A stretch of DNA of 64,000 nucleotides, from assembly GCA_034435035.1 (NCBI GenBank), contig DAOTXW010000081.1:72580-136579 (forward strand), written 5' to 3'. Both the position numbers and the translations under genes were made by a program. Origin of the DNA: Anaerolineae bacterium. Lineage in GTDB: Bacteria > Chloroflexota > Anaerolineae > Aggregatilineales > UBA3940. Positions 1-64,000 of the stretch are shown here, piece after piece. The notes below the pieces were generated by a model. The model searched no databases, was not told where the DNA came from, and was given only the letters and a program-made list of their open reading frames with translations. Numbering within the stretch: the first letter of the stretch is position 1; each line of letters opens with the position of its first letter.

Positions 1-867
1 TATGACTATGTGCTGTGGTCCACCTACCCCCCGGCCGAGGCGCTTGGCAACCGCCGCAGCCCGATCCCGGTGCAGGCGTCATCGGGCATACCACGCGCGC
101 TGCGCGACCTGACGATCACCCTGCCCTTCAATGACTTTGAGCTGCTGGAGCGCACCTTCAGGGATCAGGGGCACACCATCGCCGCCATCATCGTCGAACC
201 CATCCTGGGCAACTGCGCCGGGATCGAACCGCAGCCGGGCTTCCTGGAGCACATCCGCCGCCTGTGCGATGAATACGGGGTGATCTTCATTCTTGATGAG
301 GTCAAGACCGGATTCCGGGTGGCGCGGGGCGGGGCTCAGGAGCTGTTTGGCATCCGCCCGGACCTGGCCACCTACGCCAAGTCGATGGGCGCTGGCTACC
401 CGGTTGCCGCGTTCGGCGGCAAGAAGGAGATCATGTCGATCATCGGCCGCGGCGTTTCGCACGCCGGCACCTATACCGGTAACTCGGTGGGCACAGCCGC
501 CGCGGAGAAGACCCTGGAGATCATCGCTAACACCGATGCGCTGGAGGTCGTCGCCGATCGCGGGCGACAGCTCCAGAAGGGCATCAGTGATATCCTGGAG
601 TCACTCAGCGTACCCTTCGTGTTTGCCGGCCATCCGAGTATGTTCGGCATCCTGTTCAGCGAGCGGCAGCCCCGGGAGTACCGGGACTGGGCCGCCAGCG
701 ACCATCACACCTACGATCAGCTGATGATGGCCCTGATCGCGCGCGGGGTGATGCCTGACCCGGACTCACGGGAGCCATGGTTCCTGTCATCGGTCCACTC
801 TGAAGAAGATGTGTCCTTCACACTCAACGCCTTCGAGGATGCAATGAAGGAAGTCCTGGGCCGATAG
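1..867 (+). CDS. Class-III PLP-dependent aminotransferase (glutamate-1-semialdehyde aminomutase-like), 5' end cut by window edge
   Basis: Frame is open from nt 1. Motifs AAIIVEPILGN and FILDEVKTGFR are present, as is the PLP-lysine context ATYAKSMGAGYPVAAFGG typical of class-III aminotransferases. Confidence 0.8.
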   Translation, partial: YDYVLWSTYPPAEALGNRRSPIPVQASSGIPRALRDLTITLPFNDFELLERTFRDQGHTIAAIIVEPILGNCAGIEPQPGFLEHIRRLCDEYGVIFILDEVKTGFRVARGGAQELFGIRPDLATYAKSMGAGYPVAAFGGKKEIMSIIGRGVSHAGTYTGNSVGTAAAEKTLEIIANTDALEVVADRGRQLQKGISDILESLSVPFVFAGHPSMFGILFSERQPREYRDWAASDHHTYDQLMMALIARGVMPDPDSREPWFLSSVHSEEDVSFTLNAFEDAMKEVLGR

Positions 868-919
868 ACCCGGAATGGATGGATGATCTCGCACGGTAAG
901 GAGGGTTAAATACCCGGAG

Positions 920-2017
920 ATGGCAGATTACGCTGTCCAGATGCAGGAAGTCAGCAAAGTGTTTGCCGGGCCTGGCGGTGAAGAAGTACGGGCCGTTGAC
1001 CGGGTTTCACTGGAGATCCACAACGGCGAGTTCTTCTCATTCCTGGGCCCATCCGGCTGCGGCAAAACCACCAGCCTGCGCATGATTGCAGGCTTTGAGA
1101 TGCCGACCGAAGGACAGATCATGATCCAGGGCAAGCCTATGGGGCATATCCCGCCCTTTAAGCGCCCGGTCAACACGGTCTTCCAGAACTATGCGCTCTG
1201 GCCACACATGACTGTCTTCCAGAACATCGCCTTCGGCCTGGAGATGAAGAAAGTTCACCGCGATGAGATCAGGCGCCGCGTGGGCGAAGCCCTGGAGCTG
1301 GTCCAGCTCAAGGGTTTTGACAACCGGAGGCCCAAGCAGCTGTCCGGCGGGCAGCAGCAGCGGGTGGCGCTCGCGCGGGCGCTGGTGCAGCGTCCTGCCG
1401 TCCTGCTGCTCGACGAGCCGCTGGGCGCGCTGGACCTCAAGCTGCGCAAGGCGATGCAGCTGGAGCTGAAACACATGCAGCAGCAGGTCGGAATCACGTT
1501 CATCTACGTGACACACGATCAGGAAGAGGCACTGACGATGTCCGATCGGCTGGCCGTCATGCATGGCGGACGTATCCAGCAGCTTGGTCATCCTGCTGAC
1601 ATCTACGAGCGTCCAACCAGCCGGTATGTGGCGGACTTCATCGGCGAGACGAACTTTTTGGAAGGTCAGATCACCGCTGTTGATGGGGCCTGGGCTCAGG
1701 TTCTGATCGATGATCAGCTGGCCCTGTCCGCCCCGGCTGTCGCCGGGCTGGTCAGCGGCGCCCATGTGACGGTGGCGCTGCGCCCGGAGAAGCTCAACGT
1801 TCTGGCAGAGCCGGACTCCACCCGCCAGTGCGTCCCCGGCCGCGTAGAAGAAGTGGTCTACATTGGCACGGATACCCGGTACATCGTCCGGCTGACCGGG
1901 CGGACACGGGTGGTCGTCCGCATGCAGAATCTCAATACGGGGACGACACCCTATGCGCACGACGCGGAGGTCCTGGTAGCCTGGGAACCCTCCAGTGCAC
2001 GCCTGCTCATAGAATGA
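920..2017 (+). CDS. ABC transporter ATP-binding protein, PotA/CysA type with C-terminal TOBE-like domain
   Basis: Walker [13 protein letters not shown] signature [15 protein letters not shown], Walker [13 protein letters not shown]-loop YVTHDQ. The block [20 protein letters not shown] is typical of polyamine/sulfate/iron importer ATPases. Confidence 0.85.
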
Positions 2018-2054
2018 CCCTCGCCAGCAGGAGGGACGTGACAACAAAACGACC

Positions 2055-2112
2055 GCGGGTGGCCGGGCTGTTCGTATTGTTCGTACCGGCCACCCGCTTT
2101 TCGTGTTTTCAG
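2055..2112 (+). terminator. Intrinsic terminator after the ABC ATPase gene
   Basis: Perfect 12-bp stem gcgggtggccgg (2055-2066) / ccggccacccgc (2086-2097), followed by ttttcgtgtttt. Confidence 0.75.
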
Positions 2113-2169
2113 GGGTGTCGCAGAATGTTACTTCGGTATATTATTATTAACGGATAAGCTGCATGGTGA

Positions 2170-2832
2170 GTGACTGCACCCGCATTCGAGATTCAGATGG
2201 GGAAAAACCTGATGCACACCTACCGACTCAATAAAGGCACTGATGTGCTTTTACTCACCAGTGCAGCTTTTGGTCTGCAGATCGAGTCAGGCATTAAAGG
2301 TTACCTGCGCCTTCCTCTGACTGCGCCTGAAGGGGACCTCACCACCGACTGCTGGCGCATCCTGCTGGAGCTGACCGGTAAGAACCGCGGACTCCTGCCA
2401 TTCGAGATCGCCGCGGATGTTGTTATTGGCCGCGGAATGGAAGGCGCTGACGCACCTGACCTCGACCTGACCGCGCTCGATGCGCTCGATCTGGGCGTCT
2501 CGCGCCGTCACGCGCTGCTGCGCCCTACTACCAATAACCTGTACCTGATCGATCTGGGCAGCACCAACGGCACCCTGATCAATGGCAGCGTGCTGGGACG
2601 CGGGGCGCATTCCCTGGCCCTGCACGATCACATCTCACTGGGCAAGCTGAATATGCGGGTGCGCTATCTGGAGGTCATCCGCGGACAGACTCCAGCCCTC
2701 GCGCCAGAAGAGATTCCGCCCACTCCGCTCACTTCGCCCCCCTCACCTCCGGCCGGTCCGCCGACCCACCGCCTGCTCAGCGATGACGAGGAATCTGAGG
2801 AGCCAGAATCGCCGCAGGCTACTGTACCGTAA
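2170..2832 (+). CDS. FHA domain-containing protein with Pro-rich acidic C-terminal tail
   Basis: FHA core VIGRG...GVSRRHALL...YLIDLGSTNGTLINGSVL...ISLG. The start is uncertain (GTG 2170 or ATG 2197). Confidence 0.8.
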   Translation: MTAPAFEIQMGKNLMHTYRLNKGTDVLLLTSAAFGLQIESGIKGYLRLPLTAPEGDLTTDCWRILLELTGKNRGLLPFEIAADVVIGRGMEGADAPDLDLTALDALDLGVSRRHALLRPTTNNLYLIDLGSTNGTLINGSVLGRGAHSLALHDHISLGKLNMRVRYLEVIRGQTPALAPEEIPPTPLTSPPSPPAGPPTHRLLSDDEESEEPESPQATVP

Positions 2833-3646
2833 TGGTGACGGGCTGAGCCAGAAGCTGCCAGTTGCCCCCTGCCCCATTGCAGGCTTCCACGCTGGAATAG
2901 CAGATGCTGAGCTGAAGACTGTAAGTTCCCGGTGTGCCAATAGCGAGGCCATCGCGCCAGTTCAACGTCTGACCCGGTGCCAGCTCCGACCCGGTCCAGC
3001 TGGCCTGGAACGCCACATTCTGCCCCGCACTGTTCATCAGAGCGGCACCCAGATAGCCAAACGGAAGGTTATCCGTCTGGCTCGGATTCGTGACCGAGAA
3101 ATTGAACCATACCCGCTGGTTGACTCCCACGACCGGATTTTCCACGGAGAAGGCCGCGTTGATCACCTGGCCGGCAGCCGGAGTCGGCGTGGGCGGCGGC
3201 GTAGGTGAACTGGTTGGCGCCCGGGTGGCGGTGGGGGGCGGCGGGTTGGTCGGCACAGTTGTGGGCTGGCCCGTCGGCGGTACGTCCGTGGGCGGGGCCG
3301 TGGGCGGCTCACCCTGCGTGGCCGTGGGCATGGCTACTGCCCCGGTCTGGGCTGGCAGGGTACTGACCGGAGTCGCGGTCGGGATCGACAGGGGAATCCC
3401 GGGCGTGGCCGTCGGTCTCTCCAGCTCCGGCGCCGACGGGCCGCGCATCACCAGGAAGTAGCCTGCCAGCACCAGCAGCACGGCGCCGCCCAGGACGACG
3501 ATCCCGGCGATCACAAACGGCAGCAGGGCAGCGACATCGGGGCGTTTAGCGTTCAAAACCCCCGCTCCTCGGAGCCCCTGCAGGCGAAGGGCCAGTCGGC
3601 GCAACACAAATTGAAGCACAGAGGGTCTGCGCCCCTGGCCCTGCAA
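2819..3646 (-). CDS. Single-pass membrane protein: N-terminal TM anchor, Pro/Thr-rich linker, C-terminal beta-rich domain
   Basis: TM segment LLPFVIAGIVVLGGAVLLVLAGYFLV. About 100 aa of P/T-rich low complexity (PTATPVSTLP...PPPPTATRAPTSSPTPPPTPTP). Then a ~110-aa domain (NAAFSVENP...TYSLQLSICY). Lies 18 nt downstream of the DnaB-like gene on the same strand. Confidence 0.6.
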   Translation of the reverse strand: MQGQGRRPSVLQFVLRRLALRLQGLRGAGVLNAKRPDVAALLPFVIAGIVVLGGAVLLVLAGYFLVMRGPSAPELERPTATPGIPLSIPTATPVSTLPAQTGAVAMPTATQGEPPTAPPTDVPPTGQPTTVPTNPPPPTATRAPTSSPTPPPTPTPAAGQVINAAFSVENPVVGVNQRVWFNFSVTNPSQTDNLPFGYLGAALMNSAGQNVAFQASWTGSELAPGQTLNWRDGLAIGTPGTYSLQLSICYSSVEACNGAGGNWQLLAQPVTITVQ

Positions 3647-3664
3647 CCAGGCAGGCAGTCGCCC

Positions 3665-4786
3665 TCATGCCTCGATGATCTTGTCATCGATCAGCTGCTG
3701 CTGGACAAGCTGCCCGCGCGGATCGAAGCAGAAGAACGGCGCGTGCAGGTGAAACTCCACATCGATCATGGCACGCCCGGCGCGGTTCTTCTCGATCGTG
3801 AACACCACCCACTCGCGGTACTGCCGCGCCTGGTAGGGGTTGAAGGCCACATGTTCCTTTGAGAGGATGTTGTACTTGTTGTTCATCAGGAGCGCGATAT
3901 CACATTCGTAATCCAGCGCCGAGCTACCCCGCAGGTGGAACAGATGCAGACGCTTGGCCTTGAGCCCCTCGCGGTCAGACGCGACGATCGAGAACACCGG
4001 GACATTGAGCGAGAGCGCAATATCCTTCAGGCCTTCGACCACAATAGTGATCTTGTCGTTCTCGTCCTGCGCGCGCTCCGGGTAGATGGCGATCTTCTGC
4101 AGGTAGTCAACGAACACCACCACATTGCCATTGGTGGCCTGTACCAGGCGCGTCACCATATCGCGAATCGCTGTCAGGGTGGTCACCGCCGGGCTGGCTT
4201 TCAGCAGAATCAGCCGGTCTGCATACTCGGTCATGCTTGCCAGCGCCGCCGAAGTGCGCTCATGCTCCCGCAGGATGCCCCGCAGCGAGCTGGTGGTCCC
4301 CTGGTTGCGAGCCAGATACATTCGGGCCCGCCGCGAGACGATGATGTCCTGCAGATCCTTCATCCGCACCCCATTCGCCGTATCCATCTGGGGTGGATCT
4401 ACACTCTCCAGACACAGCAGGCGATTCATCAGATGCGCCTCGGTATGCTCATAGGAGAGGTAGAAGGCATAGAGATTACCTGACTTGACCACGTTGCGGG
4501 CCATCTGGAGGGCCGTGATGGTCTTGCCGATTCCCTGCGCTCCGCCCAGCAGCACCAGCTCGCCGCGCTGAAGCCCGCCGCCAATCGCGGCGTCTAACGG
4601 ATCAAAACCGGTGGGAATCGGGATGAAAGTGCTCAAATCACCCTGGACCACCGCTTCATTGGCATCATTCAGGACCTGTGAAAGGGTACGCGGAATGGCG
4701 CCCCGGCTGCGATAGTAGTCGTCACTGGAATAGGCGTCGGACATATCTGGATATTCACCCCGGGCAAGTGTATCCTGTATTCGCAA
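3665..4786 (-). CDS. DnaB-helicase C-terminal (RecA-fold) domain ATPase lacking the DnaB N-terminal domain
   Basis: IPTGFDPLDAAIGGGLQRGELVLLGGAQGIGKT (Walker A), VVFVDYLQKI (Walker B / DnaB H2-like), LRGSSALDYECDIALLM. At 373 aa it is about 80-100 aa shorter than replicative DnaB. Alternative start is Met15 (MSDAYSS). Confidence 0.7.
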   Translation of the reverse strand: MRIQDTLARGEYPDMSDAYSSDDYYRSRGAIPRTLSQVLNDANEAVVQGDLSTFIPIPTGFDPLDAAIGGGLQRGELVLLGGAQGIGKTITALQMARNVVKSGNLYAFYLSYEHTEAHLMNRLLCLESVDPPQMDTANGVRMKDLQDIIVSRRARMYLARNQGTTSSLRGILREHERTSAALASMTEYADRLILLKASPAVTTLTAIRDMVTRLVQATNGNVVVFVDYLQKIAIYPERAQDENDKITIVVEGLKDIALSLNVPVFSIVASDREGLKAKRLHLFHLRGSSALDYECDIALLMNNKYNILSKEHVAFNPYQARQYREWVVFTIEKNRAGRAMIDVEFHLHAPFFCFDPRGQLVQQQLIDDKIIEA

Positions 4787-4837
4787 GGTTTATTCTAGCA
4801 GCGCGGTAGATTCAGAGCAATCGAGAGCGCGGCCCGG

Positions 4838-4870
4838 CAAAACGGGGGCCCCCTGTCAGAGGGGGCCCCC
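4838..4870 (-). terminator. Hairpin terminator downstream of the 4907..6256 gene
   Basis: gggggccccc (4844-4853), loop tgtcaga, gggggccccc (4861-4870). On the minus strand it is followed by gtttt, a short U tract. Confidence 0.5.
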
Positions 4871-4906
4871 TTCCTGAAGTGCGTCTGGAGCGGCGCTTTC
4901 AGACTC

Positions 4907-6256
4907 TCATTCAGCGGCCACGTCAGCCGCCGGGCCGGACGCCGCCGGCGCGGCCACGGCCGGCGGCACCGAGCGCGAGCGCAGATACAGGAACATCGCG
5001 CCCAGCCCAAACATCCCAACCAGCCCGGCGAGCGCCCAGCGCCCGATCAGCGGGATACCCAGCAGGAAACTGAGTATCAGCACACCGACCGCCAGCGGCC
5101 AGAACGTCCCGGTCTTCTGTTCACCGGAGGCAACCAGCCCATACAGGAAGCCGCCCACCAGCATGGCCATGATCAGCGGCGCGATCCAGCGCGTCGCCAG
5201 CCGGAAGACGGTCCATGTGCCGACGCTGATCAGCCCCAGCCCGCCGGCCAGACGGCTGCCTGCGCCCGCCAGCGGCAGGAACAGAAACACCAGGAAAAGC
5301 AGCACGAGCAGCGGCAGGAAGACATACACAACCGAATAGCCCAGCAGGCCGATGCCCAGGCTGGGCAGCGGTCGGCTGCGCAGCATCTGCAGCGAACCCT
5401 CAAAGAAAGCCGGGAATACGCGCTGCCCGATCAGCCCGACCCCCAGCAGCACCACAAAGCTGCCCAGCACATAGCCAGCATAGCGCAGGCCAGCCGGCAT
5501 GCCGCTGCTGCCCGCCTGCTCCTCACTGACAGAGATGATCTGTTCGCTGACTTCCCCTGCCACGGCTCCGCCGGGGATGCTGGCCGGCGCACTGGATTCG
5601 TAGCTCAGATCGCCGGCAACCTCGCCAGCGCTGCCAAAGGTCAACCCGCCCGGGATCGTTGAGATCGCCGGTATCGATGGGTCACCCATGAAGGCAGCCG
5701 GGTTCATCGGCACGGAATCGCCGGAACCTACGCTCACGGTGGCGCTGCCGGCGATCTGCCCGTTTATACGTATCGACTCACTGCCAGTGAGAACATCGCC
5801 ACCCACATCCGCCAGCACGATCTGCGCGGCACCGGCGTACACATTGCCGCCGGCGCTGCTGCCATCCCGCATCTCCAGCGCATAGCCGGCAGCGATGATA
5901 TCGTCCCCCACCACAGCGCCGTCCTCCAGAACCAGCGTCATGCCGGCGATGCGCGCATCGTCCTGCACTTCGCCGTTGATGATCAGCCACTGCCCGGCGA
6001 ACAGCAGATCGCCCGTGACCGTACCATTAAGCGTGAGGGATGAGCCAACCGCCACCAGATCGCCGTCAATGGTGGCATTGACGGTAATGTTCTGGCCGGC
6101 CACATACAGATCGTCAGCCACATCTTCGTCGATGAGGATGTTGTCACCGGTGATCGGCTCGGCAGCCAGCACAGCAGTGCCCGGCAGCAGGGCAACCAGA
6201 ATCACCAGCAGCAGGATGAGGGTGCGACGTACAGGGAGAGAAGGATGCCAAGTCAT
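4907..6256 (-). CDS. Membrane protein: signal/anchor, beta-helical bactofilin-like (polymer-forming) repeats, C-terminal multi-TM domain
   Basis: Start set at internal ATG (6256..6254, MTWHPSLPVRRTLILLLVILVALLPGTAVLAA). Repeats of G-D/N-hydrophobic pattern follow (VNATIDGDLVAVGSSLTLNGTVTGDLLFAGQWLIINGEVQDD...). The C-terminal ~200 aa are hydrophobic. The 183-aa upstream extension in the ORF track was rejected. Confidence 0.55.
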   Translation of the reverse strand: MTWHPSLPVRRTLILLLVILVALLPGTAVLAAEPITGDNILIDEDVADDLYVAGQNITVNATIDGDLVAVGSSLTLNGTVTGDLLFAGQWLIINGEVQDDARIAGMTLVLEDGAVVGDDIIAAGYALEMRDGSSAGGNVYAGAAQIVLADVGGDVLTGSESIRINGQIAGSATVSVGSGDSVPMNPAAFMGDPSIPAISTIPGGLTFGSAGEVAGDLSYESSAPASIPGGAVAGEVSEQIISVSEEQAGSSGMPAGLRYAGYVLGSFVVLLGVGLIGQRVFPAFFEGSLQMLRSRPLPSLGIGLLGYSVVYVFLPLLVLLFLVFLFLPLAGAGSRLAGGLGLISVGTWTVFRLATRWIAPLIMAMLVGGFLYGLVASGEQKTGTFWPLAVGVLILSFLLGIPLIGRWALAGLVGMFGLGAMFLYLRSRSVPPAVAAPAASGPAADVAAE

Positions 6257-6376
6257 GTCAGACCTTTCTACACACAGCGGGGCACGGAAAGGCAACTGCC
6301 ATCCTGATACCTGTACGCAGGCTCCCGGTGCAAGTTTCAGCCCGCCGCGCTGGCGCCGGCCTGAAAGCAGGCTATA

Positions 6377-7423
6377 ATGCCGCTGATGCGCAGGCTGCTG
6401 ATCGACCTCTGGCACTTGGTGTGGACTCCGGGCGGCGATCCCATCTACCGGCGTGAGATGGCCGGCTGGTCCTACCCTGGGCCATGGCGGAGTATCCAGC
6501 GCGGGTGCCTGCCCCTGATCGCCGTCCTGCTGGGGGGCAGTGTATGCCTGTGCAGCGGGTCGTGCGGGGTGACAGTCCTGCCATCGGCGCAGCCCCCGGC
6601 GCAGTGGCTCCTGCTGCCGCTGGCGCTGGGGGCCGGCCTGCTGGTCGGTGAATCCCTGCTGGGGGCGATCACCGGGCTGATCACGACCGCGCTGGCCGCG
6701 ACCACTGTCAGCGCGGAGATGGAGGCGCAGACCTATGGTCTGCTGCGGCTGACAGCCGTCAGCCCACGCCAGATCGTGCTGGCCAAGCTGGCAGCAGTCT
6801 TCCACCAGGTGCGCACGCCTGTGCTGGTGATGATGACCCTGCGGCTTCTTCTGCTGCTGCTGGGGCTGGTCACGGCGGCCGGGCTGACGCTGGTCGCCCT
6901 CCAGGACAGCGGCGGGGCAGCGAGCAGCCAGACGCCCCCGGCGGCTCTCCCGGTTGCCGTTCCGCCCCTTCCCGGCCTGACCGGGGCTCTGACCGCGCTG
7001 TATGTAGCGCTGGGTGTCCTGGCGCTGATGCTCATCGCGCTGTGGCTGGCGTACTATCTGCTGCGCCCCGCGCTGGACATCCTGCTCTTTGGCTCCCTGG
7101 GCATCTTCGCGTCATCGCTGGCCCGCACGCGTGCCAACGGACTGCTGACTGCCGCCGGTCTGCGGATCCTGCTGGGTGCCATTGCCTATGTGGCAGGGCA
7201 GGTGCTGTCCGCCTCCTTCTCGCTGATCAGCCTGCCGGTGTCACTGCTGCCCGGCTTCCCAACCTGGCTTGCGAGCAGCAACGCAGCCCCGGGGCTGCTG
7301 GGGATCGGCGCAGTCCTGATCGCGATCGCCATTCTGCTGGCGGTCGTGAGCGCGCAGATCGGGGCCTCTCTGTTTCTGGTGGGCGCCGCCATAGGCCGCG
7401 CACAGAGCCTCCCGTTCGGCTGA
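6377..7423 (+). CDS. ABC-2-type permease-like polytopic membrane protein (no cognate ATPase adjacent)
   Basis: Multi-TM protein. The motif TTVSAEMEAQTYGLLRLTAVSPRQIVLAKL resembles the E-x-E-x-G-T-x-E-x-L-x-x-x-P loop of ABC-2 permeases. Alternative start ATG 6386 lies just after a TATAAT (6373-6378). Confidence 0.5.
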   Translation: MPLMRRLLIDLWHLVWTPGGDPIYRREMAGWSYPGPWRSIQRGCLPLIAVLLGGSVCLCSGSCGVTVLPSAQPPAQWLLLPLALGAGLLVGESLLGAITGLITTALAATTVSAEMEAQTYGLLRLTAVSPRQIVLAKLAAVFHQVRTPVLVMMTLRLLLLLLGLVTAAGLTLVALQDSGGAASSQTPPAALPVAVPPLPGLTGALTALYVALGVLALMLIALWLAYYLLRPALDILLFGSLGIFASSLARTRANGLLTAAGLRILLGAIAYVAGQVLSASFSLISLPVSLLPGFPTWLASSNAAPGLLGIGAVLIAIAILLAVVSAQIGASLFLVGAAIGRAQSLPFG

Positions 7424-7450
7424 CCCTGCTGCCCGATCCCGGGGAACATC

Positions 7451-7474
7451 GAGGCCCGGCTCAGGCCGGGCCTC
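7451..7474. terminator. GC-rich hairpin between convergent genes (bidirectional terminator candidate)
   Basis: gaggcccggc (7451-7460), loop tcag, gccgggcctc (7465-7474). Perfect 10-bp stem, no clear U tract. Confidence 0.45.
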
Positions 7475-7500
7475 ATAGCTATCAAGTCTCGCTGGATCGA

Positions 7501-8544
7501 TTACGAATCCGACGAGGAATCGCCGGCGCTTTTCTGCTGCACACGCTCGCGCTCCCTGCGCCGCCGCTGGCGCAGACGGTCGCGCTCCAGTGCCCGCTCG
7601 CGGCGGCGCCTCTCAGAAAGGATCTCCTGATACTGCTGCTGGCGCTGCCGCCGGGTCAGCGGACGCTGGATGAACGGGATCTTGAAGTGCCCGGTGCGAT
7701 CCAGAACGATCAGCAGCCCGATCAGCACATAGACCATGGAAAGGAGGCGCGAGTAGCTCAAGGGCGACTCGGTGCCATCCGCCAGGAGAATCCGCGGCTG
7801 GTCAGGCCGCCAGATCTCGACGATGAAACGGCCAAAGCCTGCCATCACCAGATACGCCCCGGTCAGGATGCCCCGCTGGATACGCTCCTGGTTGCGACGG
7901 AAGATGAAATACAGCACGCCGAAGCTCAGGAAAAGCCAGAATGCCTCGTACAGCATGGTCGGATGAAAGCGGGTTTCGGCAGGCAGGCTGCGGAACTGCG
8001 GCAGCCGATTTTCCACTGATACCAGCATCCCAAACCATGTCGAGCCGGTCGGCGGGCCATACAGCTCCTGATTGATCAGGTTGCCGAAACGCCCGATGCC
8101 CTGGCCAACCAGCAGGCCAAGCAGCCCGGCGTCTGCCAGCAGCCACCCCGGCAGCTTGCGGGTGCGCGAATACAGGAGCAGCGCAATCAGTCCGCCGACC
8201 GCGCCGCCGAAGATGTTCATGCCGCCGGTGCGCGGGTTCAGAATCTCCAGCGGACGGGAGAGCGAATAAGCGTCGCTGCCGCCCAGCACCGCCTGGCCGA
8301 CATACCACAGCCTTGCGCCCAGCAGGCCCGCAATGAGTACCCACAGAAGCGCATCCCAGACGATCTCCGGATCCTGTCCTTCCATCTCGACATGCCGGGC
8401 GGCGATGAAAGCGCCGACAAAAATACCCACCGAGGCCAGGATGCCATACCAGTAAATCGGCAGGCTGCCGCCTGCGCTGGCGAACCACGGGATGCAGAAT
8501 GCAACTTCCTGCGGGGCGGAGCAGGTCACCAGTGCTTGCCACAT
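7501..8544 (-). CDS. lgt: Prolipoprotein diacylglyceryl transferase with Arg-rich C-terminal tail
   Basis: IYWYGILASVGIFVG, GGMNIFGGAVGGLIALLLY, canonical GQGIGRFGNLINQELYG, FHPTMLYEAFW. Start ATG 8544 is preceded by GAGGA 8 nt upstream; the track start GTG 8574 has no RBS. The tail is RRQRQQQYQEILSERRRRERALERDRLRQRRRRERER. Confidence 0.9.
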   Translation of the reverse strand: MWQALVTCSAPQEVAFCIPWFASAGGSLPIYWYGILASVGIFVGAFIAARHVEMEGQDPEIVWDALLWVLIAGLLGARLWYVGQAVLGGSDAYSLSRPLEILNPRTGGMNIFGGAVGGLIALLLYSRTRKLPGWLLADAGLLGLLVGQGIGRFGNLINQELYGPPTGSTWFGMLVSVENRLPQFRSLPAETRFHPTMLYEAFWLFLSFGVLYFIFRRNQERIQRGILTGAYLVMAGFGRFIVEIWRPDQPRILLADGTESPLSYSRLLSMVYVLIGLLIVLDRTGHFKIPFIQRPLTRRQRQQQYQEILSERRRRERALERDRLRQRRRRERERVQQKSAGDSSSDS

Positions 8545-8635
8545 AATTCGTATCCTCGCGCGTGAATCAACCACGTGCTCTGTGCTGCCAGAGCGTCAGA
8601 ATTATAGAGTCTTCAGGCGGTGTTTGCGAAAAAGC

Positions 8636-8674
8636 GCAGAGGGCGCCGGTAGGAGCGCCCTCTGTGCCGAATGC
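8636..8674 (-). terminator. Intrinsic terminator downstream of the sulfatase-like gene
   Basis: Stem cagagggcgc (8647-8656) / gcgccctctg (8665-8674). The minus-strand reading is followed by ctttttcg. Confidence 0.65.
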
Positions 8675-8685
8675 CCTGAGGGGGG

Positions 8686-10281
8686 CTATTCGAGATAGCC
8701 AAGCCCGCGCAGACGATCCAGCAGTTCAGGGTTGTGGCTGTAGTCGATCTCACGGCCCGCAGCGGTGCCATCGCGGTGCGCAGTGGCCATAACTGCGAAC
8801 TCTTCAAGCGCGTGCTCCAGCCTCAGCACCTCGTTCTCGTAGCCGGACGGGTTGTTCAGCAGGTTGGTAAGCTCCTCATAGTCATGCTGCACATCAAAGA
8901 ACTCGTCCGGCCGATCATCCACCGTCATCAGCTTGTGGCCGTCTGAGTAGATCGCGCGGCGCAACTTGCGGACCCGGAAGCGCTCAATCGCCTCCGGGTT
9001 GTTCATCGCCATCACATTCAGGAAGTTCAGCGGCGGGTACGCCTCTGACACGACAACCTCATCAGCGGGTTCCCTGCCACGCCCCTCGACCGCACGGGCC
9101 AGACTCAGATCATGAACGCTGTGCCCGAACGCCTCGTGCTCGATGCCCGCGGCCTCCAGGATGGTGTGGAAGATGCGCCGGGTGGAGACCTCGTGCTCCA
9201 CACGTACATTGGCCGGGAACATCTCGGGGTAATGCACCAGGAGCGGGACGCGCACCAGCTCGTTGTAGATCACGAAGGCGTGCCCCATGAAATCGTGCTC
9301 GCCGTGGCTCTCACCATGATCGGACACCACTACGACCATGGTATTCTCAAGCTGCCCGGAGCGCTTCAAGTAGCGGAACACCCGCTGCAGCTGACGATCC
9401 TGATAGGCTACTTCGGCGTCGTAGACATCGTTCAGGACGTGGCGCTGCAGGTCTGTCAGAGGCTCAATCATCGGCGCCACCCAGCGATACGATTCGACAT
9501 TGAAACGCTGCAGGAAGTCGCGGGCCTCGCGGTCGCGCTTCAGGTAAGGTACCCAGCGATCCAGTGCCTGTCGCGGCGGGTAGTAAGGCAGATGAGTCTC
9601 CATCATGTTGATGAAAATGAACAGCGGGCGCTCAGGGTACGTACCCACGTGGTAGTGCAGATAGTCCGTAACATCCTTGAGCGACTGGTGGGTATCGCCC
9701 TTGAACTTGCCCAGCCGTGTCCAGAATGGCACAAAGAGGGGCATCATGGCGAGCTTGAGCAGCAGAGGTGACTCGCCAAAGCGGCGCTCGATGGGGATGG
9801 AAACTTTCTGCAGCAGGTTGGTGAGCGAATGCTTGGCCCGTTTGAGCACCGAGGCATTCGGCCCGATAGTGGGAACATCCGGGAAGGTGCCGCTGTAGTT
9901 GTAGAAATGCTTAAACCCACGCCTCAGCCCATTGTCCAGCAGGCCAACCAGCGGATTGTTGCAGAAGCCAACCGTGTCATAGCCGTTGTGCGCCAGCATC
10001 TCCGCCAGGGTGGGCAGCGCTTCCGGGATGCTGGCAAAGGACTGGTTTGTCTGATGAACGGTAGGATACAGGCCGGTGAACATCGAAGAATGGGAGGGGA
10101 TGGTCCAGGGTGCGGTCGAGATGCCCCAGTCGAAAACGGTCGCGGTCTCGGCCAGGCGGCCCAGAGTGGGCGTCAGATCCTTGCCGTATCCATAAATGGA
10201 CATCCGCTCTGCGCGGTGCGTATCCAGGACCAGCAAGATGATATTGGGTTTACGTTTCGTCATGGCCCCCCCTGGCTGCAT
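8686..10281 (-). CDS. Sulfatase-family (alkaline-phosphatase superfamily) protein without the Cys/Ser-x-Pro-x-Arg formylglycine motif
   Basis: N-terminal KPNIILLVLDTHRAERM (metal-binding Asp region) and HGESHGEH-type motif SDHGESHGEHDFMGH. At the nucleophile position the sequence is PWTIPSHSSMFTG, i.e. T-x-P-x-H instead of C/S-x-P-x-R. No signal peptide is seen. Confidence 0.75.
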   Translation of the reverse strand: MQPGGAMTKRKPNIILLVLDTHRAERMSIYGYGKDLTPTLGRLAETATVFDWGISTAPWTIPSHSSMFTGLYPTVHQTNQSFASIPEALPTLAEMLAHNGYDTVGFCNNPLVGLLDNGLRRGFKHFYNYSGTFPDVPTIGPNASVLKRAKHSLTNLLQKVSIPIERRFGESPLLLKLAMMPLFVPFWTRLGKFKGDTHQSLKDVTDYLHYHVGTYPERPLFIFINMMETHLPYYPPRQALDRWVPYLKRDREARDFLQRFNVESYRWVAPMIEPLTDLQRHVLNDVYDAEVAYQDRQLQRVFRYLKRSGQLENTMVVVVSDHGESHGEHDFMGHAFVIYNELVRVPLLVHYPEMFPANVRVEHEVSTRRIFHTILEAAGIEHEAFGHSVHDLSLARAVEGRGREPADEVVVSEAYPPLNFLNVMAMNNPEAIERFRVRKLRRAIYSDGHKLMTVDDRPDEFFDVQHDYEELTNLLNNPSGYENEVLRLEHALEEFAVMATAHRDGTAAGREIDYSHNPELLDRLRGLGYLE

Positions 10282-10439
10282 AGCAACCTGCAGGTTTTAT
10301 TGTAGCGCATGACGGCCGCTTTGGCACCTGCCGGGAATGCAGCCCCGCCTGCACCAGCCCCCGGCAGCGCGGCGGGTTTGCATCCAGCACTGGCAGCGCC
10401 ACAGGCACCGCGGTATACTGGTGTTCAGCAAACTGAAAA

Positions 10440-10552
10440 CAACACAGGGGAGTCTGGGAGAGCCAGGCTGAGAGGATGCCCCCGGACGTGAGCGCGTCCG
10501 CCGGTATCGACCCTTGCAACCTGATCCGGATCATGCCGGCGGAGGGAGTGTG
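10440..10552 (+). promoter_or_regulatory. TPP (THI-box) riboswitch
   Basis: Conserved elements are present: cagggg...ggctgagag (ctgaga at 10468-10473) and cccttgcaacctgatccggatcatgccggcggaggga (10511-10547). A downstream helix cagccact (10570-10577) / agtggctg (10590-10597) covers the GGGGA/GTG start region of the next gene. Confidence 0.85.
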
Positions 10553-10590
10553 CGACCGATAAAGACTGACAGCCACTTCCTGCCCGGGGA

Positions 10591-11262
10591 GTGGCTGTTG
10601 CACTTATGGACAATCGAGCGATCGTGCTGGCAAACGGCGATATCGGCGACGCAGCGCTGATGCGGGCGCGGCTGGCTGGATGGGAGGATGCGCTGGTCAT
10701 CGGGGCCGATGCCGGCAGCCACTATGCAAGCCTGCTCGGCCTGCGGCTGGATGTGGCGATCGGGGATTTCGATTCGCTGGGCGCGGAAGGGCGTGCCGCG
10801 CTGGAAGCCCAGGGAGTCCGGACGGAAGCAGCCCCGGTTGAGAAGGACGAGACCGATCTGGAGCTGGCGCTGTTGTACGCCGCCGGCTGGGGCGCGATCC
10901 AGATTGTGATCCTGGGTGCCACCGGCGGCCGCATCGATATGAACCTCGCGAATATGCTGCTGCTGGCTCACCCGGAGCTGGCCGACATTCGCGTCGAACT
11001 GTGGCATGGGCGCCAGACCGCCTGGCTCATACGCCCGCCGGGCGGGGAAGTTCACGGGCAGGCCGGCGATACAGTCTCGCTGATCGCTATCGGTGGCAGG
11101 GCGGCAGACATGCGGACGGATAATTTCATTTACCCCCTGCATGGAGAAACGCTGCCCTTCGGCCCAGCGCGCGGCGTAAGCAACATCATGACCGCCCGGA
11201 CCGCGCGTATCATGTTCTCTGAAGGGCTGGTGCTGGCCGTCCACACCCCCGGACGGGCGTAG
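10591..11262 (+). CDS. thiN: Thiamine pyrophosphokinase
   Basis: AIVLANGD, GADAGSHY...VAIGDFDSL, EKDETDLELALLYA and a C-terminal TPK B1-binding-like domain. Start is GTG 10591 (inside the riboswitch expression-platform helix) or ATG 10606. Confidence 0.8.
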   Translation: MAVALMDNRAIVLANGDIGDAALMRARLAGWEDALVIGADAGSHYASLLGLRLDVAIGDFDSLGAEGRAALEAQGVRTEAAPVEKDETDLELALLYAAGWGAIQIVILGATGGRIDMNLANMLLLAHPELADIRVELWHGRQTAWLIRPPGGEVHGQAGDTVSLIAIGGRAADMRTDNFIYPLHGETLPFGPARGVSNIMTARTARIMFSEGLVLAVHTPGRA

Positions 11263-11276
11263 CGGAGCAAGATCGA

Positions 11277-12113
11277 ATGATCACCACGCCGCTGGCTAAC
11301 TCCAACACGACCGCAGGGCGTCTTGCCGACTGGACGCGCAGCCTTGCGCCTCCTGCTGCGCTGATTTTCCTGCTGCTGGCGGCCTGGCACAGTACGGCCC
11401 AGGTCAGTGGACTGCCTGCTTTCATCCTCCCCGGCCCCCGGCAAGTGATCGCGGCGGGGTGGGAGACCCGGGCGCTGCTGGCCGAGGCGATCGGGGTGAC
11501 TCTGCTGGAAACCGCGCTGGGGCTGACGATTGCGCTGGGGCTGGCCACGGCCATCGCGGCTGTGATGGATCTCTCCTCCCTGGTCAAGCGGGCGCTGTAT
11601 CCAATCCTGGTCGCCTCGCAGACGGTGCAGATCCTGGCTATCGCCCCGCTGCTGATCATCTGGTTTGGCTTTGGCCTTACGCCCAAAGTGATCGTGGTAG
11701 TGCTGGTCTGCTTCTTCCCAATGGCGGTCAGCACAGCCGATGGCCTTGCCTCCGCCGACCCGGACCTGATCGCGCTGCTGAGGGCGATGGGCGCTGGCCG
11801 GGGCCAGACATGGCGGCTGGTGCGGCTGCCGGCTGCCCTGCCGTCTTTCTTTTCCGGGCTGCGGGTGGCCGTCACCTACAGCGTGGTAGGAGCCACTATC
11901 GCCGAATGGGTGGGCGGCTCGGCAGGGCTGGGGTTGTACATGCTGCGCTCCAAGAACGCGCTGCAAACGGATCAGGTATTTGTCGGCATGGTCATTACTA
12001 CCGCACTGAGCATCGGGCTGTTCGTCCTGGTGGCGCTCATCGAGCGGGCTGCCCTGCCCTGGTACTACTCCGCTCAGCGGGTGGAACAGTGGGAAGAAAG
12101 CGGGATCTACTGA
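11277..12113 (+). CDS. thiX: ABC transporter permease (NitT/TauT-type, ThiX-like)
   Basis: Six-TM BPD-type permease with EAA-loop-like LLRAMGAGRGQTWRLVRLPAALP. Lies in an operon with a THI5/NMT1-like binding protein under a TPP riboswitch. Confidence 0.7.
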   Translation: MITTPLANSNTTAGRLADWTRSLAPPAALIFLLLAAWHSTAQVSGLPAFILPGPRQVIAAGWETRALLAEAIGVTLLETALGLTIALGLATAIAAVMDLSSLVKRALYPILVASQTVQILAIAPLLIIWFGFGLTPKVIVVVLVCFFPMAVSTADGLASADPDLIALLRAMGAGRGQTWRLVRLPAALPSFFSGLRVAVTYSVVGATIAEWVGGSAGLGLYMLRSKNALQTDQVFVGMVITTALSIGLFVLVALIERAALPWYYSAQRVEQWEESGIY

Positions 12114-12160
12114 GAGAAGGATACCGGCTCTGCCGGGCAGGATAAGCAGGAGGTGGAACA

Positions 12161-13162
12161 ATGCTTGAACTGAACACACACCGGATGCGGATGCTGGCGG
12201 CAGCAGCGCTGGTCAGCCTGACGCTGGTTGCCTGCGGCGCAGGTACCGCGCCCGCCGGGGAATTGACCCCGGTTACCCTGATGCTGGACTGGGTCCCCAA
12301 TGTGAACCATACGGGCATCTTCGTCGCGCAGACGCTTGGCTACTTCGAGGAAGCGGGGCTGGCAGTCGAGATCGTCCAGCCGGGCGAGGTCTACGCTGAG
12401 CAGGCCGTCGCCAGCGGCGCCGCCGACTTTGGCATCAGCTTTCAAGAACAGGTGACGCTGGCCCGTGCTGACGAGGTGCCGCTGGTCTCGGTGGCCGCGA
12501 TCATCCAGCATAACACGTCAGGCTTTGCGGCGCGGGCCGGCGAGGGCATCGCGACGCCGGCGGACTGGGGCGGCCTGCGCTATGGATCGTTCGGCAGCCC
12601 GTTCGAGGCGCCTACACTGCAGGCCCTGATGGCCTGCGCCGGCGGCGACTTCGGACAGTTGGAGATCGTCGAGACGGGTTTTGCCGACCCGCTGGCCCTT
12701 CTCAGCGAGAAGCAAATTGACCTGGCCTGGATCTTCTACGGCACGCAGGGCGTCGCCGCTGAGCAGCAGGGCATCGCCCTGGAAGTTGTGATGCTGGCGG
12801 ATTATGGAGACTGCATTCCCGACTACTACACGCCGGTGCTGATCACCAGCGAGGCAGTCATCGCGCAGAACCCGGAGCGGGTGCGGGCGTTCGTCGGCGC
12901 CGTGGCGCAGGGCTACGACTATGCCATCCGCAACCCGCAGGAGGCAGCGGCGATCCTGCTTGAGCAGACCCCCGAGTCGGGTGAGGCGCTGCTGGAGGCC
13001 AGCCAGGAATGGCTGTCACCCCGCTATCAGGCGGATGCGCCGCGCTGGGGCGAGCAGAAGCTGGAAGTGTGGCAGGCGTACTCTGAGTGGATGGCCGCGC
13101 AAGGACTGATCGCCGAGCCGATTGACGCGGCGGCTGCGTTCACCAACGAGTTTCTTCCGTGA
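12161..13162 (+). CDS. thiY: THI5/NMT1-like ABC substrate-binding lipoprotein (ThiY-like, HMP/thiamine-precursor binding)
   Basis: Lipobox LTLVAC in the signal peptide. LMLDWVPNVNHTGIFVAQTLGYFEEAGL is typical of the NMT1/THI5 family. Confidence 0.7.
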   Translation: MLELNTHRMRMLAAAALVSLTLVACGAGTAPAGELTPVTLMLDWVPNVNHTGIFVAQTLGYFEEAGLAVEIVQPGEVYAEQAVASGAADFGISFQEQVTLARADEVPLVSVAAIIQHNTSGFAARAGEGIATPADWGGLRYGSFGSPFEAPTLQALMACAGGDFGQLEIVETGFADPLALLSEKQIDLAWIFYGTQGVAAEQQGIALEVVMLADYGDCIPDYYTPVLITSEAVIAQNPERVRAFVGAVAQGYDYAIRNPQEAAAILLEQTPESGEALLEASQEWLSPRYQADAPRWGEQKLEVWQAYSEWMAAQGLIAEPIDAAAAFTNEFLP

Positions 13163-13932
13163 CGCCTGCCGCCGTGCCCAAGATCGAGCTGTGCGCCGTC
13201 AGCAAGGCATTTCACTCCGGCGGCGCCAGCGTGCTGGCACTGGAGGAGGTCTCGCTGACCGTCATGCCCGGCGAGTTTGTGACGGTGATCGGGCCCTCGG
13301 GCAGCGGCAAGAGCACCCTGTTCAACCTGATCGTCGGCCTGCTGGAACCTGACAGCGGCGAAATCTGCCTGGATGGCGAGGTATGCCGGGATCGGGTGGG
13401 GCGCATCGGCTACATGCCCCAGAAGGACCTGCTGCTGCCCTGGCGCACGGTGCTCGATAACGTCGTCCTGCCGCTGGAGCTGCGGGGAGCCTCACGCGCA
13501 GCAGCCCGCGAGCGCGCCCGCGAGCTGCTGCCGCTTTTCGGTCTGGAGGGCTTCGCTGGCGCCTACCCCGCCACACTATCCGGGGGGATGCGCCAGCGAG
13601 CCGCACTGCTGCGCACGATCCTGACAGAACGCGACACGCTGCTGCTCGATGAGCCGTTCGGGGCGCTGGACGCGCTGACCCGCCGCGATCTTCAGGATTG
13701 GCTGCTGAGCGTCTGGGGTCGCTTCGGGCAGACGATCGTCTTTGTGACGCATGATGTCGAGGAGGCCCTGTATCTGGGCGACCGGGTCATCGTGCTCAGC
13801 AGCCGACCAGGCCGGGTAGCGCGCACGCTGCAAGTCGATCTCCCGCATCCCCGCCGCCGCGGTATGATCGCCTGGACACGCTTCGGTGAGCAGATGACAG
13901 AGCTGCTGGATGCGCTCGGAATCGAGGTATGA
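13159..13932 (+). CDS. thiZ: ABC transporter ATP-binding protein (ThiZ-like)
   Basis: Walker A GPSGSGKST, signature LSGGMRQRAALLRTI, Walker B LLLDEPFGALD. GTGA overlap with the upstream gene (13159-13162). Confidence 0.75.
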   Translation: MTPAAVPKIELCAVSKAFHSGGASVLALEEVSLTVMPGEFVTVIGPSGSGKSTLFNLIVGLLEPDSGEICLDGEVCRDRVGRIGYMPQKDLLLPWRTVLDNVVLPLELRGASRAAARERARELLPLFGLEGFAGAYPATLSGGMRQRAALLRTILTERDTLLLDEPFGALDALTRRDLQDWLLSVWGRFGQTIVFVTHDVEEALYLGDRVIVLSSRPGRVARTLQVDLPHPRRRGMIAWTRFGEQMTELLDALGIEV

Positions 13933-13933
13933 C

Positions 13934-14407
13934 ATGAGCGGCGAATCCATCCTTGTCATCAAGAACGATCACACCGGACGCGAAGTCTGGCGATACGAGG
14001 GCATCGTGCTGGAACGCGGCCTGACTCACGTGACGCTGGAAGCATTCTTCAACCGTGAAGATCGGGATGATGGCTACGTGATCTGGCGGCGCGGCGACCG
14101 CTTCATCGAGCACTTTTACAGCGACCGCTGGTATAACATCTTTGAGGTACATGACGTGACCGACGACCGCATCAAGGGCTGGTACTGCAACCTGACCCGC
14201 CCGGCCCGCATCCGCGATGGCACGGTTGCCGCCGACGATCTGTCGCTGGATGTCTGGATCGATCCGGATGGACGCACGCTGATCATGGACGAGGATGAAT
14301 ACACGGCGCTGCCGCTGACTGCCGCGGAGCGGGAGGCGGTTCAGGATGCGCTCGCCGATCTGCTGGCGCAGGCGCAGGCCGGCAGCCCGCCCTTCGCCGC
14401 CGGCTGA
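13934..14407 (+). CDS. DUF402 domain protein (Ntdp/FomD-like nucleoside di/triphosphatase family)
   Basis: YSDRWYNIFEVHD...GWYCNLTRP...DLSLDVWIDPDG pattern. The ATG at 13934 lies 1 nt after the upstream stop. Confidence 0.65.
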   Translation: MSGESILVIKNDHTGREVWRYEGIVLERGLTHVTLEAFFNREDRDDGYVIWRRGDRFIEHFYSDRWYNIFEVHDVTDDRIKGWYCNLTRPARIRDGTVAADDLSLDVWIDPDGRTLIMDEDEYTALPLTAAEREAVQDALADLLAQAQAGSPPFAAG

Positions 14408-14501
14408 GCGCCCGGCCAGCGGGATGGCACAGGGGCAGGCACAGCTGTATCAGGGCACCGCCGGCCTGCCCCCGCTGACCGCCAGGGAAGCCCCGCCGAT
14501 G

Positions 14502-15104
14502 CTACGAGCGGGTTGCGGCGCGCTCAGCGCGGCGGATGCGCCAGCGCAGGAAGATCACAATCCCGATGGCTGCCACCAGCATGATCATGCCGGGCAGCAG
14601 GATCGCCAGCAGCGAGGTGACGGCGGACACCACATCCTCAATGGTGCTGACCACCGGGTTGCCAATGCCCGCAGTGGTCGCCGTCACCACCGGGCGGGCG
14701 GTCGTCTTGGCGGCATGCACGCCGCCGGCAACCAGCAGCCCCAGGATGATGGACAGCACCGGGCTGAGATCGGTCACCACATTGGCGCTGGCGGCGAACA
14801 GCACGGCCCCCGCCGCCGGCCTGATGAGGGTATTGATGATATCGTTCACCGTATCCAGCGCCGGGACCTTATCGACAAAAATCTCGATCAGCGTCAGGAC
14901 GATCAGCACGCCGATCACCCACCAGCTGGTCATGACATCAAACGGCTCATTCAGCTGGAATACCCCGATTTTGGCCGCTACCGACACAATCAGCAGCGGG
15001 ATATAGGCATTCAGCCCGGCGCTGGCCGAAAGCCCAAAAGCTGAGAATACCGACGCGACTCCTCCCATTCCAGTGCCTCCCATTCTGGCTGCGAGCACAA
15101 TCAT
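14502..15104 (-). CDS. DUF4126-like integral membrane protein
   Basis: FGLSASAGLNAYIPLLIVSVAAK...IEIFVDKVPALDTVNDIINTLIRPAAGAVL pattern. The start is ambiguous: ATG 15104 or 15068 (both with SD-like GAGG/GGGAGG), or the track start 15161. Confidence 0.55.
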   Translation of the reverse strand: MIVLAARMGGTGMGGVASVFSAFGLSASAGLNAYIPLLIVSVAAKIGVFQLNEPFDVMTSWWVIGVLIVLTLIEIFVDKVPALDTVNDIINTLIRPAAGAVLFAASANVVTDLSPVLSIILGLLVAGGVHAAKTTARPVVTATTAGIGNPVVSTIEDVVSAVTSLLAILLPGMIMLVAAIGIVIFLRWRIRRAERAATRS

Positions 15105-15266
15105 GCCCGCCTCTGCATGCCGGATCGCACACAGCACCCTATCTACCAAATAATAACGCAAAACACCTGTTCGTGGTTGCCGGGCGCGCCCGCTGCGCGC
15201 ATGGGCGGGGCGGAGGCGCCTCTCTGATTTCTCCGGTCTGACAGCCAGGCTGATGCAGGATGCAGC

Positions 15267-18227
15267 TCAGGGCTCCAGCAGCAGACCCTCCAGCAGGATG
15301 CGATCGTCAATGGCCGTGCCGCCGGCATCGACCACCGGCAGCCGGGTGTTGGTCGCCAGCAGGTACACGCCGATCTCAAGCTGATAGGAGCCGGGCGGGG
15401 CATCCGCATCCAGCGGTACAGCATACCGATCGCTGATGCGCTCACCAGGCGGCCAGGTGGAGGTAGGGTAGGTTCCCTGCACCGGCCAGGCATCGATCTG
15501 CCCGTGCACCCGGCCGTCGGGGCCCAGCAGATGCACGAAGACGGTATAGTCCTGATCCATCCGGGCCAGCCCCTGCCATGTCAGGGTGACCTCCACGATC
15601 TGGCCCGGCTGCAGCCTGCCGGCTTCAAAGCTGACAGCTTCCAGCAGCATCCGGTTGTCGAAGTTGGCGATGGCCTGGGCTGTGGCGCTTCCGGCCAGCG
15701 TGGTGCGGGCCAGCTCACAGCGATCGCGCAGCGGCTGGAGCCAGCCGCAGCGGAGCGGCCCACCTGCGATCTGCCAGATCACCACCGCGGGATCGCCCTC
15801 ACCGCGGGCAGCGGCCAACCGTGCCGGGCTGCCGGGCAGCTCGCCGCCCGAGACGGCATCTCCGGTCCACGCTGCCGCTACCTCGCGATCCAGCTCCGGG
15901 GTCCGCCAGCCCGCCGACAGCCGGATCACGCCGCCCTCCGGCGCACGCTCCGGGGCCTGCGTGAACAGCAGCACGCCGCCCGGCGCCGCGATGGACGACC
16001 GCCGGCCCCGGGACTCCAGCCGCCCGCCTGGCAGCACCACTTCCAGGGCGGCTGCCGTCGCCCACTCTGACCCATCTCTCAGCAGGATGCTGTCCGGCGA
16101 GAAAGGCGGCCCCAGCCCCACTTGCAGGCGGTAGCTGCCCGGGGGCAGCCACCCCGGCACGGGGATGGCCGTGAAGTCAGGGATGATCTCGCCGTCTTTC
16201 CATGCCACCGGCGGGTACCGCCCACTGACAGGGTAGGCTGGCTGTCCCTGCCAGACGACCTGCCCATCGGCATCAACCAGCCGCTGTCGCATGTGAACGT
16301 TATCGGTCAGGCCGGCAGCCCCCTGCCAGTAGAGGGTGACCCATGCATCCTCGCCGGCGAGGACCGGAGCGGCGGGCAGTTCAGCGCCCAGCAGAACGAT
16401 CCCGTTCTGCCATTCCGCCGGCGTGCCCGACAGGTCAGGGACGACCCGCAGCGGCGCAGCGCTCACTTCCACCAGCGGCCCCATTGCGCGCAGATGGTAG
16501 GTTCCCTCCAGCCCCGGCAGGAAGCGGGCCAGGTATACCGTCTGCCCGGCCGCCAGCCGCTCCCGCAGGTCAACCTGATACTCGGCCTCTGTGCCCAGCA
16601 CCACCACCTCGATATCCGGCCGCAGCCCCTCGATGCGGTGCAGGTATTCCAGGGGGGCCACCTTCTCGCTGTCAGCCAGAATCGCGGCGTCGGCATCCAG
16701 CGGCAGCGCCAGCACGCGCCGCCCCCACGCCTCCAGCGCCTGCTCGTCCGACCAGTCAAACGTGGGGCCGGTCGTCCACACTGCCTGCAGCGGCAGCCAT
16801 GCCAGAAGCGTCAGGGCCGCCGCCTGCAGCCACAACGAGAGCGCCTTCGGGCTGCGCCGTGACATCAGCTCGATCAGCACGCCCGCAGCATAGCCAATCC
16901 AGATCGCCTGCAGTAAAAACAGCGGGATCAGGAAGACTCCGATATCCGGTACCAGGTAGTTCAGGCCATAGAAGAAGTATGCGGCAAACGCCAGCGCCAT
17001 CACCAGCGCCGCCTGCCAGCGGCGTGCCGCCAGCAGAGCCAGCCCGCAAGCGGATGCAATCAGGCCCGGCCAGCCCATCTGCGCCAGCAGCAGCCGCGCC
17101 ACGATCCGCCAGCGTTCTGGATCATCCAGCCAGGCTCGCATCTGCAATGCGCCGCTGAAGCGGCTGCCGCTCACCCAGCCGATGAACTCATCGGGACGCA
17201 TCAGGCGTCCATCGTGCAAGGCCGGCCAGCGCAGCGGAATATACAGGTACACCAGCAGCCCGGCGATCAGAGCACCACCGGCCAGCGCCCACTGGCGCAG
17301 CGTCAGGCGCTGATGCGCCAGCGCCACGGCCACTGCCGGCAGCAGCAGCACCGTCGTGAGGTGGTTGGTGAGGCTCAGCCCGATCAGCCCACCCAGCAGG
17401 ATCACGCGCTGCGGGGAACTGCCGCCGGCGAGCAGGCTCAGGCTCAAGCCCAGAATGGCCGCTGCAAAGGCGTTGTGAAGCGCGTACACTTCGGCGATTA
17501 CCGCCTGGCTCCAGAAGATGGGGCTAAACGCAAAGGTCAGTGCCGCCAGGCCGGCGGGGATCGGTTCGATGCCCAGGATGCAGCGCAGAACCAGATACAG
17601 GGCAATCACGGCCGCTGCCGCGGCGGCAGCCGAGGTCGTGTTGACGGCCACTGCCGCGCTCCCCGGGATAGCCAGACTGAACAGCTTTCCGAGCAGGATG
17701 TACAGCGGGTAGCCGGTCGGGTGAGCCACGCCCAACACCGGGGCCGTTACCTGAAACTCGAAGGTATCCGCGCGGCCGATGGTGCGCTGGAGCGTGATCA
17801 GGTAGGCTGCCAGTGTCGTCGCGCCCACCAGCGCCGCCTCCCGGCGCGCCTGCCGATGAGAGAGCCAATCAGCAGGAGGCAGCGCCAGCGCCGCGCTCAG
17901 CGCCAGCGCTCCGCCGATCAGAATGGCGCCGCGCAGCGGGTTGACGGCATCGGGTGGGGCCAGCAGGTACGGCCAGATCAGGACAGCCGGCAGCAGCGAG
18001 GCGAGCGGCAGGTGGCGGCGGAGCAGTTCCACCAGTGCCCCCAAGACCGCTCCGGCAGCCGCTAACGCCAGCACCACTCCGGGTGCGCCCAGCCCGGCGA
18101 AGCGCAGCGGGGCAGCCTCATAGAGCAGGCGGGAAAGCCCGGCGGCCAGCGTGCCGCCGGCCAGCGCAGCGGCCAGAGTCTCACCAGCCCGGCGGAACCA
18201 GCTCGCAGCGCGGGCGCCAGGTTTCAT
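15267..18227 (-). CDS. DUF2723/TMEM260-like GT-C-fold membrane glycosyltransferase with an N-terminal TM extension and two copies of a C-terminal beta-rich module
   Basis: GRADTFEFQVTAPVLGVAHPTGYPLYILLGKLFS matches the DUF2723 signature (D/E..E/F...LGxAHPxGYPLY). More than 12 predicted TM segments. C-terminal modules occur around aa 640-740 and 875-986. ATGA overlap with the mrdA stop at 18224-18227. Confidence 0.75.
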   Translation of the reverse strand: MKPGARAASWFRRAGETLAAALAGGTLAAGLSRLLYEAAPLRFAGLGAPGVVLALAAAGAVLGALVELLRRHLPLASLLPAVLIWPYLLAPPDAVNPLRGAILIGGALALSAALALPPADWLSHRQARREAALVGATTLAAYLITLQRTIGRADTFEFQVTAPVLGVAHPTGYPLYILLGKLFSLAIPGSAAVAVNTTSAAAAAAAVIALYLVLRCILGIEPIPAGLAALTFAFSPIFWSQAVIAEVYALHNAFAAAILGLSLSLLAGGSSPQRVILLGGLIGLSLTNHLTTVLLLPAVAVALAHQRLTLRQWALAGGALIAGLLVYLYIPLRWPALHDGRLMRPDEFIGWVSGSRFSGALQMRAWLDDPERWRIVARLLLAQMGWPGLIASACGLALLAARRWQAALVMALAFAAYFFYGLNYLVPDIGVFLIPLFLLQAIWIGYAAGVLIELMSRRSPKALSLWLQAAALTLLAWLPLQAVWTTGPTFDWSDEQALEAWGRRVLALPLDADAAILADSEKVAPLEYLHRIEGLRPDIEVVVLGTEAEYQVDLRERLAAGQTVYLARFLPGLEGTYHLRAMGPLVEVSAAPLRVVPDLSGTPAEWQNGIVLLGAELPAAPVLAGEDAWVTLYWQGAAGLTDNVHMRQRLVDADGQVVWQGQPAYPVSGRYPPVAWKDGEIIPDFTAIPVPGWLPPGSYRLQVGLGPPFSPDSILLRDGSEWATAAALEVVLPGGRLESRGRRSSIAAPGGVLLFTQAPERAPEGGVIRLSAGWRTPELDREVAAAWTGDAVSGGELPGSPARLAAARGEGDPAVVIWQIAGGPLRCGWLQPLRDRCELARTTLAGSATAQAIANFDNRMLLEAVSFEAGRLQPGQIVEVTLTWQGLARMDQDYTVFVHLLGPDGRVHGQIDAWPVQGTYPTSTWPPGERISDRYAVPLDADAPPGSYQLEIGVYLLATNTRLPVVDAGGTAIDDRILLEGLLLEP

Positions 18228-20344
18228 GGGGCAGCTGTCGGCGTGGGCGCCGGCGTGGGGACTCCCGGTGTGCCGGTCAGCTGCAGTTGGAGCGCCCGCT
18301 CCGTCTTCAGCCGGAAATAGTCATCCATCACCGCTGCCACAATCGGCAGCGCCACCGTCGCCCCTTCCTGCCCGTTGTAGACAAAGGCGATCACCGATAT
18401 CTCCGGGTTGCTGAAGGGTGCGTAGCCCATATACCAGGCGTGCGCCGGCCAGGCGCCGGGGATGCATCGGTCGAGCGCCGCCGCGATGTTATCACAGTAC
18501 TCGGCAGTCCCCGTCTTACCCGCCACCGGCACGTATGGCAGGCGCTCCTGGTGGCCCAGCGCAGTGCCGCCTTCGATCAGCACAGCCTGGCGCATCCCTT
18601 CGCGCACCAGCGCCAGACTCTCGCTGAGGGTCTCCTCGTAGGGCCCGGTGTGATCCCGGTAAGTGGGCCAGTACTCCCGGATGGCTTCCCGCATGTCCCG
18701 GGTATCGGGTTCAAAGCCGCGGATAACCCGCCCGTTGGCATCGGCGATCTGCCGTACCAGGGTGGGGCGTACCATGATGCCATCGTTGATGATGGTATTC
18801 ATCACGTGAATCATCTGGAGGGGAGTGGTCAGGACATACCCCTGACCAAACGCCGAGTTGTAGGTATCGCCTGTTGACCAGTTCTCGCCCCAGGTACGGC
18901 GCTTCCACGAGGGGCCGGGGATGATGCCATCGATCTCGCCGGCGAGTTCCACCCCGGTCTCGGCGCCCAGACCGAAGATCTCCATCCAGTGGCCTAACCG
19001 CTCGATGCCGAGGCCAATGCCCTCGACTTCGCCCGCAAAGCCACCGCCGACTTTATAGAAGTACACATCGCATGACCAGGCGATGCCGCGGATCAGATCC
19101 ACTGCGCCATGCCCGCGATTGCGCCCCCGGTCGATCCAGCACACGAACGTTTGCGCCTGGCTCGGCTCGTTGGGATAGTACCGATTCTCGAGCTGGATCT
19201 TGCCGGGATCCTCAATGGCGTAATCGGGCGCCACCACATCCTCCTCCAGCACGGCGGTGGCGGTCAGAACCTTGAAGATCGAACCCGGAGGGTACAGTGA
19301 GCTGACGGCCTGATTGAACAGCGGCGCCTTGGGATCCTGCGAGACCTGCAGGTAGTAGGGGTAGTCGATGGCACGGGCGAAGCGCTGGTTATCATACGTC
19401 GGCCAGCTGACCATTGTCAGGATCTCGCCGGTACGCGGGTTCATGGCGATCACCACGCCGCGGTCGAAGCCGATGCGATCCTGCGGATACAGCTGGCGCA
19501 TCGTCTCCAGCGTGTCGATCAGATGCTCCTGCGCCAGCCGCTGCAGCTCGGCGTCAATCGTCAGCTGCACACTGTAGCCCGGCTGCGCCGGCGTCTCGGC
19601 CAGTGTGCGGCGTACCTCGCCGGCCACATCGCGCTCCACCACCCGGGAACCTGGCCGGCCAGCCAGGATGTCATTGAGCGTGAACTCCACGCCATCGTAG
19701 CCGATCCGATCCCGGTCGAGCACATAGCCCTGCGCCTCATACTCCTCCGCCAGCGACTCCGGGATCGGCCCCATGTAGCCGATGACCTGCGAGGTCAGCG
19801 CCCCGGTGGGGTAGTCGCGCACAGAAAGCCACTCGATGGAAACCCCGGGCAGCTTCTCGGCCATGATGATGCGAGCCGTTTCGTAATCGATATCCGGCTT
19901 GACCACCACCCCGCGGAACGGGGCGATGCCTTCCCCCTCGGCCACCATGGTCACCAGGCTGCGCTGGGGGATGCCGCGCTCGTCCACTGTATTCAGTTCG
20001 CCGCTGAGGGGGACGCCGATCAGGCTTGCCAGGTGCTCCAGCACAGCCATCGACTCCGCATCATCTGCGGGCAGCAGAGCCGGCGTGACAATGACGTTAG
20101 CGCTGGCCACATTGACGGCCAGCGGCATCCCAGTGCGATCGGTCAGAATGCCGCGGGTAGCCGGGATGCTGACCGTATCGAACCGGTTGTCCTCGGCCCG
20201 CAGCACATAGGTTTCCCGCTCGACAAACTGGATCTGATACAGTCGCACAATCAGGGCAGCAAATGAGAGCATCATCACGGCCTGGAAGATCACCAGGCGC
20301 CCTGTTTGCCGGGGCCGACGAGAAGGTTGCAGATACGATGACAT
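18224..20344 (-). CDS. mrdA: Penicillin-binding protein 2 (elongasome class-B transpeptidase)
   Basis: N-terminal anchor plus PBP dimerisation domain. Transpeptidase motifs SIFK (PPGSIFKVLTA), SCD and KTGTAE. Located after mreBCD. Confidence 0.9.
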   Translation of the reverse strand: MSSYLQPSRRPRQTGRLVIFQAVMMLSFAALIVRLYQIQFVERETYVLRAEDNRFDTVSIPATRGILTDRTGMPLAVNVASANVIVTPALLPADDAESMAVLEHLASLIGVPLSGELNTVDERGIPQRSLVTMVAEGEGIAPFRGVVVKPDIDYETARIIMAEKLPGVSIEWLSVRDYPTGALTSQVIGYMGPIPESLAEEYEAQGYVLDRDRIGYDGVEFTLNDILAGRPGSRVVERDVAGEVRRTLAETPAQPGYSVQLTIDAELQRLAQEHLIDTLETMRQLYPQDRIGFDRGVVIAMNPRTGEILTMVSWPTYDNQRFARAIDYPYYLQVSQDPKAPLFNQAVSSLYPPGSIFKVLTATAVLEEDVVAPDYAIEDPGKIQLENRYYPNEPSQAQTFVCWIDRGRNRGHGAVDLIRGIAWSCDVYFYKVGGGFAGEVEGIGLGIERLGHWMEIFGLGAETGVELAGEIDGIIPGPSWKRRTWGENWSTGDTYNSAFGQGYVLTTPLQMIHVMNTIINDGIMVRPTLVRQIADANGRVIRGFEPDTRDMREAIREYWPTYRDHTGPYEETLSESLALVREGMRQAVLIEGGTALGHQERLPYVPVAGKTGTAEYCDNIAAALDRCIPGAWPAHAWYMGYAPFSNPEISVIAFVYNGQEGATVALPIVAAVMDDYFRLKTERALQLQLTGTPGVPTPAPTPTAAP

Positions 20345-20415
20345 TAATCAGTTATCCGGCGCAGCGGGGTTCTGAGCCCGGCTGCCTGCGTGCTTCGCAG
20401 CGCCACCGCCAAGCA

Positions 20416-20919
20416 CTAGATCCTGACCTGCCGCGGGTGCAGCCTCGTATACGGACCGGTCAACAGCCGCACAGCCGGCAGAATCAACAGCAGATCGAAG
20501 GCCACCGAGGGCAGGGCCGTGTACCGGAGCGCCTCCCCCCAGGGGAGCGCCATGCCCATAGTAAACCGCAGCAGCAGCAGGTATGCCAGATGATATGCCA
20601 GTGCGCCAGCCGCGGTCAACAGCAGCGGCAGGGCGATATTCGTACGATATACCCCCGCTTCGGTCAGGCCCACCACATAAGCGATCGGGACCAGCGCAAG
20701 CGAAGATAGGCCAAGCGGCGCCCCGGACAGCAGATCAAGCAGCAGGCCGCCCACAAACGCCCAGACCATGCCTTCGCGATCGTGGTCAAGTGTGGCCCAC
20801 GCCAGCACCAGCACAACGATCAGATCCGGCTGCCCGCCGTAGACGCGCAGGTAAGGCAGGATGGTCGCCTGCACCAGGGCCGCTGCCAGCAGCAGCGGCA
20901 CGCCCAACTGAAGGCTCAC
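20416..20919 (-). CDS. mreD: Rod shape-determining protein MreD
   Basis: 167-aa five-TM protein immediately after mreC, with a GTGA overlap at 20916-20919. Confidence 0.75.
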   Translation of the reverse strand: MSLQLGVPLLLAAALVQATILPYLRVYGGQPDLIVVLVLAWATLDHDREGMVWAFVGGLLLDLLSGAPLGLSSLALVPIAYVVGLTEAGVYRTNIALPLLLTAAGALAYHLAYLLLLRFTMGMALPWGEALRYTALPSVAFDLLLILPAVRLLTGPYTRLHPRQVRI

Positions 20920-21782
20920 GGCACCTGCCCTCCCTGACCTTCGATATCCTGCTCAAAGATCGACAGATCAACCGGCTCGAAGCTGATGATGACGCTGACC
21001 AGCTCCAGCTGGTTGAAATCCACCGTGGGGCGAATTTCTGCATCCTGGAACAGCGCCGCAGGCTGCTTGCGTACACTGGAGACCTGCCCGATCACGATAT
21101 TAGCGGGAAAGGCTCCGCCCAGCCCTGATGTCAGGACAAGGTCACCGGGTTCTATCAGCGCCTCCTGCGGGATCAGCTCCATACGCAGGCTGCCCTGCAG
21201 CTGCCCCACCACAGTGCCCTCCGCGCGGGCATTCTGCAAACGGGCATTGACCAGGCTCCCCTGATCGATCACTAGACGCACCCAGGCGGCATTGGCCGCA
21301 GCATCCTCCACGCGACCCACCAGCCCCAGGTCGCTGATGACCGGGTTGCCTGGTGTGACGCCATCACGGGTTCCACGGTTGATGATGATCCAGCGGAGGT
21401 AGCTGCTGGTATCCCGGGCGATCACATCGGCTGTGACAAGCCCCTGATCGGGATTCTCGGCGGCGTAGCTGACCAGCCCGCTGAGCCGGTAATAATCGCG
21501 CTCGATCTCACGCAGACGGACGATCTCCACCTGCAGCCTGGCGACGGTCGCCTCCAGCTCGCGGCTCCGCGCCTGCAATGCGTCGTAATCCTCAGGCGGA
21601 GCGCTCAGGTCTCGCGCGGCCGTCGCCCCACCGGTCAGCAGACGGGCCAGCGGCGAGATGGGCGCCATCACCGCTGTGACCAGTGGGCGCAGCGGGCCCG
21701 CCTGAACGCCTGCGCTGACCAGCGCAAGCGCCACCAGGATCAGCACTCCCAGTGTCAGCAGACGGCTGTTCTGTCGCCTCAT
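20916..21782 (-). CDS. mreC: Rod shape-determining protein MreC
   Basis: N-terminal anchor, coiled coil (ELEATVARLQVEIVRLRE), then beta-barrel repeats with GNPVISDLGLVGRV and GDLVLTSGLGGAFPANIVIGQV. Confidence 0.9.
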   Translation of the reverse strand: MRRQNSRLLTLGVLILVALALVSAGVQAGPLRPLVTAVMAPISPLARLLTGGATAARDLSAPPEDYDALQARSRELEATVARLQVEIVRLREIERDYYRLSGLVSYAAENPDQGLVTADVIARDTSSYLRWIIINRGTRDGVTPGNPVISDLGLVGRVEDAAANAAWVRLVIDQGSLVNARLQNARAEGTVVGQLQGSLRMELIPQEALIEPGDLVLTSGLGGAFPANIVIGQVSSVRKQPAALFQDAEIRPTVDFNQLELVSVIISFEPVDLSIFEQDIEGQGGQVP

Positions 21783-21888
21783 CCCTCACCCGGCCCATAA
21801 ACCAAATGGGCGTGATCCCTGGGCATGGTGGCAGGAATCACCCCCTCGATGTCGGCGCTGTGGGATCCGGCGCGCGCTTGCGCCCGGA

Positions 21889-22950
21889 TCAGTGCTGAGT
21901 GCTGCCGCGCTCCAGCCCCACCAGCATACGCCTGAGATTATCATAGTCTTCCAGCACGCGGCCCGCACCCCGCGCCACACAGGTCATCGGATCTTCGGCC
22001 AGCCAGACCCGCATGTTGGTTTCTTCCGAGATGCGCTCCGCCAAGCCGGCCAGCAGCGATCCCCCGCCGGCCATACAGATGCCGGTTTCCATCAGGTCCG
22101 AGATCAGTTCTGGCGGGGTCTCATCCAGCGCTTCTTTGAGGGTATCCACGATCACCTGCACCGATCCGGACAGCGCCTCACGCAGCTCAATCGAGGAAAT
22201 ATCGATCGTCTCGGGCAGGCCGGTGATCAGGTTGCGCCCGCGCATCGTCACGCGCCGCTCCTCTGGCAGCGGGTAGGCGGACCCGGCATCCAGCTTCGCG
22301 CGCTCGGCCATACGCTCGCCGATCAGCAGATTATACTTGGTCCGCATGTACTGAATGATGTCCTCATCCATCTCATCGCCGGCCACGCGGATCGATCGGC
22401 TGATCACAATGCCACCCAGCGAGAAGATCGCCACCTCGGTCGTGCCGCCCCCGATATCCACGATCATGCTGCCATGGCTCTCAGTGATTGGCAGCCCGGC
22501 GCCGATGGCGGCAGCCATGGGTTCCTCGATCAGGAACGCCTCGCGTGCTCCGGCGGACATCGTTGCATCATAAACGGCCCGCTTCTCAACCTCGGTCACG
22601 CCGCTGGGGATGCCTACTACCACCCGCGGGCGCGGCACCGGGACGAGAGACTGCTCATGCGCTTTGCCGATGAAATACTCCAGCATGGCCTGCGTGATTT
22701 CGAATTCCGAGATCACCCCATCACGCAGGGGCCGGATGGCGATGATATTGGCGGGTGTGCGGCCCACCATCTGCCGCGCTTCAGCACCGATGGCCAGGGC
22801 CTTGCGGGTGCGCTTATCAATGGCCACCCAGGACGGCTCATTGATCATAATGCCGCGGCCCCGCACGTTGACCAGAGTGTTGGCTGTGCCCAGATCAATG
22901 CCGATATCCAGCGAAAAAAGGCCAAGCAGCCAATTCAGCGGGGTAAACAA
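21889..22950 (-). CDS. mreB: Rod shape-determining actin homolog MreB
   Basis: DIGIDLGTANTLV, EPMAAAIGAGLP and DIGGGTTEVA motifs. Start reassigned to TTG 22950..22948, which has AGGAG 8 nt upstream and a consensus promoter at 23008-23036 lying inside the longer track ORF. Confidence 0.9.
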   Translation of the reverse strand: MFTPLNWLLGLFSLDIGIDLGTANTLVNVRGRGIMINEPSWVAIDKRTRKALAIGAEARQMVGRTPANIIAIRPLRDGVISEFEITQAMLEYFIGKAHEQSLVPVPRPRVVVGIPSGVTEVEKRAVYDATMSAGAREAFLIEEPMAAAIGAGLPITESHGSMIVDIGGGTTEVAIFSLGGIVISRSIRVAGDEMDEDIIQYMRTKYNLLIGERMAERAKLDAGSAYPLPEERRVTMRGRNLITGLPETIDISSIELREALSGSVQVIVDTLKEALDETPPELISDLMETGICMAGGGSLLAGLAERISEETNMRVWLAEDPMTCVARGAGRVLEDYDNLRRMLVGLERGSTQH

Positions 22951-23007
22951 AAAGTGAGCTCCTGGGGTTATCTCCCTGAAAGGCTTGCCAGGGCATACCA
23001 GCGGCGG

Positions 23008-23036
23008 ATTATACCATTCGCCTACCTCACCTGCAA
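23008..23036 (-). promoter_or_regulatory. Sigma-A-type promoter of mreB
   Basis: Minus strand reads TTGCAG, 17 nt, TATAAT (-35 at 23036..23031, -10 at 23013..23008). Confidence 0.55.
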
Positions 23037-23244
23037 TCGACCGGCACCCGGGGGTGCATTTCAAGACAATGGATAATGGACGGCCAGGGAGCGCGTGATG
23101 GAGCCTCGCCCTTACCACCGGGCTGCGTCCGATCCCTCTCCGCGCAGCCTGGCAGCATTCTCGCCACGCCAGCGGAGACAGGCAAGGGTCGATGGGCCGG
23201 CCGCCCGCCTGACATGCACCCGTACCCGGTGAATACCAGGAGCC

Positions 23245-23273
23245 TTGACGGTGCCCTGCCCCGGATGTATGGT
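23245..23273 (+). promoter_or_regulatory. Sigma-A-type promoter candidate for the 23347 gene
   Basis: TTGACG (23245-23250), 17 nt, TATGGT (23268-23273). Confidence 0.4.
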
Positions 23274-23346
23274 TATGATGGCTGAGATACTTATGGTAGC
23301 GCCTCGCTGCCGGGAGGCCGGGGCATCTGATGGAGTGTAATAGATA

Positions 23347-24690
23347 ATGGCAGAGCGTTTTATTCAGTCGCTGGCAGACAATATGGCCGATGTGCTAACC
23401 ACCGCGGCGGTGATCGGAGGTCTGGTACTGCTGATTCTGTATCTGCGGGCGCGCCAGCGGCGCGTGGCACGGCTGCGCGCCGAGGTGCACGGCGCCGTAG
23501 CGCAACCCCCCCGTCTACGTGAGGTGCTGGGCAGGGTTGCCAACCTGACCACAGCCGAGATGGCGGCTGTCGGCACCGTGACGTTCGTGGACATTGCCTG
23601 GCAGTACAGCCTGGCTGATCCGCAGATCTGGGATCATTTCAGCGGTCCGGCGGCCGACCACATCATCGATGCCATCCAGAATCTTGACGTGCTGAGGGCC
23701 AGCCTCGGCGAGCGCTCACAGGCGGCAGCGAACCAGCTACTCGAGAGCCTCAAAGCGACCGAAGCCGCCCAGGTCTTCCATGATCTGGTGGAGAAGCTTC
23801 CGCTTGTGGAGAGCGCCGCCGCGTCAACGGCGGTGGCGGTGGAGGCGTCGGGGCATTCGATGGTCGATTCGCTGTCGGCGGCCAGCGCTGCCGTGGAAGG
23901 CAAGGCCCATGCGGCGGCGGGGGCGGTCGGCGCGACGGCTGGCGGCGGCCTGATCCAGCACCTGCCGCTGGTGACAATCGGGTTTGCGACCTACCGGGCG
24001 TGGCGCCGCAGCCAGCGCGGGACGGGGCTGGGCCGCAACATCGAGTTTACCGCCATTGAGGTGGCAACGCGGGCAGGCGGCGGGCTGATCGGCAGCCAGC
24101 TCGGCGGAGCAGCCGGCACCGCCATCGCCCCCGGGATCGGCACGCTGCTGGGCGGGGTGGCCGGGGCAGTGGCCGGGACGATCGGCGGAGTCCTGCTGGG
24201 TGAGGACATCAAGAAGCGGCACCTGCGCCAGGCGCAGCGTGCGTTTGAGGAATCGCTCGAGCAGCTCGGCCGGACATACCTGGAAGAGCCGGCTGCCTTC
24301 CAGCGGCTGACGGGTGTGTTCGTGCAGCATGAGCGCGCCTATGTCGAAAGTCTGCGCCAGACCCGGCGCCGCCTGCTCGCCTACGCGATGCCATGGCGCA
24401 TCGCCTGGCCGGATCAGAAGCTGATCCTGCTCCAGGAGACTGTGCGGCTGGCTGAAGATCGCCTGAGCAGCGTCCGTCAGGGCACCATCGACGCGATTGA
24501 CCGCCTCGACTATATGCGGGTGCGCGGCCAGAACCGGGAGCTTGGTGCGATCCTGTGGAGCAACCCGGCGCTGCGCGACCAGGTGGATCCGGATCCGGCC
24601 CTGGTACAGACTCTTGACCAGCAGCAGGCCCGCCTGCGCCGCGAGATCGCCCACATGGGTCTTTCGCTCTCAGAAAGCGCGGCGATGTGA
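23347..24690 (+). CDS. Hypothetical membrane protein with central glycine-zipper segment and helical C-terminal domain
   Basis: N-terminal TM VLTTAAVIGGLVLLILYL and Gly-zipper AGGGLIGSQLGGAAGTAIAPGIGTLLGGVAGAVAGTIGGVLLG. I recognise no family. The stop overlaps the tsaB GTG start (GTGA at 24687-24690). Confidence 0.55.
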   Translation: MAERFIQSLADNMADVLTTAAVIGGLVLLILYLRARQRRVARLRAEVHGAVAQPPRLREVLGRVANLTTAEMAAVGTVTFVDIAWQYSLADPQIWDHFSGPAADHIIDAIQNLDVLRASLGERSQAAANQLLESLKATEAAQVFHDLVEKLPLVESAAASTAVAVEASGHSMVDSLSAASAAVEGKAHAAAGAVGATAGGGLIQHLPLVTIGFATYRAWRRSQRGTGLGRNIEFTAIEVATRAGGGLIGSQLGGAAGTAIAPGIGTLLGGVAGAVAGTIGGVLLGEDIKKRHLRQAQRAFEESLEQLGRTYLEEPAAFQRLTGVFVQHERAYVESLRQTRRRLLAYAMPWRIAWPDQKLILLQETVRLAEDRLSSVRQGTIDAIDRLDYMRVRGQNRELGAILWSNPALRDQVDPDPALVQTLDQQQARLRREIAHMGLSLSESAAM

Positions 24691-25337
24691 TTCTGGCGCT
24701 TGACACAGCGACCCGGATGATCGGCCTGGCCCTGCATGATGGCCAGGAGGTGATCGCCGAGGAGGTATGGCGCACTGCCGGCCATCACACGGTAGAAGTC
24801 GCTCCGGCCCTGCGCCGCATGCTGGAGCGGGTGGGTACATCCATCGCCGATCTGCGGGCGGTCGCCGTTGCGCTGGGCCCCGGTTCGTATACCGGCCTGC
24901 GGATCGGCATGAGTCTGGCCAAGGGGCTGGCCCTGGGGGCTGTGCCTCCCCTGCCTTTGCTCGGCATCCCTACGCTGGATATCGTAGCGGCGGCACAGCC
25001 TCACCAGGTGGAGCGCCTGTGCGCAGTAGCGCAGGCGGGGCGCGGGCGCGTGAACGCGGGATTTTTCACCTGGCAGGGTGAGCGCTGGGTCGCCGCCGGG
25101 CCGCCGTTCATTGCCACGCTGGCCGAGCTGGCGGCACGGCTCGAGCCGCCGATACAGGTCAGCGGCGAGCTGGATCCGGCCGGCCGCGCTGCCCTGTCCA
25201 CCCCCGCAGGCGTGCTGCTGGCCGGGCCGGCTCTCTCCCTGCGGCGACCTGCTCTCCTCGCCGAACTGGCGGCTGCCCGGCTGGCCGCCGGCGAGGCAGA
25301 GGATCCGGCCCTGCTGACCCCTGTCTACATGCATTGA
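24687..25337 (+). CDS. tsaB: tRNA t6A37 threonylcarbamoyl transfer complex dimerisation subunit TsaB
   Basis: ILALDTAT...GLAL..., DLRAVAVALGPGSYTGLRIGMSLAKGLAL. Confidence 0.85.
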   Translation: MILALDTATRMIGLALHDGQEVIAEEVWRTAGHHTVEVAPALRRMLERVGTSIADLRAVAVALGPGSYTGLRIGMSLAKGLALGAVPPLPLLGIPTLDIVAAAQPHQVERLCAVAQAGRGRVNAGFFTWQGERWVAAGPPFIATLAELAARLEPPIQVSGELDPAGRAALSTPAGVLLAGPALSLRRPALLAELAAARLAAGEAEDPALLTPVYMH

Positions 25338-25349
25338 GAAAGCACGCTG

Positions 25350-25961
25350 ATGTCCGATCACCGGCTGCCTGTGATCCTGCGCCCGATGAGGATGGGCGAT
25401 ATTGACGAAGTCGTGGAGCTGGATCGCCTATCGTTCCCCACACCGTGGCCTGCCCGCACCTATCGCTACGAGCTGACGAACCCGGATCGCACGACGCTGG
25501 CCGTGCTGGAGCGCCCGGATGGGCTACCTTACCCGGTGAGCCGCCCGCTGGTCCGATGGCTGCGCCGCCTGACCCACCAGCCAGCCACGACCGGCAGGCT
25601 GGCGGGATATGTGGGTATGTGGCATATCGCCGATGAGGCACATGTCAGCACTATCGCCGTTCACCCCGACTGGCGCGGCCATAAGCTCGGCGAGCTGCTG
25701 CTGTGGAGCATGATCCGTCGGGCCGCCCAGCGGGGCGCTCACATGATTACTCTGGAGGTGCGTGTCACCAATATCGTCGCCCAGAACCTGTACCGCAAGT
25801 ACCACTTTGAGGTGATGGGGCGGCGTAAAGGTTACTATCGCGACAATGGCGAAGATGCATACATGATGGGCGTCACCAACATCGATGCTGACTACCGCGA
25901 GCAACTGATGAGCTACGGCCGGGCGCTGGCCAGTGTGCTGCGCGTGACCGACCGATTGTAG
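25350..25961 (+). CDS. rimI: GNAT acetyltransferase, ribosomal-protein-alanine N-acetyltransferase-like
   Basis: RPMRMGDIDEVVELDRLSFPTPW, IAVHPDWRGHKLGELLL, AQNLYRKYHF. Typical position after tsaB. Confidence 0.75.
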   Translation: MSDHRLPVILRPMRMGDIDEVVELDRLSFPTPWPARTYRYELTNPDRTTLAVLERPDGLPYPVSRPLVRWLRRLTHQPATTGRLAGYVGMWHIADEAHVSTIAVHPDWRGHKLGELLLWSMIRRAAQRGAHMITLEVRVTNIVAQNLYRKYHFEVMGRRKGYYRDNGEDAYMMGVTNIDADYREQLMSYGRALASVLRVTDRL

Positions 25962-25983
25962 CGCCATCCGCCGGGCTATCAGC

Positions 25984-26964
25984 CTATTCCGTCAACGCCG
26001 ATGCGGCCTCCTGCGCCGGCAGCGTCCTTTGCAGGTGCTGGCGATACCAGGCCACGGTATCGCGGATCGCCGTGCGATGCGGCGTAGTCGAGCCGCCGAA
26101 CGCGCGGACAAACTTGCTGTGATCCACAATATGCGGTTCTTCAAACTCGTACAGCATCTCGCTCATCTCACGCATAATCGGGATGAACAGCCCCATTGAC
26201 TTCACCAGCCAGGAAGGGGCCGGTGACGCACGGAAAGGCAGCCCGGCCTCCTCAAACACCAGCGCCAGGAACTCGCGCGTCGTTAGTGTTTCCGCGCTGG
26301 GCACGTGCCATACCTGACCCAGGGCTTCTTCATGCTCGCCCAGCGTTGCCACCGCCGCCCCGACATCGTGGATATAGGTATAGGTGTGCGGCACATCCAG
26401 GCTGCCCATGAGAGTCGGGGCTTTGCCCGCGACGATACGCCCGAAAATGAGCTCACCGCAGGCTGACTGCAGCACATGCGGCCCGTAGTAGTCGGAAGCG
26501 CGGGCGATGGCGACACGGACGCGCCCGCTGGCATGTGCCTCCATCAGCTCCTCAGACATCCGCGCCCGTGTGCGCCCTTTACGCCCGGTGGCAGCATGCG
26601 GCAGGGTTTCAGTCATCGGTCCGTGAACTGGACCGTACATGTAAACGTTCTCCAGCGAGATCAGGCGCGCCCCGCTGTCCACTGCTGCAGCCAGCACACC
26701 TGCCTGCAGCGGGGGGAAAAGCTCCGGCCAGCGTGTATAAGGGGCATTCAGGCAGTTGTAGATCACGGCGGCCCCGGAAGCGGCCTGCCGCGCAGCGGCG
26801 TGATCGGTCACATCGGCTGCCACCACCTCAACCCCGGCGGGGATGTGCGCCCGCCCGCTGCGGTTCACCATCCGCACACGCCGCCCACGGGCTACCAGCG
26901 CCTGCATCGTTGCCATGCCCAGCGGGCCTGTTCCAAACACAACATGCAGCTCACAGTCTGGCAT
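25984..26964 (-). CDS. NAD(P)-binding SDR / NmrA-epimerase family oxidoreductase
   Basis: N-terminal Rossmann motif VVFGTGPLGMATMQALVARG. AGGAGAG RBS lies before ATG 26964. Confidence 0.7.
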   Translation of the reverse strand: MPDCELHVVFGTGPLGMATMQALVARGRRVRMVNRSGRAHIPAGVEVVAADVTDHAAARQAASGAAVIYNCLNAPYTRWPELFPPLQAGVLAAAVDSGARLISLENVYMYGPVHGPMTETLPHAATGRKGRTRARMSEELMEAHASGRVRVAIARASDYYGPHVLQSACGELIFGRIVAGKAPTLMGSLDVPHTYTYIHDVGAAVATLGEHEEALGQVWHVPSAETLTTREFLALVFEEAGLPFRASPAPSWLVKSMGLFIPIMREMSEMLYEFEEPHIVDHSKFVRAFGGSTTPHRTAIRDTVAWYRQHLQRTLPAQEAASALTE

Positions 26965-27079
26965 TGCTCTCTCCTGTCAGTGATTCACCATCCGGCGCCT
27001 GCCGGTGCGGTCGCGCATTGAAGAAACCTGCCGATTTGCAGACGGACGAAAAACAGACCTGGATAGTCCGGCGGGAAGC

Positions 27080-27787
27080 TCAGGGGGCGATCCCCGCGGC
27101 GATCAGCAGATCGTCGATAACTACCCTGTACAGGGCATCTACATCGCCGGCAACGGGCTGTAGGTGTTCGAACAGCTCCAGCATGATCACCCCGTGCAGC
27201 CGTGTCCAGCCCAGCACCCCCAGATACAGTGCCAGCAGCGGCACCTCATAACCGCCGGAGGCTGCCAGCGCCTCCATGTGCGCCTCCAGCGGCGCAGGCA
27301 CACGATCAATAGTTCCCCTCCCCTCCACCCGATTGGCCAGCGCCTCGGCAATCAGCGTCACAATGATGGCAAAGCCGCGCGCCGCTGCCGGGACGGTCAC
27401 CTCGCCGGGTGCCACATAGCCGGGGATGGGATTGCCGTAGATCAGCGCGAAGTCCAGCGGGTGGCTCAGGGCCCAGTCGCGATAGGTGAGCAGAATCGCC
27501 CGCAGGCGTGCGGCCGCTGGCTCTCCTGCGTGCGCATCGCGCTCCGCCTCCAGTGCATCGGCGAGTGCATGGAAAGCGCTGGCCACCAGATCCGTGATCA
27601 GATCGTCGCGTGAAGGGTAGTAGCGATACAGCGCCGGCGCTGTTACCCCCATCGCGCGGGCGATGCTCCGGAGTGAGATAGCGGCTGTCCCCTCCCGGCT
27701 CATCTGAGCGCGGGCATGCTGCTTGATCTCCTCACGAGTGGCTTCATGCCGCTGCTCCCGCCGCGTCATTGTTTGCTGCCCGGTCAT
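27080..27787 (-). CDS. TetR family transcriptional regulator
   Basis: HTH region REEIKQHARAQMSREGTAAISLRSIARAMGVTAPALYRYYPSRDDL. Start moved to ATG 27787 (GGTGGAG RBS), which leaves the palindrome 27806-27826 upstream. Confidence 0.85.
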   Translation of the reverse strand: MTGQQTMTRREQRHEATREEIKQHARAQMSREGTAAISLRSIARAMGVTAPALYRYYPSRDDLITDLVASAFHALADALEAERDAHAGEPAAARLRAILLTYRDWALSHPLDFALIYGNPIPGYVAPGEVTVPAAARGFAIIVTLIAEALANRVEGRGTIDRVPAPLEAHMEALAASGGYEVPLLALYLGVLGWTRLHGVIMLELFEHLQPVAGDVDALYRVVIDDLLIAAGIAP

Positions 27788-27805
27788 TGTCACTCCACCG
27801 ATGCG

Positions 27806-27826
27806 ATAGTTAACATTGTTAACTAT
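27806..27826. promoter_or_regulatory. 21-bp palindromic operator candidate (TetR autoregulation / divergent control)
   Basis: atagttaacattgttaactat is a 10-1-10 inverted repeat that is perfect except for the centre base. It sits in the TetR / PGI-PMI divergent intergenic region. Confidence 0.55.
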
Positions 27827-27938
27827 AGTATACACTGTTATTTTTACGCGTCAAGACTCTGATCATGCAGAGGCTCCGGCTCCGTGACACACAGGCTGTG
27901 TTACAATCACTCCCAGGCTCCCAGACTGAGAGGTGCGT

Positions 27939-29006
27939 ATGTTCCTTGATGACATGGACTTCGCCGCAGTTGACGGGCAGAACATGCTTGGCCATATCGA
28001 CGCCCTGCCCGATCAACTGGCCGACGCATGGCGGGCGGCGCAAACCATGCCGCTGATCCCTGCCAGCGCATTGGAGCGCGTCGTGATAGTCGGTATGGGC
28101 GGCTCAGCGATCAGCGGCGATCTGCTGGCTGCGCTGGTCCAGGATACCTGCGTCCTGCCCCTGCAGGTTTTCCGTGAGTATTCACTTCCGCCTTATGCCG
28201 CAGGTCCCGGCACGCTGGTGATCGCGCTCAGCTTCTCCGGATCGACTGAAGAAACGCTCTCCGCCGCCGCCCAGGCCACAGAGCGCGGGGCGCGGCTGCT
28301 GGCGATCACCACTGGCGGGCCGCTGGCGGACCTGGCAGACCGGGCTGGCGGGGAGGTGTGGCCGATCGCCTATGACTCGCAGCCGCGGGCAGCGCTGGGC
28401 TGGCTGTACGGGCTGCTGCTGGGTGCGGCAGCTCGCCTGGGCCTGACGCCTCCGCTGGAGGCCGACATAGCGGAAGCCGTCGAACGGCTGCGGGACGACC
28501 GCGCGCGCTGGACAGCCGCTTCACCTACCAGCCGCAACCCTGCCAAGCGCGTTGCCGGGCAGATGATGGATTGCATCCCGGTGATCTGGGGGGCCGGGCT
28601 GCTGGCGCCGGTAGCCGCCCGCTGGAAGACCCAGCTCAACGAGAACGCCAAGACCGCGGCCTACGCCGAGCAGATGCCCGAGCTGAATCACAACGCCATA
28701 GTCGGCATCCTGACCCCGGAGGAACTGATGCGTCGCCACAAGTTCCAGATCGTTCAGCTTGTCTCCCGGGAGTATGACCATCCTCGCGTGGCGCTGCGCC
28801 ACCGGGCCACCGAGAGTCTGCTGCGCGAAGCCGGCATCATCGCTGAGGTCGTGCGCGCCCACGGACGCAGCCGGCTGGCTCAGCAGATGAACCTGATCCA
28901 GTTTGGCGACTACATCAGCTTCTTTCTGGCGATGGCCTACGGGGTGGACCCGACGCCTATTCCACCTATCCTGATGCTCAAAGACAGGCTGGCGGCGGCA
29001 GGCTGA
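27939..29006 (+). CDS. Bifunctional phosphoglucose/phosphomannose isomerase (SIS domains)
   Basis: VVIVGMGGSAISGDLL, ALSFSGSTEETL, and a C-terminal PGI/PMI-type domain (NENAKTAAYAEQMPELNHN). ATG 27939 has GAGAGG 5 nt upstream. Confidence 0.8.
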   Translation: MFLDDMDFAAVDGQNMLGHIDALPDQLADAWRAAQTMPLIPASALERVVIVGMGGSAISGDLLAALVQDTCVLPLQVFREYSLPPYAAGPGTLVIALSFSGSTEETLSAAAQATERGARLLAITTGGPLADLADRAGGEVWPIAYDSQPRAALGWLYGLLLGAAARLGLTPPLEADIAEAVERLRDDRARWTAASPTSRNPAKRVAGQMMDCIPVIWGAGLLAPVAARWKTQLNENAKTAAYAEQMPELNHNAIVGILTPEELMRRHKFQIVQLVSREYDHPRVALRHRATESLLREAGIIAEVVRAHGRSRLAQQMNLIQFGDYISFFLAMAYGVDPTPIPPILMLKDRLAAAG

Positions 29007-29737
29007 TGATGGAAGCTATCGCCGACAGACACGCGCAGCGCGGCGCGCCGAGCTACGTATGGCGGGCCGGGCAGGAGCGCCGGCTGGAAATGATCCACCG
29101 CTGGGCTGATACTGCCGGTGCGTGCATCCTGATTGATGGCTGCGGGGTAGGCGCTTACGCTGCCCGCCTGCTGGAGGATTCCCCGTGGGTGTTTGCCTTC
29201 GACATCGAGCTCCCGCGCGTGCGGGAAGCCCGCGCCGCGGTCCCCCTCGCGCATGTCGCCGCCGCCGAGTTTGTCCCCTACCCGGCAGATACCTTTGACC
29301 TGATCCTCTCCCATGAGGTGCTGGAGCACGTACAGGACGACCGCGCGGCACTGGCTGAGATGGCGCGGGTGCTGCGGCCCGGCGGCCGTGCGGTGATCTT
29401 CTGCCCTAACCGCTGGTATCCTTTCGAGACGCACGGCCACTACTGGCGCGGGCGCTACCACTTTGGCAATACACCCTTGATCAATTATCTGCCCGATCCG
29501 CTCCGTAACCGGCTGGCCCCCCATGTACGGGCCTACACGCGTCACGGCCTGCTGCGCCTGATCGACGGGCTGCCGCTGCGCGTCGCCTACCACACCCGCA
29601 TCTTTGGGGCCTATGACAACCTGATTACACGCTTCGGCGCGGTGGGGCGCCTGCTGCGAGCCGTGCTGCATGCCCTGGAAAAGTCGCCCGTGCGTGTGCT
29701 TGGGCTGTCCCACCTGCTGGTGCTGGAGAAGGTATGA
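29006..29737 (+). CDS. Class I SAM-dependent methyltransferase
   Basis: Motif I ILIDGCGVGAYA, then DLILSHEVLEHV and LRPGGRAVI. Its start overlaps the upstream stop (TGATG). Confidence 0.75.
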   Translation: MMEAIADRHAQRGAPSYVWRAGQERRLEMIHRWADTAGACILIDGCGVGAYAARLLEDSPWVFAFDIELPRVREARAAVPLAHVAAAEFVPYPADTFDLILSHEVLEHVQDDRAALAEMARVLRPGGRAVIFCPNRWYPFETHGHYWRGRYHFGNTPLINYLPDPLRNRLAPHVRAYTRHGLLRLIDGLPLRVAYHTRIFGAYDNLITRFGAVGRLLRAVLHALEKSPVRVLGLSHLLVLEKV

Positions 29738-30558
29738 TGGGCAGCCCCTACCCCCCGGTGCTTGATCTGCTGGAAACAGCGCGTGCAGCAGCCCGCGCCG
29801 CCGGGAATGTGATCCGGGAGCGCTACGATCAGCCGCGCCAGATCAGCGAGAAGGCGCCCCGTGATCTGGTGACCGATACCGATCATGCGGCGCAGGCGGC
29901 AGCCCTGGCCGTGATCCAGACCCGCCACCCCGATCACAGGGTGATGGCTGAGGAAGATCCCACCACCCACCTAGTTGAGGAGGGGCGCTGGCAGATCCCC
30001 GATGGAATGCTGTGGCTGGTCGATCCGCTCGATGGGACCACGAACTTCACTACGGGGCTGCCGATTTCCTGCGTGTCAGTAGGCGCGGCCTTTGACGGGC
30101 TGCCGCTGGCAGGAGCGATCTATGATCCCTACCGGGACGAGTTGTTCACTGCCGCCCTCGGACAGGGCGCCGCGCTCAACGGCCGCGCCCTGCCCGCGCT
30201 CACGCGAGTGCCATTGCAGCGGGCCATCATCAGCGCAGACTGGGCCCGCGCACCGCAGGTGCGCCACCGCGCACTCGAATGCATCCGGCTGCTGGCCCCG
30301 CACTGCCATACGGTGCGTGTGCTGGGATCGGCGGCGCTCAGCCTCGCCTACGTTGCCTGCGGACGCGCTCATCTGTACTTCAACTTTGGCCTCCAACCGT
30401 GGGATGTGGCCGCCGGGGCGGCCCTGATTCGCGAGACAGGCGGCGATCTGCGGCTGCCGAATGACAGTCCGTGGCAGCTCGGAGAACCCGCCCTGCTGAG
30501 CGCCCACCCGGCGATCCTGGATGAAGCGATTCCGCTTGTCAGCGGCCCGGCGGAATAG
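29734..30558 (+). CDS. Inositol monophosphatase family protein
   Basis: MAEEDP, WLVDPLDGTTNF and WDVAAGAALIRETGG motifs. ATGA overlap with the upstream gene. Confidence 0.85.
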   Translation: MMGSPYPPVLDLLETARAAARAAGNVIRERYDQPRQISEKAPRDLVTDTDHAAQAAALAVIQTRHPDHRVMAEEDPTTHLVEEGRWQIPDGMLWLVDPLDGTTNFTTGLPISCVSVGAAFDGLPLAGAIYDPYRDELFTAALGQGAALNGRALPALTRVPLQRAIISADWARAPQVRHRALECIRLLAPHCHTVRVLGSAALSLAYVACGRAHLYFNFGLQPWDVAAGAALIRETGGDLRLPNDSPWQLGEPALLSAHPAILDEAIPLVSGPAE

Positions 30559-30579
30559 TACACTTGTGCTAGCGAGTGA

Positions 30580-30610
30580 AAAGCCGCCCGCCGGGACGGC
30601 GGCTTTTCTG
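30580..30610 (+). terminator. Intrinsic terminator after the IMPase gene
   Basis: aagccgcc (30581-30588), loop, ggcggctttt, followed by ctg (T tract 30604-30607). Confidence 0.65.
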
Positions 30611-30687
30611 TGCATCGTGCTTCCACTACAATAAGGACAAGTCCATTGAGCATCTTCCGGCGTTTTCTGGCACCGCGGAGTAAGCAC

Positions 30688-31134
30688 ATGGGGTCGATCG
30701 AAGAACGCGCCAGGCTGGCTGCTGAACAGGTCATCGGTGATAGCAGCCTGACCGACGAGATGGACGATGCCGAAGCCTCGGCGCTGCTGGACTGGGCCGC
30801 GGGCCTGGCCCGGCAGGCCGCTGCCCAGACTCTGGAGCTGGATGATGCGGCGGCCAGCGAGATTCTGGCCGCGCGGATGCAGGATGTGCGCCGCCTGGTA
30901 CGCCGGATCAACCGGCTGATCGGGCTGCTGGGCGCCGATCCCTCAGACGAAGAGGTGGAAGAGGCGCTCCGCTCGGTGTTCGAGTCCGCCTCGGCGGTGC
31001 CCGGCCTGACGGTCCAGCTACCGATGGCGCTGGCCGACTCGGCACGCCTGATGCGTGGGCTGCCCGCCCCGGATGCGCTGGGCAGAATACTGTCCCATTT
31101 TACGGATTGGAGTGGTGATGGCGAAGCGACGTAG
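30688..31134 (+). CDS. Small acidic alpha-helical hypothetical protein
   Basis: ATG 30688 has GGAG 7 nt upstream. The 148-aa product is rich in A/E/D/L and I recognise no family. Its 3' end overlaps the PLD gene start by 17 nt. Confidence 0.5.
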   Translation: MGSIEERARLAAEQVIGDSSLTDEMDDAEASALLDWAAGLARQAAAQTLELDDAAASEILAARMQDVRRLVRRINRLIGLLGADPSDEEVEEALRSVFESASAVPGLTVQLPMALADSARLMRGLPAPDALGRILSHFTDWSGDGEAT

Positions 31135-32311
31135 CAGTTCTCGAAAAAGCTCAGCCGCCAACCAGCGCATGGTGCTGGTTTTCCTGGCTGTATTTGTCGT
31201 AGCTGCGCTCATCTATGGCATTGGACCGGCGCTGAACTCGATCGGCGACGCTGTGGGAGTTGATCTCGGTATGCCGGCACAAGAAGGCCTGCCGGATGCA
31301 ACGCAGGCGGCCGGGGATACCGGGACCACGACGGGCGGCAGTTACTACACCATCTACTTCACCGATCCAGTCATCCCCTTTGATGATGTGACCACAGGCG
31401 GGATCGAGGAGCACCTGATTGCGCTGATCGACGGCGCTCAGAGCAGCATCGACCTGGCGGTCTTCGAGTTCAACCTGCAGAACGTGGCCGATGCGTTGAT
31501 CGCCGCGCACAACCGGGGGGTGCAGGTCCGCATTGTGTATGACAATGAGCACACTGAAGAAGATCCCCAGATGGAGGAGATGATCCGCGCCGGCATCCCG
31601 GCCACGCCGGATAACCGCAGCGCGTTCATGCACAACAAGTTCTTCGTCTTCGACCAGCAGCTGGTGTGGCTTGGCTCGTGGAACGTGACCATCAATGATA
31701 CCTATCGCAACAACAACAACGCGATGGTGATCCGCTCCCAGCAGCTCGCACAGAACTACACTACCGAGTTCGAGGAGATGTTTGCCGGGGAGTTCGGCCC
31801 GCGCTCGCCTGCCAATACACCTAACCCGTCCTTTACCATCAACGGTATCCTGCTGGAGAATTTCTTCTCGCCCGAAGACGAGGTGATGCCGCATCTGGTT
31901 GATTTTGTGCGCCAGGCACAGACGAGCATTCACTTCATGGCGTTTTCTTACACCGACTACGATCTGGCCAGCGCCATGATGGACCGCGCCGCCGCCGGGG
32001 CGGAAGTATCCGGCATCTTCGAGGTGCGCGGAGCGGATACCGAATCCTCCGAGTGCAACACTCTGCTGGGCGCCGGTCTGGATGTGCGGCTGGATGGCAA
32101 CCCGCGCACCTTCCATCATAAAGTCATCATCATCGATGGAGCAGCCGTGGCGATTGGCTCCTTCAACTTCAGCAGCAATGCCTCCGAATCCAATGACGAG
32201 AACCTGCTGATCCTCTACGATCCGGCGGTCGCCGCCCAGTACGAGCAGGAGTTCGTCCGCCGCATGGCCGAGGCGCAGATGCCGGTTGGAGGCGTCTGCC
32301 AGGCCGATTAA
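31118..32311 (+). CDS. Membrane-anchored phospholipase D superfamily protein with two intact HKD motifs
   Basis: Basic N-terminus MAKRRSSSRKSS followed by TM MVLVFLAVFVVAALIYGIG. HKD-1 is FMHNKFFVFDQQLVWLGSWNVT and HKD-2 is FHHKVIIIDGAAVAIGSFNFS. Confidence 0.85.
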   Translation: MAKRRSSSRKSSAANQRMVLVFLAVFVVAALIYGIGPALNSIGDAVGVDLGMPAQEGLPDATQAAGDTGTTTGGSYYTIYFTDPVIPFDDVTTGGIEEHLIALIDGAQSSIDLAVFEFNLQNVADALIAAHNRGVQVRIVYDNEHTEEDPQMEEMIRAGIPATPDNRSAFMHNKFFVFDQQLVWLGSWNVTINDTYRNNNNAMVIRSQQLAQNYTTEFEEMFAGEFGPRSPANTPNPSFTINGILLENFFSPEDEVMPHLVDFVRQAQTSIHFMAFSYTDYDLASAMMDRAAAGAEVSGIFEVRGADTESSECNTLLGAGLDVRLDGNPRTFHHKVIIIDGAAVAIGSFNFSSNASESNDENLLILYDPAVAAQYEQEFVRRMAEAQMPVGGVCQAD

Positions 32312-32349
32312 GCGATCTTGAGCAGCAGTGTGCCAGGGAGAGAGTCAGC

Positions 32350-35040
32350 ATGCAAATCCGTTTTGTGGAAGCTCCTAACAATTTCTATATCGGCGCATCC
32401 GCCGATCCCCAGACCGGCGATATCTTCGAAGATCTGCCGATCTACTATGATGCCCGTCACCTGACCACACACGGGGTGATCCTGGGCATGACGGGCAGCG
32501 GCAAGACCGGCCTCGGCATCACCCTGATCGAGGAGGCGGTCATCGATAAGATCCCCACCATCATCATCGATCCCAAAGGGGATATCACCAATATCCTGCT
32601 GGCCTTCCCGGACCTGACCGCCGAGAACTTCCGCCCCTGGGTGCACCCCGAGACTCCCCAGTCGATCGACGAGGATGCCCGCCGGGCCGCGACTGTCTGG
32701 CGCGAGGGCCTTTCCGAGTGGGGCATCACGAACGACCGCATCCAGGAATTCCGCCGGGCCGCAAAGTTCAGCATCTACACCCCCGGCTCGGAAGCCGGCC
32801 TGCAGGTCAGCATTCTGCAGTCCTTCGCGGTTCCGCGCGAAGGGTGGGCCGGCAACGAGGAACAGCTGCGCGAGCGCATCACCGGCATGGTCACGGCGCT
32901 GCTGGCCCTGATCGGCATCGATGCGCAGCCCGTTGAGGATCGCGAGCATATCCTGCTGTCGAATATCTTTGAATACAACTGGCGGAACGGCGTGGATCTG
33001 TCGATGGAGCAGCTGATCCTCCAGGTGCAGCGCCCCCCGTTTACCAAGCTGGGCGTGTTTGATGTCGAGACGCTGTTCCCTGAGAAAGATCGCTTCAAGC
33101 TGGCTCAGAAGCTCAACAACATCATTGCCGCGCCCAACTTCCAGAACTGGATCAAGGGCGAGCCGCTGGACGTGGGCGCATTGCTGTCCACCGCTGAGGG
33201 CTACCCACGCACTACGATCTTCTACCTGGCTCACCTCAACGATGTTGAGCGCCAGTTCATCATCACCCTGCTGCTGCAGAGTGTGCTGGCCTGGATGCGC
33301 GCCCAGACCGGCTCCACCAGCCTGCGCGCCCTCATCTACATCGATGAGGTGTTCGGCATGTTCCCACCCTATCCGCGCAACCCGCCTACTAAAGAGCCTA
33401 TCATGCGGCTGCTCAAGCAGGCGCGTGCCTATGGCATCGGGATGCTGGTCGCCACGCAGAACCCCGCTGATCTGGACTATAAGGGCCTGTCCAACGCCGG
33501 GACGTGGTTCATCGGCAAGATGCAGACGGATAATGACAAGAATCGGGTGCTGGAGGGGCTGGACAGCGCCCGCGACGCCTCGTCCGGGCTGGATATCCGC
33601 GTCGTCGGCGATCAGCTCAACCGGCTCAGGCCGCGCCAGTTCATCCTGCATGATGTGCATGAGCAGAATACACCGATCCTGATGACGACCCGCTGGACCA
33701 TGTCATACCTGCGCGGCCCGCTGACCCGTGAAGAGGTCGCTCGCCTGATGCAGAACCAGCGGGCGGCAGCGCAGGCGGCAGCACCGCCGCCGGCTCATCC
33801 CAGCTACTTTGCGGCAGCCCCTGCGCCGGACAGCGGCCCGTTCAGCGCAGCCTCGCCCACCTACAGCGGCCGCGATCCCTCTGGCCCGGCCTTCCCCGGT
33901 GGCGGCGGCGGCGGCGAAGCCCCGCCGGTGTATGGCGCGCCCGCAGGCAGCCTGCCGCCCTCGGAGCGCCCTGCTCCGCCCGGCTTCTCAGCGGTCCAGC
34001 CTGTCATCCCCAGTGCGGTGCAGCAGTACTTCCTGCCCACCGAGTACGCCGTTGAACAGGCCATCAAGCACTGGGAACAGCGGATGGGTCAGCCGGCGAT
34101 CGACGTGCAGACGAATAAACGCCTGCTCTACCGTCCCTCCCTGCTGGCGCAGCTCCAGGTGCGCTTCAACCATACACCAACCAGCTCATCCGAGATACTC
34201 TGGTACGCCTTCGTGGTGCCCAACCTGCCCACCATGACCTACCTGGACTGGTCAGAATACCAGTCTGAACCCTTCGACCCGCGCTCGCTCGACCGCGAGC
34301 CCTTCGTCCGCCCCTACTACGGCGAAGTGCCGCAGTCGCTCAGCAAAGGCGCCGGCTTCAAGGAGCTGCAGGCCAGCCTGGTAGACTGGGTGTACAACAA
34401 TGCCCGGATGGTCGTCCTGCAGAACCCGACGCTCAAGATGACCAGCGCCCTGGGAGAAAGCCGCCGGGACTTCGTGGCCCGGGTTCGCCAGGCGGCCCGC
34501 GAAGCGCGCGACGCCGAACTGGACGCACTCACCGATAAATATCAGCGCAAGCTCCAGGCGCTGGAGGACCGCTACCAGACAAAGGCTATGCGCCTGGACT
34601 CCCATCGCGCTGAGGTCGAGGGACGCCGGCAGGAGGAACTGGTTACGGGCGCCGAAGCTGTCATGCGGCTGATGAAGGGCAGCGTCTACAACACCATCTC
34701 CAAGTCCAGCCGCCTGCGCCGCATGACCAGCCAGTCCGAAGATCGGCAGCAACTGATGGAACAGGAGCTGGCAGACATCACAGAACAGATGGAAACCTAC
34801 GAAAACGAACTCAGGGACCGGCTGGCCGAACTGGCAGAGAAGTGGAAAGACATTGCCAACCAGATCGTTGAAGTGCCCATCGCGCCGCTGAAGAAGGATA
34901 TCAGCTTCGTGCTGTTCGGGATCGGCTGGGTGCCGTACTGGGATGTGGTCGTCAATGGCAGCCCGCTGATTCTGCCTGCTTCGTCGTCCGGCCTGACACA
35001 GGCGCAGGATCCCGGCTCCGGCGGAGGCGGCTACTACTAA
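32350..35040 (+). CDS. HerA/FtsK-superfamily P-loop ATPase (DUF87/DUF853-like) with Pro/Gly-rich linker and ~370-aa coiled-coil C-terminal region
   Basis: HGVILGMTGSGKTGLGITLIEE...IIIDPKGDITN (Walker A plus the KGD motif typical of this clade), Walker B ALIYIDEVF, and VATQNPADLDYKGLSNAGTWFIGKMQTDNDK. Low complexity at about nt 33763-34030. Heptad-like C-terminal part. Confidence 0.7.
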   Translation: MQIRFVEAPNNFYIGASADPQTGDIFEDLPIYYDARHLTTHGVILGMTGSGKTGLGITLIEEAVIDKIPTIIIDPKGDITNILLAFPDLTAENFRPWVHPETPQSIDEDARRAATVWREGLSEWGITNDRIQEFRRAAKFSIYTPGSEAGLQVSILQSFAVPREGWAGNEEQLRERITGMVTALLALIGIDAQPVEDREHILLSNIFEYNWRNGVDLSMEQLILQVQRPPFTKLGVFDVETLFPEKDRFKLAQKLNNIIAAPNFQNWIKGEPLDVGALLSTAEGYPRTTIFYLAHLNDVERQFIITLLLQSVLAWMRAQTGSTSLRALIYIDEVFGMFPPYPRNPPTKEPIMRLLKQARAYGIGMLVATQNPADLDYKGLSNAGTWFIGKMQTDNDKNRVLEGLDSARDASSGLDIRVVGDQLNRLRPRQFILHDVHEQNTPILMTTRWTMSYLRGPLTREEVARLMQNQRAAAQAAAPPPAHPSYFAAAPAPDSGPFSAASPTYSGRDPSGPAFPGGGGGGEAPPVYGAPAGSLPPSERPAPPGFSAVQPVIPSAVQQYFLPTEYAVEQAIKHWEQRMGQPAIDVQTNKRLLYRPSLLAQLQVRFNHTPTSSSEILWYAFVVPNLPTMTYLDWSEYQSEPFDPRSLDREPFVRPYYGEVPQSLSKGAGFKELQASLVDWVYNNARMVVLQNPTLKMTSALGESRRDFVARVRQAAREARDAELDALTDKYQRKLQALEDRYQTKAMRLDSHRAEVEGRRQEELVTGAEAVMRLMKGSVYNTISKSSRLRRMTSQSEDRQQLMEQELADITEQMETYENELRDRLAELAEKWKDIANQIVEVPIAPLKKDISFVLFGIGWVPYWDVVVNGSPLILPASSSGLTQAQDPGSGGGGYY

Positions 35041-35065
35041 GCCGCTGAAGATCGTACTGCCATCG

Positions 35066-35099
35066 AGAGCTCCGGCCTGCATCAGCCGGGGCTCTTTTG
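35066..35099 (+). terminator. Intrinsic terminator after the ATPase gene
   Basis: gagctccgg (35067-35075) / ccggggctc (35086-35094), followed by ttttgc. Confidence 0.6.
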
Positions 35100-35233
35100 C
35101 ATCCACCGGCGTGCCGATTTCAGGCGCCGGGCGCGTTCCAAGCCGGGGCGCGATCGGCTGCGAGCCTGCTCACCGGGAGGGGGCGAGGATCCGCAGCATG
35201 GCCCTTCCAGCACGAAATGCACCCCGGCTGCAC

Positions 35234-35262
35234 TTGACATCCTCAGCGACTGGCGGCATAAT
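35234..35262 (+). promoter_or_regulatory. Consensus sigma-A promoter of the pheST leader
   Basis: TTGACA (35234-35239), 17 nt, CATAAT (35257-35262). Confidence 0.65.
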
Positions 35263-35269
35263 GAGCCTA

Positions 35270-35580
35270 ACTCAATATCTCTCGCACAGGCAGTGATGGA
35301 GACGGGTCTGCGGCGCGAAGGCGCCGCCAGGGAGATCGGGCCACAGACTGAAAGCCCGGTCAGGCCGCTGGCCGCAGGCGTTCCCTCCGGAGCCGACGGT
35401 TGAAAGGGCCAGCGCCCGAGTAGGTCGTTCCGGGTTGCCCGCCGTTACCGGGCGGCCAATCGCGCTCATCCGGGCGCTGCTGGCGCAGAGGGGGCATCCC
35501 GGGCGACCGGTTGCCCGGCAGGGTGGTACCGCGCGAGCACACCAGCTCCCGTCCCTGATAGGGGGACGGAGCTTTTTTGT
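35270..35580 (+). promoter_or_regulatory. T-box leader (tRNA-Phe sensing) with terminator/antiterminator
   Basis: T-box sequence agggtggtaccgcg at 35519-35533. Terminator agctcccgtccc / gggggacggagct (35544-35573) plus tttttt. Stem I candidate: GGAG (35298-35301) pairs with CTCC (35385-35388), and CTGCGGC (35308-35314) pairs with GCCGCAG (35371-35377). These helices flank an internal loop whose 3' side is gcgTTCc, with TTC at 35381-35383 (Phe codon). Confidence 0.85.
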
Positions 35581-35621
35581 TTGGCTCTCAGTCACAGCCA
35601 TTCAGGAGGAGGTAGCCGATC

Positions 35622-36647
35622 GTGATGCTGGACGCACTGACAGAGATCGAGAAATCTACGCTGGACCGCCTGAAGGCGGTGCAGGACAGCCAGTCGCTCT
35701 CCCAGCTGTATGGAGCCATTCTGGGCAAGAAGGGCGAGCTGACTGCTATCCTGCGATCGGTAGGACAGCTCCCGGCCGACCAGCGGCCCGCCGTCGGGCA
35801 GCGGGCTAACGAAGTGCGCCGAGCCCTGGAGGCGGCTTTCGCTGAGCGCGAGCAGACCATCCGCTCGCATGAGCTGACCGCCAGCCTGGAGCAGGGCGCC
35901 ATCGACGTGACCATGCCGGGGCGCCCCATCTCGCCGGGGCGCATGCATCCGGTCACACAGACCCTGCACGAGATCTTTGCGATCTGGGCCGAGATGGGCT
36001 TCCAGGTCTACCGCAGCCGCGAGGTGGAGGCGGACGATCTCAACTTCACTCTGCTGAATATGCCGCCGCATCACCCGGCGCGCGATATGTGGGCGACCTT
36101 CTACACCACGCAGGAGGGTGTGATCCTGCGCACTCACACTTCCCCCGGACAGATCCATGCCATGCGCGCGTTTGCGCCGGAGCCAATCCGGGTGATCCTG
36201 CCGGGCATGGTCTTCCGGTATGAGCAGGTCAGCGCCCGCAGTGAGTTTCAGTTTCATCAGGTTGAAGGGCTGGCGATCGGCCACAACATCCGCTTCACCG
36301 ATCTGAAAGGTACGATCGCCGCCTTCGGCCGCCGCTTCTACGGAACTGCACAGGTGCGCTACCGGTGCTCGCATTTCCCATTCACTGAGCCAAGCATGGA
36401 AGTCGATGTCGAGTGCATCCTGTGCGCCGGCAACGGCTGCCCCGTCTGCAAGCACACCGGCTGGCTGGAGATCGCCGGCTGCGGCATGGTACACCCGGTC
36501 GTGCTTAAGAACGGCGGCTATGACCCGGCCGAGTTCTCTGGATTCGCGTTCGGGTTTGGCGTAGAGCGCATGACCATGCTCAAGCATTCCATCGAGGAGA
36601 TCCGCTACTTCTGGGGAAATGATCTGCGGTTCCTGGAGCAATTCTGA
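35622..36647 (+). CDS. pheS: Phenylalanine--tRNA ligase alpha subunit
   Basis: Class II aaRS motifs (HPARDMWATFY, FRYE, GFAFGFGVERM). The start is GTG 35622 or ATG 35625, after AGGAGGAGG. Confidence 0.95.
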   Translation: MMLDALTEIEKSTLDRLKAVQDSQSLSQLYGAILGKKGELTAILRSVGQLPADQRPAVGQRANEVRRALEAAFAEREQTIRSHELTASLEQGAIDVTMPGRPISPGRMHPVTQTLHEIFAIWAEMGFQVYRSREVEADDLNFTLLNMPPHHPARDMWATFYTTQEGVILRTHTSPGQIHAMRAFAPEPIRVILPGMVFRYEQVSARSEFQFHQVEGLAIGHNIRFTDLKGTIAAFGRRFYGTAQVRYRCSHFPFTEPSMEVDVECILCAGNGCPVCKHTGWLEIAGCGMVHPVVLKNGGYDPAEFSGFAFGFGVERMTMLKHSIEEIRYFWGNDLRFLEQF

Positions 36648-36678
36648 TCGCCCCGCCCTGCCGACGGAGTATAGAACG

Positions 36679-39372
36679 ATGCGTGTTCCGCTTTCATGGC
36701 TCAAAGAGTATGTTGAGATTACCCTGCCGGTCGAGGAGCTGGCCGCGCGGCTGACCCTGGCCGGGCTGGAAGTTGGCAGCATTGAATACCTCGGCATCCC
36801 GGCTGAGGAGGTAGCCAGCGGCCACCGCGCCGTCCCAACGTCGAGCGATCACCTGGTCTGGGATCGCGAGAAGATCGTGGTGGCTCACATCCGGGAGGTC
36901 CGGGCCCATCCCAATGCCGACCGGCTTGTGCTCGCTATCGTCGATTCCGGGATCGGCGAGATGGAGACGGTGGTAACAGGAGCGCCCAACCTGTATCCGT
37001 ACCGTGATCAGGGGCCACTATCCCCGCCACTGGTTGCCCCCTATGCCCGGGAAGGCGCCGAAGTCATCGATGGGCACAGAGATGACGGCTCGCGGCTGAT
37101 CATCAAGCCGCGCAGCCTGCGTGGGATCGACAACCGCAGCATGGTCTGCTCAGCCAAGGAGCTGGGGCTGTCCGATGATCACGAGGGCATCCTGCTGCTG
37201 GAAACCGATGCCCCGCCCGGGACGCCCCTGCAGGATGTGCTGGGGGACGCAATCCTCGACATCGACATCACGCCCAACATGGCCCGCAACGCCTCCATTC
37301 TGGGCGTCGCCCGCGAGATCGCGGCGCTGACCGGCCAGCCGCTGCGCTATCCGCCGGATACCATCACCGCGGCTGGCCCGCCCATCGCCGGGCAGGTCCG
37401 CATCGAAATCCGCGAGCCTGACCTCAATCCGCGCTTCACCCTGGCGCTGATCAAGGGGGTGTCCATCGCCCCCTCGCCGGAGTGGATGCAGCGCAGGCTG
37501 CGGCTGGCCGGCATGCGTCCGATCAACAACATCGTCGATATCACCAACTACGTGATGCTGGAGATCGGCCAGCCGCTGCACGCCTTTGACTACGATGTGC
37601 TGGTCAAGCGCGCGGGTGGCAGCGCCCCAACCATCATCACCCGGCTGCCCGCGCCCGGCGAGACGCTGGTCACGCTGGACAGCGTCGTGCGCACCCTCGA
37701 TCCGTTTACGATTCTGGTAGCCGACACGGCTGGCGCGCTCAGCCTGGGCGGCATCATGGGCGGGGCCGAATCCGAGATCTATGATGCCGCTTCTTACCAG
37801 CTCGACGCTGCGGGAATCCCGCTGGCCGAAGACGAGCCACTTCAGCACGGTAAGACGGACGCCCGACCCGCCAGCACCGTAAACGTGCTGCTGGAGGCGG
37901 CCGCCTGGGATTTCATCTCCATCCGCCGCACCTTACAGGCACAGCGCGAGCGCGGCCGCGAGATCAGTTCAGAGGCAGGGGCCCGCTTCAGCCGCGGCGT
38001 TCACCCGGCCCTGGCGATGGTCGGCCTGCGCCGCGCCATTGAACTGATGCGCCAGATCGCCGGCGGCCAGATCGCTGACGGCGTACTGGACAGCTATCCA
38101 CGCCCGGCCCCCGCCGTAGTTGCGGATCTGAGCCTCCACGAGGTCGAGCGCATCATCGGCGTGCCAATCCCCTCCGACGAGGTGGCGCGCATCCTGCGCG
38201 GCCTGGAGTTCTCCGTGCAGCCCGGGGAGCCAGGAGTGCTGCGGGTGACTGTGCCTGAACACCGCCTTGACATCGGGCTGCGCCCCGGCGATCCGCACCA
38301 GGAGATCGGCGCCCTGGTCGCACAGGCCGATCTGATCGAGGAGATCGCCCGCATCTACGGATACGACCGGCTGCCGGAAACCCGGATCGCGGATGTCATG
38401 CCGCCGCTGCACAGCCCCGGCGACCTCCAGCACGAGGAGCGGGTCCGCGATGCGCTGGTGCGAGCCGGGCTGCAGGAGGTGATCACCTACCGGCTGACTC
38501 ATCCGGACCGTGAGGCCCTGCTCACCCCGCCCGGCCTGCCATCGGGCTGGCCCGATCTTCCCTATGTCACATTGGCCAACCCGATGTCGCAGGACAGGCT
38601 GGTCATGCGACATACCCTGCTGGCCTCGATGCTGGACATCGTGGCAGCCAATGCCCGCTGGCGCGACCGCCAGATGCTGTTCGAGATCGGGAGGGTGTAC
38701 CTGCCCATCGAGGGCGAGATGTTGCCCGATGAGCCGCACCATGTCTGCCTCGCGATGACCGGCCCCCGCCACCTGCCCACCTGGCAGGCAGGCCGCGCCG
38801 CCAGCGAGCTGATGGATTACTTCGACCTGAAAGGTGTTGTCGAAAGTCTTCTCAGCGCGGTGAAGGCGGCCAATGCCCGCTTCGAACCTGCCCAGCACAG
38901 CACCTTCTTCCCGGGCCGCGCCGCCAGCCTGACGGTGGCCGGGAAGATCGTAGGCACCCTGGGCGAGCTGCACCCGCTGGTGCGCAGGGCGTTCGGCCTG
39001 CCGGAGCAGCCGGTGCTGGTCGCCGAGCTTGACCTGGCAGGGCTGGCGGCGGACGGGCCGGCTCTGGGCCGCCTGCAGCCGGTGTCATCCTTCCCCGCCA
39101 TCTACCAGGACATCGCGGTGGTGGTGCCAGAGAGCGTCCCGGCCGCCGATCTGGAGGCCACAATCCGTGAGGCCGGGGGCGGGCTTCTGCGGGGGGTGCG
39201 CCTGTTCGATGTCTACCGGGGGGAGCAGATCGGCGCAGACAATAAGAGCCTGGCCTATTCCCTGACCTTCCAGGCAGATGACAAGACGCTGCGTGACCGC
39301 GACGCCGATGCGGTACGGGCGAAGATCGTTCGGGCGCTGACGAGCCGCTTCGGCGCGAAGCTGAGAGCTTGA
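36679..39372 (+). CDS. pheT: Phenylalanine--tRNA ligase beta subunit
   Basis: MRVPLSWLKEYVEI N-terminus, with tRNA-binding, B3/4, B5 and FDX-ACB regions in order. The start was moved from the track's 36619 to ATG 36679. Confidence 0.95.
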   Translation: MRVPLSWLKEYVEITLPVEELAARLTLAGLEVGSIEYLGIPAEEVASGHRAVPTSSDHLVWDREKIVVAHIREVRAHPNADRLVLAIVDSGIGEMETVVTGAPNLYPYRDQGPLSPPLVAPYAREGAEVIDGHRDDGSRLIIKPRSLRGIDNRSMVCSAKELGLSDDHEGILLLETDAPPGTPLQDVLGDAILDIDITPNMARNASILGVAREIAALTGQPLRYPPDTITAAGPPIAGQVRIEIREPDLNPRFTLALIKGVSIAPSPEWMQRRLRLAGMRPINNIVDITNYVMLEIGQPLHAFDYDVLVKRAGGSAPTIITRLPAPGETLVTLDSVVRTLDPFTILVADTAGALSLGGIMGGAESEIYDAASYQLDAAGIPLAEDEPLQHGKTDARPASTVNVLLEAAAWDFISIRRTLQAQRERGREISSEAGARFSRGVHPALAMVGLRRAIELMRQIAGGQIADGVLDSYPRPAPAVVADLSLHEVERIIGVPIPSDEVARILRGLEFSVQPGEPGVLRVTVPEHRLDIGLRPGDPHQEIGALVAQADLIEEIARIYGYDRLPETRIADVMPPLHSPGDLQHEERVRDALVRAGLQEVITYRLTHPDREALLTPPGLPSGWPDLPYVTLANPMSQDRLVMRHTLLASMLDIVAANARWRDRQMLFEIGRVYLPIEGEMLPDEPHHVCLAMTGPRHLPTWQAGRAASELMDYFDLKGVVESLLSAVKAANARFEPAQHSTFFPGRAASLTVAGKIVGTLGELHPLVRRAFGLPEQPVLVAELDLAGLAADGPALGRLQPVSSFPAIYQDIAVVVPESVPAADLEATIREAGGGLLRGVRLFDVYRGEQIGADNKSLAYSLTFQADDKTLRDRDADAVRAKIVRALTSRFGAKLRA

Positions 39373-39379
39373 ATCCTCG

Positions 39380-39422
39380 CCATAGACAGGGCGGAGCCGG
39401 GATGGCTCCGCCCTGTCTATGG
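39380..39422. terminator. 19-bp perfect hairpin between convergent pheT and ilvE
   Basis: ccatagacagggcggagcc (39380-39398), loop gggat, ggctccgccctgtctatgg (39404-39422). Confidence 0.6.
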
Positions 39423-39437
39423 CCTGAGGAAGCCCGG

Positions 39438-40391
39438 CTACCGGTGCGCCTGCGCCGCAATCCGTTCGTAGACGGGCATGGTCCAGTGGCGGTACTTGGG
39501 GTGCCGCCCGGTCACCACACTGAAGTAGATGTCACGCAGCTCCGAAACCACCGGGCCCATGTGCCCATCGCCCAGCGCACGATGATCGACGGAGACGATC
39601 GCGGCAATCTGCACCCCGGTCCCGCAGAAGAACGCTTCATCAGCCACATAGACTTCTGACCGGTCAATGCTGCGCTCGACCACTTCCAGCCCCATCTCGT
39701 CTCGCAGCAGCTGCATCACCGTCCGGCGTGTAATGCCTTCCAGCACGTTATCAGTCACCGGCGGGGTGATCGCCACCCCATTGCGGATCATGAAGAAGTT
39801 CGCAGCACTCCCCTCCGCCACGTGCCCATCCTGGTTCAGAACCAGCGCTTCCGAAAAGCCGGAACGGTAAGCATCGGTCTTAATCAGCGCCGAGTTGATA
39901 TACGAGCCGGTCAGCTTACCACGCGCCGGGATGCTGTTATCGTCCACCCGCCGCCAGGAAGAAAACGTAACGCTGCACCCTTCCTCGTTGTCCACATAGC
40001 GGCCAAAGGGCAGTGAGAACATGGTCACTGCGGGATTCAGGTCATGCAGACGCACCCCGATCAGGCTGTCCCGGATGTAAACCAGTGGACGGATGTAGAC
40101 GTTGGTCTGCCAGCCCTCCATTCGCAGCAGATCCAGCAGGATCGCCCACAGGCGCTCCGGCGTATAGTCCAGCTCGAAGTTCAGCAGCCTGGCGGAGTTG
40201 AGGAAACGTGTGAAGTGATCCAGCGGGCGAAAGACAAATAGCTGTTCGTCGTCGTCATTCCAGTACCCCCGGATACCTCCGAAGGCACCTGTCCCATAAT
40301 TAAATGTGTGGTTCATCACGCTGACGGTGGCCTGCTCAAACGGCACGATCTGTCCTTCAAAGTAGGCGTATCTTGGAAGCTGCCCGGACAC
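39438..40391 (-). CDS. ilvE: Branched-chain amino acid aminotransferase
   Basis: YFEGQIVPFEQATVSVMNHTFNYGTGAFGGIRGYW, and LEGITRRTVMQL late in the protein. Start reassigned to GTG 40391..40389 (AGGAGGG 4 nt upstream). The promoter lies inside the longer track ORF. Confidence 0.9.
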   Translation of the reverse strand: MSGQLPRYAYFEGQIVPFEQATVSVMNHTFNYGTGAFGGIRGYWNDDDEQLFVFRPLDHFTRFLNSARLLNFELDYTPERLWAILLDLLRMEGWQTNVYIRPLVYIRDSLIGVRLHDLNPAVTMFSLPFGRYVDNEEGCSVTFSSWRRVDDNSIPARGKLTGSYINSALIKTDAYRSGFSEALVLNQDGHVAEGSAANFFMIRNGVAITPPVTDNVLEGITRRTVMQLLRDEMGLEVVERSIDRSEVYVADEAFFCGTGVQIAAIVSVDHRALGDGHMGPVVSELRDIYFSVVTGRHPKYRHWTMPVYERIAAQAHR

Positions 40392-40497
40392 TGTACCCTC
40401 CTGAGAGAACCAGCGGCGTTCAAGCGGGCGGTCTTGCGGATCGCCCTTGCGGCAAACATCATGCGGAGCCGGGCCAAGCTGATGGCTCCACAACCTG

Positions 40498-40526
40498 TTT
40501 ATAGCATCGCTGACCGGGGGCTGCAA
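40498..40526 (-). promoter_or_regulatory. Sigma-A-type promoter of ilvE
   Basis: Minus strand reads TTGCAG (40526..40521), 17 nt, TATAAA (40503..40498). Confidence 0.5.
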
Positions 40527-40569
40527 ATCACGCGGGTTTGTGCCCGGATGCACCAAAGGGCTGTGCCTG

Positions 40570-40617
40570 AGCACAAAAACAGCAGGCCCCTGCATCATTT
40601 AGTTTGCAGGGGCCTGC
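40570..40617 (-). terminator. Intrinsic terminator after the SPFH gene
   Basis: Minus strand reads gcaggcccctgca, loop, tgcaggggcctgc, followed by tgtttttgtg (+ coordinates 40582-40617 for the stem, 40573-40581 for the T tract). Confidence 0.75.
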
Positions 40618-40628
40618 GGCTGCAGGGC

Positions 40629-41708
40629 TCAGGGCGTGCCGCCTGAGTCAGGTGGCGGCAGCGGCGTGCTGGTCGGCTCCGCGCCGGCCTGGTTCAGAAG
40701 GTCCTGCAGGCTGAACAGGTAAGGGCTGTTGCTGGGCACGATGATGAGACGGACATTATCGCCCAGCTCATTAATGTACTGGTACTGGATCAGATTCGGG
40801 TTAGTCGCCAGGATCTCGTTAATCAACGCCAGCGCCTCGGCCTGTGCCTCGGCCTGCAGAACGGTGGCTTCCGCCTGGCCTTCTGCCGCGATCACCACCG
40901 AATCGGCGCGGCCCTGCGCCTCGACGCGAGCCTGTTCCGCCTCCTGCTGGGCCTGCTGCACCCGGAAAGCTGCCTGCTGAGCCTGCTGCTCGGCGATCTG
41001 CTTCTGCTCGATGGCCTCAGTAAATTGCTCGGAGAACGAGATGTCGCGGATCAGCACATCGGTCAGCAGGAAACCTTCTCTTGCCAGCTCACCGCGCAGA
41101 GCATCCGCGATCTGCCCTTCCAGGGCTGCCCGCCCTCCGCTGTAGATCTCTTCGGCGCCATAGTTATTGACAGCGTTTCGAACCTCGGAGCGCGTCTGTG
41201 CAACGATGAAGCCATCGACATAGGTACTGCGCCAGTTGCGATGCACCTGGTTGACCTGGGCCGGGTCGAGCTTGAAGATCACAGTGATGTCCAGGTTGAT
41301 CTGCTGGCCGTCCCGGGTGATCGCGCGTACCGCCGGGCGTACTCCGGTGCTCTGAACTGCCTCCACACCGCCGATCATGTCTACGCTTTGCTGGCCTACG
41401 TTGTAGATGATCACCTGATCCACAAACGGCACCACCCACTTCAAGCCCGGCTGCAGCGGCTCGCGCAGAGCAGCGTCTCCGCTGGCGGTTTGCCGGAAGA
41501 CCACCCCGACCTCGTTCGGCTGCACCAGCACCAGGCCGGCATTGACCGGCACAGTCACCAGGACGCCGATCACGCCGATCACCACCAGAATCACCCCCAG
41601 CCGCACCGGCCGCCCGCGGGACGCATTCAGTCCCGCCAGCACGAGCCCGGCCAGGAGCGCCAGCACAAACAGACTGGTCAGGAATGTCAGCAATGCTGTG
41701 ATGCCCAT
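40629..41708 (-). CDS. SPFH/Band-7 (prohibitin/HflC-like) membrane protein
   Basis: N-terminal TM, SPFH core (VVPFVDQVIIYNVGQQSVDM...), and an A/Q/E-rich coiled coil (QQAQQAAFRVQQAQQEAEQARVEAQGRA). Confidence 0.85.
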   Translation of the reverse strand: MGITALLTFLTSLFVLALLAGLVLAGLNASRGRPVRLGVILVVIGVIGVLVTVPVNAGLVLVQPNEVGVVFRQTASGDAALREPLQPGLKWVVPFVDQVIIYNVGQQSVDMIGGVEAVQSTGVRPAVRAITRDGQQINLDITVIFKLDPAQVNQVHRNWRSTYVDGFIVAQTRSEVRNAVNNYGAEEIYSGGRAALEGQIADALRGELAREGFLLTDVLIRDISFSEQFTEAIEQKQIAEQQAQQAAFRVQQAQQEAEQARVEAQGRADSVVIAAEGQAEATVLQAEAQAEALALINEILATNPNLIQYQYINELGDNVRLIIVPSNSPYLFSLQDLLNQAGAEPTSTPLPPPDSGGTP

Positions 41709-41839
41709 CCGATAAGGCTCCTTGATAATCGCCGCCGGATCAACGATACGATAGTATTATAGCCGAATAACGGCTGCCACGCGCACCCCGTTTTGCGGGG
41801 GGCCGGGCGGAAATCCGCAGAGGGTTCATCAAACTGACC

Positions 41840-42643
41840 ATGGCGCCTGACCTGGGCCGCATCGGCCCCTATTATCTGCGCTCCTACACCCTGCTGCTCG
41901 ATCTGGCTATTCTGCTGGGGCTGGCCCTGCTCGCCTGGCATGGCCGGCGGGCCGGCGAGCGTCCTGCTGACTGGGTGGATGCCGGCCTGAGCGCGCTTGC
42001 AGCCGGGGTCCTCGGCGGCCGCCTGGGCCACGTCATGATCTATCGTGACTATTTTGCCGAACACCCCGATCGCATTCTGCAGGTATGGCGCGGCGGCCTG
42101 GACTGGCACGGCGCGATACTGGCCGGGCTGATCGGGCTGGCGATCGGCTGCCGGTGGCGCCGGCTGCGTTTCCGTGCCGTGGCCGATGCGCTGGCGCTGG
42201 CGCTGCCGCTGGGCGCACTGCTTACCTACACTGGCTGCCTGATGGGCAGCTGCGGCCACGGGCGCGAGGTGGCCTCGCTGGCCCAGTATCCTGCCCCACT
42301 GGTGCTGGAGCTGCCTGATCTTTACGGCGTGCGCGCCCCGCGCCTGGCCAGCCAGCTCTACGGGCTTGCCTGGAGCGCCGTGATCCTCGCCCTGTCGCTG
42401 GCGCAGGCCCGCCGCGAGGGCCGCCCCGGCGTGCGTCTGTGGATCGCCCTTGCCCTTCTATCAGCCGGCGCCTTTGCTGTGGGCTTCACCCGCGGCGACT
42501 CGATCCCGATGCTGGGCGCGCTGCGCCTTGACCAGGTGCTGGATCTGGCAATGGCCGCGGTCGCTCTGGCGGGCCTGCTGCTTGCCGGGCGCCGCACCCC
42601 CACGTATACCCTCTATGGGCCTGCTGGATTCGTACGCAGATAA
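41840..42643 (+). CDS. Divergent Lgt-family (prolipoprotein diacylglyceryl transferase-like) membrane protein
   Basis: YYLRSYTLLLDLAILLG, GVLGGRLGHVMIY and VWRGGLDWHGAILAGLIGL resemble Lgt. The canonical GR-x-GN-x-x-N-x-E-x-x-G block is replaced by TGCLMGSCGHGREV. Confidence 0.6.
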   Translation: MAPDLGRIGPYYLRSYTLLLDLAILLGLALLAWHGRRAGERPADWVDAGLSALAAGVLGGRLGHVMIYRDYFAEHPDRILQVWRGGLDWHGAILAGLIGLAIGCRWRRLRFRAVADALALALPLGALLTYTGCLMGSCGHGREVASLAQYPAPLVLELPDLYGVRAPRLASQLYGLAWSAVILALSLAQARREGRPGVRLWIALALLSAGAFAVGFTRGDSIPMLGALRLDQVLDLAMAAVALAGLLLAGRRTPTYTLYGPAGFVRR

Positions 42644-42654
42644 AGGAGTAACCG

Positions 42655-43545
42655 ATGCAGTTTCAGCTCGGCATGGCGCAGATCAACACCACCCTGGGTG
42701 ATGTGCAGGCCAATCTCGATCGCCATATGACGGCCATCGAAGAAGCACAGGCACGCGGCGTTGATCTTCTCTGCTTCCCGGAACTGTCGCTCACTGGCTA
42801 CAACCTGCAGGACCTCAGTCATGTAGTGGCAGCCCGCCCGCATCCGGATCATCCGCTGTTCCGGCCACTGTTCAAGGCCAGCCGCTCGCTCGATCTGCTG
42901 GTGGGTTTTGTGGACGAAGATCGCCGCCACCGCTTCTACATCGCAGCGGCGTATCTCAGCCGCGGCGAGCTGATCCATGTCCACCACAAGTGCTACCTGC
43001 CCACCTACAGTCTGTTCGACGAGGGGCGGCATTTTGCGTTTGGCGACCACCCCCGTGCCTTTGACACCCGCTTCGGGCGGGTTGCTGTGCTGATCTGCGA
43101 AGATTTCTGGCATGCCAGCCTGCCGTACCTGATGTGGGCCGACGGCGCCGATATCCTGCTGCTGACTTCGGCCAGCCCGGGGCGCGGCCTGGGCGCCAGC
43201 GACCGCCTTGACAGCGCCCGCTGGGTCGAGCGCGTCACCCAGGCGTATGCCAGCCTTTTCACCAGCTTCGTCGCCCACACCAATCGCGTAGGTTTTGAGG
43301 ACGGCTTCAACTTCTGGGGCGGATCGATGGTCTATGATCCCGATGGCGAGCTGCTGGCGCAGGCCCCTTATTTTGAGGAACATCTGCTGACTGCCATCCT
43401 GGACACCAACCAGCTACGCCGCACCCGCGCTCGCCTGCCCCTGCTGCGCGACGAGCGCCCCCGCTTCACCTGGCGCGTGCTGCAGCGCATCCTTGCGGAG
43501 CGCAGTGACGATCCGTTCGCAGAGGGAGACCCGAATGGGCGCTAA
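42655..43545 (+). CDS. Carbon-nitrogen hydrolase (nitrilase superfamily), probable glutaminase subunit for NAD synthetase
   Basis: Catalytic triad contexts FPELSLTGY (Glu), HHKCYLPT (Lys) and VLICEDFWH (Cys). Overlaps nadE by 11 nt. Confidence 0.8.
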
Positions 43546-44374
43546 TCGCTTGCTTGAGCGTATGGTGATCAACCCCGACCTCGCCCGGCTGATCCTGGTC
43601 CATTTCATTCGCGCCGAGATCGGTCGCATCGGCCAGAAGCGGGCGGTCGTCGGCCTGTCCGGCGGCGTCGATTCGGCGCTGGTGGCGTTTCTGCTAGCAG
43701 AAGCGCTTGGGCCGGAGCAGGTAATGGGAGTCCGGATGCCATACCGCACCTCGTCGCCAGCCAGCCTGGAGCATGCGCAACTGGTCATCGAGGCCCTCGG
43801 CATCCGCCACGAAACCGTCGAGATCACGCCGATGGTCGAGCCGCTGCTGGCGCGCTTCCCGGATATCACACCAGTGCGCGCCGGAAACATCATGGCCCGG
43901 CAGCGCATGATCATTCTCTACGACCGTTCGGCTGCCTTCGAGGCGCTGGTTGTGGGCACCAGCAACAAGACCGAGGCGCTGCTGGGGTACACTACCCTGT
44001 TTGGCGACAACGCCGCCGCCTTGCACCCGATCGGCGATCTGTACAAGAACCAGGTGCGCCAGCTGGCCCGCGCGCTCGGCGTGCCCGCCCCAATCATCGA
44101 AAAAGCGCCCTCCGCCGACCTGTGGGCCGGGCAGACCGATGAAGGCGAGCTGGGCTACAGCTATGATGAGGTCGATCAGCTGCTGTACCTGCTGGTTGAC
44201 CGCCGCTACAGCCTGGAGGAGGCCATCGCGGAGGGATTCGACGAGGCTTTTGTGGAGAAGGTCTGGGGCGCTGTCCAGCGGACTCAGTACAAGCGCCATC
44301 TGCCCATCATCCCCAAGCTCTCTCAGCGCACTATTGGCTATGACTTCCTCTATCTGCGCGACTGGGGAACGTAG
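43535..44374 (+). CDS. nadE: NAD+ synthetase (PP-loop ATP pyrophosphatase domain only)
   Basis: [16 protein letters not shown] (SGGxDS), [20 protein letters not shown]. The start was moved to ATG 43535. Confidence 0.9.
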
Positions 44375-44414
44375 CTGCTACACGGATCAGGGTGATGCTG
44401 CCTGCATCAGCCGC

Positions 44415-44443
44415 TTGCAAATCCAGGGCAGGCAGATTATAGT
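44415..44443 (+). promoter_or_regulatory. Sigma-A-type promoter ~210 nt upstream of glmU
   Basis: TTGCAA (44415-44420), 17 nt, TATAGT (44438-44443). Confidence 0.5.
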
Positions 44444-44651
44444 CTGTTCCCAGTTCGACCAGAGTGCATCCGATCTCGCTCTGCGGGAAACGGCTTCAGC
44501 CGGTTGTGGTTTGTGAGCCAATCAGAAGAGCCCCCCAGTCTTATCGCCCTGAGCACAGCCTGTCACCGGCGCAGCCGCGAGGATAAGCTTCCCGCGGCAT
44601 GCTGTCGTTACACCGATCGCGCTCTCTCCCCATATTCATCCGGAGGCGCAC

Positions 44652-46013
44652 ATGGCGCTTGACGTGGTGATCCTGGCTGCCGGCCAGGGCACGCGAATGA
44701 AGTCGGCTCTGCCCAAGGTGCTGCATCCCCTGGGCGGGCAGCCGCTGGTGCTGTACAGTGTGAAGGCCGCCTCCGCCCTCACCGATCAGCCCCCCGTCCT
44801 GGTGATCGGGCACGGCGCGGAGCAGGTGCGCGCTGCCGTGGGCGAGGCTGCCCGGTATGTCCTGCAGCCTGAACAGCTGGGCACTGGCCATGCTGTGCTG
44901 CAGGCACGTGATCTGCTGCATGGGCGCTCCAGCCGGGTAATCGTCACCTACGCCGATATGCCCCTCCTGAGAGCAGAGACCCTCCAGGCGCTGGCCGCCG
45001 CCCAGCAGGCTCACACCGGTCCTTTCAGCCTGATCACTCTGACCAGCCGCGACTCGCGCGGCTTTGGCCGCATCGTCCGGGCTGCCGATGGAAGCGTGCA
45101 GGCAATCGTCGAGGAGAGCGCCGCCACCCCGGAGCAACTGGCGATCGATGAGCTGAATGTCGGCATTTACTGCTTTGAGGGCGCCTGGCTCTGGGATCAT
45201 CTGCCGCGCATCCCGCTGAACGCCCGCGGCGAGTACTTCCTGACCGATCTGGTAGAGATAGCGGTGAGCGAAGGCCAGCGCATAAACGCCGTGCCCCTCC
45301 ACGATCCGGTGGAGGCGCTGGGGATCAACACACGCGTGCATCTGGCCGAAGCAGAAGCAGCGCTGCGCGATCGGGTGAACCAGGGCCTGATGCTGTCCGG
45401 CGTCACGATCCTCGACCCGGCCACGACTTACATTCACCCCACGGTACGCGTGGGTCTCGACACGGTGATCCTTCCGCATACCTGCCTGTGGGGCGGCACC
45501 GTGATCGGCGAGTCATGCGTGATCGGCCCCGGCGCGGTGATTCAGGACTCCGTTGTAGGCAACCGCTGCCGGATCACGGCTTCTGTCGTCGAATCGGCCA
45601 CTGTCGAGGACGACGTGGAGATCGGCCCGTTCGGCCACCTCCGCCGGGGCGCACACCTGGAAGCCGGTGTGCACATGGGCAATTTTGGCGAGGTCAAGAA
45701 CAGCCGTCTGCGGCGCGGCGTGAAGATGGGACATTTCAGCTATGTTGGCGATGCCGACATCGGCGAGGAAACGAATATTGGCGCAGGCACCATCACCTGC
45801 AATTATGACGGCGCACGGAAGCACCGCACGGTGACCGGGAGGGGGGTCTTCATCGGCAGCGACACCATGCTGGTGGCTCCGGTGACGCTGGGAGATGGTG
45901 CCCGCACCGGGGCAGGTTCGGTCGTCACCCACGACGTGCCGGCCAATACTCTGGTGGTCGGGATGCCTGCCCGCCCACGCCCCGCGCAGGCTTCTCAGGG
46001 TGAGGAAAAATAA
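44652..46013 (+). CDS. glmU: Bifunctional UDP-N-acetylglucosamine pyrophosphorylase / glucosamine-1-phosphate N-acetyltransferase
   Basis: VVILAAGQGTRMKSALPKVLHPLGGQPLV N-terminus and C-terminal left-handed beta-helix hexapeptide repeats. Confidence 0.95.
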   Translation: MALDVVILAAGQGTRMKSALPKVLHPLGGQPLVLYSVKAASALTDQPPVLVIGHGAEQVRAAVGEAARYVLQPEQLGTGHAVLQARDLLHGRSSRVIVTYADMPLLRAETLQALAAAQQAHTGPFSLITLTSRDSRGFGRIVRAADGSVQAIVEESAATPEQLAIDELNVGIYCFEGAWLWDHLPRIPLNARGEYFLTDLVEIAVSEGQRINAVPLHDPVEALGINTRVHLAEAEAALRDRVNQGLMLSGVTILDPATTYIHPTVRVGLDTVILPHTCLWGGTVIGESCVIGPGAVIQDSVVGNRCRITASVVESATVEDDVEIGPFGHLRRGAHLEAGVHMGNFGEVKNSRLRRGVKMGHFSYVGDADIGEETNIGAGTITCNYDGARKHRTVTGRGVFIGSDTMLVAPVTLGDGARTGAGSVVTHDVPANTLVVGMPARPRPAQASQGEEK

Positions 46014-46016
46014 CTC

Positions 46017-47366
46017 GTGGATCCTGTGTTCAGTGGCCTGATACTCCTGCTGGTACTCCTGTTCAGCGCGTTTCTGACGGCAGCACGCACAGCACTGGGA
46101 AGCGCCCGCCGACAGGTCCTGCGCGAGCGCGCTGAAAAAGGCGATGCAGCCGCCCAGCGTGCAGCCGCCGTCGCCGAGGACTCGAGCCGTGTGATCGGCA
46201 CCTTCCATCTGGCGATCGTGCTGGCGCACTTTCTGCTCGCGGGCCTGGTGATCGGGATCTTTCTCCCGCCGCTGGCAGGCGCACTGTCGGCGCAGCTGCC
46301 GCTGCACCCGGTGGCCGCCCTGCTGATCAGCTATCTTCTGGTTATCCTGCCGGCCGCGCTGATCGTCTACGTCCTCACCGATCTCCTGCCCGACATGCTG
46401 GTGCACCGCGACGCGGAGAATGCTGCGATCCTGCTGGCCGGCCCGGCCCGGTTTGTCATCTGGCTTATGTGGCCGCTGGTCAGCATCCTGGTGGCGATCC
46501 GCCGCCTCGTTGCATCGACCCTCGGCGACGATCAAGAACCTGGCACCGTGACGGAAGAGGAAATCATGACCCTCGTCGATGCCGGCGAGGAGGAAGGCTC
46601 CATCCAGCTGGGAGAGAAGGAGATGATCTACTCCATCTTCCAGTTGAATGACACCGTAGCCCGTGAGATCATGGTACCGCGCATTGACATCGTAGCGCTG
46701 GATGTCAACACGCCGCTTGAACGGGCACGCGAGGTGATCATCGGCGCGGGGCATTCACGCATCCCCCTCTATGAGGAATCACTTGACCGCGTGATCGGCC
46801 TCGTGTACGCAAAGGACCTGCTCTCTGTCTGGCACCGCGGCGAGCCGCTGCAGAACCTGCGCAGCCTGCTGCGACCGGCCCTCTTTATCCCCGAATCCAA
46901 GCGGGTTCCCGATCTGCTGCATGAGCTGCGCAACGCCAAAGTGCACATGGCGATTGTGATCGACGAGTACGGCGGCACAGCCGGCCTGGTAACCCTGGAA
47001 GATATTGTTGAGGAGATCGTGGGGGAGATCTTTGATGAGTACGACTCAAGCGCCGAAGAACCCTACCAGATGGTAAGCCCTGATGAGTATATCGTCGATG
47101 CCCGAATGAACCTGGATGACTTCAACGACCTGCTGGATGTCACGCTCTCCGATGAAATGGGGGACACTCTGGGCGGGTTCATCTACGGAGAGCTGGGCAA
47201 AGTCCCTCAGGAGGGCGAGGTCGTAACAGCCGGTTCCCTGCGCCTGGAAGTCATCAGCGTGCATGACCGGCGCATCCGCAAGGTGCGCGTCAGACGCACG
47301 GGCAGCCCGGCAGAACCGGCCAGCAGTCAGGAGGAGGCTCCTCATGCAAACCCCCGGGAGCATTGA
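46017..47366 (+). CDS. CNNM/TlyC-family protein (DUF21, CBS pair, CorC_HlyC domains)
   Basis: Four N-terminal TM segments. CBS region AREIMVPRIDIVAL...HSRIPLY...VHMAIVIDEYGGTAGLVTLEDIVEEIVGEI. C-terminal transporter-associated domain. Confidence 0.85.
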   Translation: MDPVFSGLILLLVLLFSAFLTAARTALGSARRQVLRERAEKGDAAAQRAAAVAEDSSRVIGTFHLAIVLAHFLLAGLVIGIFLPPLAGALSAQLPLHPVAALLISYLLVILPAALIVYVLTDLLPDMLVHRDAENAAILLAGPARFVIWLMWPLVSILVAIRRLVASTLGDDQEPGTVTEEEIMTLVDAGEEEGSIQLGEKEMIYSIFQLNDTVAREIMVPRIDIVALDVNTPLERAREVIIGAGHSRIPLYEESLDRVIGLVYAKDLLSVWHRGEPLQNLRSLLRPALFIPESKRVPDLLHELRNAKVHMAIVIDEYGGTAGLVTLEDIVEEIVGEIFDEYDSSAEEPYQMVSPDEYIVDARMNLDDFNDLLDVTLSDEMGDTLGGFIYGELGKVPQEGEVVTAGSLRLEVISVHDRRIRKVRVRRTGSPAEPASSQEEAPHANPREH

Positions 47367-47769
47367 TCGGGCAGTGCTGGCAGACACGGCGCGCCAGGCC
47401 CGCCACCGTGCTTATGCCCCGTATTCAGGTTATCAGGTCGGCGCGGCCCTGCTGGCCGCCAATGGGACGATCTACAGCGGCTGCAATGTGGAAAATGCTG
47501 CCTACCCGGCGTGCATCTGCGCCGAGCGCGTGGCGATCACCCGCGCCATTGCCGACGGCTGCCGCGACTTCGTCGCCATCGCGGTAGCGACGGACAATGG
47601 CGGAGCCCCCTGCGGGACATGCCGCCAGGTCATGTTCGAGTTTGCGCCCGATCTGGTGGTCATCCTGGCTGATACGTCAGCTATCGTCGCCGAGTACCTC
47701 CTCTCCGATCTGCTGCCAAACGGTTTCGGCCCCCATCATCTGAGCGGCCCGAGAATCCCTGCGAGTTAG
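47344..47769 (+). CDS. cdd: Cytidine deaminase
   Basis: YAPYSGYQVGAALL, zinc motifs CAERVAI and PCGTCRQVM. ATG 47344 overlaps the upstream gene end. Confidence 0.9.
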   Translation: MQTPGSIDRAVLADTARQARHRAYAPYSGYQVGAALLAANGTIYSGCNVENAAYPACICAERVAITRAIADGCRDFVAIAVATDNGGAPCGTCRQVMFEFAPDLVVILADTSAIVAEYLLSDLLPNGFGPHHLSGPRIPAS

Positions 47770-47777
47770 GGGCGGCG

Positions 47778-48551
47778 GTGCCGATCTCCCAGGTTTTCCG
47801 CACCGAGGCGATCATCCTGCGCCGCCATGATCTCGGCGAGACCGATCGCATTCTGACCCTGTTCACCCGCGATCACGGCAAGATCCGGGCCGTCGCCAAG
47901 GGCGTCCGCAAGCCGGCGGGGCACAAAACCGGCCATGTCGAGCTTTTCATGCGCACCGATATGTTGCTGGCCCGCGGACGTTCGCTGGATGTGGTCACCC
48001 AGGCGCAGATGATCGACGCCTACCTGCCCCTGCGTGAAGACCTGGTGCGGACCACCTATGCCCTGCACATCGTGGAGCTGCTGGACGCCTTCACCGAGGA
48101 GCACGACGAGAGCCGTCTGCTGTATGGGCTGCTCAGGGATGCGCTGGGCTGGCTGTGCACCACCGGCGACCTGCGTCGCACCGCCCGCTATTATGAGCTG
48201 CGCCTGCTGGACCTGGCTGGCTACCGCCCCGGGCTGTTCACCTGCGTTATCTGCGGAGATACGATCCAGCCGCAGGACCAGTACTACAGCGCGGCTGATG
48301 GCGGCGTGGTGTGCCCTCGCTGCGCGCACAACCGCCCTCGCCTGCGGGCGCTCTCCCTGCGCGCCCTGAAAGTGCTGCGCTATCTCCAGACTCGTTCCTT
48401 TGATGCTGTCGAGCAGCTGACACTGGGGGAGGCAGTCCAGAATGAATGCGAGCGCCTGCTGCATGAAGCTCTGGCCTTCTACCTGGAAAGACGCCTGAGG
48501 TCCGCCGCGTTCCTGGAGCGACTGCGCCGCGAAACACCCCCCGGACCGTGA
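47778..48551 (+). CDS. recO: DNA repair protein RecO
   Basis: EAIILRRHDLGETDRILTLFTRDHGKIRAVAKGVRK OB-fold N-terminus and the Cys4 zinc motif CVICGD...VVCPRC. Confidence 0.9.
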   Translation: MPISQVFRTEAIILRRHDLGETDRILTLFTRDHGKIRAVAKGVRKPAGHKTGHVELFMRTDMLLARGRSLDVVTQAQMIDAYLPLREDLVRTTYALHIVELLDAFTEEHDESRLLYGLLRDALGWLCTTGDLRRTARYYELRLLDLAGYRPGLFTCVICGDTIQPQDQYYSAADGGVVCPRCAHNRPRLRALSLRALKVLRYLQTRSFDAVEQLTLGEAVQNECERLLHEALAFYLERRLRSAAFLERLRRETPPGP

Positions 48552-48557
48552 AACACA

Positions 48558-48584
48558 GCGGGCCTCCTGATGCAGGAGGCCCGC
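48558..48584. terminator. Hairpin between convergent recO and the response-regulator operon
   Basis: gcgggcctcct (48558-48568), loop gatgc, aggaggcccgc (48574-48584). No strong U tract. Confidence 0.45.
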
Positions 48585-48601
48585 TGACAGGGACGCCGTG
48601 T

Positions 48602-49600
48602 TTATTCGGCAGCCGGACCGCCGGCAGCCGGACCGCCGGCAGCCGTCTCCGGTCGGGGCGGTTCTGCCGCGGCGGCAGGCGCAGCCGGTGACGCGGTGGA
48701 TGCCGCCGTCGGCTGCTCGCCCGCAGGAGCAGCGGCCGCCTCTGGCCGGCTGGCCGCCGCGATCTTCACATCCTCCGGTAGCGCCACCAGCGAGCGCAGC
48801 GCCTCCGGGGGGATGCGAACCAGCCGGAACTGCATCAGGGGTATTTCCTGGCTGTTATGGGTCATGTGGCCCCGCGCAACTTCAGCCGGATCATAGAAGC
48901 GTTCAATGTGCTTGCGGAACCGGGTGGGCAGCTCCTGCTCGACTTTAGTAGCGGCCTCCTGCTTGAGGCCGATCAGGAAGTGATCGTCCCGCGGGTGACC
49001 GATGAACGACCCCGATGGATCGACCTGATGCAGCAGATCGCCGATCATTTTGGCAGCGCTGCGGATCACCTGATTGGCTGAGACCGGCCCGTATTTCTCG
49101 CTGAAGGCGGCGAAGTGATCGATCTGCACATCCACAAACACGTTGTCCGGGTTGCCCAGAATCCCGGGGAGGCGCTCTTTGATCAGGGTCATATTGGGCA
49201 GGCTGGTGCGCGGATCCACCAGCGGAGTCCCGCCCATGCGGATGATGATGTTATGCACCCGCAGCCGCAGCTCCTCGACATCGAAGGGCTTGGTGACATA
49301 ATCATCAGCGCCCAGGCTCAGTCCATCCAGCCGATCACGGCGTTCATCCTTCTGTGTCAGAAAGATGATCGGGATCAACCGGGTGCGCTCCTCTGAGCGC
49401 AGCCGACGGCAGATTTCGTAGCCGTCCATGTCTGGCAGCATAATGTCCAGGATGATTACTTCTGGCTGCTGTTCCAGTGCCATCTCGATCGCACTGGCCC
49501 CCGTCAGCGCACTAACCACCTCGTAGCCGACCATCTCAAAATAGCGGCGCAGCAGGTCAGACGTGATGACCTCATCCTCAACAACCAGCAGTTTATTCAT
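48602..49600 (-). CDS. Response regulator: intact REC domain, degenerate GGDEF domain, Ala/Pro-rich tail
   Basis: REC motifs: VVEDE, ILDIMLPDMDG, FLTQ, VTKPF. GGDEF-like region: DPRTSLPNMTL, VQIDHFAAFSEKYG. At the GGDEF position the sequence is GHPRDDHF. Confidence 0.8.
   Translation of the reverse strand: MNKLLVVEDEVITSDLLRRYFEMVGYEVVSALTGASAIEMALEQQPEVIILDIMLPDMDGYEICRRLRSEERTRLIPIIFLTQKDERRDRLDGLSLGADDYVTKPFDVEELRLRVHNIIIRMGGTPLVDPRTSLPNMTLIKERLPGILGNPDNVFVDVQIDHFAAFSEKYGPVSANQVIRSAAKMIGDLLHQVDPSGSFIGHPRDDHFLIGLKQEAATKVEQELPTRFRKHIERFYDPAEVARGHMTHNSQEIPLMQFRLVRIPPEALRSLVALPEDVKIAAASRPEAAAAPAGEQPTAASTASPAAPAAAAEPPRPETAAGGPAAGGPAAE
48608..48645. repeat. 15-bp tandem repeat (about 2.5 copies) inside the response-regulator 3' end
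   Basis: ggcagccggaccgcc occurs twice (48608-48622, 48623-37), followed by a partial copy ggcagccg. On the minus strand it encodes AAGGPAAGGPAAE. Confidence 0.85.
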
Positions 49601-49637
49601 GCGGGCTTCCTTACTGACGATCTCTGTGGAAGGTCGC

Positions 49638-50831
49638 TTACAACTGGCGGGCCAGGTTCAGCACCGCCCGCGAGAAAAGAGAATCCGGGCGCGACATGAC
49701 CAGCGGCATTCCCTCGCTCAAGGCATTAACCTGCGCCGGCTCATAGGGAATATCAGCGGTGATCGGGTAGTTGATGGCCTGCATCACCGCTTCGTGCGTC
49801 ACGCCGCTGGGTCGTGTCCGGTTAATTACCACATGATGGACAGCCGGCAGCTTGAGGTCCAGAATGGCACGCAACGTATCAGGCGCATTGATCAGATCAG
49901 CGGGATCATCGCCCACCACCAGCACCAGGTGCGCAGCATATCTCAAGGCCCCAACGGTCATATCGTCCAGCGAGGCTGGCAGGTCCACGACCATCCGGCG
50001 GAATCCTTCGGACAGGACTCCGCATATATATTTGAGCATTTCGCTGCTCATCTGACTGCGGGTGGGGCCCAGGGGCGCAGCCAGTACGGCGATACCGGCA
50101 GCATGGTCCAGCATCAACGCACTACCAATCGTCCGCTTGTCGGGCAGGGCGCTCAGGTCGGCCAGATCGACCCACGTGCTGCGCGGCGGCACCATTCTGA
50201 GCTGCACGGCAACCTGACCGGCCTGCTGGTGGAGATCGATCACGCAGGAGCGCCCAAACTGCATCAAGCCAAGCCCCAGGTTGACCGCCAGCGTGGTCGC
50301 GCCAGCGCCTCCCGCCAGCCCCATGACCGCTACCAGCGGCAGGCCGCCTGGGGGGGATGACATTCCCGGAGCCGGTGGGGCGCCGACCCCCGGCGCTGCG
50401 CCCGGGGTGCTGGGCTTTGCCGGCAGGGGCGGCGGCGGCTCCAGGGGGGCCGGCGTGGTGCGGGCTCCGGTACGAAGCAGGTCCTCGACATGCCGGGTCA
50501 GATCATCGCGCGTCACCGGCTTGGTGACGAAGTCATCGGCGCCAGCATCATGCGCCTGTTCACGATGCTCACGCTGTGAGAGGGCCGTCAGGATGAGCAG
50601 GGGAATGTCCATCGTGCGTGGATCTTCGCGCAGGGTACGGCACACTTCGTACCCGCTGATCTCAGGCATCATGACATCGACAATCGCCGCATCCGGCTGC
50701 TCCTGGCGGGCAATCTCAATGCCTTCACGACCGTTGCTGGCCAGGATGGTCTGGTGCCCCGCCCGCTTCAGCATCAGGCTCATCATCTGAAGCAGACTTT
50801 GATCGTCATCGATGACCAGGATACGGGCCAT
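49638..50831 (-). CDS. Response regulator: REC domain, Pro-rich linker, CpaE/MinD/ParA-like domain with both Walker-A lysines missing
   Basis: REC motifs: VIDDD, IVDVMMPEISG, ILTAL, VTKPV. The ParA-like part reads VAVMGLAGGAGATTLAVNLG where KGGxGKTT is expected. ATG 50831 has an AAGG RBS. Confidence 0.75.
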   Translation of the reverse strand: MARILVIDDDQSLLQMMSLMLKRAGHQTILASNGREGIEIARQEQPDAAIVDVMMPEISGYEVCRTLREDPRTMDIPLLILTALSQREHREQAHDAGADDFVTKPVTRDDLTRHVEDLLRTGARTTPAPLEPPPPLPAKPSTPGAAPGVGAPPAPGMSSPPGGLPLVAVMGLAGGAGATTLAVNLGLGLMQFGRSCVIDLHQQAGQVAVQLRMVPPRSTWVDLADLSALPDKRTIGSALMLDHAAGIAVLAAPLGPTRSQMSSEMLKYICGVLSEGFRRMVVDLPASLDDMTVGALRYAAHLVLVVGDDPADLINAPDTLRAILDLKLPAVHHVVINRTRPSGVTHEAVMQAINYPITADIPYEPAQVNALSEGMPLVMSRPDSLFSRAVLNLARQL

Positions 50832-50948
50832 GTTCTTACCTTTCCCGGGTTGAGCACAGGCCATGACAGGCTGGTGCACAGCAGTTGCTATCGTCCCTAT
50901 TGTACGCAGATTATGTCAAGGAGCAATCCGGGGCGGCCCCTGAGCAGG

Positions 50949-50976
50949 TTGTGGAATATTCAGCAGACGCTATACT
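50949..50976 (+). promoter_or_regulatory. Promoter candidate for the STAS gene
   Basis: TTGTGG (50949-50954), 16 nt, TATACT (50971-50976). Confidence 0.35.
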
Positions 50977-51016
50977 TGGGACATCCGATTTCCATCCCTG
51001 GCCCCGGAGCCTACCG

Positions 51017-51364
51017 ATGAGCGTGACGATTGCCGAAGAAACTCTCGAGGGCGGGCTGCATAAGGTGTCGCTGGCCGGAACGCTGGATGCCCCCGGCACC
51101 ATGAGCATTGAGGAGGACTTCAAAGCCCGGCTGATCGCCATCGGCGGTCGGGTGCTGGTCGATCTATCCGGCGTCGAATACATGTCGAGCTACGGCCTGC
51201 GGATGTTCCTGGTCAGTGCTAAGGCCCTGCACACGGCTGGCGGTGAACTGTGCCTGGCAGCCCCGAACCGCACGGTGATGCAGATCATCCAGATGGCCGG
51301 CTACGACACGATGTTTCCCGTCTACGAAACCATTGAGGAGGCTCTGCTGTATCTCGGCCAGTGA
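51017..51364 (+). CDS. STAS-domain protein (anti-sigma-factor antagonist family)
   Basis: VLVDLSGVEYMSSYGLRMFLVSAKAL...MQIIQMAGYDTMFPVYETIEEAL. Ser in the YMSSYG context sits at the usual phosphorylatable position. Confidence 0.8.
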   Translation: MSVTIAEETLEGGLHKVSLAGTLDAPGTMSIEEDFKARLIAIGGRVLVDLSGVEYMSSYGLRMFLVSAKALHTAGGELCLAAPNRTVMQIIQMAGYDTMFPVYETIEEALLYLGQ

Positions 51365-51394
51365 TGCCTGGCATGCCCTCTGACTGGCGTCGTT

Positions 51395-51592
51395 TCAGGT
51401 AGTAGACGCCTGATCGTCAGCAGCCAGCGCCGCCTCCTGCGCGCGATGCTGGCCGCATCTCCCTTCCGCCGGGACAAACATCGCTGCCGTGCGCCGGAGG
51501 GCCGCCTGTACTTTCAGCCGCCGAAACAACTCAAAGCCGTCAAAGCCCGGCCGATTCAGATGCGATCCGAAGGGCCGGAGTCTGCACGGCAC
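51395..51592 (-). pseudogene. Decayed remnant of a response-regulator receiver domain
   Basis: The translation HLNRPGFDGFELFRRLKVQAALRRTAAMFVPAEG...AQEAALAADD aligns with the REC pattern DLxMPGMDGFELLRRLK...PVIMLTAEG...ALELGADD. The acceptor Asp is replaced by His and the N-terminal half is missing or frameshifted. Confidence 0.45.
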
Positions 51593-51709
51593 ACCCGGTC
51601 AGTCTGATCCCTCAGGGAGTCGATCGCCAGACGCGGCGCCCCTGCCAGCCGCCTGAGACTCGCCGCTGGCGACACGATCCGCCACAGGGCCTGGCGCGGA
51701 GATGATCCC

Positions 51710-52522
51710 GTGAAGCTTAAGTGGCCGCAGGCCCGCCATTTGATTATCTCTCCTCATCTGGACGATGGAGTCCTGAGCTGCGGCGGGTTAATATGGGAGC
51801 AAGCAGCGCGCGGGGAAAGCATCGCGGTCGTGACGCTGTGCGCTGCCAGCCCGCCTCGGTCGCTGCCCCTCTCACCGATCGCCGCCGAACTGCATGCACG
51901 CTGGCAGGCAGCGCTGCCACCCGGCAGCGGCTTCTCGGATCTGCTGGCTGTGCGCCGCGCCGAAGACATCCGATCCCTGTCTATGCTACATCCCGCCATC
52001 GAAGCGGCCCATATGCCGCTGCTGGACTGCATCTACCGCCACCACCCGGCCACCGGAGAGCCCCTGTATCCGCATGAAGCCGATATCTTTGGGCCAGTTC
52101 ACCCGGCTGATCCGGCCCGCACTCTGCTGGAGACGCTGGCCCCGCCTCCGCCGGACAGGTGGGTCTACTGCCCGCTGGCCATAGGGAATCATGTAGATCA
52201 TCAGCTGGCACGCTGGGCCGTGGAAGGCTGGGGAATCCCACCGGGGCAGTTGTTCTACTATGAAGACTACCCCTACGCCGACGACCCCGCGGCTCTGTCG
52301 GCCATCATCGACCGCCAAGCGGGCTGGATACCCCGGACGATCGCCCTGTCGCCGGCTGCTCTGGACGCCAAGATAGCCGCTGTGGCGCAGCACGTCTCCC
52401 AGATCGAGACTTTCTGGGCCAGCGTGGAGGTCATGTCAGATCGACTGCGGGCCTTCGCCACCCGGGTCGGCGGCGAGCGGCTCTGGGTAGCGGCCGGTCA
52501 ACCAGCGGATCTCACAGACTAA
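51710..52522 (+). CDS. PIG-L/LmbE-family N-acetylglucosaminyl deacetylase
   Basis: LIISPHLDDGVLSCGGLI (PHxDD motif) and a later HVDH motif (IGNHVDHQLA). Confidence 0.8.
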   Translation: MKLKWPQARHLIISPHLDDGVLSCGGLIWEQAARGESIAVVTLCAASPPRSLPLSPIAAELHARWQAALPPGSGFSDLLAVRRAEDIRSLSMLHPAIEAAHMPLLDCIYRHHPATGEPLYPHEADIFGPVHPADPARTLLETLAPPPPDRWVYCPLAIGNHVDHQLARWAVEGWGIPPGQLFYYEDYPYADDPAALSAIIDRQAGWIPRTIALSPAALDAKIAAVAQHVSQIETFWASVEVMSDRLRAFATRVGGERLWVAAGQPADLTD

Positions 52523-52597
52523 GATGCCAGCGAGAAGCAGGCCCATCCAGCAGGGTCCGCCAGCGGTTCGCTTTCGGGCCATCCCGCGCTGCGGCCC

Positions 52598-52924
52598 CTA
52601 GATCTGCTCAAAGCGCTCCACCGGCAAGACAAACACCGTCGCCCCGCCGATGGGGACTTCCGTATACGTCACCCCCATAGCGATTGGCTCGGTCGGGTCG
52701 AGGTGGATCGGGTGCAGACGCATTCGCCGCTGGCAGGTGCGGCGCAGAATCGCCATCACCCGGTTGATCTCATCATCCTGGGCGGCACAGAACAGCGTCG
52801 AATTACCCTGGCGAAAGAAACCGCCCGTGGAGGCGATCCGGGTCACGCGGAAGCCCGCATCCGTCAGTTCCTTCATGGTTGTGTCGGCATCAATGTCCTG
52901 AACAATGGCTAACACGAGCTTCAT
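52598..52924 (-). CDS. darA: PII-like cyclic-di-AMP receptor (DUF970, DarA/PstA family)
   Basis: MKLVLAIVQDIDADTTMKELTDAGFRVTRIASTGGFFRQGNSTL...GGATVFVLPVERFEQI matches the YaaQ/DarA pattern. Length is 108 aa. Confidence 0.75.
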   Translation of the reverse strand: MKLVLAIVQDIDADTTMKELTDAGFRVTRIASTGGFFRQGNSTLFCAAQDDEINRVMAILRRTCQRRMRLHPIHLDPTEPIAMGVTYTEVPIGGATVFVLPVERFEQI

Positions 52925-53094
52925 GATCGGTTTTCCCCCTGCCGCCCTGTGATCTATCCCTGATTATAGGCAATTTGCCACCTGTGAGAAGGGTGGATTT
53001 CTTGTTGGGGCAGGTGTACGCACCGCCCCTCCCGACGAGCAAGCTCGCAGCCGATCTGGCCCCGAGATCGGAACGCCCCCCTGTGAGACCACGG

Positions 53095-53123
53095 TTGACG
53101 GCTCCCAGCAGGGTCGCTAGAAT
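53095..53123 (+). promoter_or_regulatory. Sigma-A-type promoter of the sulfurtransferase-sufE pair
   Basis: TTGACG (53095-53100), 17 nt, TAGAAT (53118-53123). Confidence 0.55.
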
Positions 53124-53147
53124 CCGGTAAATTAACAGACATTTATC

Positions 53148-53168
53148 TTCTATATATTCTATATATTC
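53148..53168 (+). repeat. AT-rich direct repeat in the 5' UTR
   Basis: ttctatata (53148-53156), ttctatata (53157-53165), ttc. It lies directly before RBS AGGAGAG (53169-53175). Confidence 0.8.
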
Positions 53169-53182
53169 AGGAGAGTCCGCCC

Positions 53183-54043
<861 letters not shown>

Positions 54044-54051
54044 ACATTCCC

Positions 54052-54489
54052 ATGGTGGACTATCCGGCCGGCCTGCGCCAGATTCTTGAGGACTTCGCTG
54101 GCATCAGCGATCGGAATGAGCGGGCAGAACTGCTCATCCACTACAGCGACCGGTTCCAGCCGGTCCCTTCCTCCATCGCGACACGCCCATTCGGGGAGGA
54201 GCACCGGGTGCAGGCCTGCGAATCGGATGCCTATGTATGGGCCAGCCCGCAGCCTGACGGCACGCTCAAGTTCTATTTCGCTGTAGAGAACCCGCAGGGG
54301 CTGTCGGCCAGGGCGCTGGCGGCGATCCTGGACGAAGCGCTGTCCGGTGCGCCGCTGCCGCAGGTGGCCGCTGTCTCACCGGAGATCGTTTTCACCCTGT
54401 TCGGGCGCGACATCTCGATGGGCAAGGGCGCCGGGCTGACCAGTATGGTCAGTCTGGTAACCGCGCTGGCCCGCCAGCAGATGCCTTAA
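54052..54489 (+). CDS. sufE: SufE-like sulfur acceptor protein
   Basis: DRNERAELLIHYSDRF, the active Cys context VQACESDAYVW, and DGTLKFYFAVENPQGL. The start was moved to ATG 54052. Confidence 0.75.
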   Translation: MVDYPAGLRQILEDFAGISDRNERAELLIHYSDRFQPVPSSIATRPFGEEHRVQACESDAYVWASPQPDGTLKFYFAVENPQGLSARALAAILDEALSGAPLPQVAAVSPEIVFTLFGRDISMGKGAGLTSMVSLVTALARQQMP

Positions 54490-54494
54490 GCACA

Positions 54495-57400
54495 CTACGG
54501 CGCGAAGGGGATCTCCACAAAGTCGCCGCCGGGCGGGTTGACTACAGTCAGGCGGATTGAAGTCTGTGGATCATAGATACCGATGCGCAGCGTGTAAGGG
54601 CCGGGCGGCGCATCGGCTGGTAGCGTGATGTCGTGCGTCTGCGCAATGAAGTCACCTGCTCGCCAGCCTGTTGAGGGCGCCCCCAGCCCGTCGCTCTGGG
54701 CCAGCATGGCGCTGTTTCCATCCAGCAGGTGCAGGAAGATACGCAGCGGAACGGGCGTCGGCCCGTCGGCTATCCAGGTCGTCAGCAGCGTGAAAGACTG
54801 GCCCGGCCCCCCGACTCCGAACGCCTCCACCCCGAGGAGCGTGGCAGCCGCGCTCGTCTGGCCGGGCAGCGCAAAACCGTATTCCTGCCCCCCGCTGTCC
54901 CTGGACGGCAGATCGCCGGCGCTGACGCGGTAGCGCGTGTAACTGCTGTGGGCAGCCTCCGGCATGATGCCCCAGCCGGGCATCTGCGCAGCCAGCGCCG
55001 GATGCAGCCCGGCAAAGGCCGGGATCGCCAGCTCCGCCGCGCCATCGAAACTGGCAGCAGGCACCAGCAGCGCGGTGTGCGGGTCAAAGAAGCTCAGCGA
55101 TCGCGCATAAACGTCATCATTCATCATCAGCAGCAGCGTGCCGGGATCCATCAGATACGGGGTGACGCCCCCCACGGCGACCGGAGGACGGTCCGGGCGG
55201 GCGTCGAGATCGGCAGCCAGCGGCACATAGTCCGATTGGTACCAGAAACGCACGGCGGGATCCGCAGGCCAGAGCGTGAAGTAGTGCAGAGCAGTGTTCT
55301 GCAGCTGGTGCACCAGACCCAGCGCCGCCACCAGCCCCACCGAGATCGCCAGCCGCAGATGCCCGGACTGTCGCAGCGCTCCCATCAGGCTGTCCACGGC
55401 GATGGCCGGGAAAATATAGGCGATTCCGAGCAGACCGATGGTGCGCGAGGGGTTCAGCGCTCGCTGGGTCACCAGTGTCGGGACGAGCATCGCCGCCAGC
55501 CAGATCAGCGCCAGCGCATAACCCTCCCGGCGCGGGCTGCCCCGCTGGAAAAGCCCGCCCAGGGCGATCAGCAGCCCGATGTAGAACAGCGCCGCCAGAA
55601 TCAGCGTCGGGAAGACGGGCAATGCCGCATTATTCACATCGATCCCCGGGTCGCCCCGGACGGTGAACATCCCCATCACGGGCAGCACATTGGCCAGCGC
55701 CGGGCCCGGATCGCCGGCCCGCAGGGCCTCCAGCGGCGCATCCACCGCCGCCGCCCTGGCAGCGGCCTGCGGGTCGGCCCAGGATCGCGCCAGTGGGATG
55801 CACAGGATCGCCGCCAGCAGGAAGCTGGCAGCCAGCCCGGGCCATTTGCCTGCCAGCCGGTCGCGCTGCAGCAGAGCCGCGGCTGCCACCCACAGCAGCA
55901 GGATGAGCGGCAGCATCAACGCCGCCGGATAGGTGTGCAGCGCCAGTGCCAGCATCGCCCCGGCGGCAGCGTAGAGCCAGGGCGGGGGCCGCCGGCTGTC
56001 CAGCAGCCGCGCAAACAGATAGGCGGCCAGCAGGGCCATGACCGGTGCGCTGCCGGTCCGTTCCCCCAGGCGCGAGAACGTCAGCGCCCAGTAAGAAGTC
56101 GTGATGCCGGCAGCGGCCATCAGAGCGGCCGGCCTGCCAAACAGCCGCCGCGTCAGGCTGAAGGTAGCCGCCACCCCGATCATGCCCAGCGCCAGCGCGG
56201 GCAGCCGCGACCCCAGGATATTCGTGCCGATCAGCCGGAAAGTCGCCGCGACCAGGATCTGGTACAGCGCCTCGCGCCCCCCGCCATACGGGTACAGCGC
56301 CCGGAGTTCTCCCCGGTAGATCATCTCGGCGTTGTACCAGTCGAAGACCTCATCATGGCTCACTCCCGGCGGCGATGCGCTGAAATGCGCGCTCCGCAGG
56401 GCGAAAGCGCCTACCAGCAGCGCCGTGACAGCCGCCCATTCCCAGCCGCTCAGCCGCCTGGCCCGCCTTCGAGATACCGCAGGCTCCGGAGGCCGGTGCA
56501 GCGCCCAGCCCGCGGCCGCGGCCAGCGACGCCGCCCACAACCAGGCCAGCGCGATCAGCCAGCCGCCGTCAGGCCCGATCACACGGGTGGCGTGCGCGTC
56601 CTCCGGGCTGGCGGCGTAGACCCAGAAGAAGTCCACTCCGTCGATCCGCACCACGAGCTGGGGAGGCTGCCCACTGAGCTCGTCCCAGCGCGGGCGCCAC
56701 TCATGCTGCTCCAGCTCCCGCTGGAACGCCGACAGATTGAACACGTAGTATTCGGAATCCCGGCGCAGGTCGCGCACCACTTCGCCGGCGAAAAAATCTC
56801 CCAGATAGATGTTCAGCGGCCAGCCAGCCCCGACTGTCAGCCGTCGGGGTTGCGGCTGCTGGTTCAGGTAATCGATGACGTAGTTCGCGCCCTCCGTCTC
56901 ACCCACCAGCTCGATCACCGTCACCGCCACCCGGTTGCCCCCCACCAGCGCGTTGTGATGGGCGCTGAAGTTCGGCGCGTAGTTCAGGGCAGTGGCTGCC
57001 TGCAGCAGCAGGGCAGCAGCCATCATACCGGCTGGGGTCAGGCGAGCGAGTCTCCCCCCGGCGGGCAGCCGCGACTGCAGCAGCGATGCCAGGCTGGCGG
57101 CGCCGGCAGCCGCCAGCACCTCCAGCATGACATGGGTGGGCAGCAGATAGCGATCAAACTGCTTGGCCCCGATGCTCATCTGCACTGTGAAGAAGAAGGC
57201 GTATGCCGCCAGCAGCCAGAAGATCAGCGGCGGCAGCGGTGGCTTGAAGCGGCGCGGGACGAACAGATACAGGCCTGCTGCCGCCGCGCTTAACGTCAGC
57301 GTGACGGCCGTCATGTTGAACAGCAGCGTGGCCGGGTAAAAAAGGATCGGCGGGCGCTGGCCGGCGTAATACTGGCCGGCGAAGAAACGCGCCAGCCCAT

Positions 57401-58250
57401 GCCCCCGGGCAACATGCTCGCCCGCCCCGCTGACGATGCTCTGCAGCACCAGGCCGGGCTGCACCCACATCGCCGGCCACAGCGCCAGCGGCAGCGCAGC
57501 CATGCCGATCCACTGGAGCAGCGGCAGGACGATCGCCCGGGCGGCCACGCCTGCCAGCCAGCGAGCGCGCCCCTGCGCGCGATCAGTCCATTCCGCCCGA
57601 ACCCGGACACTGGCCGCGGCCAGCAGCGTCAGACCGGCAAAGGGCAGCAGGAACAGGGAAGGCACCTTCGTCAGGATCGCCAGCCCACCAACCAGACCAG
57701 ACAGCAGCAGGTCACCCCGCTGCCGGCTGTGAGCATGGTTCAGGATCAGCAGCCCGGAACACAGCATCAGCGATGCGGCCAGCGCATCCACATGCAGCAC
57801 GCGCCCCTGCGCAGCATAGAAGGGTGAGAAGGCCATCAGCCCGCCGGCCGTCAGTCCCAGCGGCCACCCGCCGAGCCGCACCAGCAGCCGGGTATTGAGG
57901 ACGATCAGGCCGGCGATCACCAGTGCCAGACCCAGGATTGAGGCGCTGATCTCGCGCCCGGTTCGAGTGGCATCCGGTCGGGCTGCCCAGTCAAACAGAG
58001 CGCCGGCCGCTGTCCCTCGTGTGGCCTCGAACAGCGCCAGCGAGCCACCTCCAATGGCCATCACGGTGAATCCGGGGTGGCGCGACTGGTAGGTGCTGGC
58101 CCAGTCCTGCCCGGCGACGGCCTCCACGAAGGCACGGCTGCGGCGGTGCCACTGGCGTGGACGCTCCACCGGCTGGTAGGCGCGAATCAGAAAGGCGATC
58201 AGGTACAGTGCGATCAGCGCCAGGGCAGAGACGCGGCGAGAGCGGATCAT
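54495..58250 (-). CDS. 1251-aa two-module polytopic membrane protein: an N-terminal module paralogous to the 58247..60049 product, fused to an ArnT/PMT-like GT-C module with a C-terminal beta-rich module
   Basis: aa 1 to ~585 are collinear with the neighbouring 600-aa protein (e.g. YQSRHPGFTVMAIGG vs YQSRHPGVTGMVIGG, GGLMAFSPFYAAQGRVLHVDAL vs GGLMAFSPFYLAQGRVFHLDAL). The junction is near nt 56480 (GWALHRPPEPAVSRRRARR). Module 2 has the first-loop motif SPPGVSHDEVFDWYN. The C-terminal module spans 54495-54803. Confidence 0.7.
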   Translation of the reverse strand: MIRSRRVSALALIALYLIAFLIRAYQPVERPRQWHRRSRAFVEAVAGQDWASTYQSRHPGFTVMAIGGGSLALFEATRGTAAGALFDWAARPDATRTGREISASILGLALVIAGLIVLNTRLLVRLGGWPLGLTAGGLMAFSPFYAAQGRVLHVDALAASLMLCSGLLILNHAHSRQRGDLLLSGLVGGLAILTKVPSLFLLPFAGLTLLAAASVRVRAEWTDRAQGRARWLAGVAARAIVLPLLQWIGMAALPLALWPAMWVQPGLVLQSIVSGAGEHVARGHGLARFFAGQYYAGQRPPILFYPATLLFNMTAVTLTLSAAAAGLYLFVPRRFKPPLPPLIFWLLAAYAFFFTVQMSIGAKQFDRYLLPTHVMLEVLAAAGAASLASLLQSRLPAGGRLARLTPAGMMAAALLLQAATALNYAPNFSAHHNALVGGNRVAVTVIELVGETEGANYVIDYLNQQPQPRRLTVGAGWPLNIYLGDFFAGEVVRDLRRDSEYYVFNLSAFQRELEQHEWRPRWDELSGQPPQLVVRIDGVDFFWVYAASPEDAHATRVIGPDGGWLIALAWLWAASLAAAAGWALHRPPEPAVSRRRARRLSGWEWAAVTALLVGAFALRSAHFSASPPGVSHDEVFDWYNAEMIYRGELRALYPYGGGREALYQILVAATFRLIGTNILGSRLPALALGMIGVAATFSLTRRLFGRPAALMAAAGITTSYWALTFSRLGERTGSAPVMALLAAYLFARLLDSRRPPPWLYAAAGAMLALALHTYPAALMLPLILLLWVAAAALLQRDRLAGKWPGLAASFLLAAILCIPLARSWADPQAAARAAAVDAPLEALRAGDPGPALANVLPVMGMFTVRGDPGIDVNNAALPVFPTLILAALFYIGLLIALGGLFQRGSPRREGYALALIWLAAMLVPTLVTQRALNPSRTIGLLGIAYIFPAIAVDSLMGALRQSGHLRLAISVGLVAALGLVHQLQNTALHYFTLWPADPAVRFWYQSDYVPLAADLDARPDRPPVAVGGVTPYLMDPGTLLLMMNDDVYARSLSFFDPHTALLVPAASFDGAAELAIPAFAGLHPALAAQMPGWGIMPEAAHSSYTRYRVSAGDLPSRDSGGQEYGFALPGQTSAAATLLGVEAFGVGGPGQSFTLLTTWIADGPTPVPLRIFLHLLDGNSAMLAQSDGLGAPSTGWRAGDFIAQTHDITLPADAPPGPYTLRIGIYDPQTSIRLTVVNPPGGDFVEIPFAP

Positions 58251-60049
58251 GCCGGCTCCTGTTCAGGGGTTCTGGATGCCCACCAGCTGGCCGCCGCGAC
58301 AGCCGCGATCCATGCCCAGGCCAGGATGATGAGCAGCGGGCCACCCCGGTTGATCACGATGGTCTCCTGATCGGCAGGCGGCGGGCTGGCATACAGCCAC
58401 GCCTGCTCCACCCCGTCGAACGCCACCACCAGCGCTGGCGGGCGATCCAGATAGCGCCGGTCGATCTGCTCTGGCTGGCGCTGCACCGCAGAGAGGTTGA
58501 AGGCATAGAAGTCCACTACCTCCGGGCCGGTTGTGACAGCGCCGCCGAAGTACTGGTTGAGCGACTCGTCCAGCGGGGCCACCACGCCGACGCGAAGGGC
58601 CTCCGGGTCTGGCTGCCGATTCAGATAAGCGGCGATGTCTGCCACTCCCTCATTCTGGCCCATCAGTTCCACCACACCCCGCGCCCCGCGCCCCCCGCCC
58701 AGCAGGGCATTGTAGTGCGATCCATAGTAGGGAGCATAGGGCAGAACGGCGGCCATCTGCAGAGCCACGACCAGCCCGCAGATGACGGCCATGGCCCGAT
58801 CGGCAGGCCAGCGCACCCTCCGGGCGATCATCGCAGCGAACTCGACGGCGCCGGCGGCGGCGATGACCTCCAGGGGCAGGTAGCCGGGCAGGATGTAGCG
58901 GTCGCTCTGCTTGGCCCCCAGCATCATCTGCAGCGTGAAGAAGAAGACGTAAGCCGCCAGCAGCCAGAAGGCCCGCCCGCTCAGCGACGCTCCGCCCCGC
59001 CGCCACCCATACCGGATCGCCCCCACCACCCCCAGACTCAGCGTCACAAACGACATCTTGAACAGCAGGATCGTTGGGTAGAGCAGCGGGCTGGGGCGGG
59101 CGCCCTGTACGATCTGCCCGGCGAAGAAGCGCCCGCCGGGATGCGGGCGCAGCAGGTGGATCAGCGCTCCGTAATACATGTTGCCGAGCGCCGTGACAGG
59201 TTCCACCCACATAACGGGCCAGAGGGCATGCGGGAGGGCAGCCATCAGCCCCCACAGCAGGCCCGGACGCACCACCCCCCGCCAGCCCAGCCCCGCCAGC
59301 CACCGCGCTCGCCTGCCGCTGTGCCTCCCCCACCCCGCCCGCACCTCCGGCAGCACCCCCACCCCCAGCACCAGCCCCACATACGGCAGCAGAAACACGC
59401 TCGGACTTTTCGTCAGCAGCGCCAGACCCCCCAGCACCCCCGACCCCGCCAGCCACCCCGGCACACGCCTCCCCCCGCTGCCTTCCTCCACATGCACCAG
59501 CAGCATCAGCCCTGACGCCAGCATCAGCGACGCCACCAGCGCATCCAGGTGAAACACCCGCCCCTGCGCCAGATAGAACGGCGAGAACGCCATCAGCCCG
59601 CCGCTCACCACCCCCACCCACCGGCCTCCCAGCTTCCCCACCAGCCATGCATTCAGCACAATCAGCCCCGCCACCACCACCGACAGCCCCAGCACCCCCG
59701 CCGCGATCCGACGCCCCCGCTCCGTCGCCCCCGGCGCCGCCCCCCACTCAAATACCCACCCCCACCTCGTCCCTGCCACCGCATCATACGCCCGCAGACT
59801 CAACCCCCCGATCACCATCCCCGTCACCCCGGGATGCCGCGACTGGTACGTCTCCCCCCACTCCCTCCTCTCCACCGCTTCCATGAATAACTCCGACCGC
59901 TCGTACCACTGCGGCGGCCGCGACACCGGCCGGTACCCCCTCACCACCAGACTCACCCCGAACACTACCCCCAGCATCACCCCATACACCAGACGGCCCC
60001 GACGAATGGCAGAACCCCCGGCAGGCATAGAGGCCGATAAGATTGTCAT
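58247..60049 (-). CDS. 600-aa polytopic membrane protein (GT-C-like module, no C-terminal beta-rich module)
   Basis: More than 10 hydrophobic segments. Paralog of the N-module of the downstream gene. ATGA overlaps at both ends (58247-58250, 60046-60049). Confidence 0.65.
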   Translation of the reverse strand: MTILSASMPAGGSAIRRGRLVYGVMLGVVFGVSLVVRGYRPVSRPPQWYERSELFMEAVERREWGETYQSRHPGVTGMVIGGLSLRAYDAVAGTRWGWVFEWGAAPGATERGRRIAAGVLGLSVVVAGLIVLNAWLVGKLGGRWVGVVSGGLMAFSPFYLAQGRVFHLDALVASLMLASGLMLLVHVEEGSGGRRVPGWLAGSGVLGGLALLTKSPSVFLLPYVGLVLGVGVLPEVRAGWGRHSGRRARWLAGLGWRGVVRPGLLWGLMAALPHALWPVMWVEPVTALGNMYYGALIHLLRPHPGGRFFAGQIVQGARPSPLLYPTILLFKMSFVTLSLGVVGAIRYGWRRGGASLSGRAFWLLAAYVFFFTLQMMLGAKQSDRYILPGYLPLEVIAAAGAVEFAAMIARRVRWPADRAMAVICGLVVALQMAAVLPYAPYYGSHYNALLGGGRGARGVVELMGQNEGVADIAAYLNRQPDPEALRVGVVAPLDESLNQYFGGAVTTGPEVVDFYAFNLSAVQRQPEQIDRRYLDRPPALVVAFDGVEQAWLYASPPPADQETIVINRGGPLLIILAWAWIAAVAAASWWASRTPEQEPA

Positions 60050-62274
60050 GGTTCCACCACCCGAATTGTGTTCAGCGCCAGCCAGTTGTCGATGATGTGC
60101 CCATCTTCAGCTACGATGTTTAACCGCTCCCCGCTGCGATCGGAGAACCAGCCCAGCTCAAGCGTGTAGATCCCCGGCGGCATGTTATCCGGCAGCTGGA
60201 TGCGCCTCCGGTCAACGATCACCTGCCCGGGGATCCAATCCGTCGTCGAGGCGTCCGGTTCCCCCGGGTTGCCATCATTGCCGGCCCACTGCCTGTCCCA
60301 TCCCTGCGTGATGTGCAGAAAGACCTTGTAGGACTCATCCTGCGGCGGATCGAGCGCCTGCCAGTACAGCTTGACCGTCGTTCGCTTGCCAGCCCGTACT
60401 ACCCGCGGCTCGATGGTGTAGCCCACCAGCGCAAAATGGCCATCCCAGTTGATGAATGTCTGGTTCGGGTAGTCGGCCTCCGGATTGTCCGGTATCCGCA
60501 CCCGGCCAAACACCAGCGCATCGTCACCCTCCTCGCCGACCGGCAGCCGGGTCCCATCGCTATCATACAACCCGATCTCGACGGCAAATCGATCAGGAGA
60601 GTAAGCTGTGCCCGGCAGGTAGATGCGGTAGGTCTCGGTGAAGATGTGCCCCGGCCGCCACCAGTGCGAGGGGTAGTTGCCCAGGCCGGTGTATGTGTCC
60701 CGCTGCGCGACCATCGCGCCATCCGGGTTCACCAGGTGGATGAACACTGAGTAGGGGCGGTCGGTGGGCCGCAAGATTTCCCAGGTGACGGTCACACTAA
60801 CCGGCTCGCCCGGGCGGACCGTTTCCGGTTCGGCACGCACCGCCAGGATGCGGGCAGCGTCTCCGACCTCTATGTTCAGCGAATCGGGCGGCGCTGCCTC
60901 ATGGCCGGGCAGCGCGTAGGCCGGGATCAGGTACCCGATCAGCGCGGCCAGCGCACAGGCAACCATCCCGGCGCAGACCGCCCCCGCCGCGGCCGGCTGC
61001 CAGCGGATCGGCAGCGCGCCGGGCAGACCGGCTGCCACCAGCACGGCAAAGGCGGGCAGACCGGGGAAGAAGAAGCGCCCCATCGCCCCGGCCGGGCTGA
61101 CGGTGATATAGGCATACAATACAGCAAAGTTGATCATCATCGCTGCGGCCAGCACCGCCAGCGCGCGCCGCCGGGGCGCGTCGAAATCCCCGCGGGCAGC
61201 GCGGATCGCCAGACCCACCAGTCCAGCCCCACACAGCGCGGCACTGGCGATATAGAAGGACGCCGGGACCGGAATCTGCCCGTAGCCAAAGCGTGCCCAC
61301 AGGCTTGTCCAGGCATATACCAGTTCGCGCCCGGCCAATTGCACCCCGGCCACCGGGTCGCGGAAGCCCCAGATCTCCGTCAGCCGGAAGAAGCCGGTTG
61401 GCTCCCCATACAGGATCGTGTTGCGGACGTACCACCAACCAGCGATGACAGCAGTGGCACCTGCGATGATCCCCACGGCGCGCAGCAGGGCTCCCCGGCG
61501 GCTGCGCCAGCCCGGCGCGGAGTCGGCAGGCAGCGGGGCCAGTGCCAGCGCCAGCCCGATGACCGCCAGCATAGCCACCAGGTTAAACTTCACCAGCGCC
61601 GCCGCGCCGGACAGCGTCCCCAGCAGCACCGCCCGCCTCTGCGTCAGGCCAGCCTGAACCACCTGCACACAGACCAGCGCGAGCGCCGCGCCCATCAGCC
61701 CGGCGGGCACATCGTTGTTGACCGCCCCGCCCAGATAGAGGAACATCGGGTTGAACGCCACCAGGCCGCCCGCTGCCAGTTCCACCGCCGGCCGGTCGGG
61801 AGCCAGCAACCGCGCCGTGAGCGCGGTCAGCGCGACAGCCCCCGCCCCCCACAGCACGGTGACCCAGCGGGCCAGATGGGCCGCCAGCGCGGCATCCCGG
61901 TAAGGCCAGGCTTCATCCGGCCCGTGCAGGTAGAGGTTCTTGTTATCGGTCCCAACCTCCCAGTTTCGATATGACCACTGCGGGTTGGTCGGCGGTTCAG
62001 CCAGCGGGTCGGCCGGGCGCGCCCAGAAGCTCAGCAGAGCAGCGGTCGCGTAATAGAGGGGCGGATGATGCGCCTGTGCGTTGCCCGCATCGCCGGACTG
62101 GACCGGCAGCCGTCTATAATCAGCCAGGTAGCGCACATAGCGGTAGTGCCGCAGCTCATCGGTTGCCTCATGGATCGGGTTGGCGATGCTGTAGGCCGCC
62201 GCCAGAATAACGTAAGCCAGCGCCAGCAGCGTGGGCAGCGGATCCGATCGCAGGGAGCGGAACAGGTGCATCAT
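60046..62274 (-). CDS. 742-aa ArnT/PMT-like GT-C membrane glycosyltransferase with two tandem C-terminal beta-rich modules
   Basis: First-loop motif PIHEATDELRHYRYVRYL and about 11 TM segments. C-terminal modules lie at roughly 60391-60810 and 60046-60390. Confidence 0.7.
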   Translation of the reverse strand: MMHLFRSLRSDPLPTLLALAYVILAAAYSIANPIHEATDELRHYRYVRYLADYRRLPVQSGDAGNAQAHHPPLYYATAALLSFWARPADPLAEPPTNPQWSYRNWEVGTDNKNLYLHGPDEAWPYRDAALAAHLARWVTVLWGAGAVALTALTARLLAPDRPAVELAAGGLVAFNPMFLYLGGAVNNDVPAGLMGAALALVCVQVVQAGLTQRRAVLLGTLSGAAALVKFNLVAMLAVIGLALALAPLPADSAPGWRSRRGALLRAVGIIAGATAVIAGWWYVRNTILYGEPTGFFRLTEIWGFRDPVAGVQLAGRELVYAWTSLWARFGYGQIPVPASFYIASAALCGAGLVGLAIRAARGDFDAPRRRALAVLAAAMMINFAVLYAYITVSPAGAMGRFFFPGLPAFAVLVAAGLPGALPIRWQPAAAGAVCAGMVACALAALIGYLIPAYALPGHEAAPPDSLNIEVGDAARILAVRAEPETVRPGEPVSVTVTWEILRPTDRPYSVFIHLVNPDGAMVAQRDTYTGLGNYPSHWWRPGHIFTETYRIYLPGTAYSPDRFAVEIGLYDSDGTRLPVGEEGDDALVFGRVRIPDNPEADYPNQTFINWDGHFALVGYTIEPRVVRAGKRTTVKLYWQALDPPQDESYKVFLHITQGWDRQWAGNDGNPGEPDASTTDWIPGQVIVDRRRIQLPDNMPPGIYTLELGWFSDRSGERLNIVAEDGHIIDNWLALNTIRVVEP

Positions 62275-64000
62275 GGGCGGGCGATCGTGATCTCAGCCAG
62301 GGTGATGCCATCCCCCAGCGGGCTGCCATCCGGAGCGATCACCGGCAGCCGGGCCAGAGTATCGGCGTCATACATCCCGATCCGCAGCGTGTACTGCCCC
62401 GGGGCGGCATCCGGCGGGATGGGGATCGGCCACTCATCCCAGTCGAAGTACCCCGGCAGCCAGTCATAGGTACGGTGCAGCGCATCGCCCGGTGGGCCAT
62501 CCAGCTGGGCGACCGGCTCCCCTGCCGGCGGCAGCAGGTGTGCATAGACGATGAAGTTGGCATCAGTCTCCCTCAGGGCCGACCAGTACAGCGTCAGCGC
62601 CAGTGTCTCGCCGGGAACGACAACCGCTGAGGGTAGATCATAGCCTTTGAAGATCACTGCCTCGCCCAGAAAGACATGCATCGGGTGCTGCTGGATCGGC
62701 GGCACGTGAAACACATAGCGCTCCGGCCCCTGCCATCCCCGATCCCACGGGCGGGTCAGATCGAGCACAGTTTCAACTTCGCTCAGAAACGCCCGGCTGT
62801 CATTTTCCGGGGCAAAGTAGCCGCCCCGGTAGATGTTCCGATAGTCCGCGACCAGATACTCTACCCCGGCACGGGCGAAGTCTTCCAGGCTGCGTTCATA
62901 GACCGAATCGATCTCTTCGACTACATAAATGCGCGTGCTGGGGAAACCGCCAAAGTTGCGATCAAACTCCACGTGATCCTTCTCGACCGCGATGTGCGTC
63001 CCTTCCGGCGTGCTGGCGATGAACCAGTCGGCGGTCAGGGCGCGGGTATCCGGCAGCATCATTTCGCTGCCTGCCCGCCAGTTCGCACCGATCCAGGGAA
63101 GAGTCAGCGCCAGCGCCGCCGCCAGCGTGAGCACAGGCCGCTGTCCGATCAGCAGGCCGAGCGCCAGCCCCCACAGGAGCGCAAACGCCAGCACCGCCAC
63201 GTAGCGATCCTGCACCCGGTTGGTCTGGAACAGCCCCAGCAGCACCACCGTGCTGACCATCACCGCCGTCAGCAGCCCGATCAGCGCCCACCGGATTCCC
63301 GGCAGGCGATCTCGCCGCCGGCCCAGCGCACCCAGCGGGATGGCGATCAGCGTGCCCCACAGATTCAATGGGCCGATCTGAGCCAGCAGCCCGTGCCACC
63401 CGCTCCGCAGCGAGACAAACGCCACGATCGACTCGCGCTCATACAGCTGCCGGCCGTGGAAGCGCATCAGGAAACCCGCCACCACCGACTCGCGGTCCAG
63501 CACCAGCAGGATCCCGCCCACCGCGGCCGCGGCCAGCGCGCCCAGCGCTGCCGCCCGCCAGAGAGACCGGCGCGGCGCCCAGGCCGCCAGCAGGAAGGCC
63601 GGCAGCAGCAGCAGCGGCAGCATCGTGTATTTGTTGTACACAGCAACGGCCCCGGCGAGGGCCGCCAGCAGCAGCGGGGTGCGCCGTCCGGCGCGCAGCG
63701 CATAGGCGCAGCCCAGCAGACACAGCATCCCCAGCAGCCATGACAGGTTATCCGTCTTGAGTGTCTTGGCAAAGGTAACTGCATCGGGCTGGGCCGCCAG
63801 GAAGGTCATCGCTGCCAGGCCAGCAGCGCGGCTGTGCAGCCACCTCCCAGCCTGGTAGGTGGCAGCCAGCAGCAGCAACCCGATCCATACATTCGACACG
63901 CGCCCAAAGAAGAAATAGACCGGCTGGTCCACTTGGCCGGGAGTGACCAGGTTGAGCAGGATGTGCTGCCCGGTGAGCAGGATAATGCGGGGGCGCGAGT
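62271..64000 (-). CDS. ArnT/PMT_2-like GT-C membrane glycosyltransferase with C-terminal beta-rich module; 5' end beyond window
   Basis: The frame stays open upstream of the track's GTG 63932 to nt 64000 (…RPRIILLTGQHILLNLVTPGQVDQPVYFFFGR…). The hydrophobic core is typical of the family. C-terminal module at 62271-62612. ATGA overlap with the next gene. Confidence 0.7.
   Translation of the reverse strand, partial: SRPRIILLTGQHILLNLVTPGQVDQPVYFFFGRVSNVWIGLLLLAATYQAGRWLHSRAAGLAAMTFLAAQPDAVTFAKTLKTDNLSWLLGMLCLLGCAYALRAGRRTPLLLAALAGAVAVYNKYTMLPLLLLPAFLLAAWAPRRSLWRAAALGALAAAAVGGILLVLDRESVVAGFLMRFHGRQLYERESIVAFVSLRSGWHGLLAQIGPLNLWGTLIAIPLGALGRRRDRLPGIRWALIGLLTAVMVSTVVLLGLFQTNRVQDRYVAVLAFALLWGLALGLLIGQRPVLTLAAALALTLPWIGANWRAGSEMMLPDTRALTADWFIASTPEGTHIAVEKDHVEFDRNFGGFPSTRIYVVEEIDSVYERSLEDFARAGVEYLVADYRNIYRGGYFAPENDSRAFLSEVETVLDLTRPWDRGWQGPERYVFHVPPIQQHPMHVFLGEAVIFKGYDLPSAVVVPGETLALTLYWSALRETDANFIVYAHLLPPAGEPVAQLDGPPGDALHRTYDWLPGYFDWDEWPIPIPPDAAPGQYTLRIGMYDADTLARLPVIAPDGSPLGDGITLAEITIARP

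Follow-up and report, generated by a model that had tools for sequence, protein, structure and literature searches.

A Rod operon ending in a DUF2723 gene

The minus strand of the 64-kb stretch of Anaerolineae DNA analyzed here (the window) encodes, in this order by open reading frame (ORF) coordinates, mreB, mreC, mreD, mrdA (PBP2), and a 986-amino-acid DUF2723/TMEM260-like protein; all features described below lie on that strand. This is the order given in an initial annotation of the locus, and hidden Markov model (HMM) searches confirmed the family identities. The first gene, mreB (21889..22950; 353 amino acids; PF06723, 457 bits; NF010539, 487 bits), begins at a TTG codon, which an AGGAG ribosome-binding site precedes by 8 nt, and is annotated as a 353-amino-acid gene in the public assembly (locus L001). 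It is followed by mreC (20916..21782; 288 amino acids; PF04085, 145 bits; TIGR00219, 105 bits, cutoff 92.75) and mreD (20416..20919; 167 amino acids; TIGR03426, 60 bits, cutoff 34.85; PF04093, 41 bits). The product of mrdA (18224..20344; 706 amino acids; TIGR03423, 501 bits, cutoff 455) is the elongasome class B transpeptidase, with PBP_dimer and Transpeptidase domains and the active-site motifs SxxK at S355 and KTG at 610.

Two junctions in the operon overlap, as the initial annotation had described: by ORF coordinates, the GTG start of mreD shares a GTGA with the mreC stop (20916-20919), and the sequence reads ATGA where the DUF2723 start meets the mrdA stop (18224..18227). The promoter claimed upstream of mreB likewise corresponds to a readable, predicted element at 23008..23036 (TTGCAG, 17 nt, TG-n-TATAAT) with its TG extension in place, which a consensus scan missed because the -35 hexamer matches at only 3 of 6 positions; within mrdA, the scan returned weak promoter-like hexamers. 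From this gene geometry, we infer that the DUF2723 gene is co-transcribed with the PBP2 gene, and the two are probably translationally coupled. The ATGA overlap may further point to a stoichiometric tie between glycosylation and wall synthesis.

Conservation of the mrdA-DUF2723 linkage

Adjacency to mrdA, which the initial annotation had proposed to check in relatives, was kept down to ~40% identity while the flanking genes varied. All 5 homologues looked up (40 to 100% identity) lay directly 3' of mrdA among differing neighbors, as did the DUF2723 genes of 16 further metagenome loci; in 4 additional metagenome loci, all from one lineage, the gene was found between mreD and mrdA. Of 24 related loci, 20 had a start codon -26 to +30 nt from the end of mrdA, and 7 had the identical 4-nt overlap. 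In a neighbor-joining tree, the linked genes formed one clade of ~1000-amino-acid proteins, within which a single nested sub-branch had no mrdA linkage, and the short DUF2723 clades were all unlinked. Two genomes retained in the DUF2723 slot a 362- to 381-amino-acid relic of the membrane core, with neither catalytic loop nor periplasmic domains. Because the arrangement recurs in dozens of independent contigs, it is not a product of chance; given the ~40% identity divergence and a clade nearly always found in the mre-mrdA cluster, the linkage is real and old. A literature search found no published description of a DUF2723-bearing mre-mrdA operon.

Insertion ahead of minCDE-rodA

The initial annotation had placed the DUF2723 gene in the slot usually held by rodA. 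That reading stands in part: the gene does directly follow mrdA, and tblastn with E. coli RodA and Anaerolineae RodA queries (E<=1e-3) detected no SEDS gene in the 64-kb window, as had been claimed. The gene normally next to mrdA in this class, however, is minC, with minD, minE, and rodA after it. Of 80 related Anaerolineae genomes, 59 had minCDE-rodA after mrdA, 10 had rodA itself there, and 5 had a full DUF2723 gene; most Anaerolineae at these 80 loci thus do without a DUF2723 gene at mrdA. The most frequent order is that of the Firmicute-type morphogenesis cluster, known from Clostridium (mreB-mreC-mreD-pbp-minC-minD-minE-rodA). Six relatives (L009, L058, L095, L098, L106, and L117) had mreBCD-mrdA-DUF2723-minCDE-rodA, which is the same cluster with one inserted GT-C gene. 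Since these relatives hold the DUF2723 gene between mrdA and minCDE-rodA, it is an insertion at that point and not a RodA substitute.

A search beyond the window bore this out. The window's own assembly encodes a RodA (P0171) on contig CAYVJV010000001.1 that scored 336 bits against TIGR02210 (RodA) versus 282 bits against FtsW, within the gene order rodZ-miaB-nudix-rodA-gltX; a further relative (L092) also encodes RodA, and the rodA-gltX pairing was kept. In the subclade of the window, then, the cluster later broke 3' of the DUF2723 gene, splitting off the minCDE-rodA part seen in the Firmicute-type cluster, and rodA moved to the rodZ-miaB-nudix-rodA-gltX locus; the operon in the window therefore now ends with the DUF2723 gene.

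Domain architecture and active site of the DUF2723 protein

The 986-amino-acid protein (15267..18227) matched PF11028 over residues 154-306 (98 bits; cutoff, 24.2), and its AlphaFold2 model was of high confidence (pLDDT, 90; pTM, 0.90). Its family profile aligned with the solved structure of human TMEM260, a protein O-mannosyltransferase of the same Pfam family (PDB 9RQL/9RQM/9RQN), across both the membrane core and the Rossmann-like luminal/periplasmic palm (9RQL; E value, 1.3e-40; positions 122-541 versus residues 28-463), and the two proteins have the motifs GVAHP.GYPL and EGLRPD in common. Foldseek matched the model to ArnT, PglB, ALG9/12, AftD, and Pmt4, the ArnT match (5F15) having an E value of 3e-8 over the membrane domain; neither Foldseek nor the profile search placed a SEDS structure among the fold matches. 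The DUF2723/TMEM260-type GT-C identity proposed in the initial annotation is upheld by these results, which exclude SEDS kinship. It is thus a genuine homologue of TMEM260. ArnT, PglB, AftD, and ALG9/12, the best structural matches of the membrane domain, share only ~10-13% sequence identity with it, act on different acceptors (lipid A, Asn sequons, arabinan, and N-glycan precursors), and are in no case tied to the Rod system.

Four regions could be distinguished. The N-terminal extension (residues 1-130; 17838..18227), which had also been noted initially, is conserved across homologues and confidently modeled as four additional helices preceding the first helix of the GT-C fold, with a charge distribution suggesting four transmembrane segments. 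It has no Pfam match and no counterpart in TMEM260, includes the invariant residues R33 and E37, and is specific to the long clade, being missing in the short DUF2723 clades. The GT-C membrane core (residues 131-500; 16728..17837) carries D154 (17766-17768), E157 (17757-17759), and H169 (17721-17723) in its first periplasmic loop; these codons were verified. The model then shows a periplasmic alpha/beta palm domain (residues ~501-600; 16428..16727), in which D519 (16671-16673) accompanies the EGLRPD motif, and an all-beta region of tandem beta-sandwiches (residues ~601-986; 15270..16427) where TMEM260 has tetratricopeptide repeat (TPR) fingers. Foldseek matches of this C-terminal region included the RbmA FnIII, complement C3 MG, and transglutaminase barrel domains; W634, W676, W884, Q910, and D912 were among its invariant positions, and neither a Pfam match nor a recognized carbohydrate-binding family was detected in it.

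An alignment of the window protein with 62 homologues showed no variation at D154, E157, H169, or D519. Three of these residues align with TMEM260 residues: D154 with D52, H169 with H67, and D519 with D441. All three are essential in TMEM260 (PMC10214176; bioRxiv 10.64898/2026.03.17.711096), where D441 is the catalytic base (bioRxiv 10.64898/2026.03.17.711096). The invariance of the donor-site Asp and His and of the catalytic-base Asp argues for selection on catalysis, and the protein is apparently active as a glycosyltransferase. Other TMEM260 positions differ: R264 and R355, which contact the sugar and phosphate, are unconserved (G354 and V431 at the aligned positions), which speaks against a TMEM260-like role, and Y267 is replaced by Phe.

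Proposed role in the elongasome

These observations probably describe an elongasome-associated, catalytically competent GT-C enzyme of the TMEM260/DUF2723 branch that has become a fixed accessory gene of the Rod operon, which serves side-wall construction in rod-shaped cells, in one lineage of uncultured Anaerolineae; TMEM260, by comparison, has no such operon context. By analogy, its most likely role is that of a glycosyltransferase working with the elongasome and using a polyprenyl-phosphate sugar in place of the Dol-P-Man donor of TMEM260; the sugar transferred need not be mannose. Following TMEM260, for which these roles were assigned from its structure and from mutants, the membrane core would bind this donor at the outer face through D154 and H169, and D519 in the palm would act as the general base that activates an acceptor hydroxyl, with the beta-sandwich array that replaces the TPR fingers selecting the acceptor.

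For the acceptor itself, our leading but tentative proposal is Ser/Thr in the disordered tails, rich in Thr and Pro, that elongasome proteins (here PBP2 and RodZ) extend outside the cytoplasm, a guess that falls short of even odds. PBP2 of the window ends in such a Pro/Thr-rich extracytoplasmic tail (RLKTERALQLQLTGTPGVPTPAPTPTAAP; 18227..18313), a candidate O-glycosylation acceptor, and two genomes of the subclade encode a RodZ that ends in a (Thr-Pro)n tail. PBP2 tails of at least 20 amino acids occurred at 9 of 26 DUF2723-linked loci versus 2 of 72 unlinked loci (raw counts that ignore kinship). At about two-thirds of the linked loci the tail is short and ordinary, and PBP2 is therefore not a universal acceptor.

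Glycosylation of these tails would parallel the streptococcal PgtC2/Pgf system, in which a GT-C enzyme of the YfhO family uses an undecaprenyl-phosphate sugar on the extracellular side to modify Ser/Thr-rich disordered regions of PBP1a, PBP1b, RodZ, MapZ, and PrsA, with glucosylation by PgtC2 described for the first four (PMC12041528). PBP2 and RodZ here carry comparable extracytoplasmic tails; on the other hand, YfhO is not a DUF2723 family, its genes lie outside the mre operon, and the activity proposed here is inferred. Actinobacterial Pmt (GT39) offers a second parallel: it uses lipid-linked sugars to O-glycosylate proteins that are secreted or membrane bound, PBPs and L,D-transpeptidases among them, its acceptors are Thr/Pro-rich as proposed here, wall synthesis involves Pmt-dependent glycoproteins, and Pmt loss renders Streptomyces sensitive to wall-targeting antibiotics (PMC6593405). 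Unlike the present gene, Pmt belongs to the PMT/PMT_2 family, serves a general glycosylation system, and is unlinked to mreBCD-mrdA.

Alternative readings

The same enzyme and operon logic could instead serve a glycan acceptor, either nascent peptidoglycan or a side-wall secondary polymer, with the beta-sandwiches as carbohydrate-binding modules gripping the polymer and a polyprenyl-phosphate sugar again as donor. We regard this as rather unlikely, although the scarcity of Ser/Thr-rich tails among linked PBP2 proteins speaks for it, as do the conserved Trp, Gln, and Asp of the tandem array. Carbohydrate-binding modules are known from AftD and Emb, and AftD, one of the Foldseek matches, combines periplasmic beta-sandwich modules of this kind with a glycan acceptor. 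The operon of one lineage (L102) also has an adjoining YfhO-like GT-C gene whose product has a similar C-terminal domain, and YfhO homologues transfer sugars onto teichoic acids in Bacillus and Listeria (PMC12041528). Against it, TMEM260, the sole characterized family member, modifies protein Thr/Ser with a catalytic base that is conserved here, and the beta-sandwich matches were generic Ig/FnIII-like folds outside any recognized carbohydrate-binding family. A beta-sandwich array in place of peptide-binding TPRs fits a glycan acceptor equally well.

It is improbable that the gene is a hitch-hiker that landed once, ancestrally, after mrdA and uses the mre promoter for a function unrelated to the elongasome, such as general envelope glycosylation. 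Its absence at mrdA in most Anaerolineae, its relocation in one sub-branch with no obvious loss of the protein, the relics that alone remain in two genomes, and the many other GT-C genes of the organism would suit such an origin. Yet the linkage lasts to ~40% identity although all flanking genes turn over, it outlives rearrangement (before mrdA in one lineage, after it elsewhere), and 20 of 24 loci keep a close or overlapping junction; moreover, when the cluster broke in the window's subclade, DUF2723 was parted from rodA and stayed with mrdA. Very unlikely is a mainly non-enzymatic membrane scaffold of the elongasome, acting for example through the four-helix extension: the extension is conserved within the long clade and confined to it, and the relics without a catalytic loop kept the slot, but the donor-site and catalytic-base residues are invariant in the window protein and every one of the 62 homologues.

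The strongest form of the earlier idea, that the GT-C protein has taken the place of RodA in polymerizing glycan alongside PBP2, drew on the overlapping slot after mrdA and the SEDS-free window but is refuted for practical purposes by the RodA of the same assembly, by relatives with both genes in one cluster, and by a fold and sequence of the TMEM260/ArnT/PglB kind, enzymes that pass on a single sugar or a glycan already assembled on a lipid-linked donor and do not polymerize lipid II.

Two features of the window weigh against the role proposed above: it showed no polyprenyl-phosphate-sugar synthase, and it encodes four further PMT-like GT-C proteins that could be the general O-glycosyltransferases.

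A DUF2723 gene closes the elongasome operon

The gene order mreB-mreC-mreD-mrdA-DUF2723 proposed in the initial annotation was borne out by the ORF coordinates and by family-model matches. All four elongasome genes were present, co-oriented, and closely spaced along the minus strand (22950 down to 15267, including the DUF2723 gene): mreB (21889-22950; PF06723, 457 bits), mreC (20916-21782; PF04085, 145 bits), mreD (20416-20919; TIGR03426, 60 bits, cutoff of 34.85), and mrdA (18224-20344; TIGR03423, 501 bits, cutoff of 455), whose product, PBP2, has its SxxK motif at S355 and its KTG motif at 610. The gene that follows (15267-18227) encodes a 986-amino-acid protein with PF11028 as its sole family match (98.2 bits, cutoff of 24.2). 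Intergenic gaps of 106 nt (mreB-mreC) and 71 nt (mreD-mrdA) alternate with two 4-nt overlaps: the GTGA shared by the mreC stop and the mreD start, which follows from the ORF coordinates, and the ATGA at 18224-18227, read in the sequence, in which the stop of PBP2 overlaps the start of DUF2723. Upstream of mreB, where a promoter had been proposed, lies a TTGCAG-17-TATAAT element with a TG extension. A promoter and terminator scan, which is uninformative at 65% GC, gave no convincing internal promoter and no terminator on the DUF2723 gene's own strand after that gene.

Identical copies of the 986-amino-acid protein were found in assembly GCA_964451875.1 (contig CAYVJV010000007.1) and in the Logan assemblies of SRR10095373/4, and its relatives are annotated as belonging to Anaerolineae or Chloroflexota MAGs. 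A DUF4126 membrane protein is encoded 198 nt downstream on the same strand (14502-15068, minus); this gene is not kept at this position in relatives and so is probably outside the conserved unit. Divergent from mreB is a gene (23347-24690, plus) for a 447-amino-acid protein without any family match, which is rich in Ala and Gly and has a putative membrane segment that is Gly-rich.

RodA is relocated, not displaced

The DUF2723 gene had been placed in a slot usually held by rodA. It does directly follow mrdA, but in this class that slot is normally minC's. Using PBP2 as seed, 80 Anaerolineae GTDB species representatives (a set that excludes the window's genome) were scanned: mrdA was followed by minC-minD-minE-rodA in 59 of the 80 loci, directly by rodA in 10, and by a full DUF2723 gene in five (L011, L012, L013, L032, and L058), with a truncated DUF2723 relic at two (L071, and L021, where it lies inside a 1.2-kb gap ahead of minC) and nothing informative at five. 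The intact cluster order, mreBCD-mrdA-DUF2723-minCDE-rodA, was found at L009, L058, L095, L098, L106, and L117, and the SEDS gene of these clusters is rodA by score (TIGR02210, 302 to 364 bits, versus 264 to 318 for FtsW). Because these clusters hold mrdA, DUF2723, minCDE, and rodA together, the DUF2723 gene represents an insertion between mrdA and min-rodA.

In the window itself, tblastn of the 64 kb with E. coli RodA and an Anaerolineae RodA gave no match, in agreement with the original reading that no SEDS gene is present, and no minCDE genes were found within the same 64 kb. A database search with the RodA of L009, however, returned a homologue (P0171; RodA model, 336 bits, versus FtsW, 282) on a 519-kb contig, CAYVJV010000001.1, which is another contig of the assembly that carries the window protein; it was also found in SRR10095373. 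The gene is absent from the window's mre cluster and sits elsewhere beside rodZ and gltX, in the context rplI, RodZ homologue, miaB-like gene, NUDIX gene, rodA, and gltX. The same arrangement was seen in the relative at L092, where a single 1.32-Mb contig carries both rodA (P0210) and the DUF2723 gene, more than 1 Mb apart. The rodA-gltX pairing also closes intact clusters (L009 and L176); with this pair relocated and DUF2723 still beside mrdA, the cluster evidently broke between DUF2723 and rodA in the window's subclade. At two rodA loci of this subclade (L171 and L174), rodA stands without minCDE alongside, as opposed to the arrangement in 59 of the 80 related genomes. Replacement of RodA by a GT-C enzyme is refuted by the occurrence of RodA in the same assembly and, in relatives, in the same cluster. 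The initial interpretation was right about the coupling to PBP2, which is conserved, but RodA was relocated and not displaced; since RodA is present, the RodA-PBP2 paradigm is not overturned.

Linkage to mrdA is conserved in one clade

Adjacency of mrdA and DUF2723 is conserved across relatives. Four homologues (P0005, P0034, P0065, and P0059, with 56%, 47%, 45%, and 42% identity, respectively) are each encoded immediately downstream of mrdA; mreC and mreD precede mrdA at all four, as does mreB at all except P0034, and the outer flanks are wholly different. With the DUF2723 alignment as seed, a metagenome scan yielded 80 loci, in which mreBCD-mrdA lay immediately 5' of the DUF2723 gene in 16 of the closest full-length relatives, while the shorter, more distant DUF2723 proteins (600 to 800 amino acids) were never linked. 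Among 24 loci with the gene after mrdA, a start codon fell between -26 and +30 nt of the mrdA stop in 20, and 7 had the same 4-nt overlap as the window. A neighbor-joining tree of the GT-C core grouped the linked genes in one clade of ~1,000-amino-acid proteins, one nested sub-branch of which has lost the linkage and occurs in unrelated gene contexts. Chance adjacency is rejected by these synteny surveys of genomes and metagenomes: the DUF2723 gene is conserved inside the Rod-system operon, where it tightly abuts mrdA.

Two variants of the arrangement were observed. At L099, L100, L102, and L104, two GT-C genes sit between mreD and mrdA (L102:5955-12053): the DUF2723 gene (1,069 amino acids at L102) and, ahead of it, a YfhO-like GT-C gene whose product in this lineage reaches 962 amino acids and has a C-terminal domain similar to that of the DUF2723 protein. 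The truncated relics (L021:7236-8381 and L071:12271-13359) encode a membrane protein of 362 to 381 amino acids between mrdA and minC, with 42% identity to DUF2723 residues 371-447 (E = 4e-11) but without the catalytic loop or any periplasmic domain; it represents a decayed copy or else a noncatalytic derivative in the DUF2723 slot.

A TMEM260-type active site with different accessory modules

PF11028, the family "Protein O-mannosyl-transferase TMEM260-like" (formerly DUF2723), matched residues 154-306 of the 986-amino-acid protein over profile positions 1-173 of 179, and the same match is precomputed for its homologues. The protein is DUF2723 and not SEDS, as originally assigned: neither Pfam nor NCBIfam gave a SEDS (PF01098) match, NCBIfam and PADLOC gave no match at all, and SEDS structures were absent from the best 50 of 68 Foldseek matches (E ≤ 1e-3). 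In the AlphaFold2 model (63 homologues; pLDDT of 90, pTM of 0.90), the multihelix membrane core superimposes on solved GT-C enzymes, with matches against the PDB to ArnT (5F15; E = 3e-8, target TM-score of 0.53) and further to PglB, ALG12 (0.59), ALG9, AftD, and Pmt4, all of them GT-C enzymes that draw sugars from polyprenyl-phosphate carriers. When the 63-sequence profile was searched against PDB sequences (hmmsearch), 9RQL_A, human TMEM260, was the sole match (E = 1.3e-40; 6e-17 with the single 986-amino-acid sequence); the alignment of profile positions 122-541 to chain residues 28-463 spans the membrane core and the luminal Rossmann-like palm.

In human TMEM260, D52 and H67 of the first luminal loop align the donor and are essential, the D52A and H67 mutants being inactive, and D441 is the general base in the palm (PMC10214176; bioRxiv 10.64898/2026.03.17.711096). 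These residues align with D154, H169, and D519, respectively, the last in both pairwise and profile alignments, and all three are invariant across the 63 sequences; on this evidence, the 986-amino-acid protein is predicted to be an intact TMEM260-type enzyme. Its donor contacts differ: in TMEM260, donor-loop R264 and Y267 and TMH10 R355 touch phosphate and mannose, whereas the profile alignment, in which this stretch contains gaps, pairs R264 and R355 with the nonmatching G354 and V431, respectively, and Y267 with an invariant F357 that keeps the aromatic character. The sugar may therefore well not be mannose. With R356 and an invariant R333 nearby, the phosphate could be contacted in another way.

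The ~130-residue N-terminal extension pointed out in the initial annotation proved to be conserved; it is modeled as four helices, contains invariant R33 and E37, and is missing from the short DUF2723 clades. Under the positive-inside rule, the catalytic loop would stay on the periplasmic side if all four added helices span the membrane. At the other end, the C-terminal TPR "fingers" by which TMEM260 binds an extended acceptor peptide are replaced by a beta-sandwich array: in the model, this region (residues ~601-986) consists of beta structure throughout and matches FnIII, MG, and transglutaminase-barrel folds; it contains conserved Trp, Gln, and Asp positions, and no TPR or other Pfam match was found there. 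A Pfam search of the N-terminal extension and the C-terminal region at E ≤ 10 returned nothing meaningful. The protein is a true GT-C member of the TMEM260 family that differs in its acceptor module and in an additional membrane module, and its gene keeps a conserved position in the mreBCD-mrdA operon of one Anaerolineae lineage.

Candidate acceptors at the elongasome

The DUF2723 protein would most likely be coexpressed with PBP2, take up a polyprenyl-phosphate sugar on the external side of the membrane, and pass it to a hydroxyl that D519 activates. Our leading guess for the acceptor falls on elongasome proteins, at their Thr/Pro-rich extracytoplasmic tails. The window PBP2 ends in TGTPGVPTPAPTPTAAP, and the RodZ homologues encoded beside the relocated rodA have (Thr-Pro)n ends in both subclade genomes examined. 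These RodZ proteins (L174:4772-5896 and L171:4757-5857) carry Pro/Thr-rich linkers past the membrane helix and long extracytoplasmic (Thr-Pro)n tails, e.g., LTPTPTPTLTPTPTNVPTPTPRATTAPGG. There is precedent in other systems: the streptococcal GT-C PgtC2 transfers glucose from Und-P-glucose to Ser/Thr-rich disordered regions of PBP1a, PBP1b, RodZ, and MapZ (PMC12041528), and the Streptomyces glycoproteins that depend on Pmt include PBPs and an L,D-transpeptidase, with pmt mutants being hypersensitive to wall-targeting antibiotics (PMC6593405). Candidate tails are present on both PBP2 and RodZ in the window's subclade. Across 98 loci, PBP2 tails of at least 20 residues occurred in 9 of 26 DUF2723-linked loci versus 2 of 72 unlinked ones, and S+T+P counts differed between the two groups (Mann-Whitney p ~1e-5, without phylogenetic correction). 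The longest tail seen, on the DUF2723-linked PBP2 of L116 (end at 5618), is an acidic, Pro-rich C-terminal stretch of 115 residues. As a universal acceptor, the PBP2 tail was rejected: long tails are enriched yet missing from most linked loci, and the tail is therefore kept as a lead only.

A glycan, whether nascent peptidoglycan or a secondary wall polymer, is a serious rival as acceptor, for three reasons: two thirds of linked PBP2 proteins have short, ordinary tails; the beta-sandwich array suits a glycan as well as a peptide; and four other PMT-like GT-C genes in the window weigh against the tail guess. These four (54495-63932, minus) are consecutive with overlapping ends, encode proteins of 1,251, 600, 742, and 553 amino acids, all with PMT_2/PMT-type matches, and constitute a separate battery of lipid-sugar-dependent glycosyltransferases. 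No GtrB/Ppm1-type GT2 (polyprenyl-phosphate-sugar synthase) was seen among the window ORFs scanned. Less likely are a pure hitch-hiker gene and a noncatalytic scaffold role, at which the truncated relics hint.

The most far-reaching reading, which we regard as possible though improbable as a whole, is that this clade serves the Rod complex of a filamentous Chloroflexota lineage as a dedicated glycosyltransferase subunit. It would dock to PBP2, RodA, or MreCD, perhaps via the clade-specific four-helix N-terminal extension, and add sugars either to the Thr/Pro tails of PBP2 and RodZ or to nascent side-wall glycan, physically coupling envelope glycosylation to elongation. If true, it would be the first GT-C component of any elongasome and the first function assigned to a bacterial TMEM260 homologue. 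To our knowledge, bacterial DUF2723/TMEM260 homologues are numerous and none has a described function. In the literature searched, DUF2723 was not connected with peptidoglycan, with the elongasome, or with any function in bacteria, and no characterized bacterial DUF2723 protein was found; DUF2723 appeared only in the TMEM260 paper, searches on GT-C enzymes and the elongasome returned precedents but no mrdA-linked DUF2723 system, and searches on mreB/rodA in Anaerolineae returned nothing relevant.

The clade is known from uncultured organisms, and its acceptor is a candidate only. With its TMEM260-type active site intact and its genomic link to PBP2/MreBCD strong and conserved, this one defined clade offers a testable hypothesis for a family that lacks an assigned function, and it points to an elongasome glycosylation layer, of proteins or of product, in the Chloroflexota, whose cell envelope is poorly understood. 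It also provides a natural comparison for acceptor recognition by TMEM260, with beta-sandwich domains versus TPR fingers. Elsewhere in the window, two paralogues of Lgt (prolipoprotein diacylglyceryl transferase) are encoded within 35 kb (7501-8544, minus, and 41840-42643, plus).

Follow-up and report, generated by a model that had tools for sequence, protein, structure and literature searches.

What might a cell do with a small acidic protein, a membrane-anchored PLD-superfamily enzyme and a HerA/FtsK-type ATPase encoded side by side, and do the three form a HerA-plus-nuclease module for defence or DNA processing, as the first description implied? We addressed this question for a locus in a 64,000-nucleotide stretch of DNA (the window) from an Anaerolineae (Chloroflexota) bacterium. 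Three ORFs on the + strand were read from the sequence, at 30688-31134 (ORF1, 148 aa), 31118-32311 (PLD, 397 aa) and 32350-35040 (ATPase, 896 aa), with coordinates, motifs and overlaps as first described. Because all three proteins have homologues elsewhere, the ORFs are not chance, and the genes form a real operon of this organism. The ORF1 stop codon (TAG, 31132-31134) overruns the PLD start codon (ATG, 31118), giving an overlap of 17 nt, and the PLD ATG is preceded by a GGAG at a distance of 6 nt. PLD and the ATPase gene are separated by 38 nt, with a Shine-Dalgarno-like GGGAGAGAG (32337-32345, + strand) ending 4 nt before the ATPase ATG.

The operon had been described as bracketed by two intrinsic terminators, and folding confirmed both hairpins. 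The 5′ hairpin (30578-30608) is GC-rich and has U/A runs to either side; its folding energy is -18.9 kcal/mol (z -2.1), and a terminator scan picks it up on both strands. As a bidirectional intrinsic-terminator-like site, it closes the upstream inositol-monophosphatase gene and forms the 5′ boundary of the operon. The 3′ boundary is an intrinsic-terminator-like hairpin at 35065-35096 (+ strand) followed by UUUUG, which folds at -24.7 kcal/mol (z -3.9, with 0 of 200 shuffles as stable) and was missed by the simple terminator scan because it has only four U. The TACAAT proposed as a -10 hexamer is present at 30627-30632 (+ strand) but is a weak promoter candidate, with TTTTCT as the -35 element (3/6) and no call from the promoter scan.

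The second gene encodes a membrane-tethered, exported double-HKD phosphodiesterase. PLDc_2 matches the protein twice in a family scan (E 8e-50), and regex matches place the first HKD motif, HNKFFVFDQQLVWLGSWN, at aa 172-189 (31631-31684, + strand) and the second, HHKVIIIDGAAVAIGSFN, at aa 333-350 (32114-32167, + strand), both intact as predicted. H172, K174, D179, G186, S187 and N189 are invariant among 22 orthologues, as are H333, K335, D340, G347, S348 and N350 in the orthologue alignment. Searched against the PDB, the family profile matches Nuc (9e-29), MitoPLD/Zucchini (1e-22) and NucT (3e-15), and among lipid enzymes the phospholipase SpPLD (2e-6) and phosphatidylserine synthase (3e-3), a roughly 10^20-fold preference for Nuc, Zucchini and NucT over lipid PLDs. 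Cardiolipin synthase models, whose cut-offs are 281-787 bits, reach 20-34 bits. The profile comparisons group the enzyme with the Nuc/Zucchini/NucT (nuclease) subfamily and not with housekeeping cardiolipin/phosphatidylserine synthases. Homology to these three proteins makes extracellular nucleic acid the most likely substrate, with the PLD cleaving its phosphodiester bonds. Its ectodomain is very acidic, with a net charge of about -31 and a pI of 4.3 (38/38 orthologues measured); the groove used by PLD nucleases described so far is electropositive (PMC5714352), and SpPLD, although compact, double-HKD and equipped with nuclease-like loops, is a true phospholipase (PMC8004604). The acidic ectodomain and the SpPLD precedent leave the substrate uncertain.

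The only strongly hydrophobic segment across the three proteins is found at PLD aa 18-36 (Kyte-Doolittle maximum 2.75 at aa 18), in a signal-anchor segment of about aa 18-40 (31169-31237, + strand) that follows a basic tail (MAKRRSSSRKSS / MAKRRSSSRKSSAANQR). An anchor-type hydrophobic segment occurs in 113 of 118 PLD orthologues and a net-positive tail precedes it in 107 of 118, with a lipobox instead in 23 of the 118. Because a signal anchor or lipobox is present in almost every orthologue, the PLD works outside the membrane, in keeping with the extracytoplasmic domain expected from its basic stretch and TM anchor. The protein would be inserted N-in, C-out via the signal anchor, some orthologues being lipoproteins instead, and the pseudo-dimeric 2xHKD domain would sit outside the membrane on a flexible linker of about 45 residues. 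The basic tail is not specific to ATPase-linked loci, and therefore gives no sign of contact between the PLD and the ATPase across the membrane.

ORF1 has a pI of 4.3 and contains neither a TM segment nor a signal peptide. It had been described as an acidic protein of no recognised family, and indeed we found no match in Pfam, NCBIfam, PADLOC or the PDB, nor, by sequence comparison, any similarity to NuiA, barstar, any known inhibitor or any family. The small orphan family that ORF1 founds comprises 10 sequences and has the motif AxEQIxGDSSLTDxLDDxEAxxLLxWG, in which D27, A30, L33 and W36 are invariant. In 41 of 61 PLD loci, with PLD identity as low as 43%, a homologue is located immediately upstream of the PLD, and the pair survives rearrangement, since it is kept together in a locus with the order ATPase-ORF1-PLD (L026). 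ORF1 and PLD thus constitute a tight, translationally coupled cassette. The arrangement resembles Anabaena NucA-NuiA and barnase-barstar, in which an exported phosphodiesterase is likewise paired with a small acidic protein that has no export signal and is made first; in those pairs the inhibitor keeps the nuclease harmless before secretion. By analogy, ORF1 may be a cytoplasmic cognate partner that, made first, acts as an inhibitor or holdase keeping the PLD harmless or export-competent before secretion, although its binding to the PLD is putative, it shares no sequence similarity with NuiA or barstar, and we are aware of no inhibitor described for a PLD-type nuclease. Secreted nucleases can have cytoplasmic inhibitors, with the inhibitor expressed first (PMC13522737).

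The predicted P-loop motifs of the ATPase are all found (GMTGSGKT at aa 46, IDPKGD at aa 73, LIYIDE at aa 328 and ATQNP at aa 368), as is the C-terminal GSGGGGYY. DUF87 (36.3 bits, cut-off 23.2) and FtsK_SpoIIIE (27.2 bits, cut-off 24) match the P-loop region only, whereas HerA_C/DUF853 stays below threshold (18.6 bits, cut-off 22); of the proposed HerA/FtsK/DUF853 type, the HerA/FtsK assignment holds, supported also by the HerA fold, and the DUF853 assignment is not supported at threshold. The core (residues 1-478; 32350-33783, + strand) is modelled by AF2 with a pLDDT of about 90, and Foldseek matches it in the PDB to HerA-NurA (7.8e-12), SIR2/HerA, Sulfolobus HerA and DndH-C, all with a probability of 1.0. 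A large helical insertion separates Walker A (aa 46-53) from Walker B (aa 328-333), and the AF2 model has no HAS barrel, with two short strands only before the P-loop strand. The Walker motifs are invariant among orthologues. The ATPase has no TM segment and is cytoplasmic. HerA-clade ATPases of known function act on nucleic acids, and by analogy this protein would be a HerA-clade ring ATPase that assembles into a hexamer and translocates DNA.

Beyond the core, a disordered Pro/Gly/Ala-rich linker (aa 479-544; 33784-33981, + strand), anticipated as a Pro/Gly linker, has pLDDT values below 50 at residues 483-538 and differs in length among orthologues. The region that follows (aa 545-896; 33982-35040, + strand) is a family-specific domain that AF2, modelling it separately, predicts with a pLDDT of 90.9. 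Its description as a coiled coil fits the long helical hairpin but not the rest, which is a folded β-sheet domain: in the model, a β-sheet base carries an antiparallel hairpin (H705-775 and H780-837) whose arms are about 70 residues long and whose tip, at aa 770-800, is conserved and basic (pI 11.5). The linker would thus tie the catalytic core to a domain with a long, basic-tipped helical arm. No fold match was obtained for this domain at E < 1e-3 in the PDB or BFVD. It is found in 1642 50%-identity clusters, at the C-terminal end in the best 150 of these, and its invariant residues include Y594, W634, R720, E723, E769, G777, S784, W832, K848, G857, W860 and P862. Seven IMG/VR contigs encode relatives that have the ATPase domain only. 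We found no established role, unrelated or otherwise, for the ATPase family.

Comparison across genomes shows that the triad is co-conserved but is not one indivisible unit, and splits into the tight ORF1-PLD pair and an ATPase that is a frequent, lineage-restricted neighbour. Among the 34 PLD loci with at least 3 kb downstream, the ATPase is seen in 14 and absent from 20; it is present in 9 of 12 loci at 55% PLD identity or more, and three close PLD homologues that we looked up all reside in ORF1-PLD-ATPase arrays (3/3). Members of the very large ATPase family occur in several phyla, as a rule alone and next to heterogeneous neighbours. A PLD is near the ATPase in 18 of 78 ATPase loci, all 18 in two Chloroflexota clades, and is the only recurrent neighbour, upstream in 16 of 18 and on the same strand in 94%. 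These linked loci fall in at least 6 subclades of the two major clades and differ in their other neighbours. The PLD is missing from 14 of 32 well-flanked Chloroflexota ATPase loci (about 44%) and from all loci of the other two major clades, which contain most non-Chloroflexota members. Because the linkage is partial, the ATPase must function without the PLD. In adjacent pairs the ATPase gene follows the PLD gene in the same orientation, at a median distance of about 100 nt; elsewhere the two are 5-7 kb apart (L003, L004) or separated by a gene for a PAS histidine kinase (L088) or a 433-aa protein (L010). In 8 loci the gene immediately downstream of the ATPase encodes an ICMT/PEMT-like membrane methyltransferase, and one subclade has MurJ-like genes nearby.

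The surroundings of the operon bear on the defence question. Its neighbours are core genes (mreBCD, PBP2, lgt, tsaB-like, PGI, pheST and nadE), and the window is rich in envelope genes, namely mreBCD, PBP2, two lgt genes and glycosyltransferases. The triad has diverged as much as the flanking housekeeping genes, the locus displays no compositional anomaly, and the full-length ATPase was not found on plasmids or phages. The operon is chromosomal and vertically inherited in a non-mobile housekeeping context. The combination was not recognised as a described system in the first description, and no PADLOC, Pfam or NCBIfam model describes it. Domain-level PADLOC matches of the ATPase (mad8, 1.5e-15; HerA models, 1e-9 or weaker) and the PLD (DrmC, 4e-18; MkoB; DpdK), together with a methyltransferase 1.4 kb upstream that matches mad2 at 2.7e-9, could suggest anti-phage or anti-plasmid defence of the HerA-plus-effector type, but these matches are partial or generic and below family cut-offs where such exist (DrmC_I, 70 bits versus 133; HerA_antiphage, 18.6 bits versus 800). 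That methyltransferase, a small SAM enzyme of class I whose synteny is conserved, showed no N6-methyltransferase motif on inspection of its sequence. Its generic SAM-domain match to mad2 aside, ten flanking proteins gave no PADLOC hit, and no convincing defence gene flanks the operon in the window. Partner genes of DISARM, Mokosh, Dpd, MADS, Sir2-HerA and DUF4297-HerA are absent from the locus. Moreover, a HerA-effector complex is topologically implausible because the nuclease-type enzyme is exported and the ATPase is cytoplasmic. With the core context, neighbour-like divergence and lack of plasmid or phage copies, this leaves the HerA-plus-nuclease module unsupported and a role in defence very improbable; the operon looks like uncharacterised housekeeping machinery.

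We tentatively favor, short of an even chance, a reading in which the PLD processes nucleic acid outside the cell, has ORF1 as a partner in the cytoplasm and is linked at the pathway level to a cytoplasmic DNA motor. The recurrent linkage in two Chloroflexota clades would reflect pathway-level cooperation or co-regulation in extracellular DNA handling, in which DNA might be degraded or processed outside by the PLD, followed by import, salvage or processing inside. NucT offers a precedent as a membrane-associated PLD nuclease serving purine salvage and transformation (PMC5714352). Counting against an uptake model, neither the operon nor the annotated window regions contain a channel or competence gene. 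It is also possible, if somewhat doubtful, that the operon serves two independent functions, a self-contained ORF1-PLD cassette and an autonomous housekeeping motor (chromosome or DNA maintenance being one example), their adjacency being inherited synteny or shared regulation. The multi-phylum, mostly solitary ATPase family with its heterogeneous neighbours, the lack of linkage in 59% of the PLD loci and, seen from the ATPase, in about 44% of well-flanked Chloroflexota loci, the intervening genes in L088 and L010 and the placement on opposite membrane sides all fit such independence; yet the PLD is the sole neighbour that recurs across subclades with otherwise different neighbours, proximity outlasts rearrangement (the L026 order; the 5-7 kb spacings), and adjacent ATPase genes keep their downstream, same-strand position and short gap. 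An envelope role seems unlikely, the exported PLD then hydrolysing or transferring phosphodiester-linked lipids or wall polymers on the membrane's outer face and ORF1 and the ATPase serving envelope remodelling. It would suit the envelope genes dominating the window, the strongly acidic ectodomain (a poor fit for a nucleic-acid binder), the existence of SpPLD as a compact double-HKD phospholipase with GS motifs, the ICMT/PEMT-like methyltransferase and MurJ-like genes near the ATPase, and the label "phospholipase" that some sources give PLD orthologues, but the profile matches (1e-29 to 1e-15 for Nuc, Zucchini and NucT versus 2e-6 for SpPLD and 3e-3 for phosphatidylserine synthase), the low cardiolipin synthase scores and the nucleic-acid substrates of characterised HerA-clade ATPases argue against it.

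Extracellular DNA handling of the kind we favor follows the same logic as B. subtilis NucA/ComFA, H. pylori NucT/ComB4 and the archaeal Ced system (CedB), in which the nuclease is external and the ATPase, of the FtsK/HerA superfamily or another type, is internal. Among NCBIfam models, CedB and CedD match the operon's ATPase best (1e-9, P-loop region only, 38 bits versus a cut-off of 700). Unlike these DNA-uptake machineries, the operon has no linked channel, pilus or DNA-receptor gene, and its ATPase lacks a TM segment. With the HerA ATPases (archaeal/Deinococcus HerA-NurA, Sir2-HerA (Nezha), DUF4297-HerA, TdpAB and DndH), its best structural matches, the ATPase shares the RecA-like core with helical insertion, Walker A, DPxG and Walker B; it differs in the absent HAS barrel, in having no cytoplasmic effector partner encoded and in its extra 350-aa C-terminal domain of unmatched fold, and the family models score far below their cut-offs.

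The PLD has the HKD chemistry of Nuc (pKM101), NucT (H. pylori) and Zucchini/MitoPLD, including GS after each HKD motif, and each of its halves aligns to a whole Nuc or Zucchini monomer. NucT is likewise membrane-associated and extracytoplasmic, serving DNA salvage and transformation, and Zucchini, too, has an N-terminal TM helix as its anchor. Unlike those homodimeric enzymes (about 155-220 aa), the PLD fuses two halves in one chain of 397 aa, and it further differs in its very acidic ectodomain and its dedicated upstream partner gene; its own nuclease activity is a prediction. In the mammalian 5′-3′ exonucleases PLD3 and PLD4, one TM anchor joins a short tail in the cytoplasm to a non-cytoplasmic double-HKD domain acting on nucleic acid. 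The PLD shares this architecture, but the sequence match is weak (E 1.7e-5), and these eukaryotic lysosomal enzymes are far more distant from it than Nuc.

Three co-directional ORFs lie on the plus strand, where the original prediction had placed them: ORF1 (30688-31134, 148 aa), the gene for a double-HKD PLD-superfamily protein (PLD; 31118-32311, 397 aa) and the gene for a HerA-like ATPase (32350-35040, 896 aa). All of the motifs quoted for the three proteins were found in them. ORF1 and PLD overlap by 17 nt (ORF1 TAG at 31132-31134, PLD ATG at 31118), with a GGAG 6 nt 5' of the PLD ATG, and a gap of 38 nt separates the PLD stop (32311) from the ATPase start (32350), within which GGGAGAGAG at 32337-32345 corresponds to the ribosome-binding site proposed from the sequence. 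Both boundary hairpins fold stably, the 5' one at 30578-30608 (flagged on both strands; -18.9 kcal/mol) and the 3' one at 35065-35096 (plus strand; -24.7 kcal/mol, with 0 of 200 shuffles as stable). The terminator scan called no terminator-like hairpin on the plus strand 3' of 31188, neither at the gene junctions nor in the ATPase gene, so a single ORF1-PLD-ATPase transcription unit is plausible; the sole site called inside the operon is a weak 5-pair stem just within the start of PLD (31174-31188). The TACAAT suggested as a -10 element is present, but the -35 is poor and the promoter scan made no call there. Rfam returned no match at the gathering threshold across 29000-37000.

PLD-superfamily endonucleases combine two HKD motifs into one active site, via either two domains per chain or a homodimer. 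In PLD, two HxK(x)4D(x)6G(S/G)xN motifs begin at aa 172 and aa 333 and are invariant in 22 orthologues, and Pfam PLDc_2 matches the protein twice (E 8e-50; 168.5 bits vs a cut-off of 27). Among proteins of solved structure, those closest to it in sequence are the endonuclease Nuc, MitoPLD/Zucchini and NucT. A family profile built from the 22 orthologues and run against the PDB matched nucleases (Nuc, 9.3e-29; MitoPLD, 9.5e-23; NucT, 3.1e-15) better than the phospholipase SpPLD (2.2e-6), PLD3 (2e-5) or phosphatidylserine synthase (3e-3), placing PLD closer in sequence to nucleases than to lipid-acting PLDs and synthases. All of the equivalog models scored below cut-off (bac_cardiolipin, 33.7 bits vs 290; ClsB, 19.9 vs 281; PRK12452, 27.3 vs 787; phosphatidylserine synthase, 15.9 vs 314), with the cardiolipin synthase scores an order of magnitude under theirs. 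A grouping with housekeeping cardiolipin or phosphatidylserine synthases, which would have counted against the original prediction, is thus contradicted by both profile and equivalog scores. Because the nuclease matches so far exceed the synthase scores, PLD is, on sequence criteria, a member of the nuclease branch (Nuc/Zucchini/NucT subfamily).

The only strongly hydrophobic segment of PLD, aa 18-36, is preceded by a basic tail. Among 118 full-length orthologues, a hydrophobic N-terminal segment occurs in 113 and a net-positive tail ahead of it in 107, with a lipobox instead of the anchor in 23. Taken together, these features give good support to the predicted topology, in which the catalytic domain is extracytoplasmic and membrane-tethered, as had been proposed. 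Two Lgt genes are also present in the window, at 7501-8574 (minus strand) and ~41840-42643 (plus strand); their sole relevance here is that lipoproteins occur among the PLD orthologues. The ectodomain (31370-32311) has a bulk net charge of ~-31 and a pI of ~4.3 (4.1-4.5), as it does in all 38 orthologues measured, and such strong acidity is unexpected for a nucleic-acid-binding enzyme. This is one caution, as PLD nucleases use an electropositive groove, which in Zucchini and NucT is narrow and lies beside acidic patches (PMC5714352). SpPLD gives a second: it illustrates that phospholipase activity can reside in a compact double-HKD enzyme whose loops are nuclease-like (PMC8004604).

The protein encoded by ORF1 has a pI of 4.3, carries no export signal and is unrecognised by the Pfam, NCBIfam and PADLOC libraries, and a search of a 5.8-billion-protein collection returned only ORF1 itself. 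Iterated HMM searches within the fetched homologous loci recovered a real family with the conserved motif AxEQIxGDSSLTDxLDDxEAxxLLxWG. It evolves faster than PLD in the same loci (36-51% vs 59-65% identity). ORF1 resembles the cytoplasmic member of secreted-nuclease/inhibitor pairs in being small, in lacking an export signal, in its 17-nt overlap with PLD and in being the neighbour of PLD at 41 of the 61 loci, but it differs from them in that its family profile finds no relative, and no known inhibitor, in Pfam or the PDB. We also considered ORF1 as a WXG100/type VII substrate of an FtsK-like ATPase and rejected this: there is no WXG100 Pfam match, the conserved W is followed by G/A and shows no consistent WxG spacing, and PLD carries Sec-type signals. 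The two genes encode an exported, tethered Nuc-type phosphodiesterase and its co-conserved, translationally coupled cytoplasmic acidic partner. We know of no described protein partner or inhibitor of a PLD-type nuclease; ORF1, if it acts as one, could be the first.

The ATPase contains Walker A (aa 46-53) and Walker B (aa 328-333) motifs and matches DUF87 (36.3 bits vs a cut-off of 23.2). We modelled the monomer with AF2 (pLDDT 86) and compared residues 1-478 with HerA structures using Foldseek, which gave a best E of 7.8e-12 (probability 1.0) and matches to HerA-NurA, SIR2/HerA, Sulfolobus HerA, DndH-C, DUF4297-HerA and TdpAB. The model leaves just strands 11-18 and 25-34 and one short helix ahead of the P-loop strand (42-45); since a six-stranded barrel cannot fit into two short strands, the HAS barrel is missing. 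Neighbour clustering in 78 ATPase loci found no adjacent cytoplasmic effector (NurA, Sir2, DUF4297 or TdpB), and hydropathy gave no TM segment. As modelled, the ATPase is a HerA-clade variant without a HAS barrel or partner effector.

Beyond a disordered stretch (residues 483-538), residues 545-890 form a C-terminal domain in which two helices of ~70 and ~58 residues (705-775 and 780-837) make an antiparallel hairpin on a β-sheet base. Modelled by itself, this domain reached a pLDDT of 90.9, and it had no fold match at E < 1e-3 in the PDB or BFVD. Its only matches were to Wzc, p85 iSH2 and SMC, through weak coiled-coil similarity; an assignment as a Wzc-like or SMC-like module was rejected, the matches being low-confidence coiled-coil ones only (E at least 2.8e-3, TM at most 0.3). 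The hairpin tip (aa 770-800) is basic, with a pI of 11.5, and conserved at L774, G777, T782, S784, R785, R788 and R791. Its basic, hydroxyl-rich motif (34672-34734; aa 775-795) has the consensus KGRTxYTLSRxSRxRR and in the window reads KGSVYNTISKSSRLRRM. Possible roles of the tip are binding of DNA, binding of the membrane and docking onto the ATPase ring. The gene product is a HerA-like ATPase of the cytoplasm that carries a C-terminal arm domain of unmatched fold.

Grouped at 50% identity, proteins with the C-terminal domain make up 1642 clusters. The best 150 that were listed have it at their C-terminus; they are either full-length proteins of ~830-1075 aa or shorter sequences, the latter probably truncated gene calls. 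A family of more than 1600 such clusters, spread over Chloroflexota, Nitrospirota, Planctomycetota, the Chlorobi-group and other phyla, is the main source of interest here, being so large and entirely uncharacterised; literature searches on the ATPase family and on HerA plus PLD found nothing relevant. PLD and the ATPase each belong to a known superfamily, PLD as an anchored representative of the nuclease branch in which the dimer is fused, and ORF1 is an orphan.

We examined the neighbourhoods from the side of PLD and from that of the ATPase. Each of three close PLD homologues, picked regardless of the ATPase, belongs to an ORF1-PLD-ATPase array; in one array a PAS histidine kinase is inserted. 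The larger sample comprised the best 80 of at least 555 metagenomic PLD loci and therefore favours closer relatives. In 41 of the 61 loci with at least 600 nt upstream, a homologue of ORF1 sits directly 5' of PLD, and PLD identity in some of these is as low as 43-48%. Of the 34 loci whose downstream flank spans at least 3 kb, 14 contain the ATPase; by PLD identity the fractions are 9/12 at 55% or more, 5/15 at 48-55% and 0/7 below 48%. ORF1 and the ATPase were the only widely shared partners in the neighbour clustering. From these counts we conclude that ORF1-PLD is the conserved core, whereas the ATPase is a frequent neighbour in some lineages only.

A single-protein query of genome contigs with the ATPase returned no match; an alignment-based scan succeeded and located relatives in at least 537 stretches of species-representative genomes. 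The best 80 of these align over their full length and come from Chloroflexota, Nitrospirota, Planctomycetota, the Chlorobi-group, Acidimicrobiia, KSB1 and others. When all neighbours were clustered in 78 ATPase loci, the PLD orthologue was the sole recurrent one (18 loci, upstream in 16, 94% on the same strand), and every other shared neighbour was limited to one subclade. A neighbour-joining tree of the ATPases has four major clades, of which two contain the PLD-linked loci, spread over at least six subclades; the well-flanked loci in those two clades comprise 18 linked and 14 unlinked ones, and the other two clades contain none that are linked. The proximity of ORF1-PLD and the ATPase has been selectively retained in part of Chloroflexota. 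PLD and ATPase are adjacent in the window and in the fetched loci L006, L007, L008, L012, L019, L030, L037 and L050, and are separated by inserted genes in L010, L038, L044 and L048; the distance between them is 5-7 kb in L003 and L004, and in L026 the order is ATPase-ORF1-PLD. ATPase loci elsewhere have heterogeneous tightly coupled neighbours.

Several of these loci carry further genes. Between PLD and ATPase, L088 encodes a PAS/HisKA/HATPase_c sensor kinase (8290-10038) and L010 a 433-aa protein with HEAT-like repeats by eye (8553-9854). One Anaerolineales subclade has, 3' of the ATPase, a ~195-aa membrane protein resembling an ICMT/PEMT-type methyltransferase by eye (RHP(I/L)Y motif; L031, L038, L039, L041, L043, L044, L048 and L054) and, 5' of it, a putative sigma-factor/anti-sigma pair (L031, L038, L044, L048 and L049). 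Full-length ATPase relatives also occur in archaeal bins (Bathyarchaeia, Methanofastidiosum) and assorted bacterial phyla (L023, L035, L072, L029, L042, L047, L052 and L059), and their nesting among Chloroflexota on the tree suggests mis-binning or horizontal transfer.

The sequence of the window recurs unchanged in a contig of the MAG GCA_964451875.1. The closest relatives of both ATPase and PLD are annotated as Anaerolineae or Chloroflexota. Upstream of the array lie mreB, a TsaD-family (PF00814) gene that we read as tsaB-like, and genes for a GNAT acetyltransferase, PGI, a SAM methyltransferase and an inositol monophosphatase; pheS, pheT, lgt and nadE follow on the downstream side, with mreC, PBP2, a second lgt and glycosyltransferases farther out in the window. 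Five loci contain a close triad orthologue, and four of them also share the upstream flanking genes. Across the five, identities for the ATPase (60-62%) and PLD (59-65%) are comparable to those for PGI (54-63%), IMPase (53-61%) and the TsaD-like protein (59-62%), and this similarity in divergence to housekeeping neighbours indicates vertical descent under purifying selection. A horizontally acquired island was considered and rejected because the GC content of 0.60-0.65 is inside the local range of 0.61-0.69 and the divergence matches that of the neighbours. Full-length ATPase relatives were absent from 50,697 phage genomes and from 72,556 plasmids, the latter yielding one remote core match. 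Seven IMG/VR contigs (L169-L175, match at ~5001-6400 in each) encode ATPase-domain-only relatives of 394-543 aa, with 30-45% identity to ATPase residues ~10-469 and no C-terminal domain. These lie among small co-directional phage-like ORFs, in several cases with a ~110-170-aa gene lacking a PHROG match directly upstream, and their own PHROG matches are partial (phrog_7035, of unknown function, and phrog_2666, 'terminase large subunit').

The original prediction had suggested a HerA-plus-nuclease defence or DNA-processing module. PADLOC HerA models match the ATPase only over aa 331-407 (E 1e-9 or weaker), mad8 matches its core only (1.5e-15) and DrmC matches PLD (4e-18), and the NCBIfam scores fall below their cut-offs (DrmC_I, 70.4 bits vs 133; DpdK, 31 vs 100; HerA_antiphage, 18.6 vs 800). 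Among ten flanking proteins, PADLOC found nothing but a generic SAM-domain match to mad2, in a 243-aa SAM methyltransferase (29006-29737; 2.7e-9, SAM-binding region only) that is syntenic and 67-76% identical to its orthologues. MADS is an eight-gene operon of defence hotspots in Proteobacteria (bioRxiv 10.1101/2023.03.30.534895). The mad8 and mad2 matches lie within 3 kb of each other, and a MADS-like system was nevertheless rejected, as both are generic-domain matches, six of the eight components are missing and the methyltransferase belongs to a separate, terminator-separated transcription unit. Full-length matches, the other components and a defence-island or mobile context were sought for MADS, DISARM, Mokosh, Dpd, Sir2-HerA (Nezha) and DUF4297-HerA and found for none, so we place the triad outside these systems. 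With partial PADLOC matches, housekeeping neighbours, no full-length ATPase on phages and one remote core match on plasmids, the defence reading is not supported, and neither PADLOC, Pfam and NCBIfam nor the searchable literature describes a system that corresponds to the combination. Defence mining warrants caution here, since co-directional HerA-like and PLD genes give domain-level matches to MADS, DISARM and Mokosh models; in this locus such genes are topologically separated, vertically inherited core genes.

We propose instead that PLD would degrade or process extracellular nucleic acid, as NucT does, which serves salvage and transformation (PMC5714352). ORF1 may neutralise or chaperone PLD ahead of export, by analogy with NuiA and barstar and their nucleases; when NuiA and NucA were co-expressed in an engineered system, it mattered that the inhibitor gene came first (PMC13522737). 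The ATPase would form a ring that translocates DNA. A contact between the ATPase and the conserved basic Ser-rich tail of PLD was considered and dropped, tails and lipoboxes being equally common in ATPase-linked and unlinked PLDs. With a membrane between enzyme and motor and a tail that is not linkage-specific, coupling would have to operate at the pathway or regulatory level rather than through a HerA-effector complex. We put this composite account forward tentatively, as a reasonable possibility. Its main rival, that the ATPase is functionally independent, seems to us somewhat less likely; the unlinked loci and the varied neighbours elsewhere would fit it, and the same-strand recurrence of PLD across several subclades would fit a pathway-level link. 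Were the rival true, these would be two ordinary uncharacterised conserved genes, neighbours by chance. Were the pathway link true, it would reveal an extracellular-DNA processing route in a large, filamentous, debris-scavenging and hard-to-culture bacterial group and be the first function assigned within a very large, unannotated multi-phylum 'DUF87' ATPase family. An extension that we consider improbable is that the 830-1000-aa ATPases are an unrecognised class of housekeeping nucleic-acid motor, wired in Anaerolineae to a surface Nuc-type nuclease and its cytoplasmic partner for DNA acquisition or salvage without canonical competence ATPases.

Downstream of the array, the interval at 35234-35620 is likely a GC-rich T-box leader of pheST. 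It opens with a promoter-like TTGACA-17-CATAAT (35234-35262; 11/12), followed by a sub-threshold Rfam T-box match (35284-35559; 19.9 bits vs a gathering score of 93, E 0.022) that includes the canonical AGGGUGGUACCGCG box and in which UUC (Phe) aligns with the specifier. A terminator hairpin (35549-35569; -20.7 kcal/mol, z -4.0), followed by UUUUUUG, lies just 5' of the pheS ribosome-binding site.

Follow-up and report, generated by a model that had tools for sequence, protein, structure and literature searches.

A GT-C glycosyltransferase gene array at the end of a probable sulfated-glycan operon in an Anaerolineae bacterium

The genes of the array

The window analysed is a 64,000-nt stretch of DNA from an uncultured Anaerolineae bacterium (assembly GCA_034435035.1, contig DAOTXW010000081.1, positions 72,580-136,579 of the forward strand; GTDB lineage Chloroflexota; Anaerolineae; Aggregatilineales; UBA3940). 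Four minus-strand open reading frames, P4 to P1, follow one another at its end and are joined by ATGA overlaps, exactly where an earlier note on this DNA had placed them:

62271..>64000, minus strand: P4, GT-C gene, partial in the window
62271..62274, minus strand: ATGA overlap of P4 stop and P3 start (TCAT on the plus strand)
60046..62274, minus strand: P3, GT-C of 742 aa
60046..60049, minus strand: ATGA overlap of P3 stop and P2 start (TCAT on the plus strand)
58247..60049, minus strand: P2, GT-C of 600 aa
58247..58250, minus strand: ATGA overlap of P2 stop and P1 start (TCAT on the plus strand)
54495..58250, minus strand: P1, 1251 aa, comprising an SR-clade GT-C module, a PMT_2 GT-C module and an Ig-like domain

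As the note had expected, the array runs past the window edge. A second contig, 100% identical to the window across a 4026-bp overlap, extends the locus and completes P4 as a protein of 652 aa, whose start is equivalent to window position 64229, 229 nt beyond base 64000. The further GT-C members suspected past P4 did not materialize: none is recognised upstream, and the adjoining gene encodes an unrelated 360-aa membrane protein. The count of four GT-C is right for the genes and wrong for the modules, of which there are five, since two modules are fused in P1.

Five GT-C modules of two kinds

The GT-C fold is common to P4, P3, P2 and the two halves of P1. This identity, proposed earlier for all four genes, is supported, with the Pfam cut-off passed by P1 and P2 and missed by P3 and P4. 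P1 exceeds the gathering cut-off for PMT_2 (4.9e-17 at residues 666-818), P2 scores 33.4 bits against a cut-off of 26.1 and P4 22 bits against the same cut-off, while the best Pfam match of P3 is PMT, at 21.4 bits just below the cut-off of 22.7. In profile-profile comparisons with hhalign, P4 matches the P3 family with a probability of 99.5% (E 3e-22), and the P3 and P2 families match each other at 99.9%. The AlphaFold (AF2) model of P2 (pLDDT 91.9) matches the folds of STT3, ArnT, Pmt4, AglB, ALG9, AftA and EmbA/B, with Foldseek E values of 4e-8 to 5e-7 for STT3, ArnT and Pmt4; the only sequence-level matches of its family profile in the PDB are Pmt4 and Pmt2. The description of the genes as paralogs fits P2 and the N-terminal half of P1 (P1N), the only close paralogs within the array, and not the membrane domains of P3, P4 and the C-terminal half of P1 (P1C), whose relatedness shows only at the profile level. 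The features within the proteins are as follows:

62274..62681, minus strand: C-terminal Ig-like domain of P4, homologous to those of P3 (BLASTP 30-31% identity; hhalign)
62155..62160, minus strand: loop-1 D39-E40 of P3, putative catalytic pair, invariant in 30 family members
60049..60912, minus strand: C-terminal region of P3, residues 455-742, two tandem Ig/FnIII-like beta-sandwiches
59918..59923, minus strand: S43-R44 of P2, aligned to the Asp-Glu of DE-bearing relatives with a register ambiguity of one residue
56478..58250, minus strand: P1N module, residues 1-591, paralog of P2 (BLASTP 48% identity), with loop-1 PVERPRQW
58161..58166, minus strand: E29-R30 of P1N, at the position equivalent to P2 S43-R44 in the alignments
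56436..56477, minus strand: fusion joint, basic linker VSRRRARRLSGWEW joining P1N to P1C
54495..56477, minus strand: P1C module, residues 592-1251, PMT_2 GT-C orthologous to stand-alone genes in relatives
56349..56357, minus strand: loop-1 H632-D633-E634 of P1C, kept in the L007 ortholog and in P0297
54498..54863, minus strand: C-terminal Ig-like domain of P1, homologous to those of P3 and P4 (BLASTP 30-37% identity)

The loop-1 Asp-Glu is kept in P3, P4 and P1C, each of which also has its own C-terminal Ig-like domain or domains. The acidic motifs already described in P3 (DE) and P1 (HDE) are present and conserved, in 30/30 family members and in two orthologs, respectively; the corresponding D57-E58 of P4 lies outside the window in a stretch, LPYQLxPDEP, that is invariant in 3 orthologs. 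P3 has the PMT-like motifs TDExxH and HHPPLYY. It is the conserved core GT-C of the array and probably its ancient enzyme: over 565 homologs share 43-67% identity with it, and it occurs in at least 263 Chloroflexota species (counted as species genomes). In the AF2 model of its C-terminal region (pLDDT 95.7), the Ig-like tandem best matches V. cholerae RbmA, a polysaccharide-binding matrix protein (Foldseek 2.6e-7), followed by generic tandem Ig-like domains; the RbmA fold match is itself generic, with a TM of about 0.35. The Ig-like domains of the array are thus putative acceptor holders, and a generic fold match of this kind proves no carbohydrate binding. There are established GT-C enzymes in which a C-terminal carbohydrate-binding module holds the acceptor (PMC11127046).

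P2 and P1N are members of a clade, here called SR, with a conserved PVSRPxQW in place of the loop-1 acidic pair; two of the five modules have thus lost the usual catalytic acids. The pair is absent in 61/140 scorable family representatives, including 40/40 of those scorable among the 45 best matches; more distant relatives have DE. Behind its membrane part P2 has an alpha/beta extracytoplasmic domain (about residues 440-568) and then a last TM helix. One might read P2 and P1N as pseudo-glycosyltransferases, dead enzymes whose only task is to scaffold or chaperone the catalytic GT-C modules. The missing acids would fit this, as would the fusion of such a module to a DE-bearing one in two lineages and, in P0302 and P0333, to large membrane modules of other kinds. 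However, PVSRPxQW and many other loop residues of the clade (W48, R51, H72-P73-G74, H167, D169, K214, R384-Y385, E467-G468) are strongly conserved, like a working site and not a decaying one, and at three loci (L002, L003, L006) SR-type genes stand alone or in pure SR-type tandems without a DE-type neighbour, which argues that SR modules can function alone. We find dead enzymes unlikely, and think it most likely that P2 and P1N serve a DE-bearing GT-C as a retooled or accessory partner.

The same fused P1 protein occurs in two assemblies, and P0297, a 51%-identical ortholog in another organism, is fused as well. At the fusion point L011 has two separate genes with a GTGA stop/start overlap, and P1C shares 55% identity with a 664-aa gene of L007. 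The linker is Arg-rich, as would be expected if it connected the last TM of P1N and the first TM of P1C on the cytoplasmic side. The fusion of a P2-type module to P1C is the one indication of physical pairing in the array, and its conservation argues that both types of module act next to each other in the membrane.

The operon and its relatives

The extended locus is a co-directional run of ~22 kb and 16 genes with the GT-C genes at its end. It begins with APS kinase, a polyprenyl-phosphate-sugar synthase, a sulfotransferase, GT4, GT2, a second sulfotransferase and a MOP (Wzx-like) flippase, and continues with a third sulfotransferase, another GT2, a type I phosphodiesterase-family protein, two unknown proteins and P4-P3-P2-P1. 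The APS kinase exceeds its NCBIfam cut-off, and the upstream genes include three Sulfotransfer_3 proteins and one Polysacc_synt protein. The GT2 protein at the head of the run, which has two C-terminal TM helices, matches ArnC (1e-15), DPMS (8e-15) and GtrB (3e-9) in the PDB from end to end, TM region included. Polyprenyl-phosphate glycosyl synthases make up its top five NCBIfam matches (AglJ, PpgS, Dol-P-hexose transferase, PgfS and ArnC), and it is such a synthase, of the GtrB/ArnC/AglJ-like type. The reported absence of a synthase and a flippase is thus true of the window only: both are encoded 5-14 kb upstream in the same co-directional run. Their presence there also makes the class of the donor inferable, contrary to the earlier view, as a polyprenyl-monophosphate sugar. 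No initiating phosphoglycosyl transferase, recognisable Wzy or ligase was found in the 16-gene operon.

The matches also raise the possibility that the array encodes protein glycosyltransferases, for PMT/TMEM260-like O-mannosylation or an Agl-like pathway, which decorate secreted or surface-layer proteins and not a polysaccharide. The PMT-type motifs and best Pfam match of P3 and the Pmt4/Pmt2 matches of the P2 family suggest this, as do the archaeal Agl families among the NCBIfam matches (AglJ best for the head GT2, Agl16 and AglG lower in the lists for GT4 and GT2c, Agl23 weakly for P4) and a fifth, TMEM260-like GT-C in the window. However, the array GT-C proteins have neither a MIR domain nor a WWD motif, the NCBIfam matches are all far under the equivalog cut-offs, the operon encodes no candidate acceptor protein and the C-terminal domains best match, if weakly, a polysaccharide-binding protein. 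We consider protein glycosylation possible, and the strongest of the alternatives, without preferring it.

Among relatives, P3 lies in runs of 2-7 GT-C genes at 23 of the 38 loci with long flanks, and the array content ranges from P3 alone through P3+P1C and P4+P3+P1C to P4+P3+P2x2+P1C, with 5-7 other, different GT-C genes elsewhere. The P3-P1C pair is found in L007 and L012-L015. The earlier note had proposed a multi-step or multi-subunit machine, and in the strictest form the four proteins would be one obligate stoichiometric complex whose ATGA overlaps set equal subunit amounts. Three consecutive 4-nt overlaps are consistent with such a complex, and inside the array no promoter-like or terminator-like sites were found above shuffled expectation. 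The 4-nt overlap is also the commonest junction in the GT-C runs of relatives (26/58), two lineages carry a fusion of one pair of module types, and GT-C pairs are known in Pmt1-Pmt2 and EmbA-EmbB, both among the fold matches. On the other hand, such overlaps are common throughout this genome, where 8 of 36 same-strand neighbour pairs show one, and are therefore the mark of an ordinary tight operon, nothing special. The DE-bearing members are each equipped with an Ig-like domain, which is what autonomous enzymes would be expected to have. A fixed machine is not supported, because the gene content differs between relatives; this makes the obligate complex improbable, and the variation fits separate transferases that were acquired module by module.

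Only this lineage and L011 carry the sulfation/GT2 block, which sits between APS kinase and P3; in L011, sulfotransferase and GT2 genes lie upstream of a P4-P3-P2-P2-P1C array. In L008, L017 and L074, the P3 ortholog directly follows APS kinase. For most P3 orthologs no synthase is encoded in the neighbourhood, and a conserved frame of P3(-P1C) and SufE-rhodanese-PIG-L recurs without the block. The block is thus restricted and lies where in other genomes its neighbours adjoin, so the functional tie between GT-C genes and sulfation may be recent or only positional. Taken further, the GT-C genes could be unrelated in function to a mobile glycan cassette inserted there, with P3, with or without P1C, a housekeeping envelope enzyme. 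Against this, from APS kinase through P1 the genes all point the same way, overlapping or separated by very short gaps, P4 and SR-type genes travel with the cassette in L011, and GT-C enzymes need a lipid-linked donor, for which the cassette supplies a synthase. An unrelated cassette is in our view rather doubtful.

We prefer, with a probability of roughly 0.6, to regard the GT-C genes as the 3' end of a ~22 kb operon, probably for a sulfated envelope glycan or glycoprotein glycan. Sugars would be loaded onto polyprenyl phosphate on the cytoplasmic face, possibly extended and sulfated there with PAPS from the APS kinase product, and then flipped across the membrane. On the outer face, P4, P3 and P1C would act as separate, successive transferases onto an envelope acceptor held by their Ig-like domains. 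P3 would have come first in evolution, with the other array genes added lineage by lineage. Wzx-like flippases usually move diphosphate-linked repeat units and not monophosphate sugars, which counts against this explanation, as do the missing initiating phosphoglycosyl transferase, Wzy and ligase. The most likely function is to glycosylate an envelope glycan or glycoprotein outside the cytoplasm with lipid-linked sugars; the envelope role suggested earlier remains plausible, in contrast to its multi-subunit machine and its uninferable donor.

Comparison with known systems

Protein O-mannosyltransferases (PMTs; Pfam PMT/PMT_2; GT39) supply the best-scoring Pfam models and are alone in matching at sequence level in the PDB, share the DE-x-x-H and HPPL of P3, and act as paralog dimers (Pmt1-Pmt2 heterodimer). 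Here, in contrast, there is no MIR domain, P3 and P4 fall under the Pfam gathering cut-offs, and the DE motif, essential in PMTs, is missing from P2 and P1N. In the ArnT/ArnC lipid A aminoarabinose system (GT83 and GT2), ArnT is the second-best fold match of P2 and ArnC the best PDB match of the synthase, but no protein matches any NCBIfam ArnT family model and the synthase scores 63 bits against an ArnC model cut-off of 529.

The haloarchaeal Agl pathway (AglJ, AglG, AglR, AglS, AglB) likewise combines a lipid-monophosphate-sugar synthase with additional GT2/GT4 enzymes, a MOP-type flippase and a GT-C that works on the outside, and AglJ is the best NCBIfam match of the head GT2 (1.4e-35). Some haloarchaeal N-glycans are sulfated. 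The present locus differs in its bacterial host, in matches far under the equivalog cut-offs and in having no STT3/AglB-type WWD motif.

The mycobacterial embCAB/Aft systems (GT53 and relatives) also have head-to-tail GT-C paralogs in one operon; theirs each bear a C-terminal extracytoplasmic carbohydrate-binding domain, take a polyprenyl-monophosphate sugar as donor and build a cell-wall polysaccharide, and the EmbA-EmbB heterodimer is among the fold matches of P2. The match is by fold only (TM about 0.37-0.41), with no sequence-level relationship; the C-terminal domains here are Ig/FnIII-like, and no decaprenyl-phosphoarabinose pathway genes were seen.

Three-component systems (GtrA/GtrB/Gtr* of Shigella/Salmonella; Citrobacter) differ from the present operon in having one GT-C and not five modules, two of them without the acidic pair, and a GtrA or MATE protein where a Wzx/Polysacc_synt-type flippase is found here. 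The operon further includes three sulfotransferases and APS kinase, and its host is without LPS; Chloroflexota lack an LPS pathway by published accounts (PMC13319060). The likeness lies in a GtrB/ArnC-type synthase, a flippase candidate and GT-C enzymes in one cluster. The Citrobacter system consists of a polyprenyl-phosphoribose synthase, a MATE flippase and a GT136 GT-C, and multi-GT-C versions of such systems have been noted and left unexplained (PMC11127046). GT136 resembles the DE-bearing members of the array in being a GT-C with an extra extracytoplasmic beta-domain, which in GT136 is a CBM that binds the acceptor glycan (PMC11127046).

Gene structure and fold of the array

The ORF list and the translations place four genes, P1–P4, on the minus strand at exactly the coordinates claimed in an earlier note on this DNA, and every junction is an ATGA, a 4-nt overlap of each start with the stop codon of the gene before it.

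The four-gene array, in the order P4-P3-P2-P1 along the transcript (lengths of P1–P3 from the ORF list and translation)
54495..58250, minus strand: P1, 1251 aa
58247..60049, minus strand: P2, 600 aa
60046..62274, minus strand: P3, 742 aa
62271 to beyond 64000, minus strand: P4, 652 aa on the extending contig, with its start 229 nt past the window

GC3 values of 0.81–0.84 indicate that the P1–P4 frames are coding. A scan against shuffled sequences found no promoter- or terminator-like sites above shuffled expectation between 54000 and 64000, and convergent SufE and rhodanese genes lie downstream of the array. Overlaps of 4 nt are frequent in this genome (8 of 36 same-strand neighbor pairs); they point to a tight operon and to nothing out of the ordinary.

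P1–P4 all belong to the GT-C fold superfamily (GT-C_A type), which is defined by a polytopic membrane domain of GT-C_A helix arrangement and a structured first extracytoplasmic loop. Their identity as GT-C proteins is borne out by Pfam PMT_2 matches, by the fold matches of the P2 model, by hhalign and by the identity between P2 and P1N (residues 1–591 of P1). P1 (63.0 bits) and P2 (33.4 bits) exceed the gathering cut-off of 26.1 for PMT_2 (PF13231); the P1 match (4.9e-17) covers residues 666–818, within P1C (residues 592–1251). P4 stays below this cut-off at about 22 bits, and P3 reaches 21.4 bits on Pfam PMT (PF02366), below its cut-off of 22.7; many P3 orthologs have precomputed PF13231 or PF02366 matches. 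The AlphaFold (AF2) model of P2, built on 30 homologs, has a pLDDT of 91.9 and a pTM of 0.93. Every Foldseek match of this model in the PDB at E ≤ 0.001 is a GT-C enzyme, including STT3, ArnT, Pmt4, AglB, ALG9, DPY19, AftA and EmbA/B. In profile comparison by hhalign, the P3 and P2 families are linked at 99.9% (E 9e-36), and P4 aligns with the P3 family at 99.5%. The earlier description of the members as paralogs holds for P2 and the first ~590 residues of P1, which are 48% identical; it does not extend to the membrane domains of P1C, P3 and P4, which have no pairwise BLASTP similarity.

Searching all PDB chains with the P1, P3 and P4 sequences gave no match at E ≤ 1, and the P2-family profile gave weak matches to Pmt4 and Pmt2 only. 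An NCBIfam scan of P1–P3 returned no family at E ≤ 0.1, and P4 has weak Agl23/LIC_10190 matches far below cut-off. Judged by domains, motifs and family models, the P1–P4 system lies outside GT39 proper, the oligosaccharyltransferases and ArnT. The MIR domain of GT39 proper, an extracytoplasmic β-trefoil between TM helices, is absent from P1–P4 at E ≤ 0.1 (Pfam), the extra domains being C-terminal Ig-like sandwiches. The WWD motif of STT3/PglB/AglB is absent from P1–P4 and from the window's TMEM260-like protein. The resemblance to STT3 is one of fold only, and no ArnT (GT83) family model in NCBIfam is matched.

The C-terminal β domain is common to P1C, P3 (two copies) and P4, and is also present in a fifth GT-C of the window at 15267..18227. 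The model of the P3 C-terminal region (pLDDT 95.7) is a tandem Ig/FnIII-like sandwich. Among solved structures it is matched best by RbmA, a matrix protein of Vibrio that binds polysaccharide, and next by generic Ig-like tandems; no specific CBM family was matched. The fifth GT-C is a 986-aa TMEM260-like/DUF2723 protein (PF11028, 6e-28) with about three copies of the domain. It is the last gene of the minus-strand mreB-mreC-mreD-PBP2 operon at 15267-23118, is joined to it by an ATGA overlap (18224-18227), and occupies the usual position of rodA.

Elsewhere in the window, the plus strand at 31055-35040 encodes a PLD-like nuclease of two domains (top PADLOC matches DrmC, 5e-18) and, after it, an 896-aa HerA/FtsK-like ATPase (PADLOC mad8 1.5e-15, HerA 1e-9). 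The two are a possible anti-phage defense pair unrelated to the GT-C array.

First-loop motifs, the SR clade and the P1 fusion

The acidic first-loop motif that the earlier note saw in two array members corresponds to D39-E40 of P3 and to the conserved H632-D633-E634 of P1C. The P3 pair is invariant, together with H43, HHPPLYY, DNK, NND, K229 and RFGYGQ, and P4 has an equivalent D57-E58 that is invariant in three orthologs. The acidic catalytic residue or pair (DE or DxD) expected in the first loop of a GT-C_A enzyme is present in P3, P4 and P1C and absent from P2 (PVSRPPQW) and P1N (PVERPRQW). In DE-bearing relatives the pair falls within one residue of the P2/P1N replacement position.

P2 and P1N belong to a clade with a conserved PVSRPxQW in loop 1, here called the SR clade. 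A search of 1.84 billion representatives gave 420 relatives at E ≤ 1e-30. Among the best 150 of these 420, which were scored for the motif, 79 have an acidic pair just ahead of the conserved Trp, 61 have no acid or scattered acid only, and 11 are fragments. Of the 45 best matches, 40 could be scored, and every one of these is of the acid-less type. The replacement motif and many further loop residues are strongly conserved, so that the P2/P1N loop looks like a reshaped site rather than a decaying one.

SR-type genes recur in several settings. The metagenomic locus L002 (JGI 3300017971, 10001-17340) has four consecutive SR-type paralogs of 614, 598, 589 and 609 aa with 55–64% mutual identity, flanked by unrelated housekeeping genes and with no DE-type GT-C (one with a first-loop Asp-Glu) nearby, and another locus (L003) has a tandem pair. 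A singleton third SR-type paralog, P0004, 46% identical to P2, lies elsewhere in the window's own genome, on contig 18 (GCA_964451875.1; L006 9992-11830). In three loci (L011, L022 and L025) SR-type genes adjoin P3 or P1C-like genes. By BLASTP, an SR-type copy resembles the other copies of its own locus more than it does those of other loci. This rules out tandem copies as ancient orthologous pairs and indicates that SR-type duplication is recurrent and lineage-specific.

P1 combines an SR-type module with a second membrane module. Over residues 592–1247 it shares 55% identity with a separate 664-aa gene located after the P3 ortholog in the related locus L007. In L011, where the array reads P4-P3-P2like-P2like-P1C, P1C is a gene of its own that meets the second P2-like gene in a GTGA overlap; in the window an Arg-rich linker joins the two frames into one. 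An assembly artifact as the source of the 1251-aa fusion is ruled out, since the identical protein occurs in two assemblies and another organism has a 1256-aa protein of the same architecture with 51% identity over the full length. In the P2 model a TM helix follows the extracytoplasmic domain at the end of the chain. In P2-type proteins this helix would bring the C-terminus to the side of the membrane from which the next module starts, making the fusion topologically sensible. Two further proteins from the searches, P0333 (1502 aa) and P0302 (1136 aa), have an SR-type module fused to different large C-terminal membrane regions and Ig-like repeats, which suggests that fusion to a second membrane module is recurrent.

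The extended operon and its variation in Chloroflexota

An exact look-up of P3 led to contig CAYVJV010000001.1 (assembly GCA_964451875.1), which agrees with the window in each of the 4026 bases that they share, and a second look-up on the extending contig gained another 10 kb. P1–P4 are the end of a co-directional 16-gene run, with overlaps or short gaps at the junctions, that begins with an APS kinase.

The 16-gene run, in gene order (coordinates in L009, the contig 100% identical to the window over their overlap that extends past P4)
1: 5359-5907, APS kinase, above the NCBIfam cut-off; operon head in this genome
2: 5917-6822, GT2 of polyprenyl-phosphate-sugar synthase type, 301 aa
3: sulfotransferase
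4: GT4
5: GT2, 337 aa
6: sulfotransferase
7: Polysacc_synt (Wzx-like, MOP) protein, 455 aa, Polysacc_synt 1.6e-13
8: sulfotransferase
9: GT2, 306 aa
10: type I phosphodiesterase-family protein
11-12: 15828-17917, family-less proteins of 336 aa and 360 aa, upstream of P4 just past the window edge
13-16: P4, P3, P2, P1

A polyprenyl-phosphate-sugar synthase and a candidate flippase, functions that the earlier note found no gene for in the visible part, are therefore both present just outside the window. The 301-aa GT2 aligns over its full length with structures of ArnC, the archaeal Dol-P-Man synthase (DPMS) and GtrB, its top five NCBIfam matches are all polyprenyl-phosphate glycosyl synthases, and it has two TM helices at its C-terminus. 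As in three-component systems, such a synthase is thus encoded with the GT-C genes. The membrane-anchored 337-aa GT2 is unsupported as a second lipid-sugar synthase, as its match is limited to the N-terminal GT2 core. The candidate flippase is the 455-aa MOP/Wzx-like protein; a dedicated monosaccharide flippase would be of GtrA, SMR or MATE type, and no GtrA-like gene was seen in the 16-gene run. The initiating phosphoglycosyl transferase and Wzy of a Wzx/Wzy pathway are likewise not encoded there, with Bac_transf, Glycos_transf_4 and Wzy_C all absent from the run. The soluble 336-aa protein and the 360-aa membrane protein (about six hydrophobic segments) have no match in Pfam, NCBIfam or the PDB. 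The latter is not a sixth GT-C (hhalign 0.7%) and could be the absent polymerase or ligase.

P3 is the widespread element of the array. It has more than 565 full-length homologs at 43–67% identity, and all source names given are Chloroflexota lineages. A scan with one genome per species found P3 relatives in 263 stretches, and the titles of nearly all of the best 80 name Anaerolineae, Anaerolineales, Ardenticatenaceae, Promineifilaceae, Thermoflexales or other Chloroflexota. In 23 of the 38 loci with flanks of 8 kb or more on each side, P3 belongs to a contiguous same-strand run of at least two GT-C genes; in 16 the run has at least three and in 6 at least five (maximum 7), and 26 of 58 junctions have a 4-nt overlap. 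Among the closest relatives the content varies: P3-P1C in L007 and L012–L015, P4-P3-P1C in L018 and the full set in L011. With P3 widespread and its company variable, the array is a local elaboration, built around P3, of a widespread Chloroflexota feature. The same variability argues against the multi-subunit machine, in the sense of one obligate complex, proposed in the earlier note.

In three loci (L008, L017 and L074) an APS kinase lies immediately upstream of the P3 ortholog (about 9400-12250), followed by SufE-rhodanese. In the window's genome the APS kinase heads the operon, so that a ~12.6-kb, 12-gene block, from the synthase to P4, appears to be an insertion that separates it from P3. 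On the opposite flank the SufE-rhodanese(-PIG-L) frame is conserved. The sulfation block is confined to the present lineage and L011.

Another GT-C array variant, L005 (JGI metagenome 3300009431, 3151-16996), has a 714-aa P2 relative among consecutive genes for large membrane proteins (540, 885, 152, 714 and 751 aa), followed by a 1020-aa TMEM260_N protein and a polymerase- or ligase-like gene encoding a Wzy_C protein.

Proposed function and comparison with known systems

What the analysis establishes is folds, motifs, gene order and synteny; the best-supported reading is extracytoplasmic glycosylation from lipid-linked donors. Given the synthase and MOP flippase in the same run, the donor would be a polyprenyl-phosphate-linked sugar at the outer face, and the lipid-linked intermediate would be sulfated in a PAPS-dependent manner. 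P4, P3 and P1C would act successively, the Ig-like domains may bind the acceptor, a polysaccharide or protein, and the SR modules may have a partner or retooled role.

According to the literature, Chloroflexota stain Gram-negative and lack LPS and BAM genes, and the outer layers of their multilayered envelopes are merely "suggested to be polysaccharide or protein" (PMC13319060). We tentatively propose, at roughly one chance in four, that P3-centered arrays build the outer, non-lipid layers of the envelope in Chloroflexota, with a sulfated form here, and that the SR clade is an undescribed GT-C group in which a conserved Ser-Arg has replaced Asp-Glu, serving either as a non-catalytic partner, fused in some lineages, or for altered chemistry on a diphosphate- or sulfate-bearing anionic substrate. 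Literature searches on GT-C or GT39 arrays in Chloroflexi, sulfotransferase clusters in Anaerolineae and inactive paralogs of GT-C enzymes returned nothing on this system and no description of the arrays, the SR clade or the sulfotransferase link in Anaerolineae. The analysis offers concrete candidates for builders of the outer envelope layers: P3, a nearly universal Anaerolineae GT-C; the recurrent runs of 2–7 GT-C genes around it; and, in this lineage, a donor synthase, a flippase and PAPS-dependent sulfotransferases, together a complete predicted set. The SR clade is coherent yet lacks the canonical catalytic acids, and it has undergone repeated tandem duplication and repeated fusion to other membrane modules. 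It allows a direct test of whether GT-C enzymes can be retooled or made partner subunits.

Known principles remain intact. The system still has the look of glycosylation from lipid-linked donors on the outer side of the membrane, and its mode of working would be that of the known GT-C systems Gtr, Emb/Aft, PMT, ArnT and Agl. With the Gtr-type and GT136 three-component systems (PMC11127046) it would share extracytoplasmic glycosylation from lipid-linked donors; it would differ from them in having several transferases and a coupling to PAPS-dependent sulfation.
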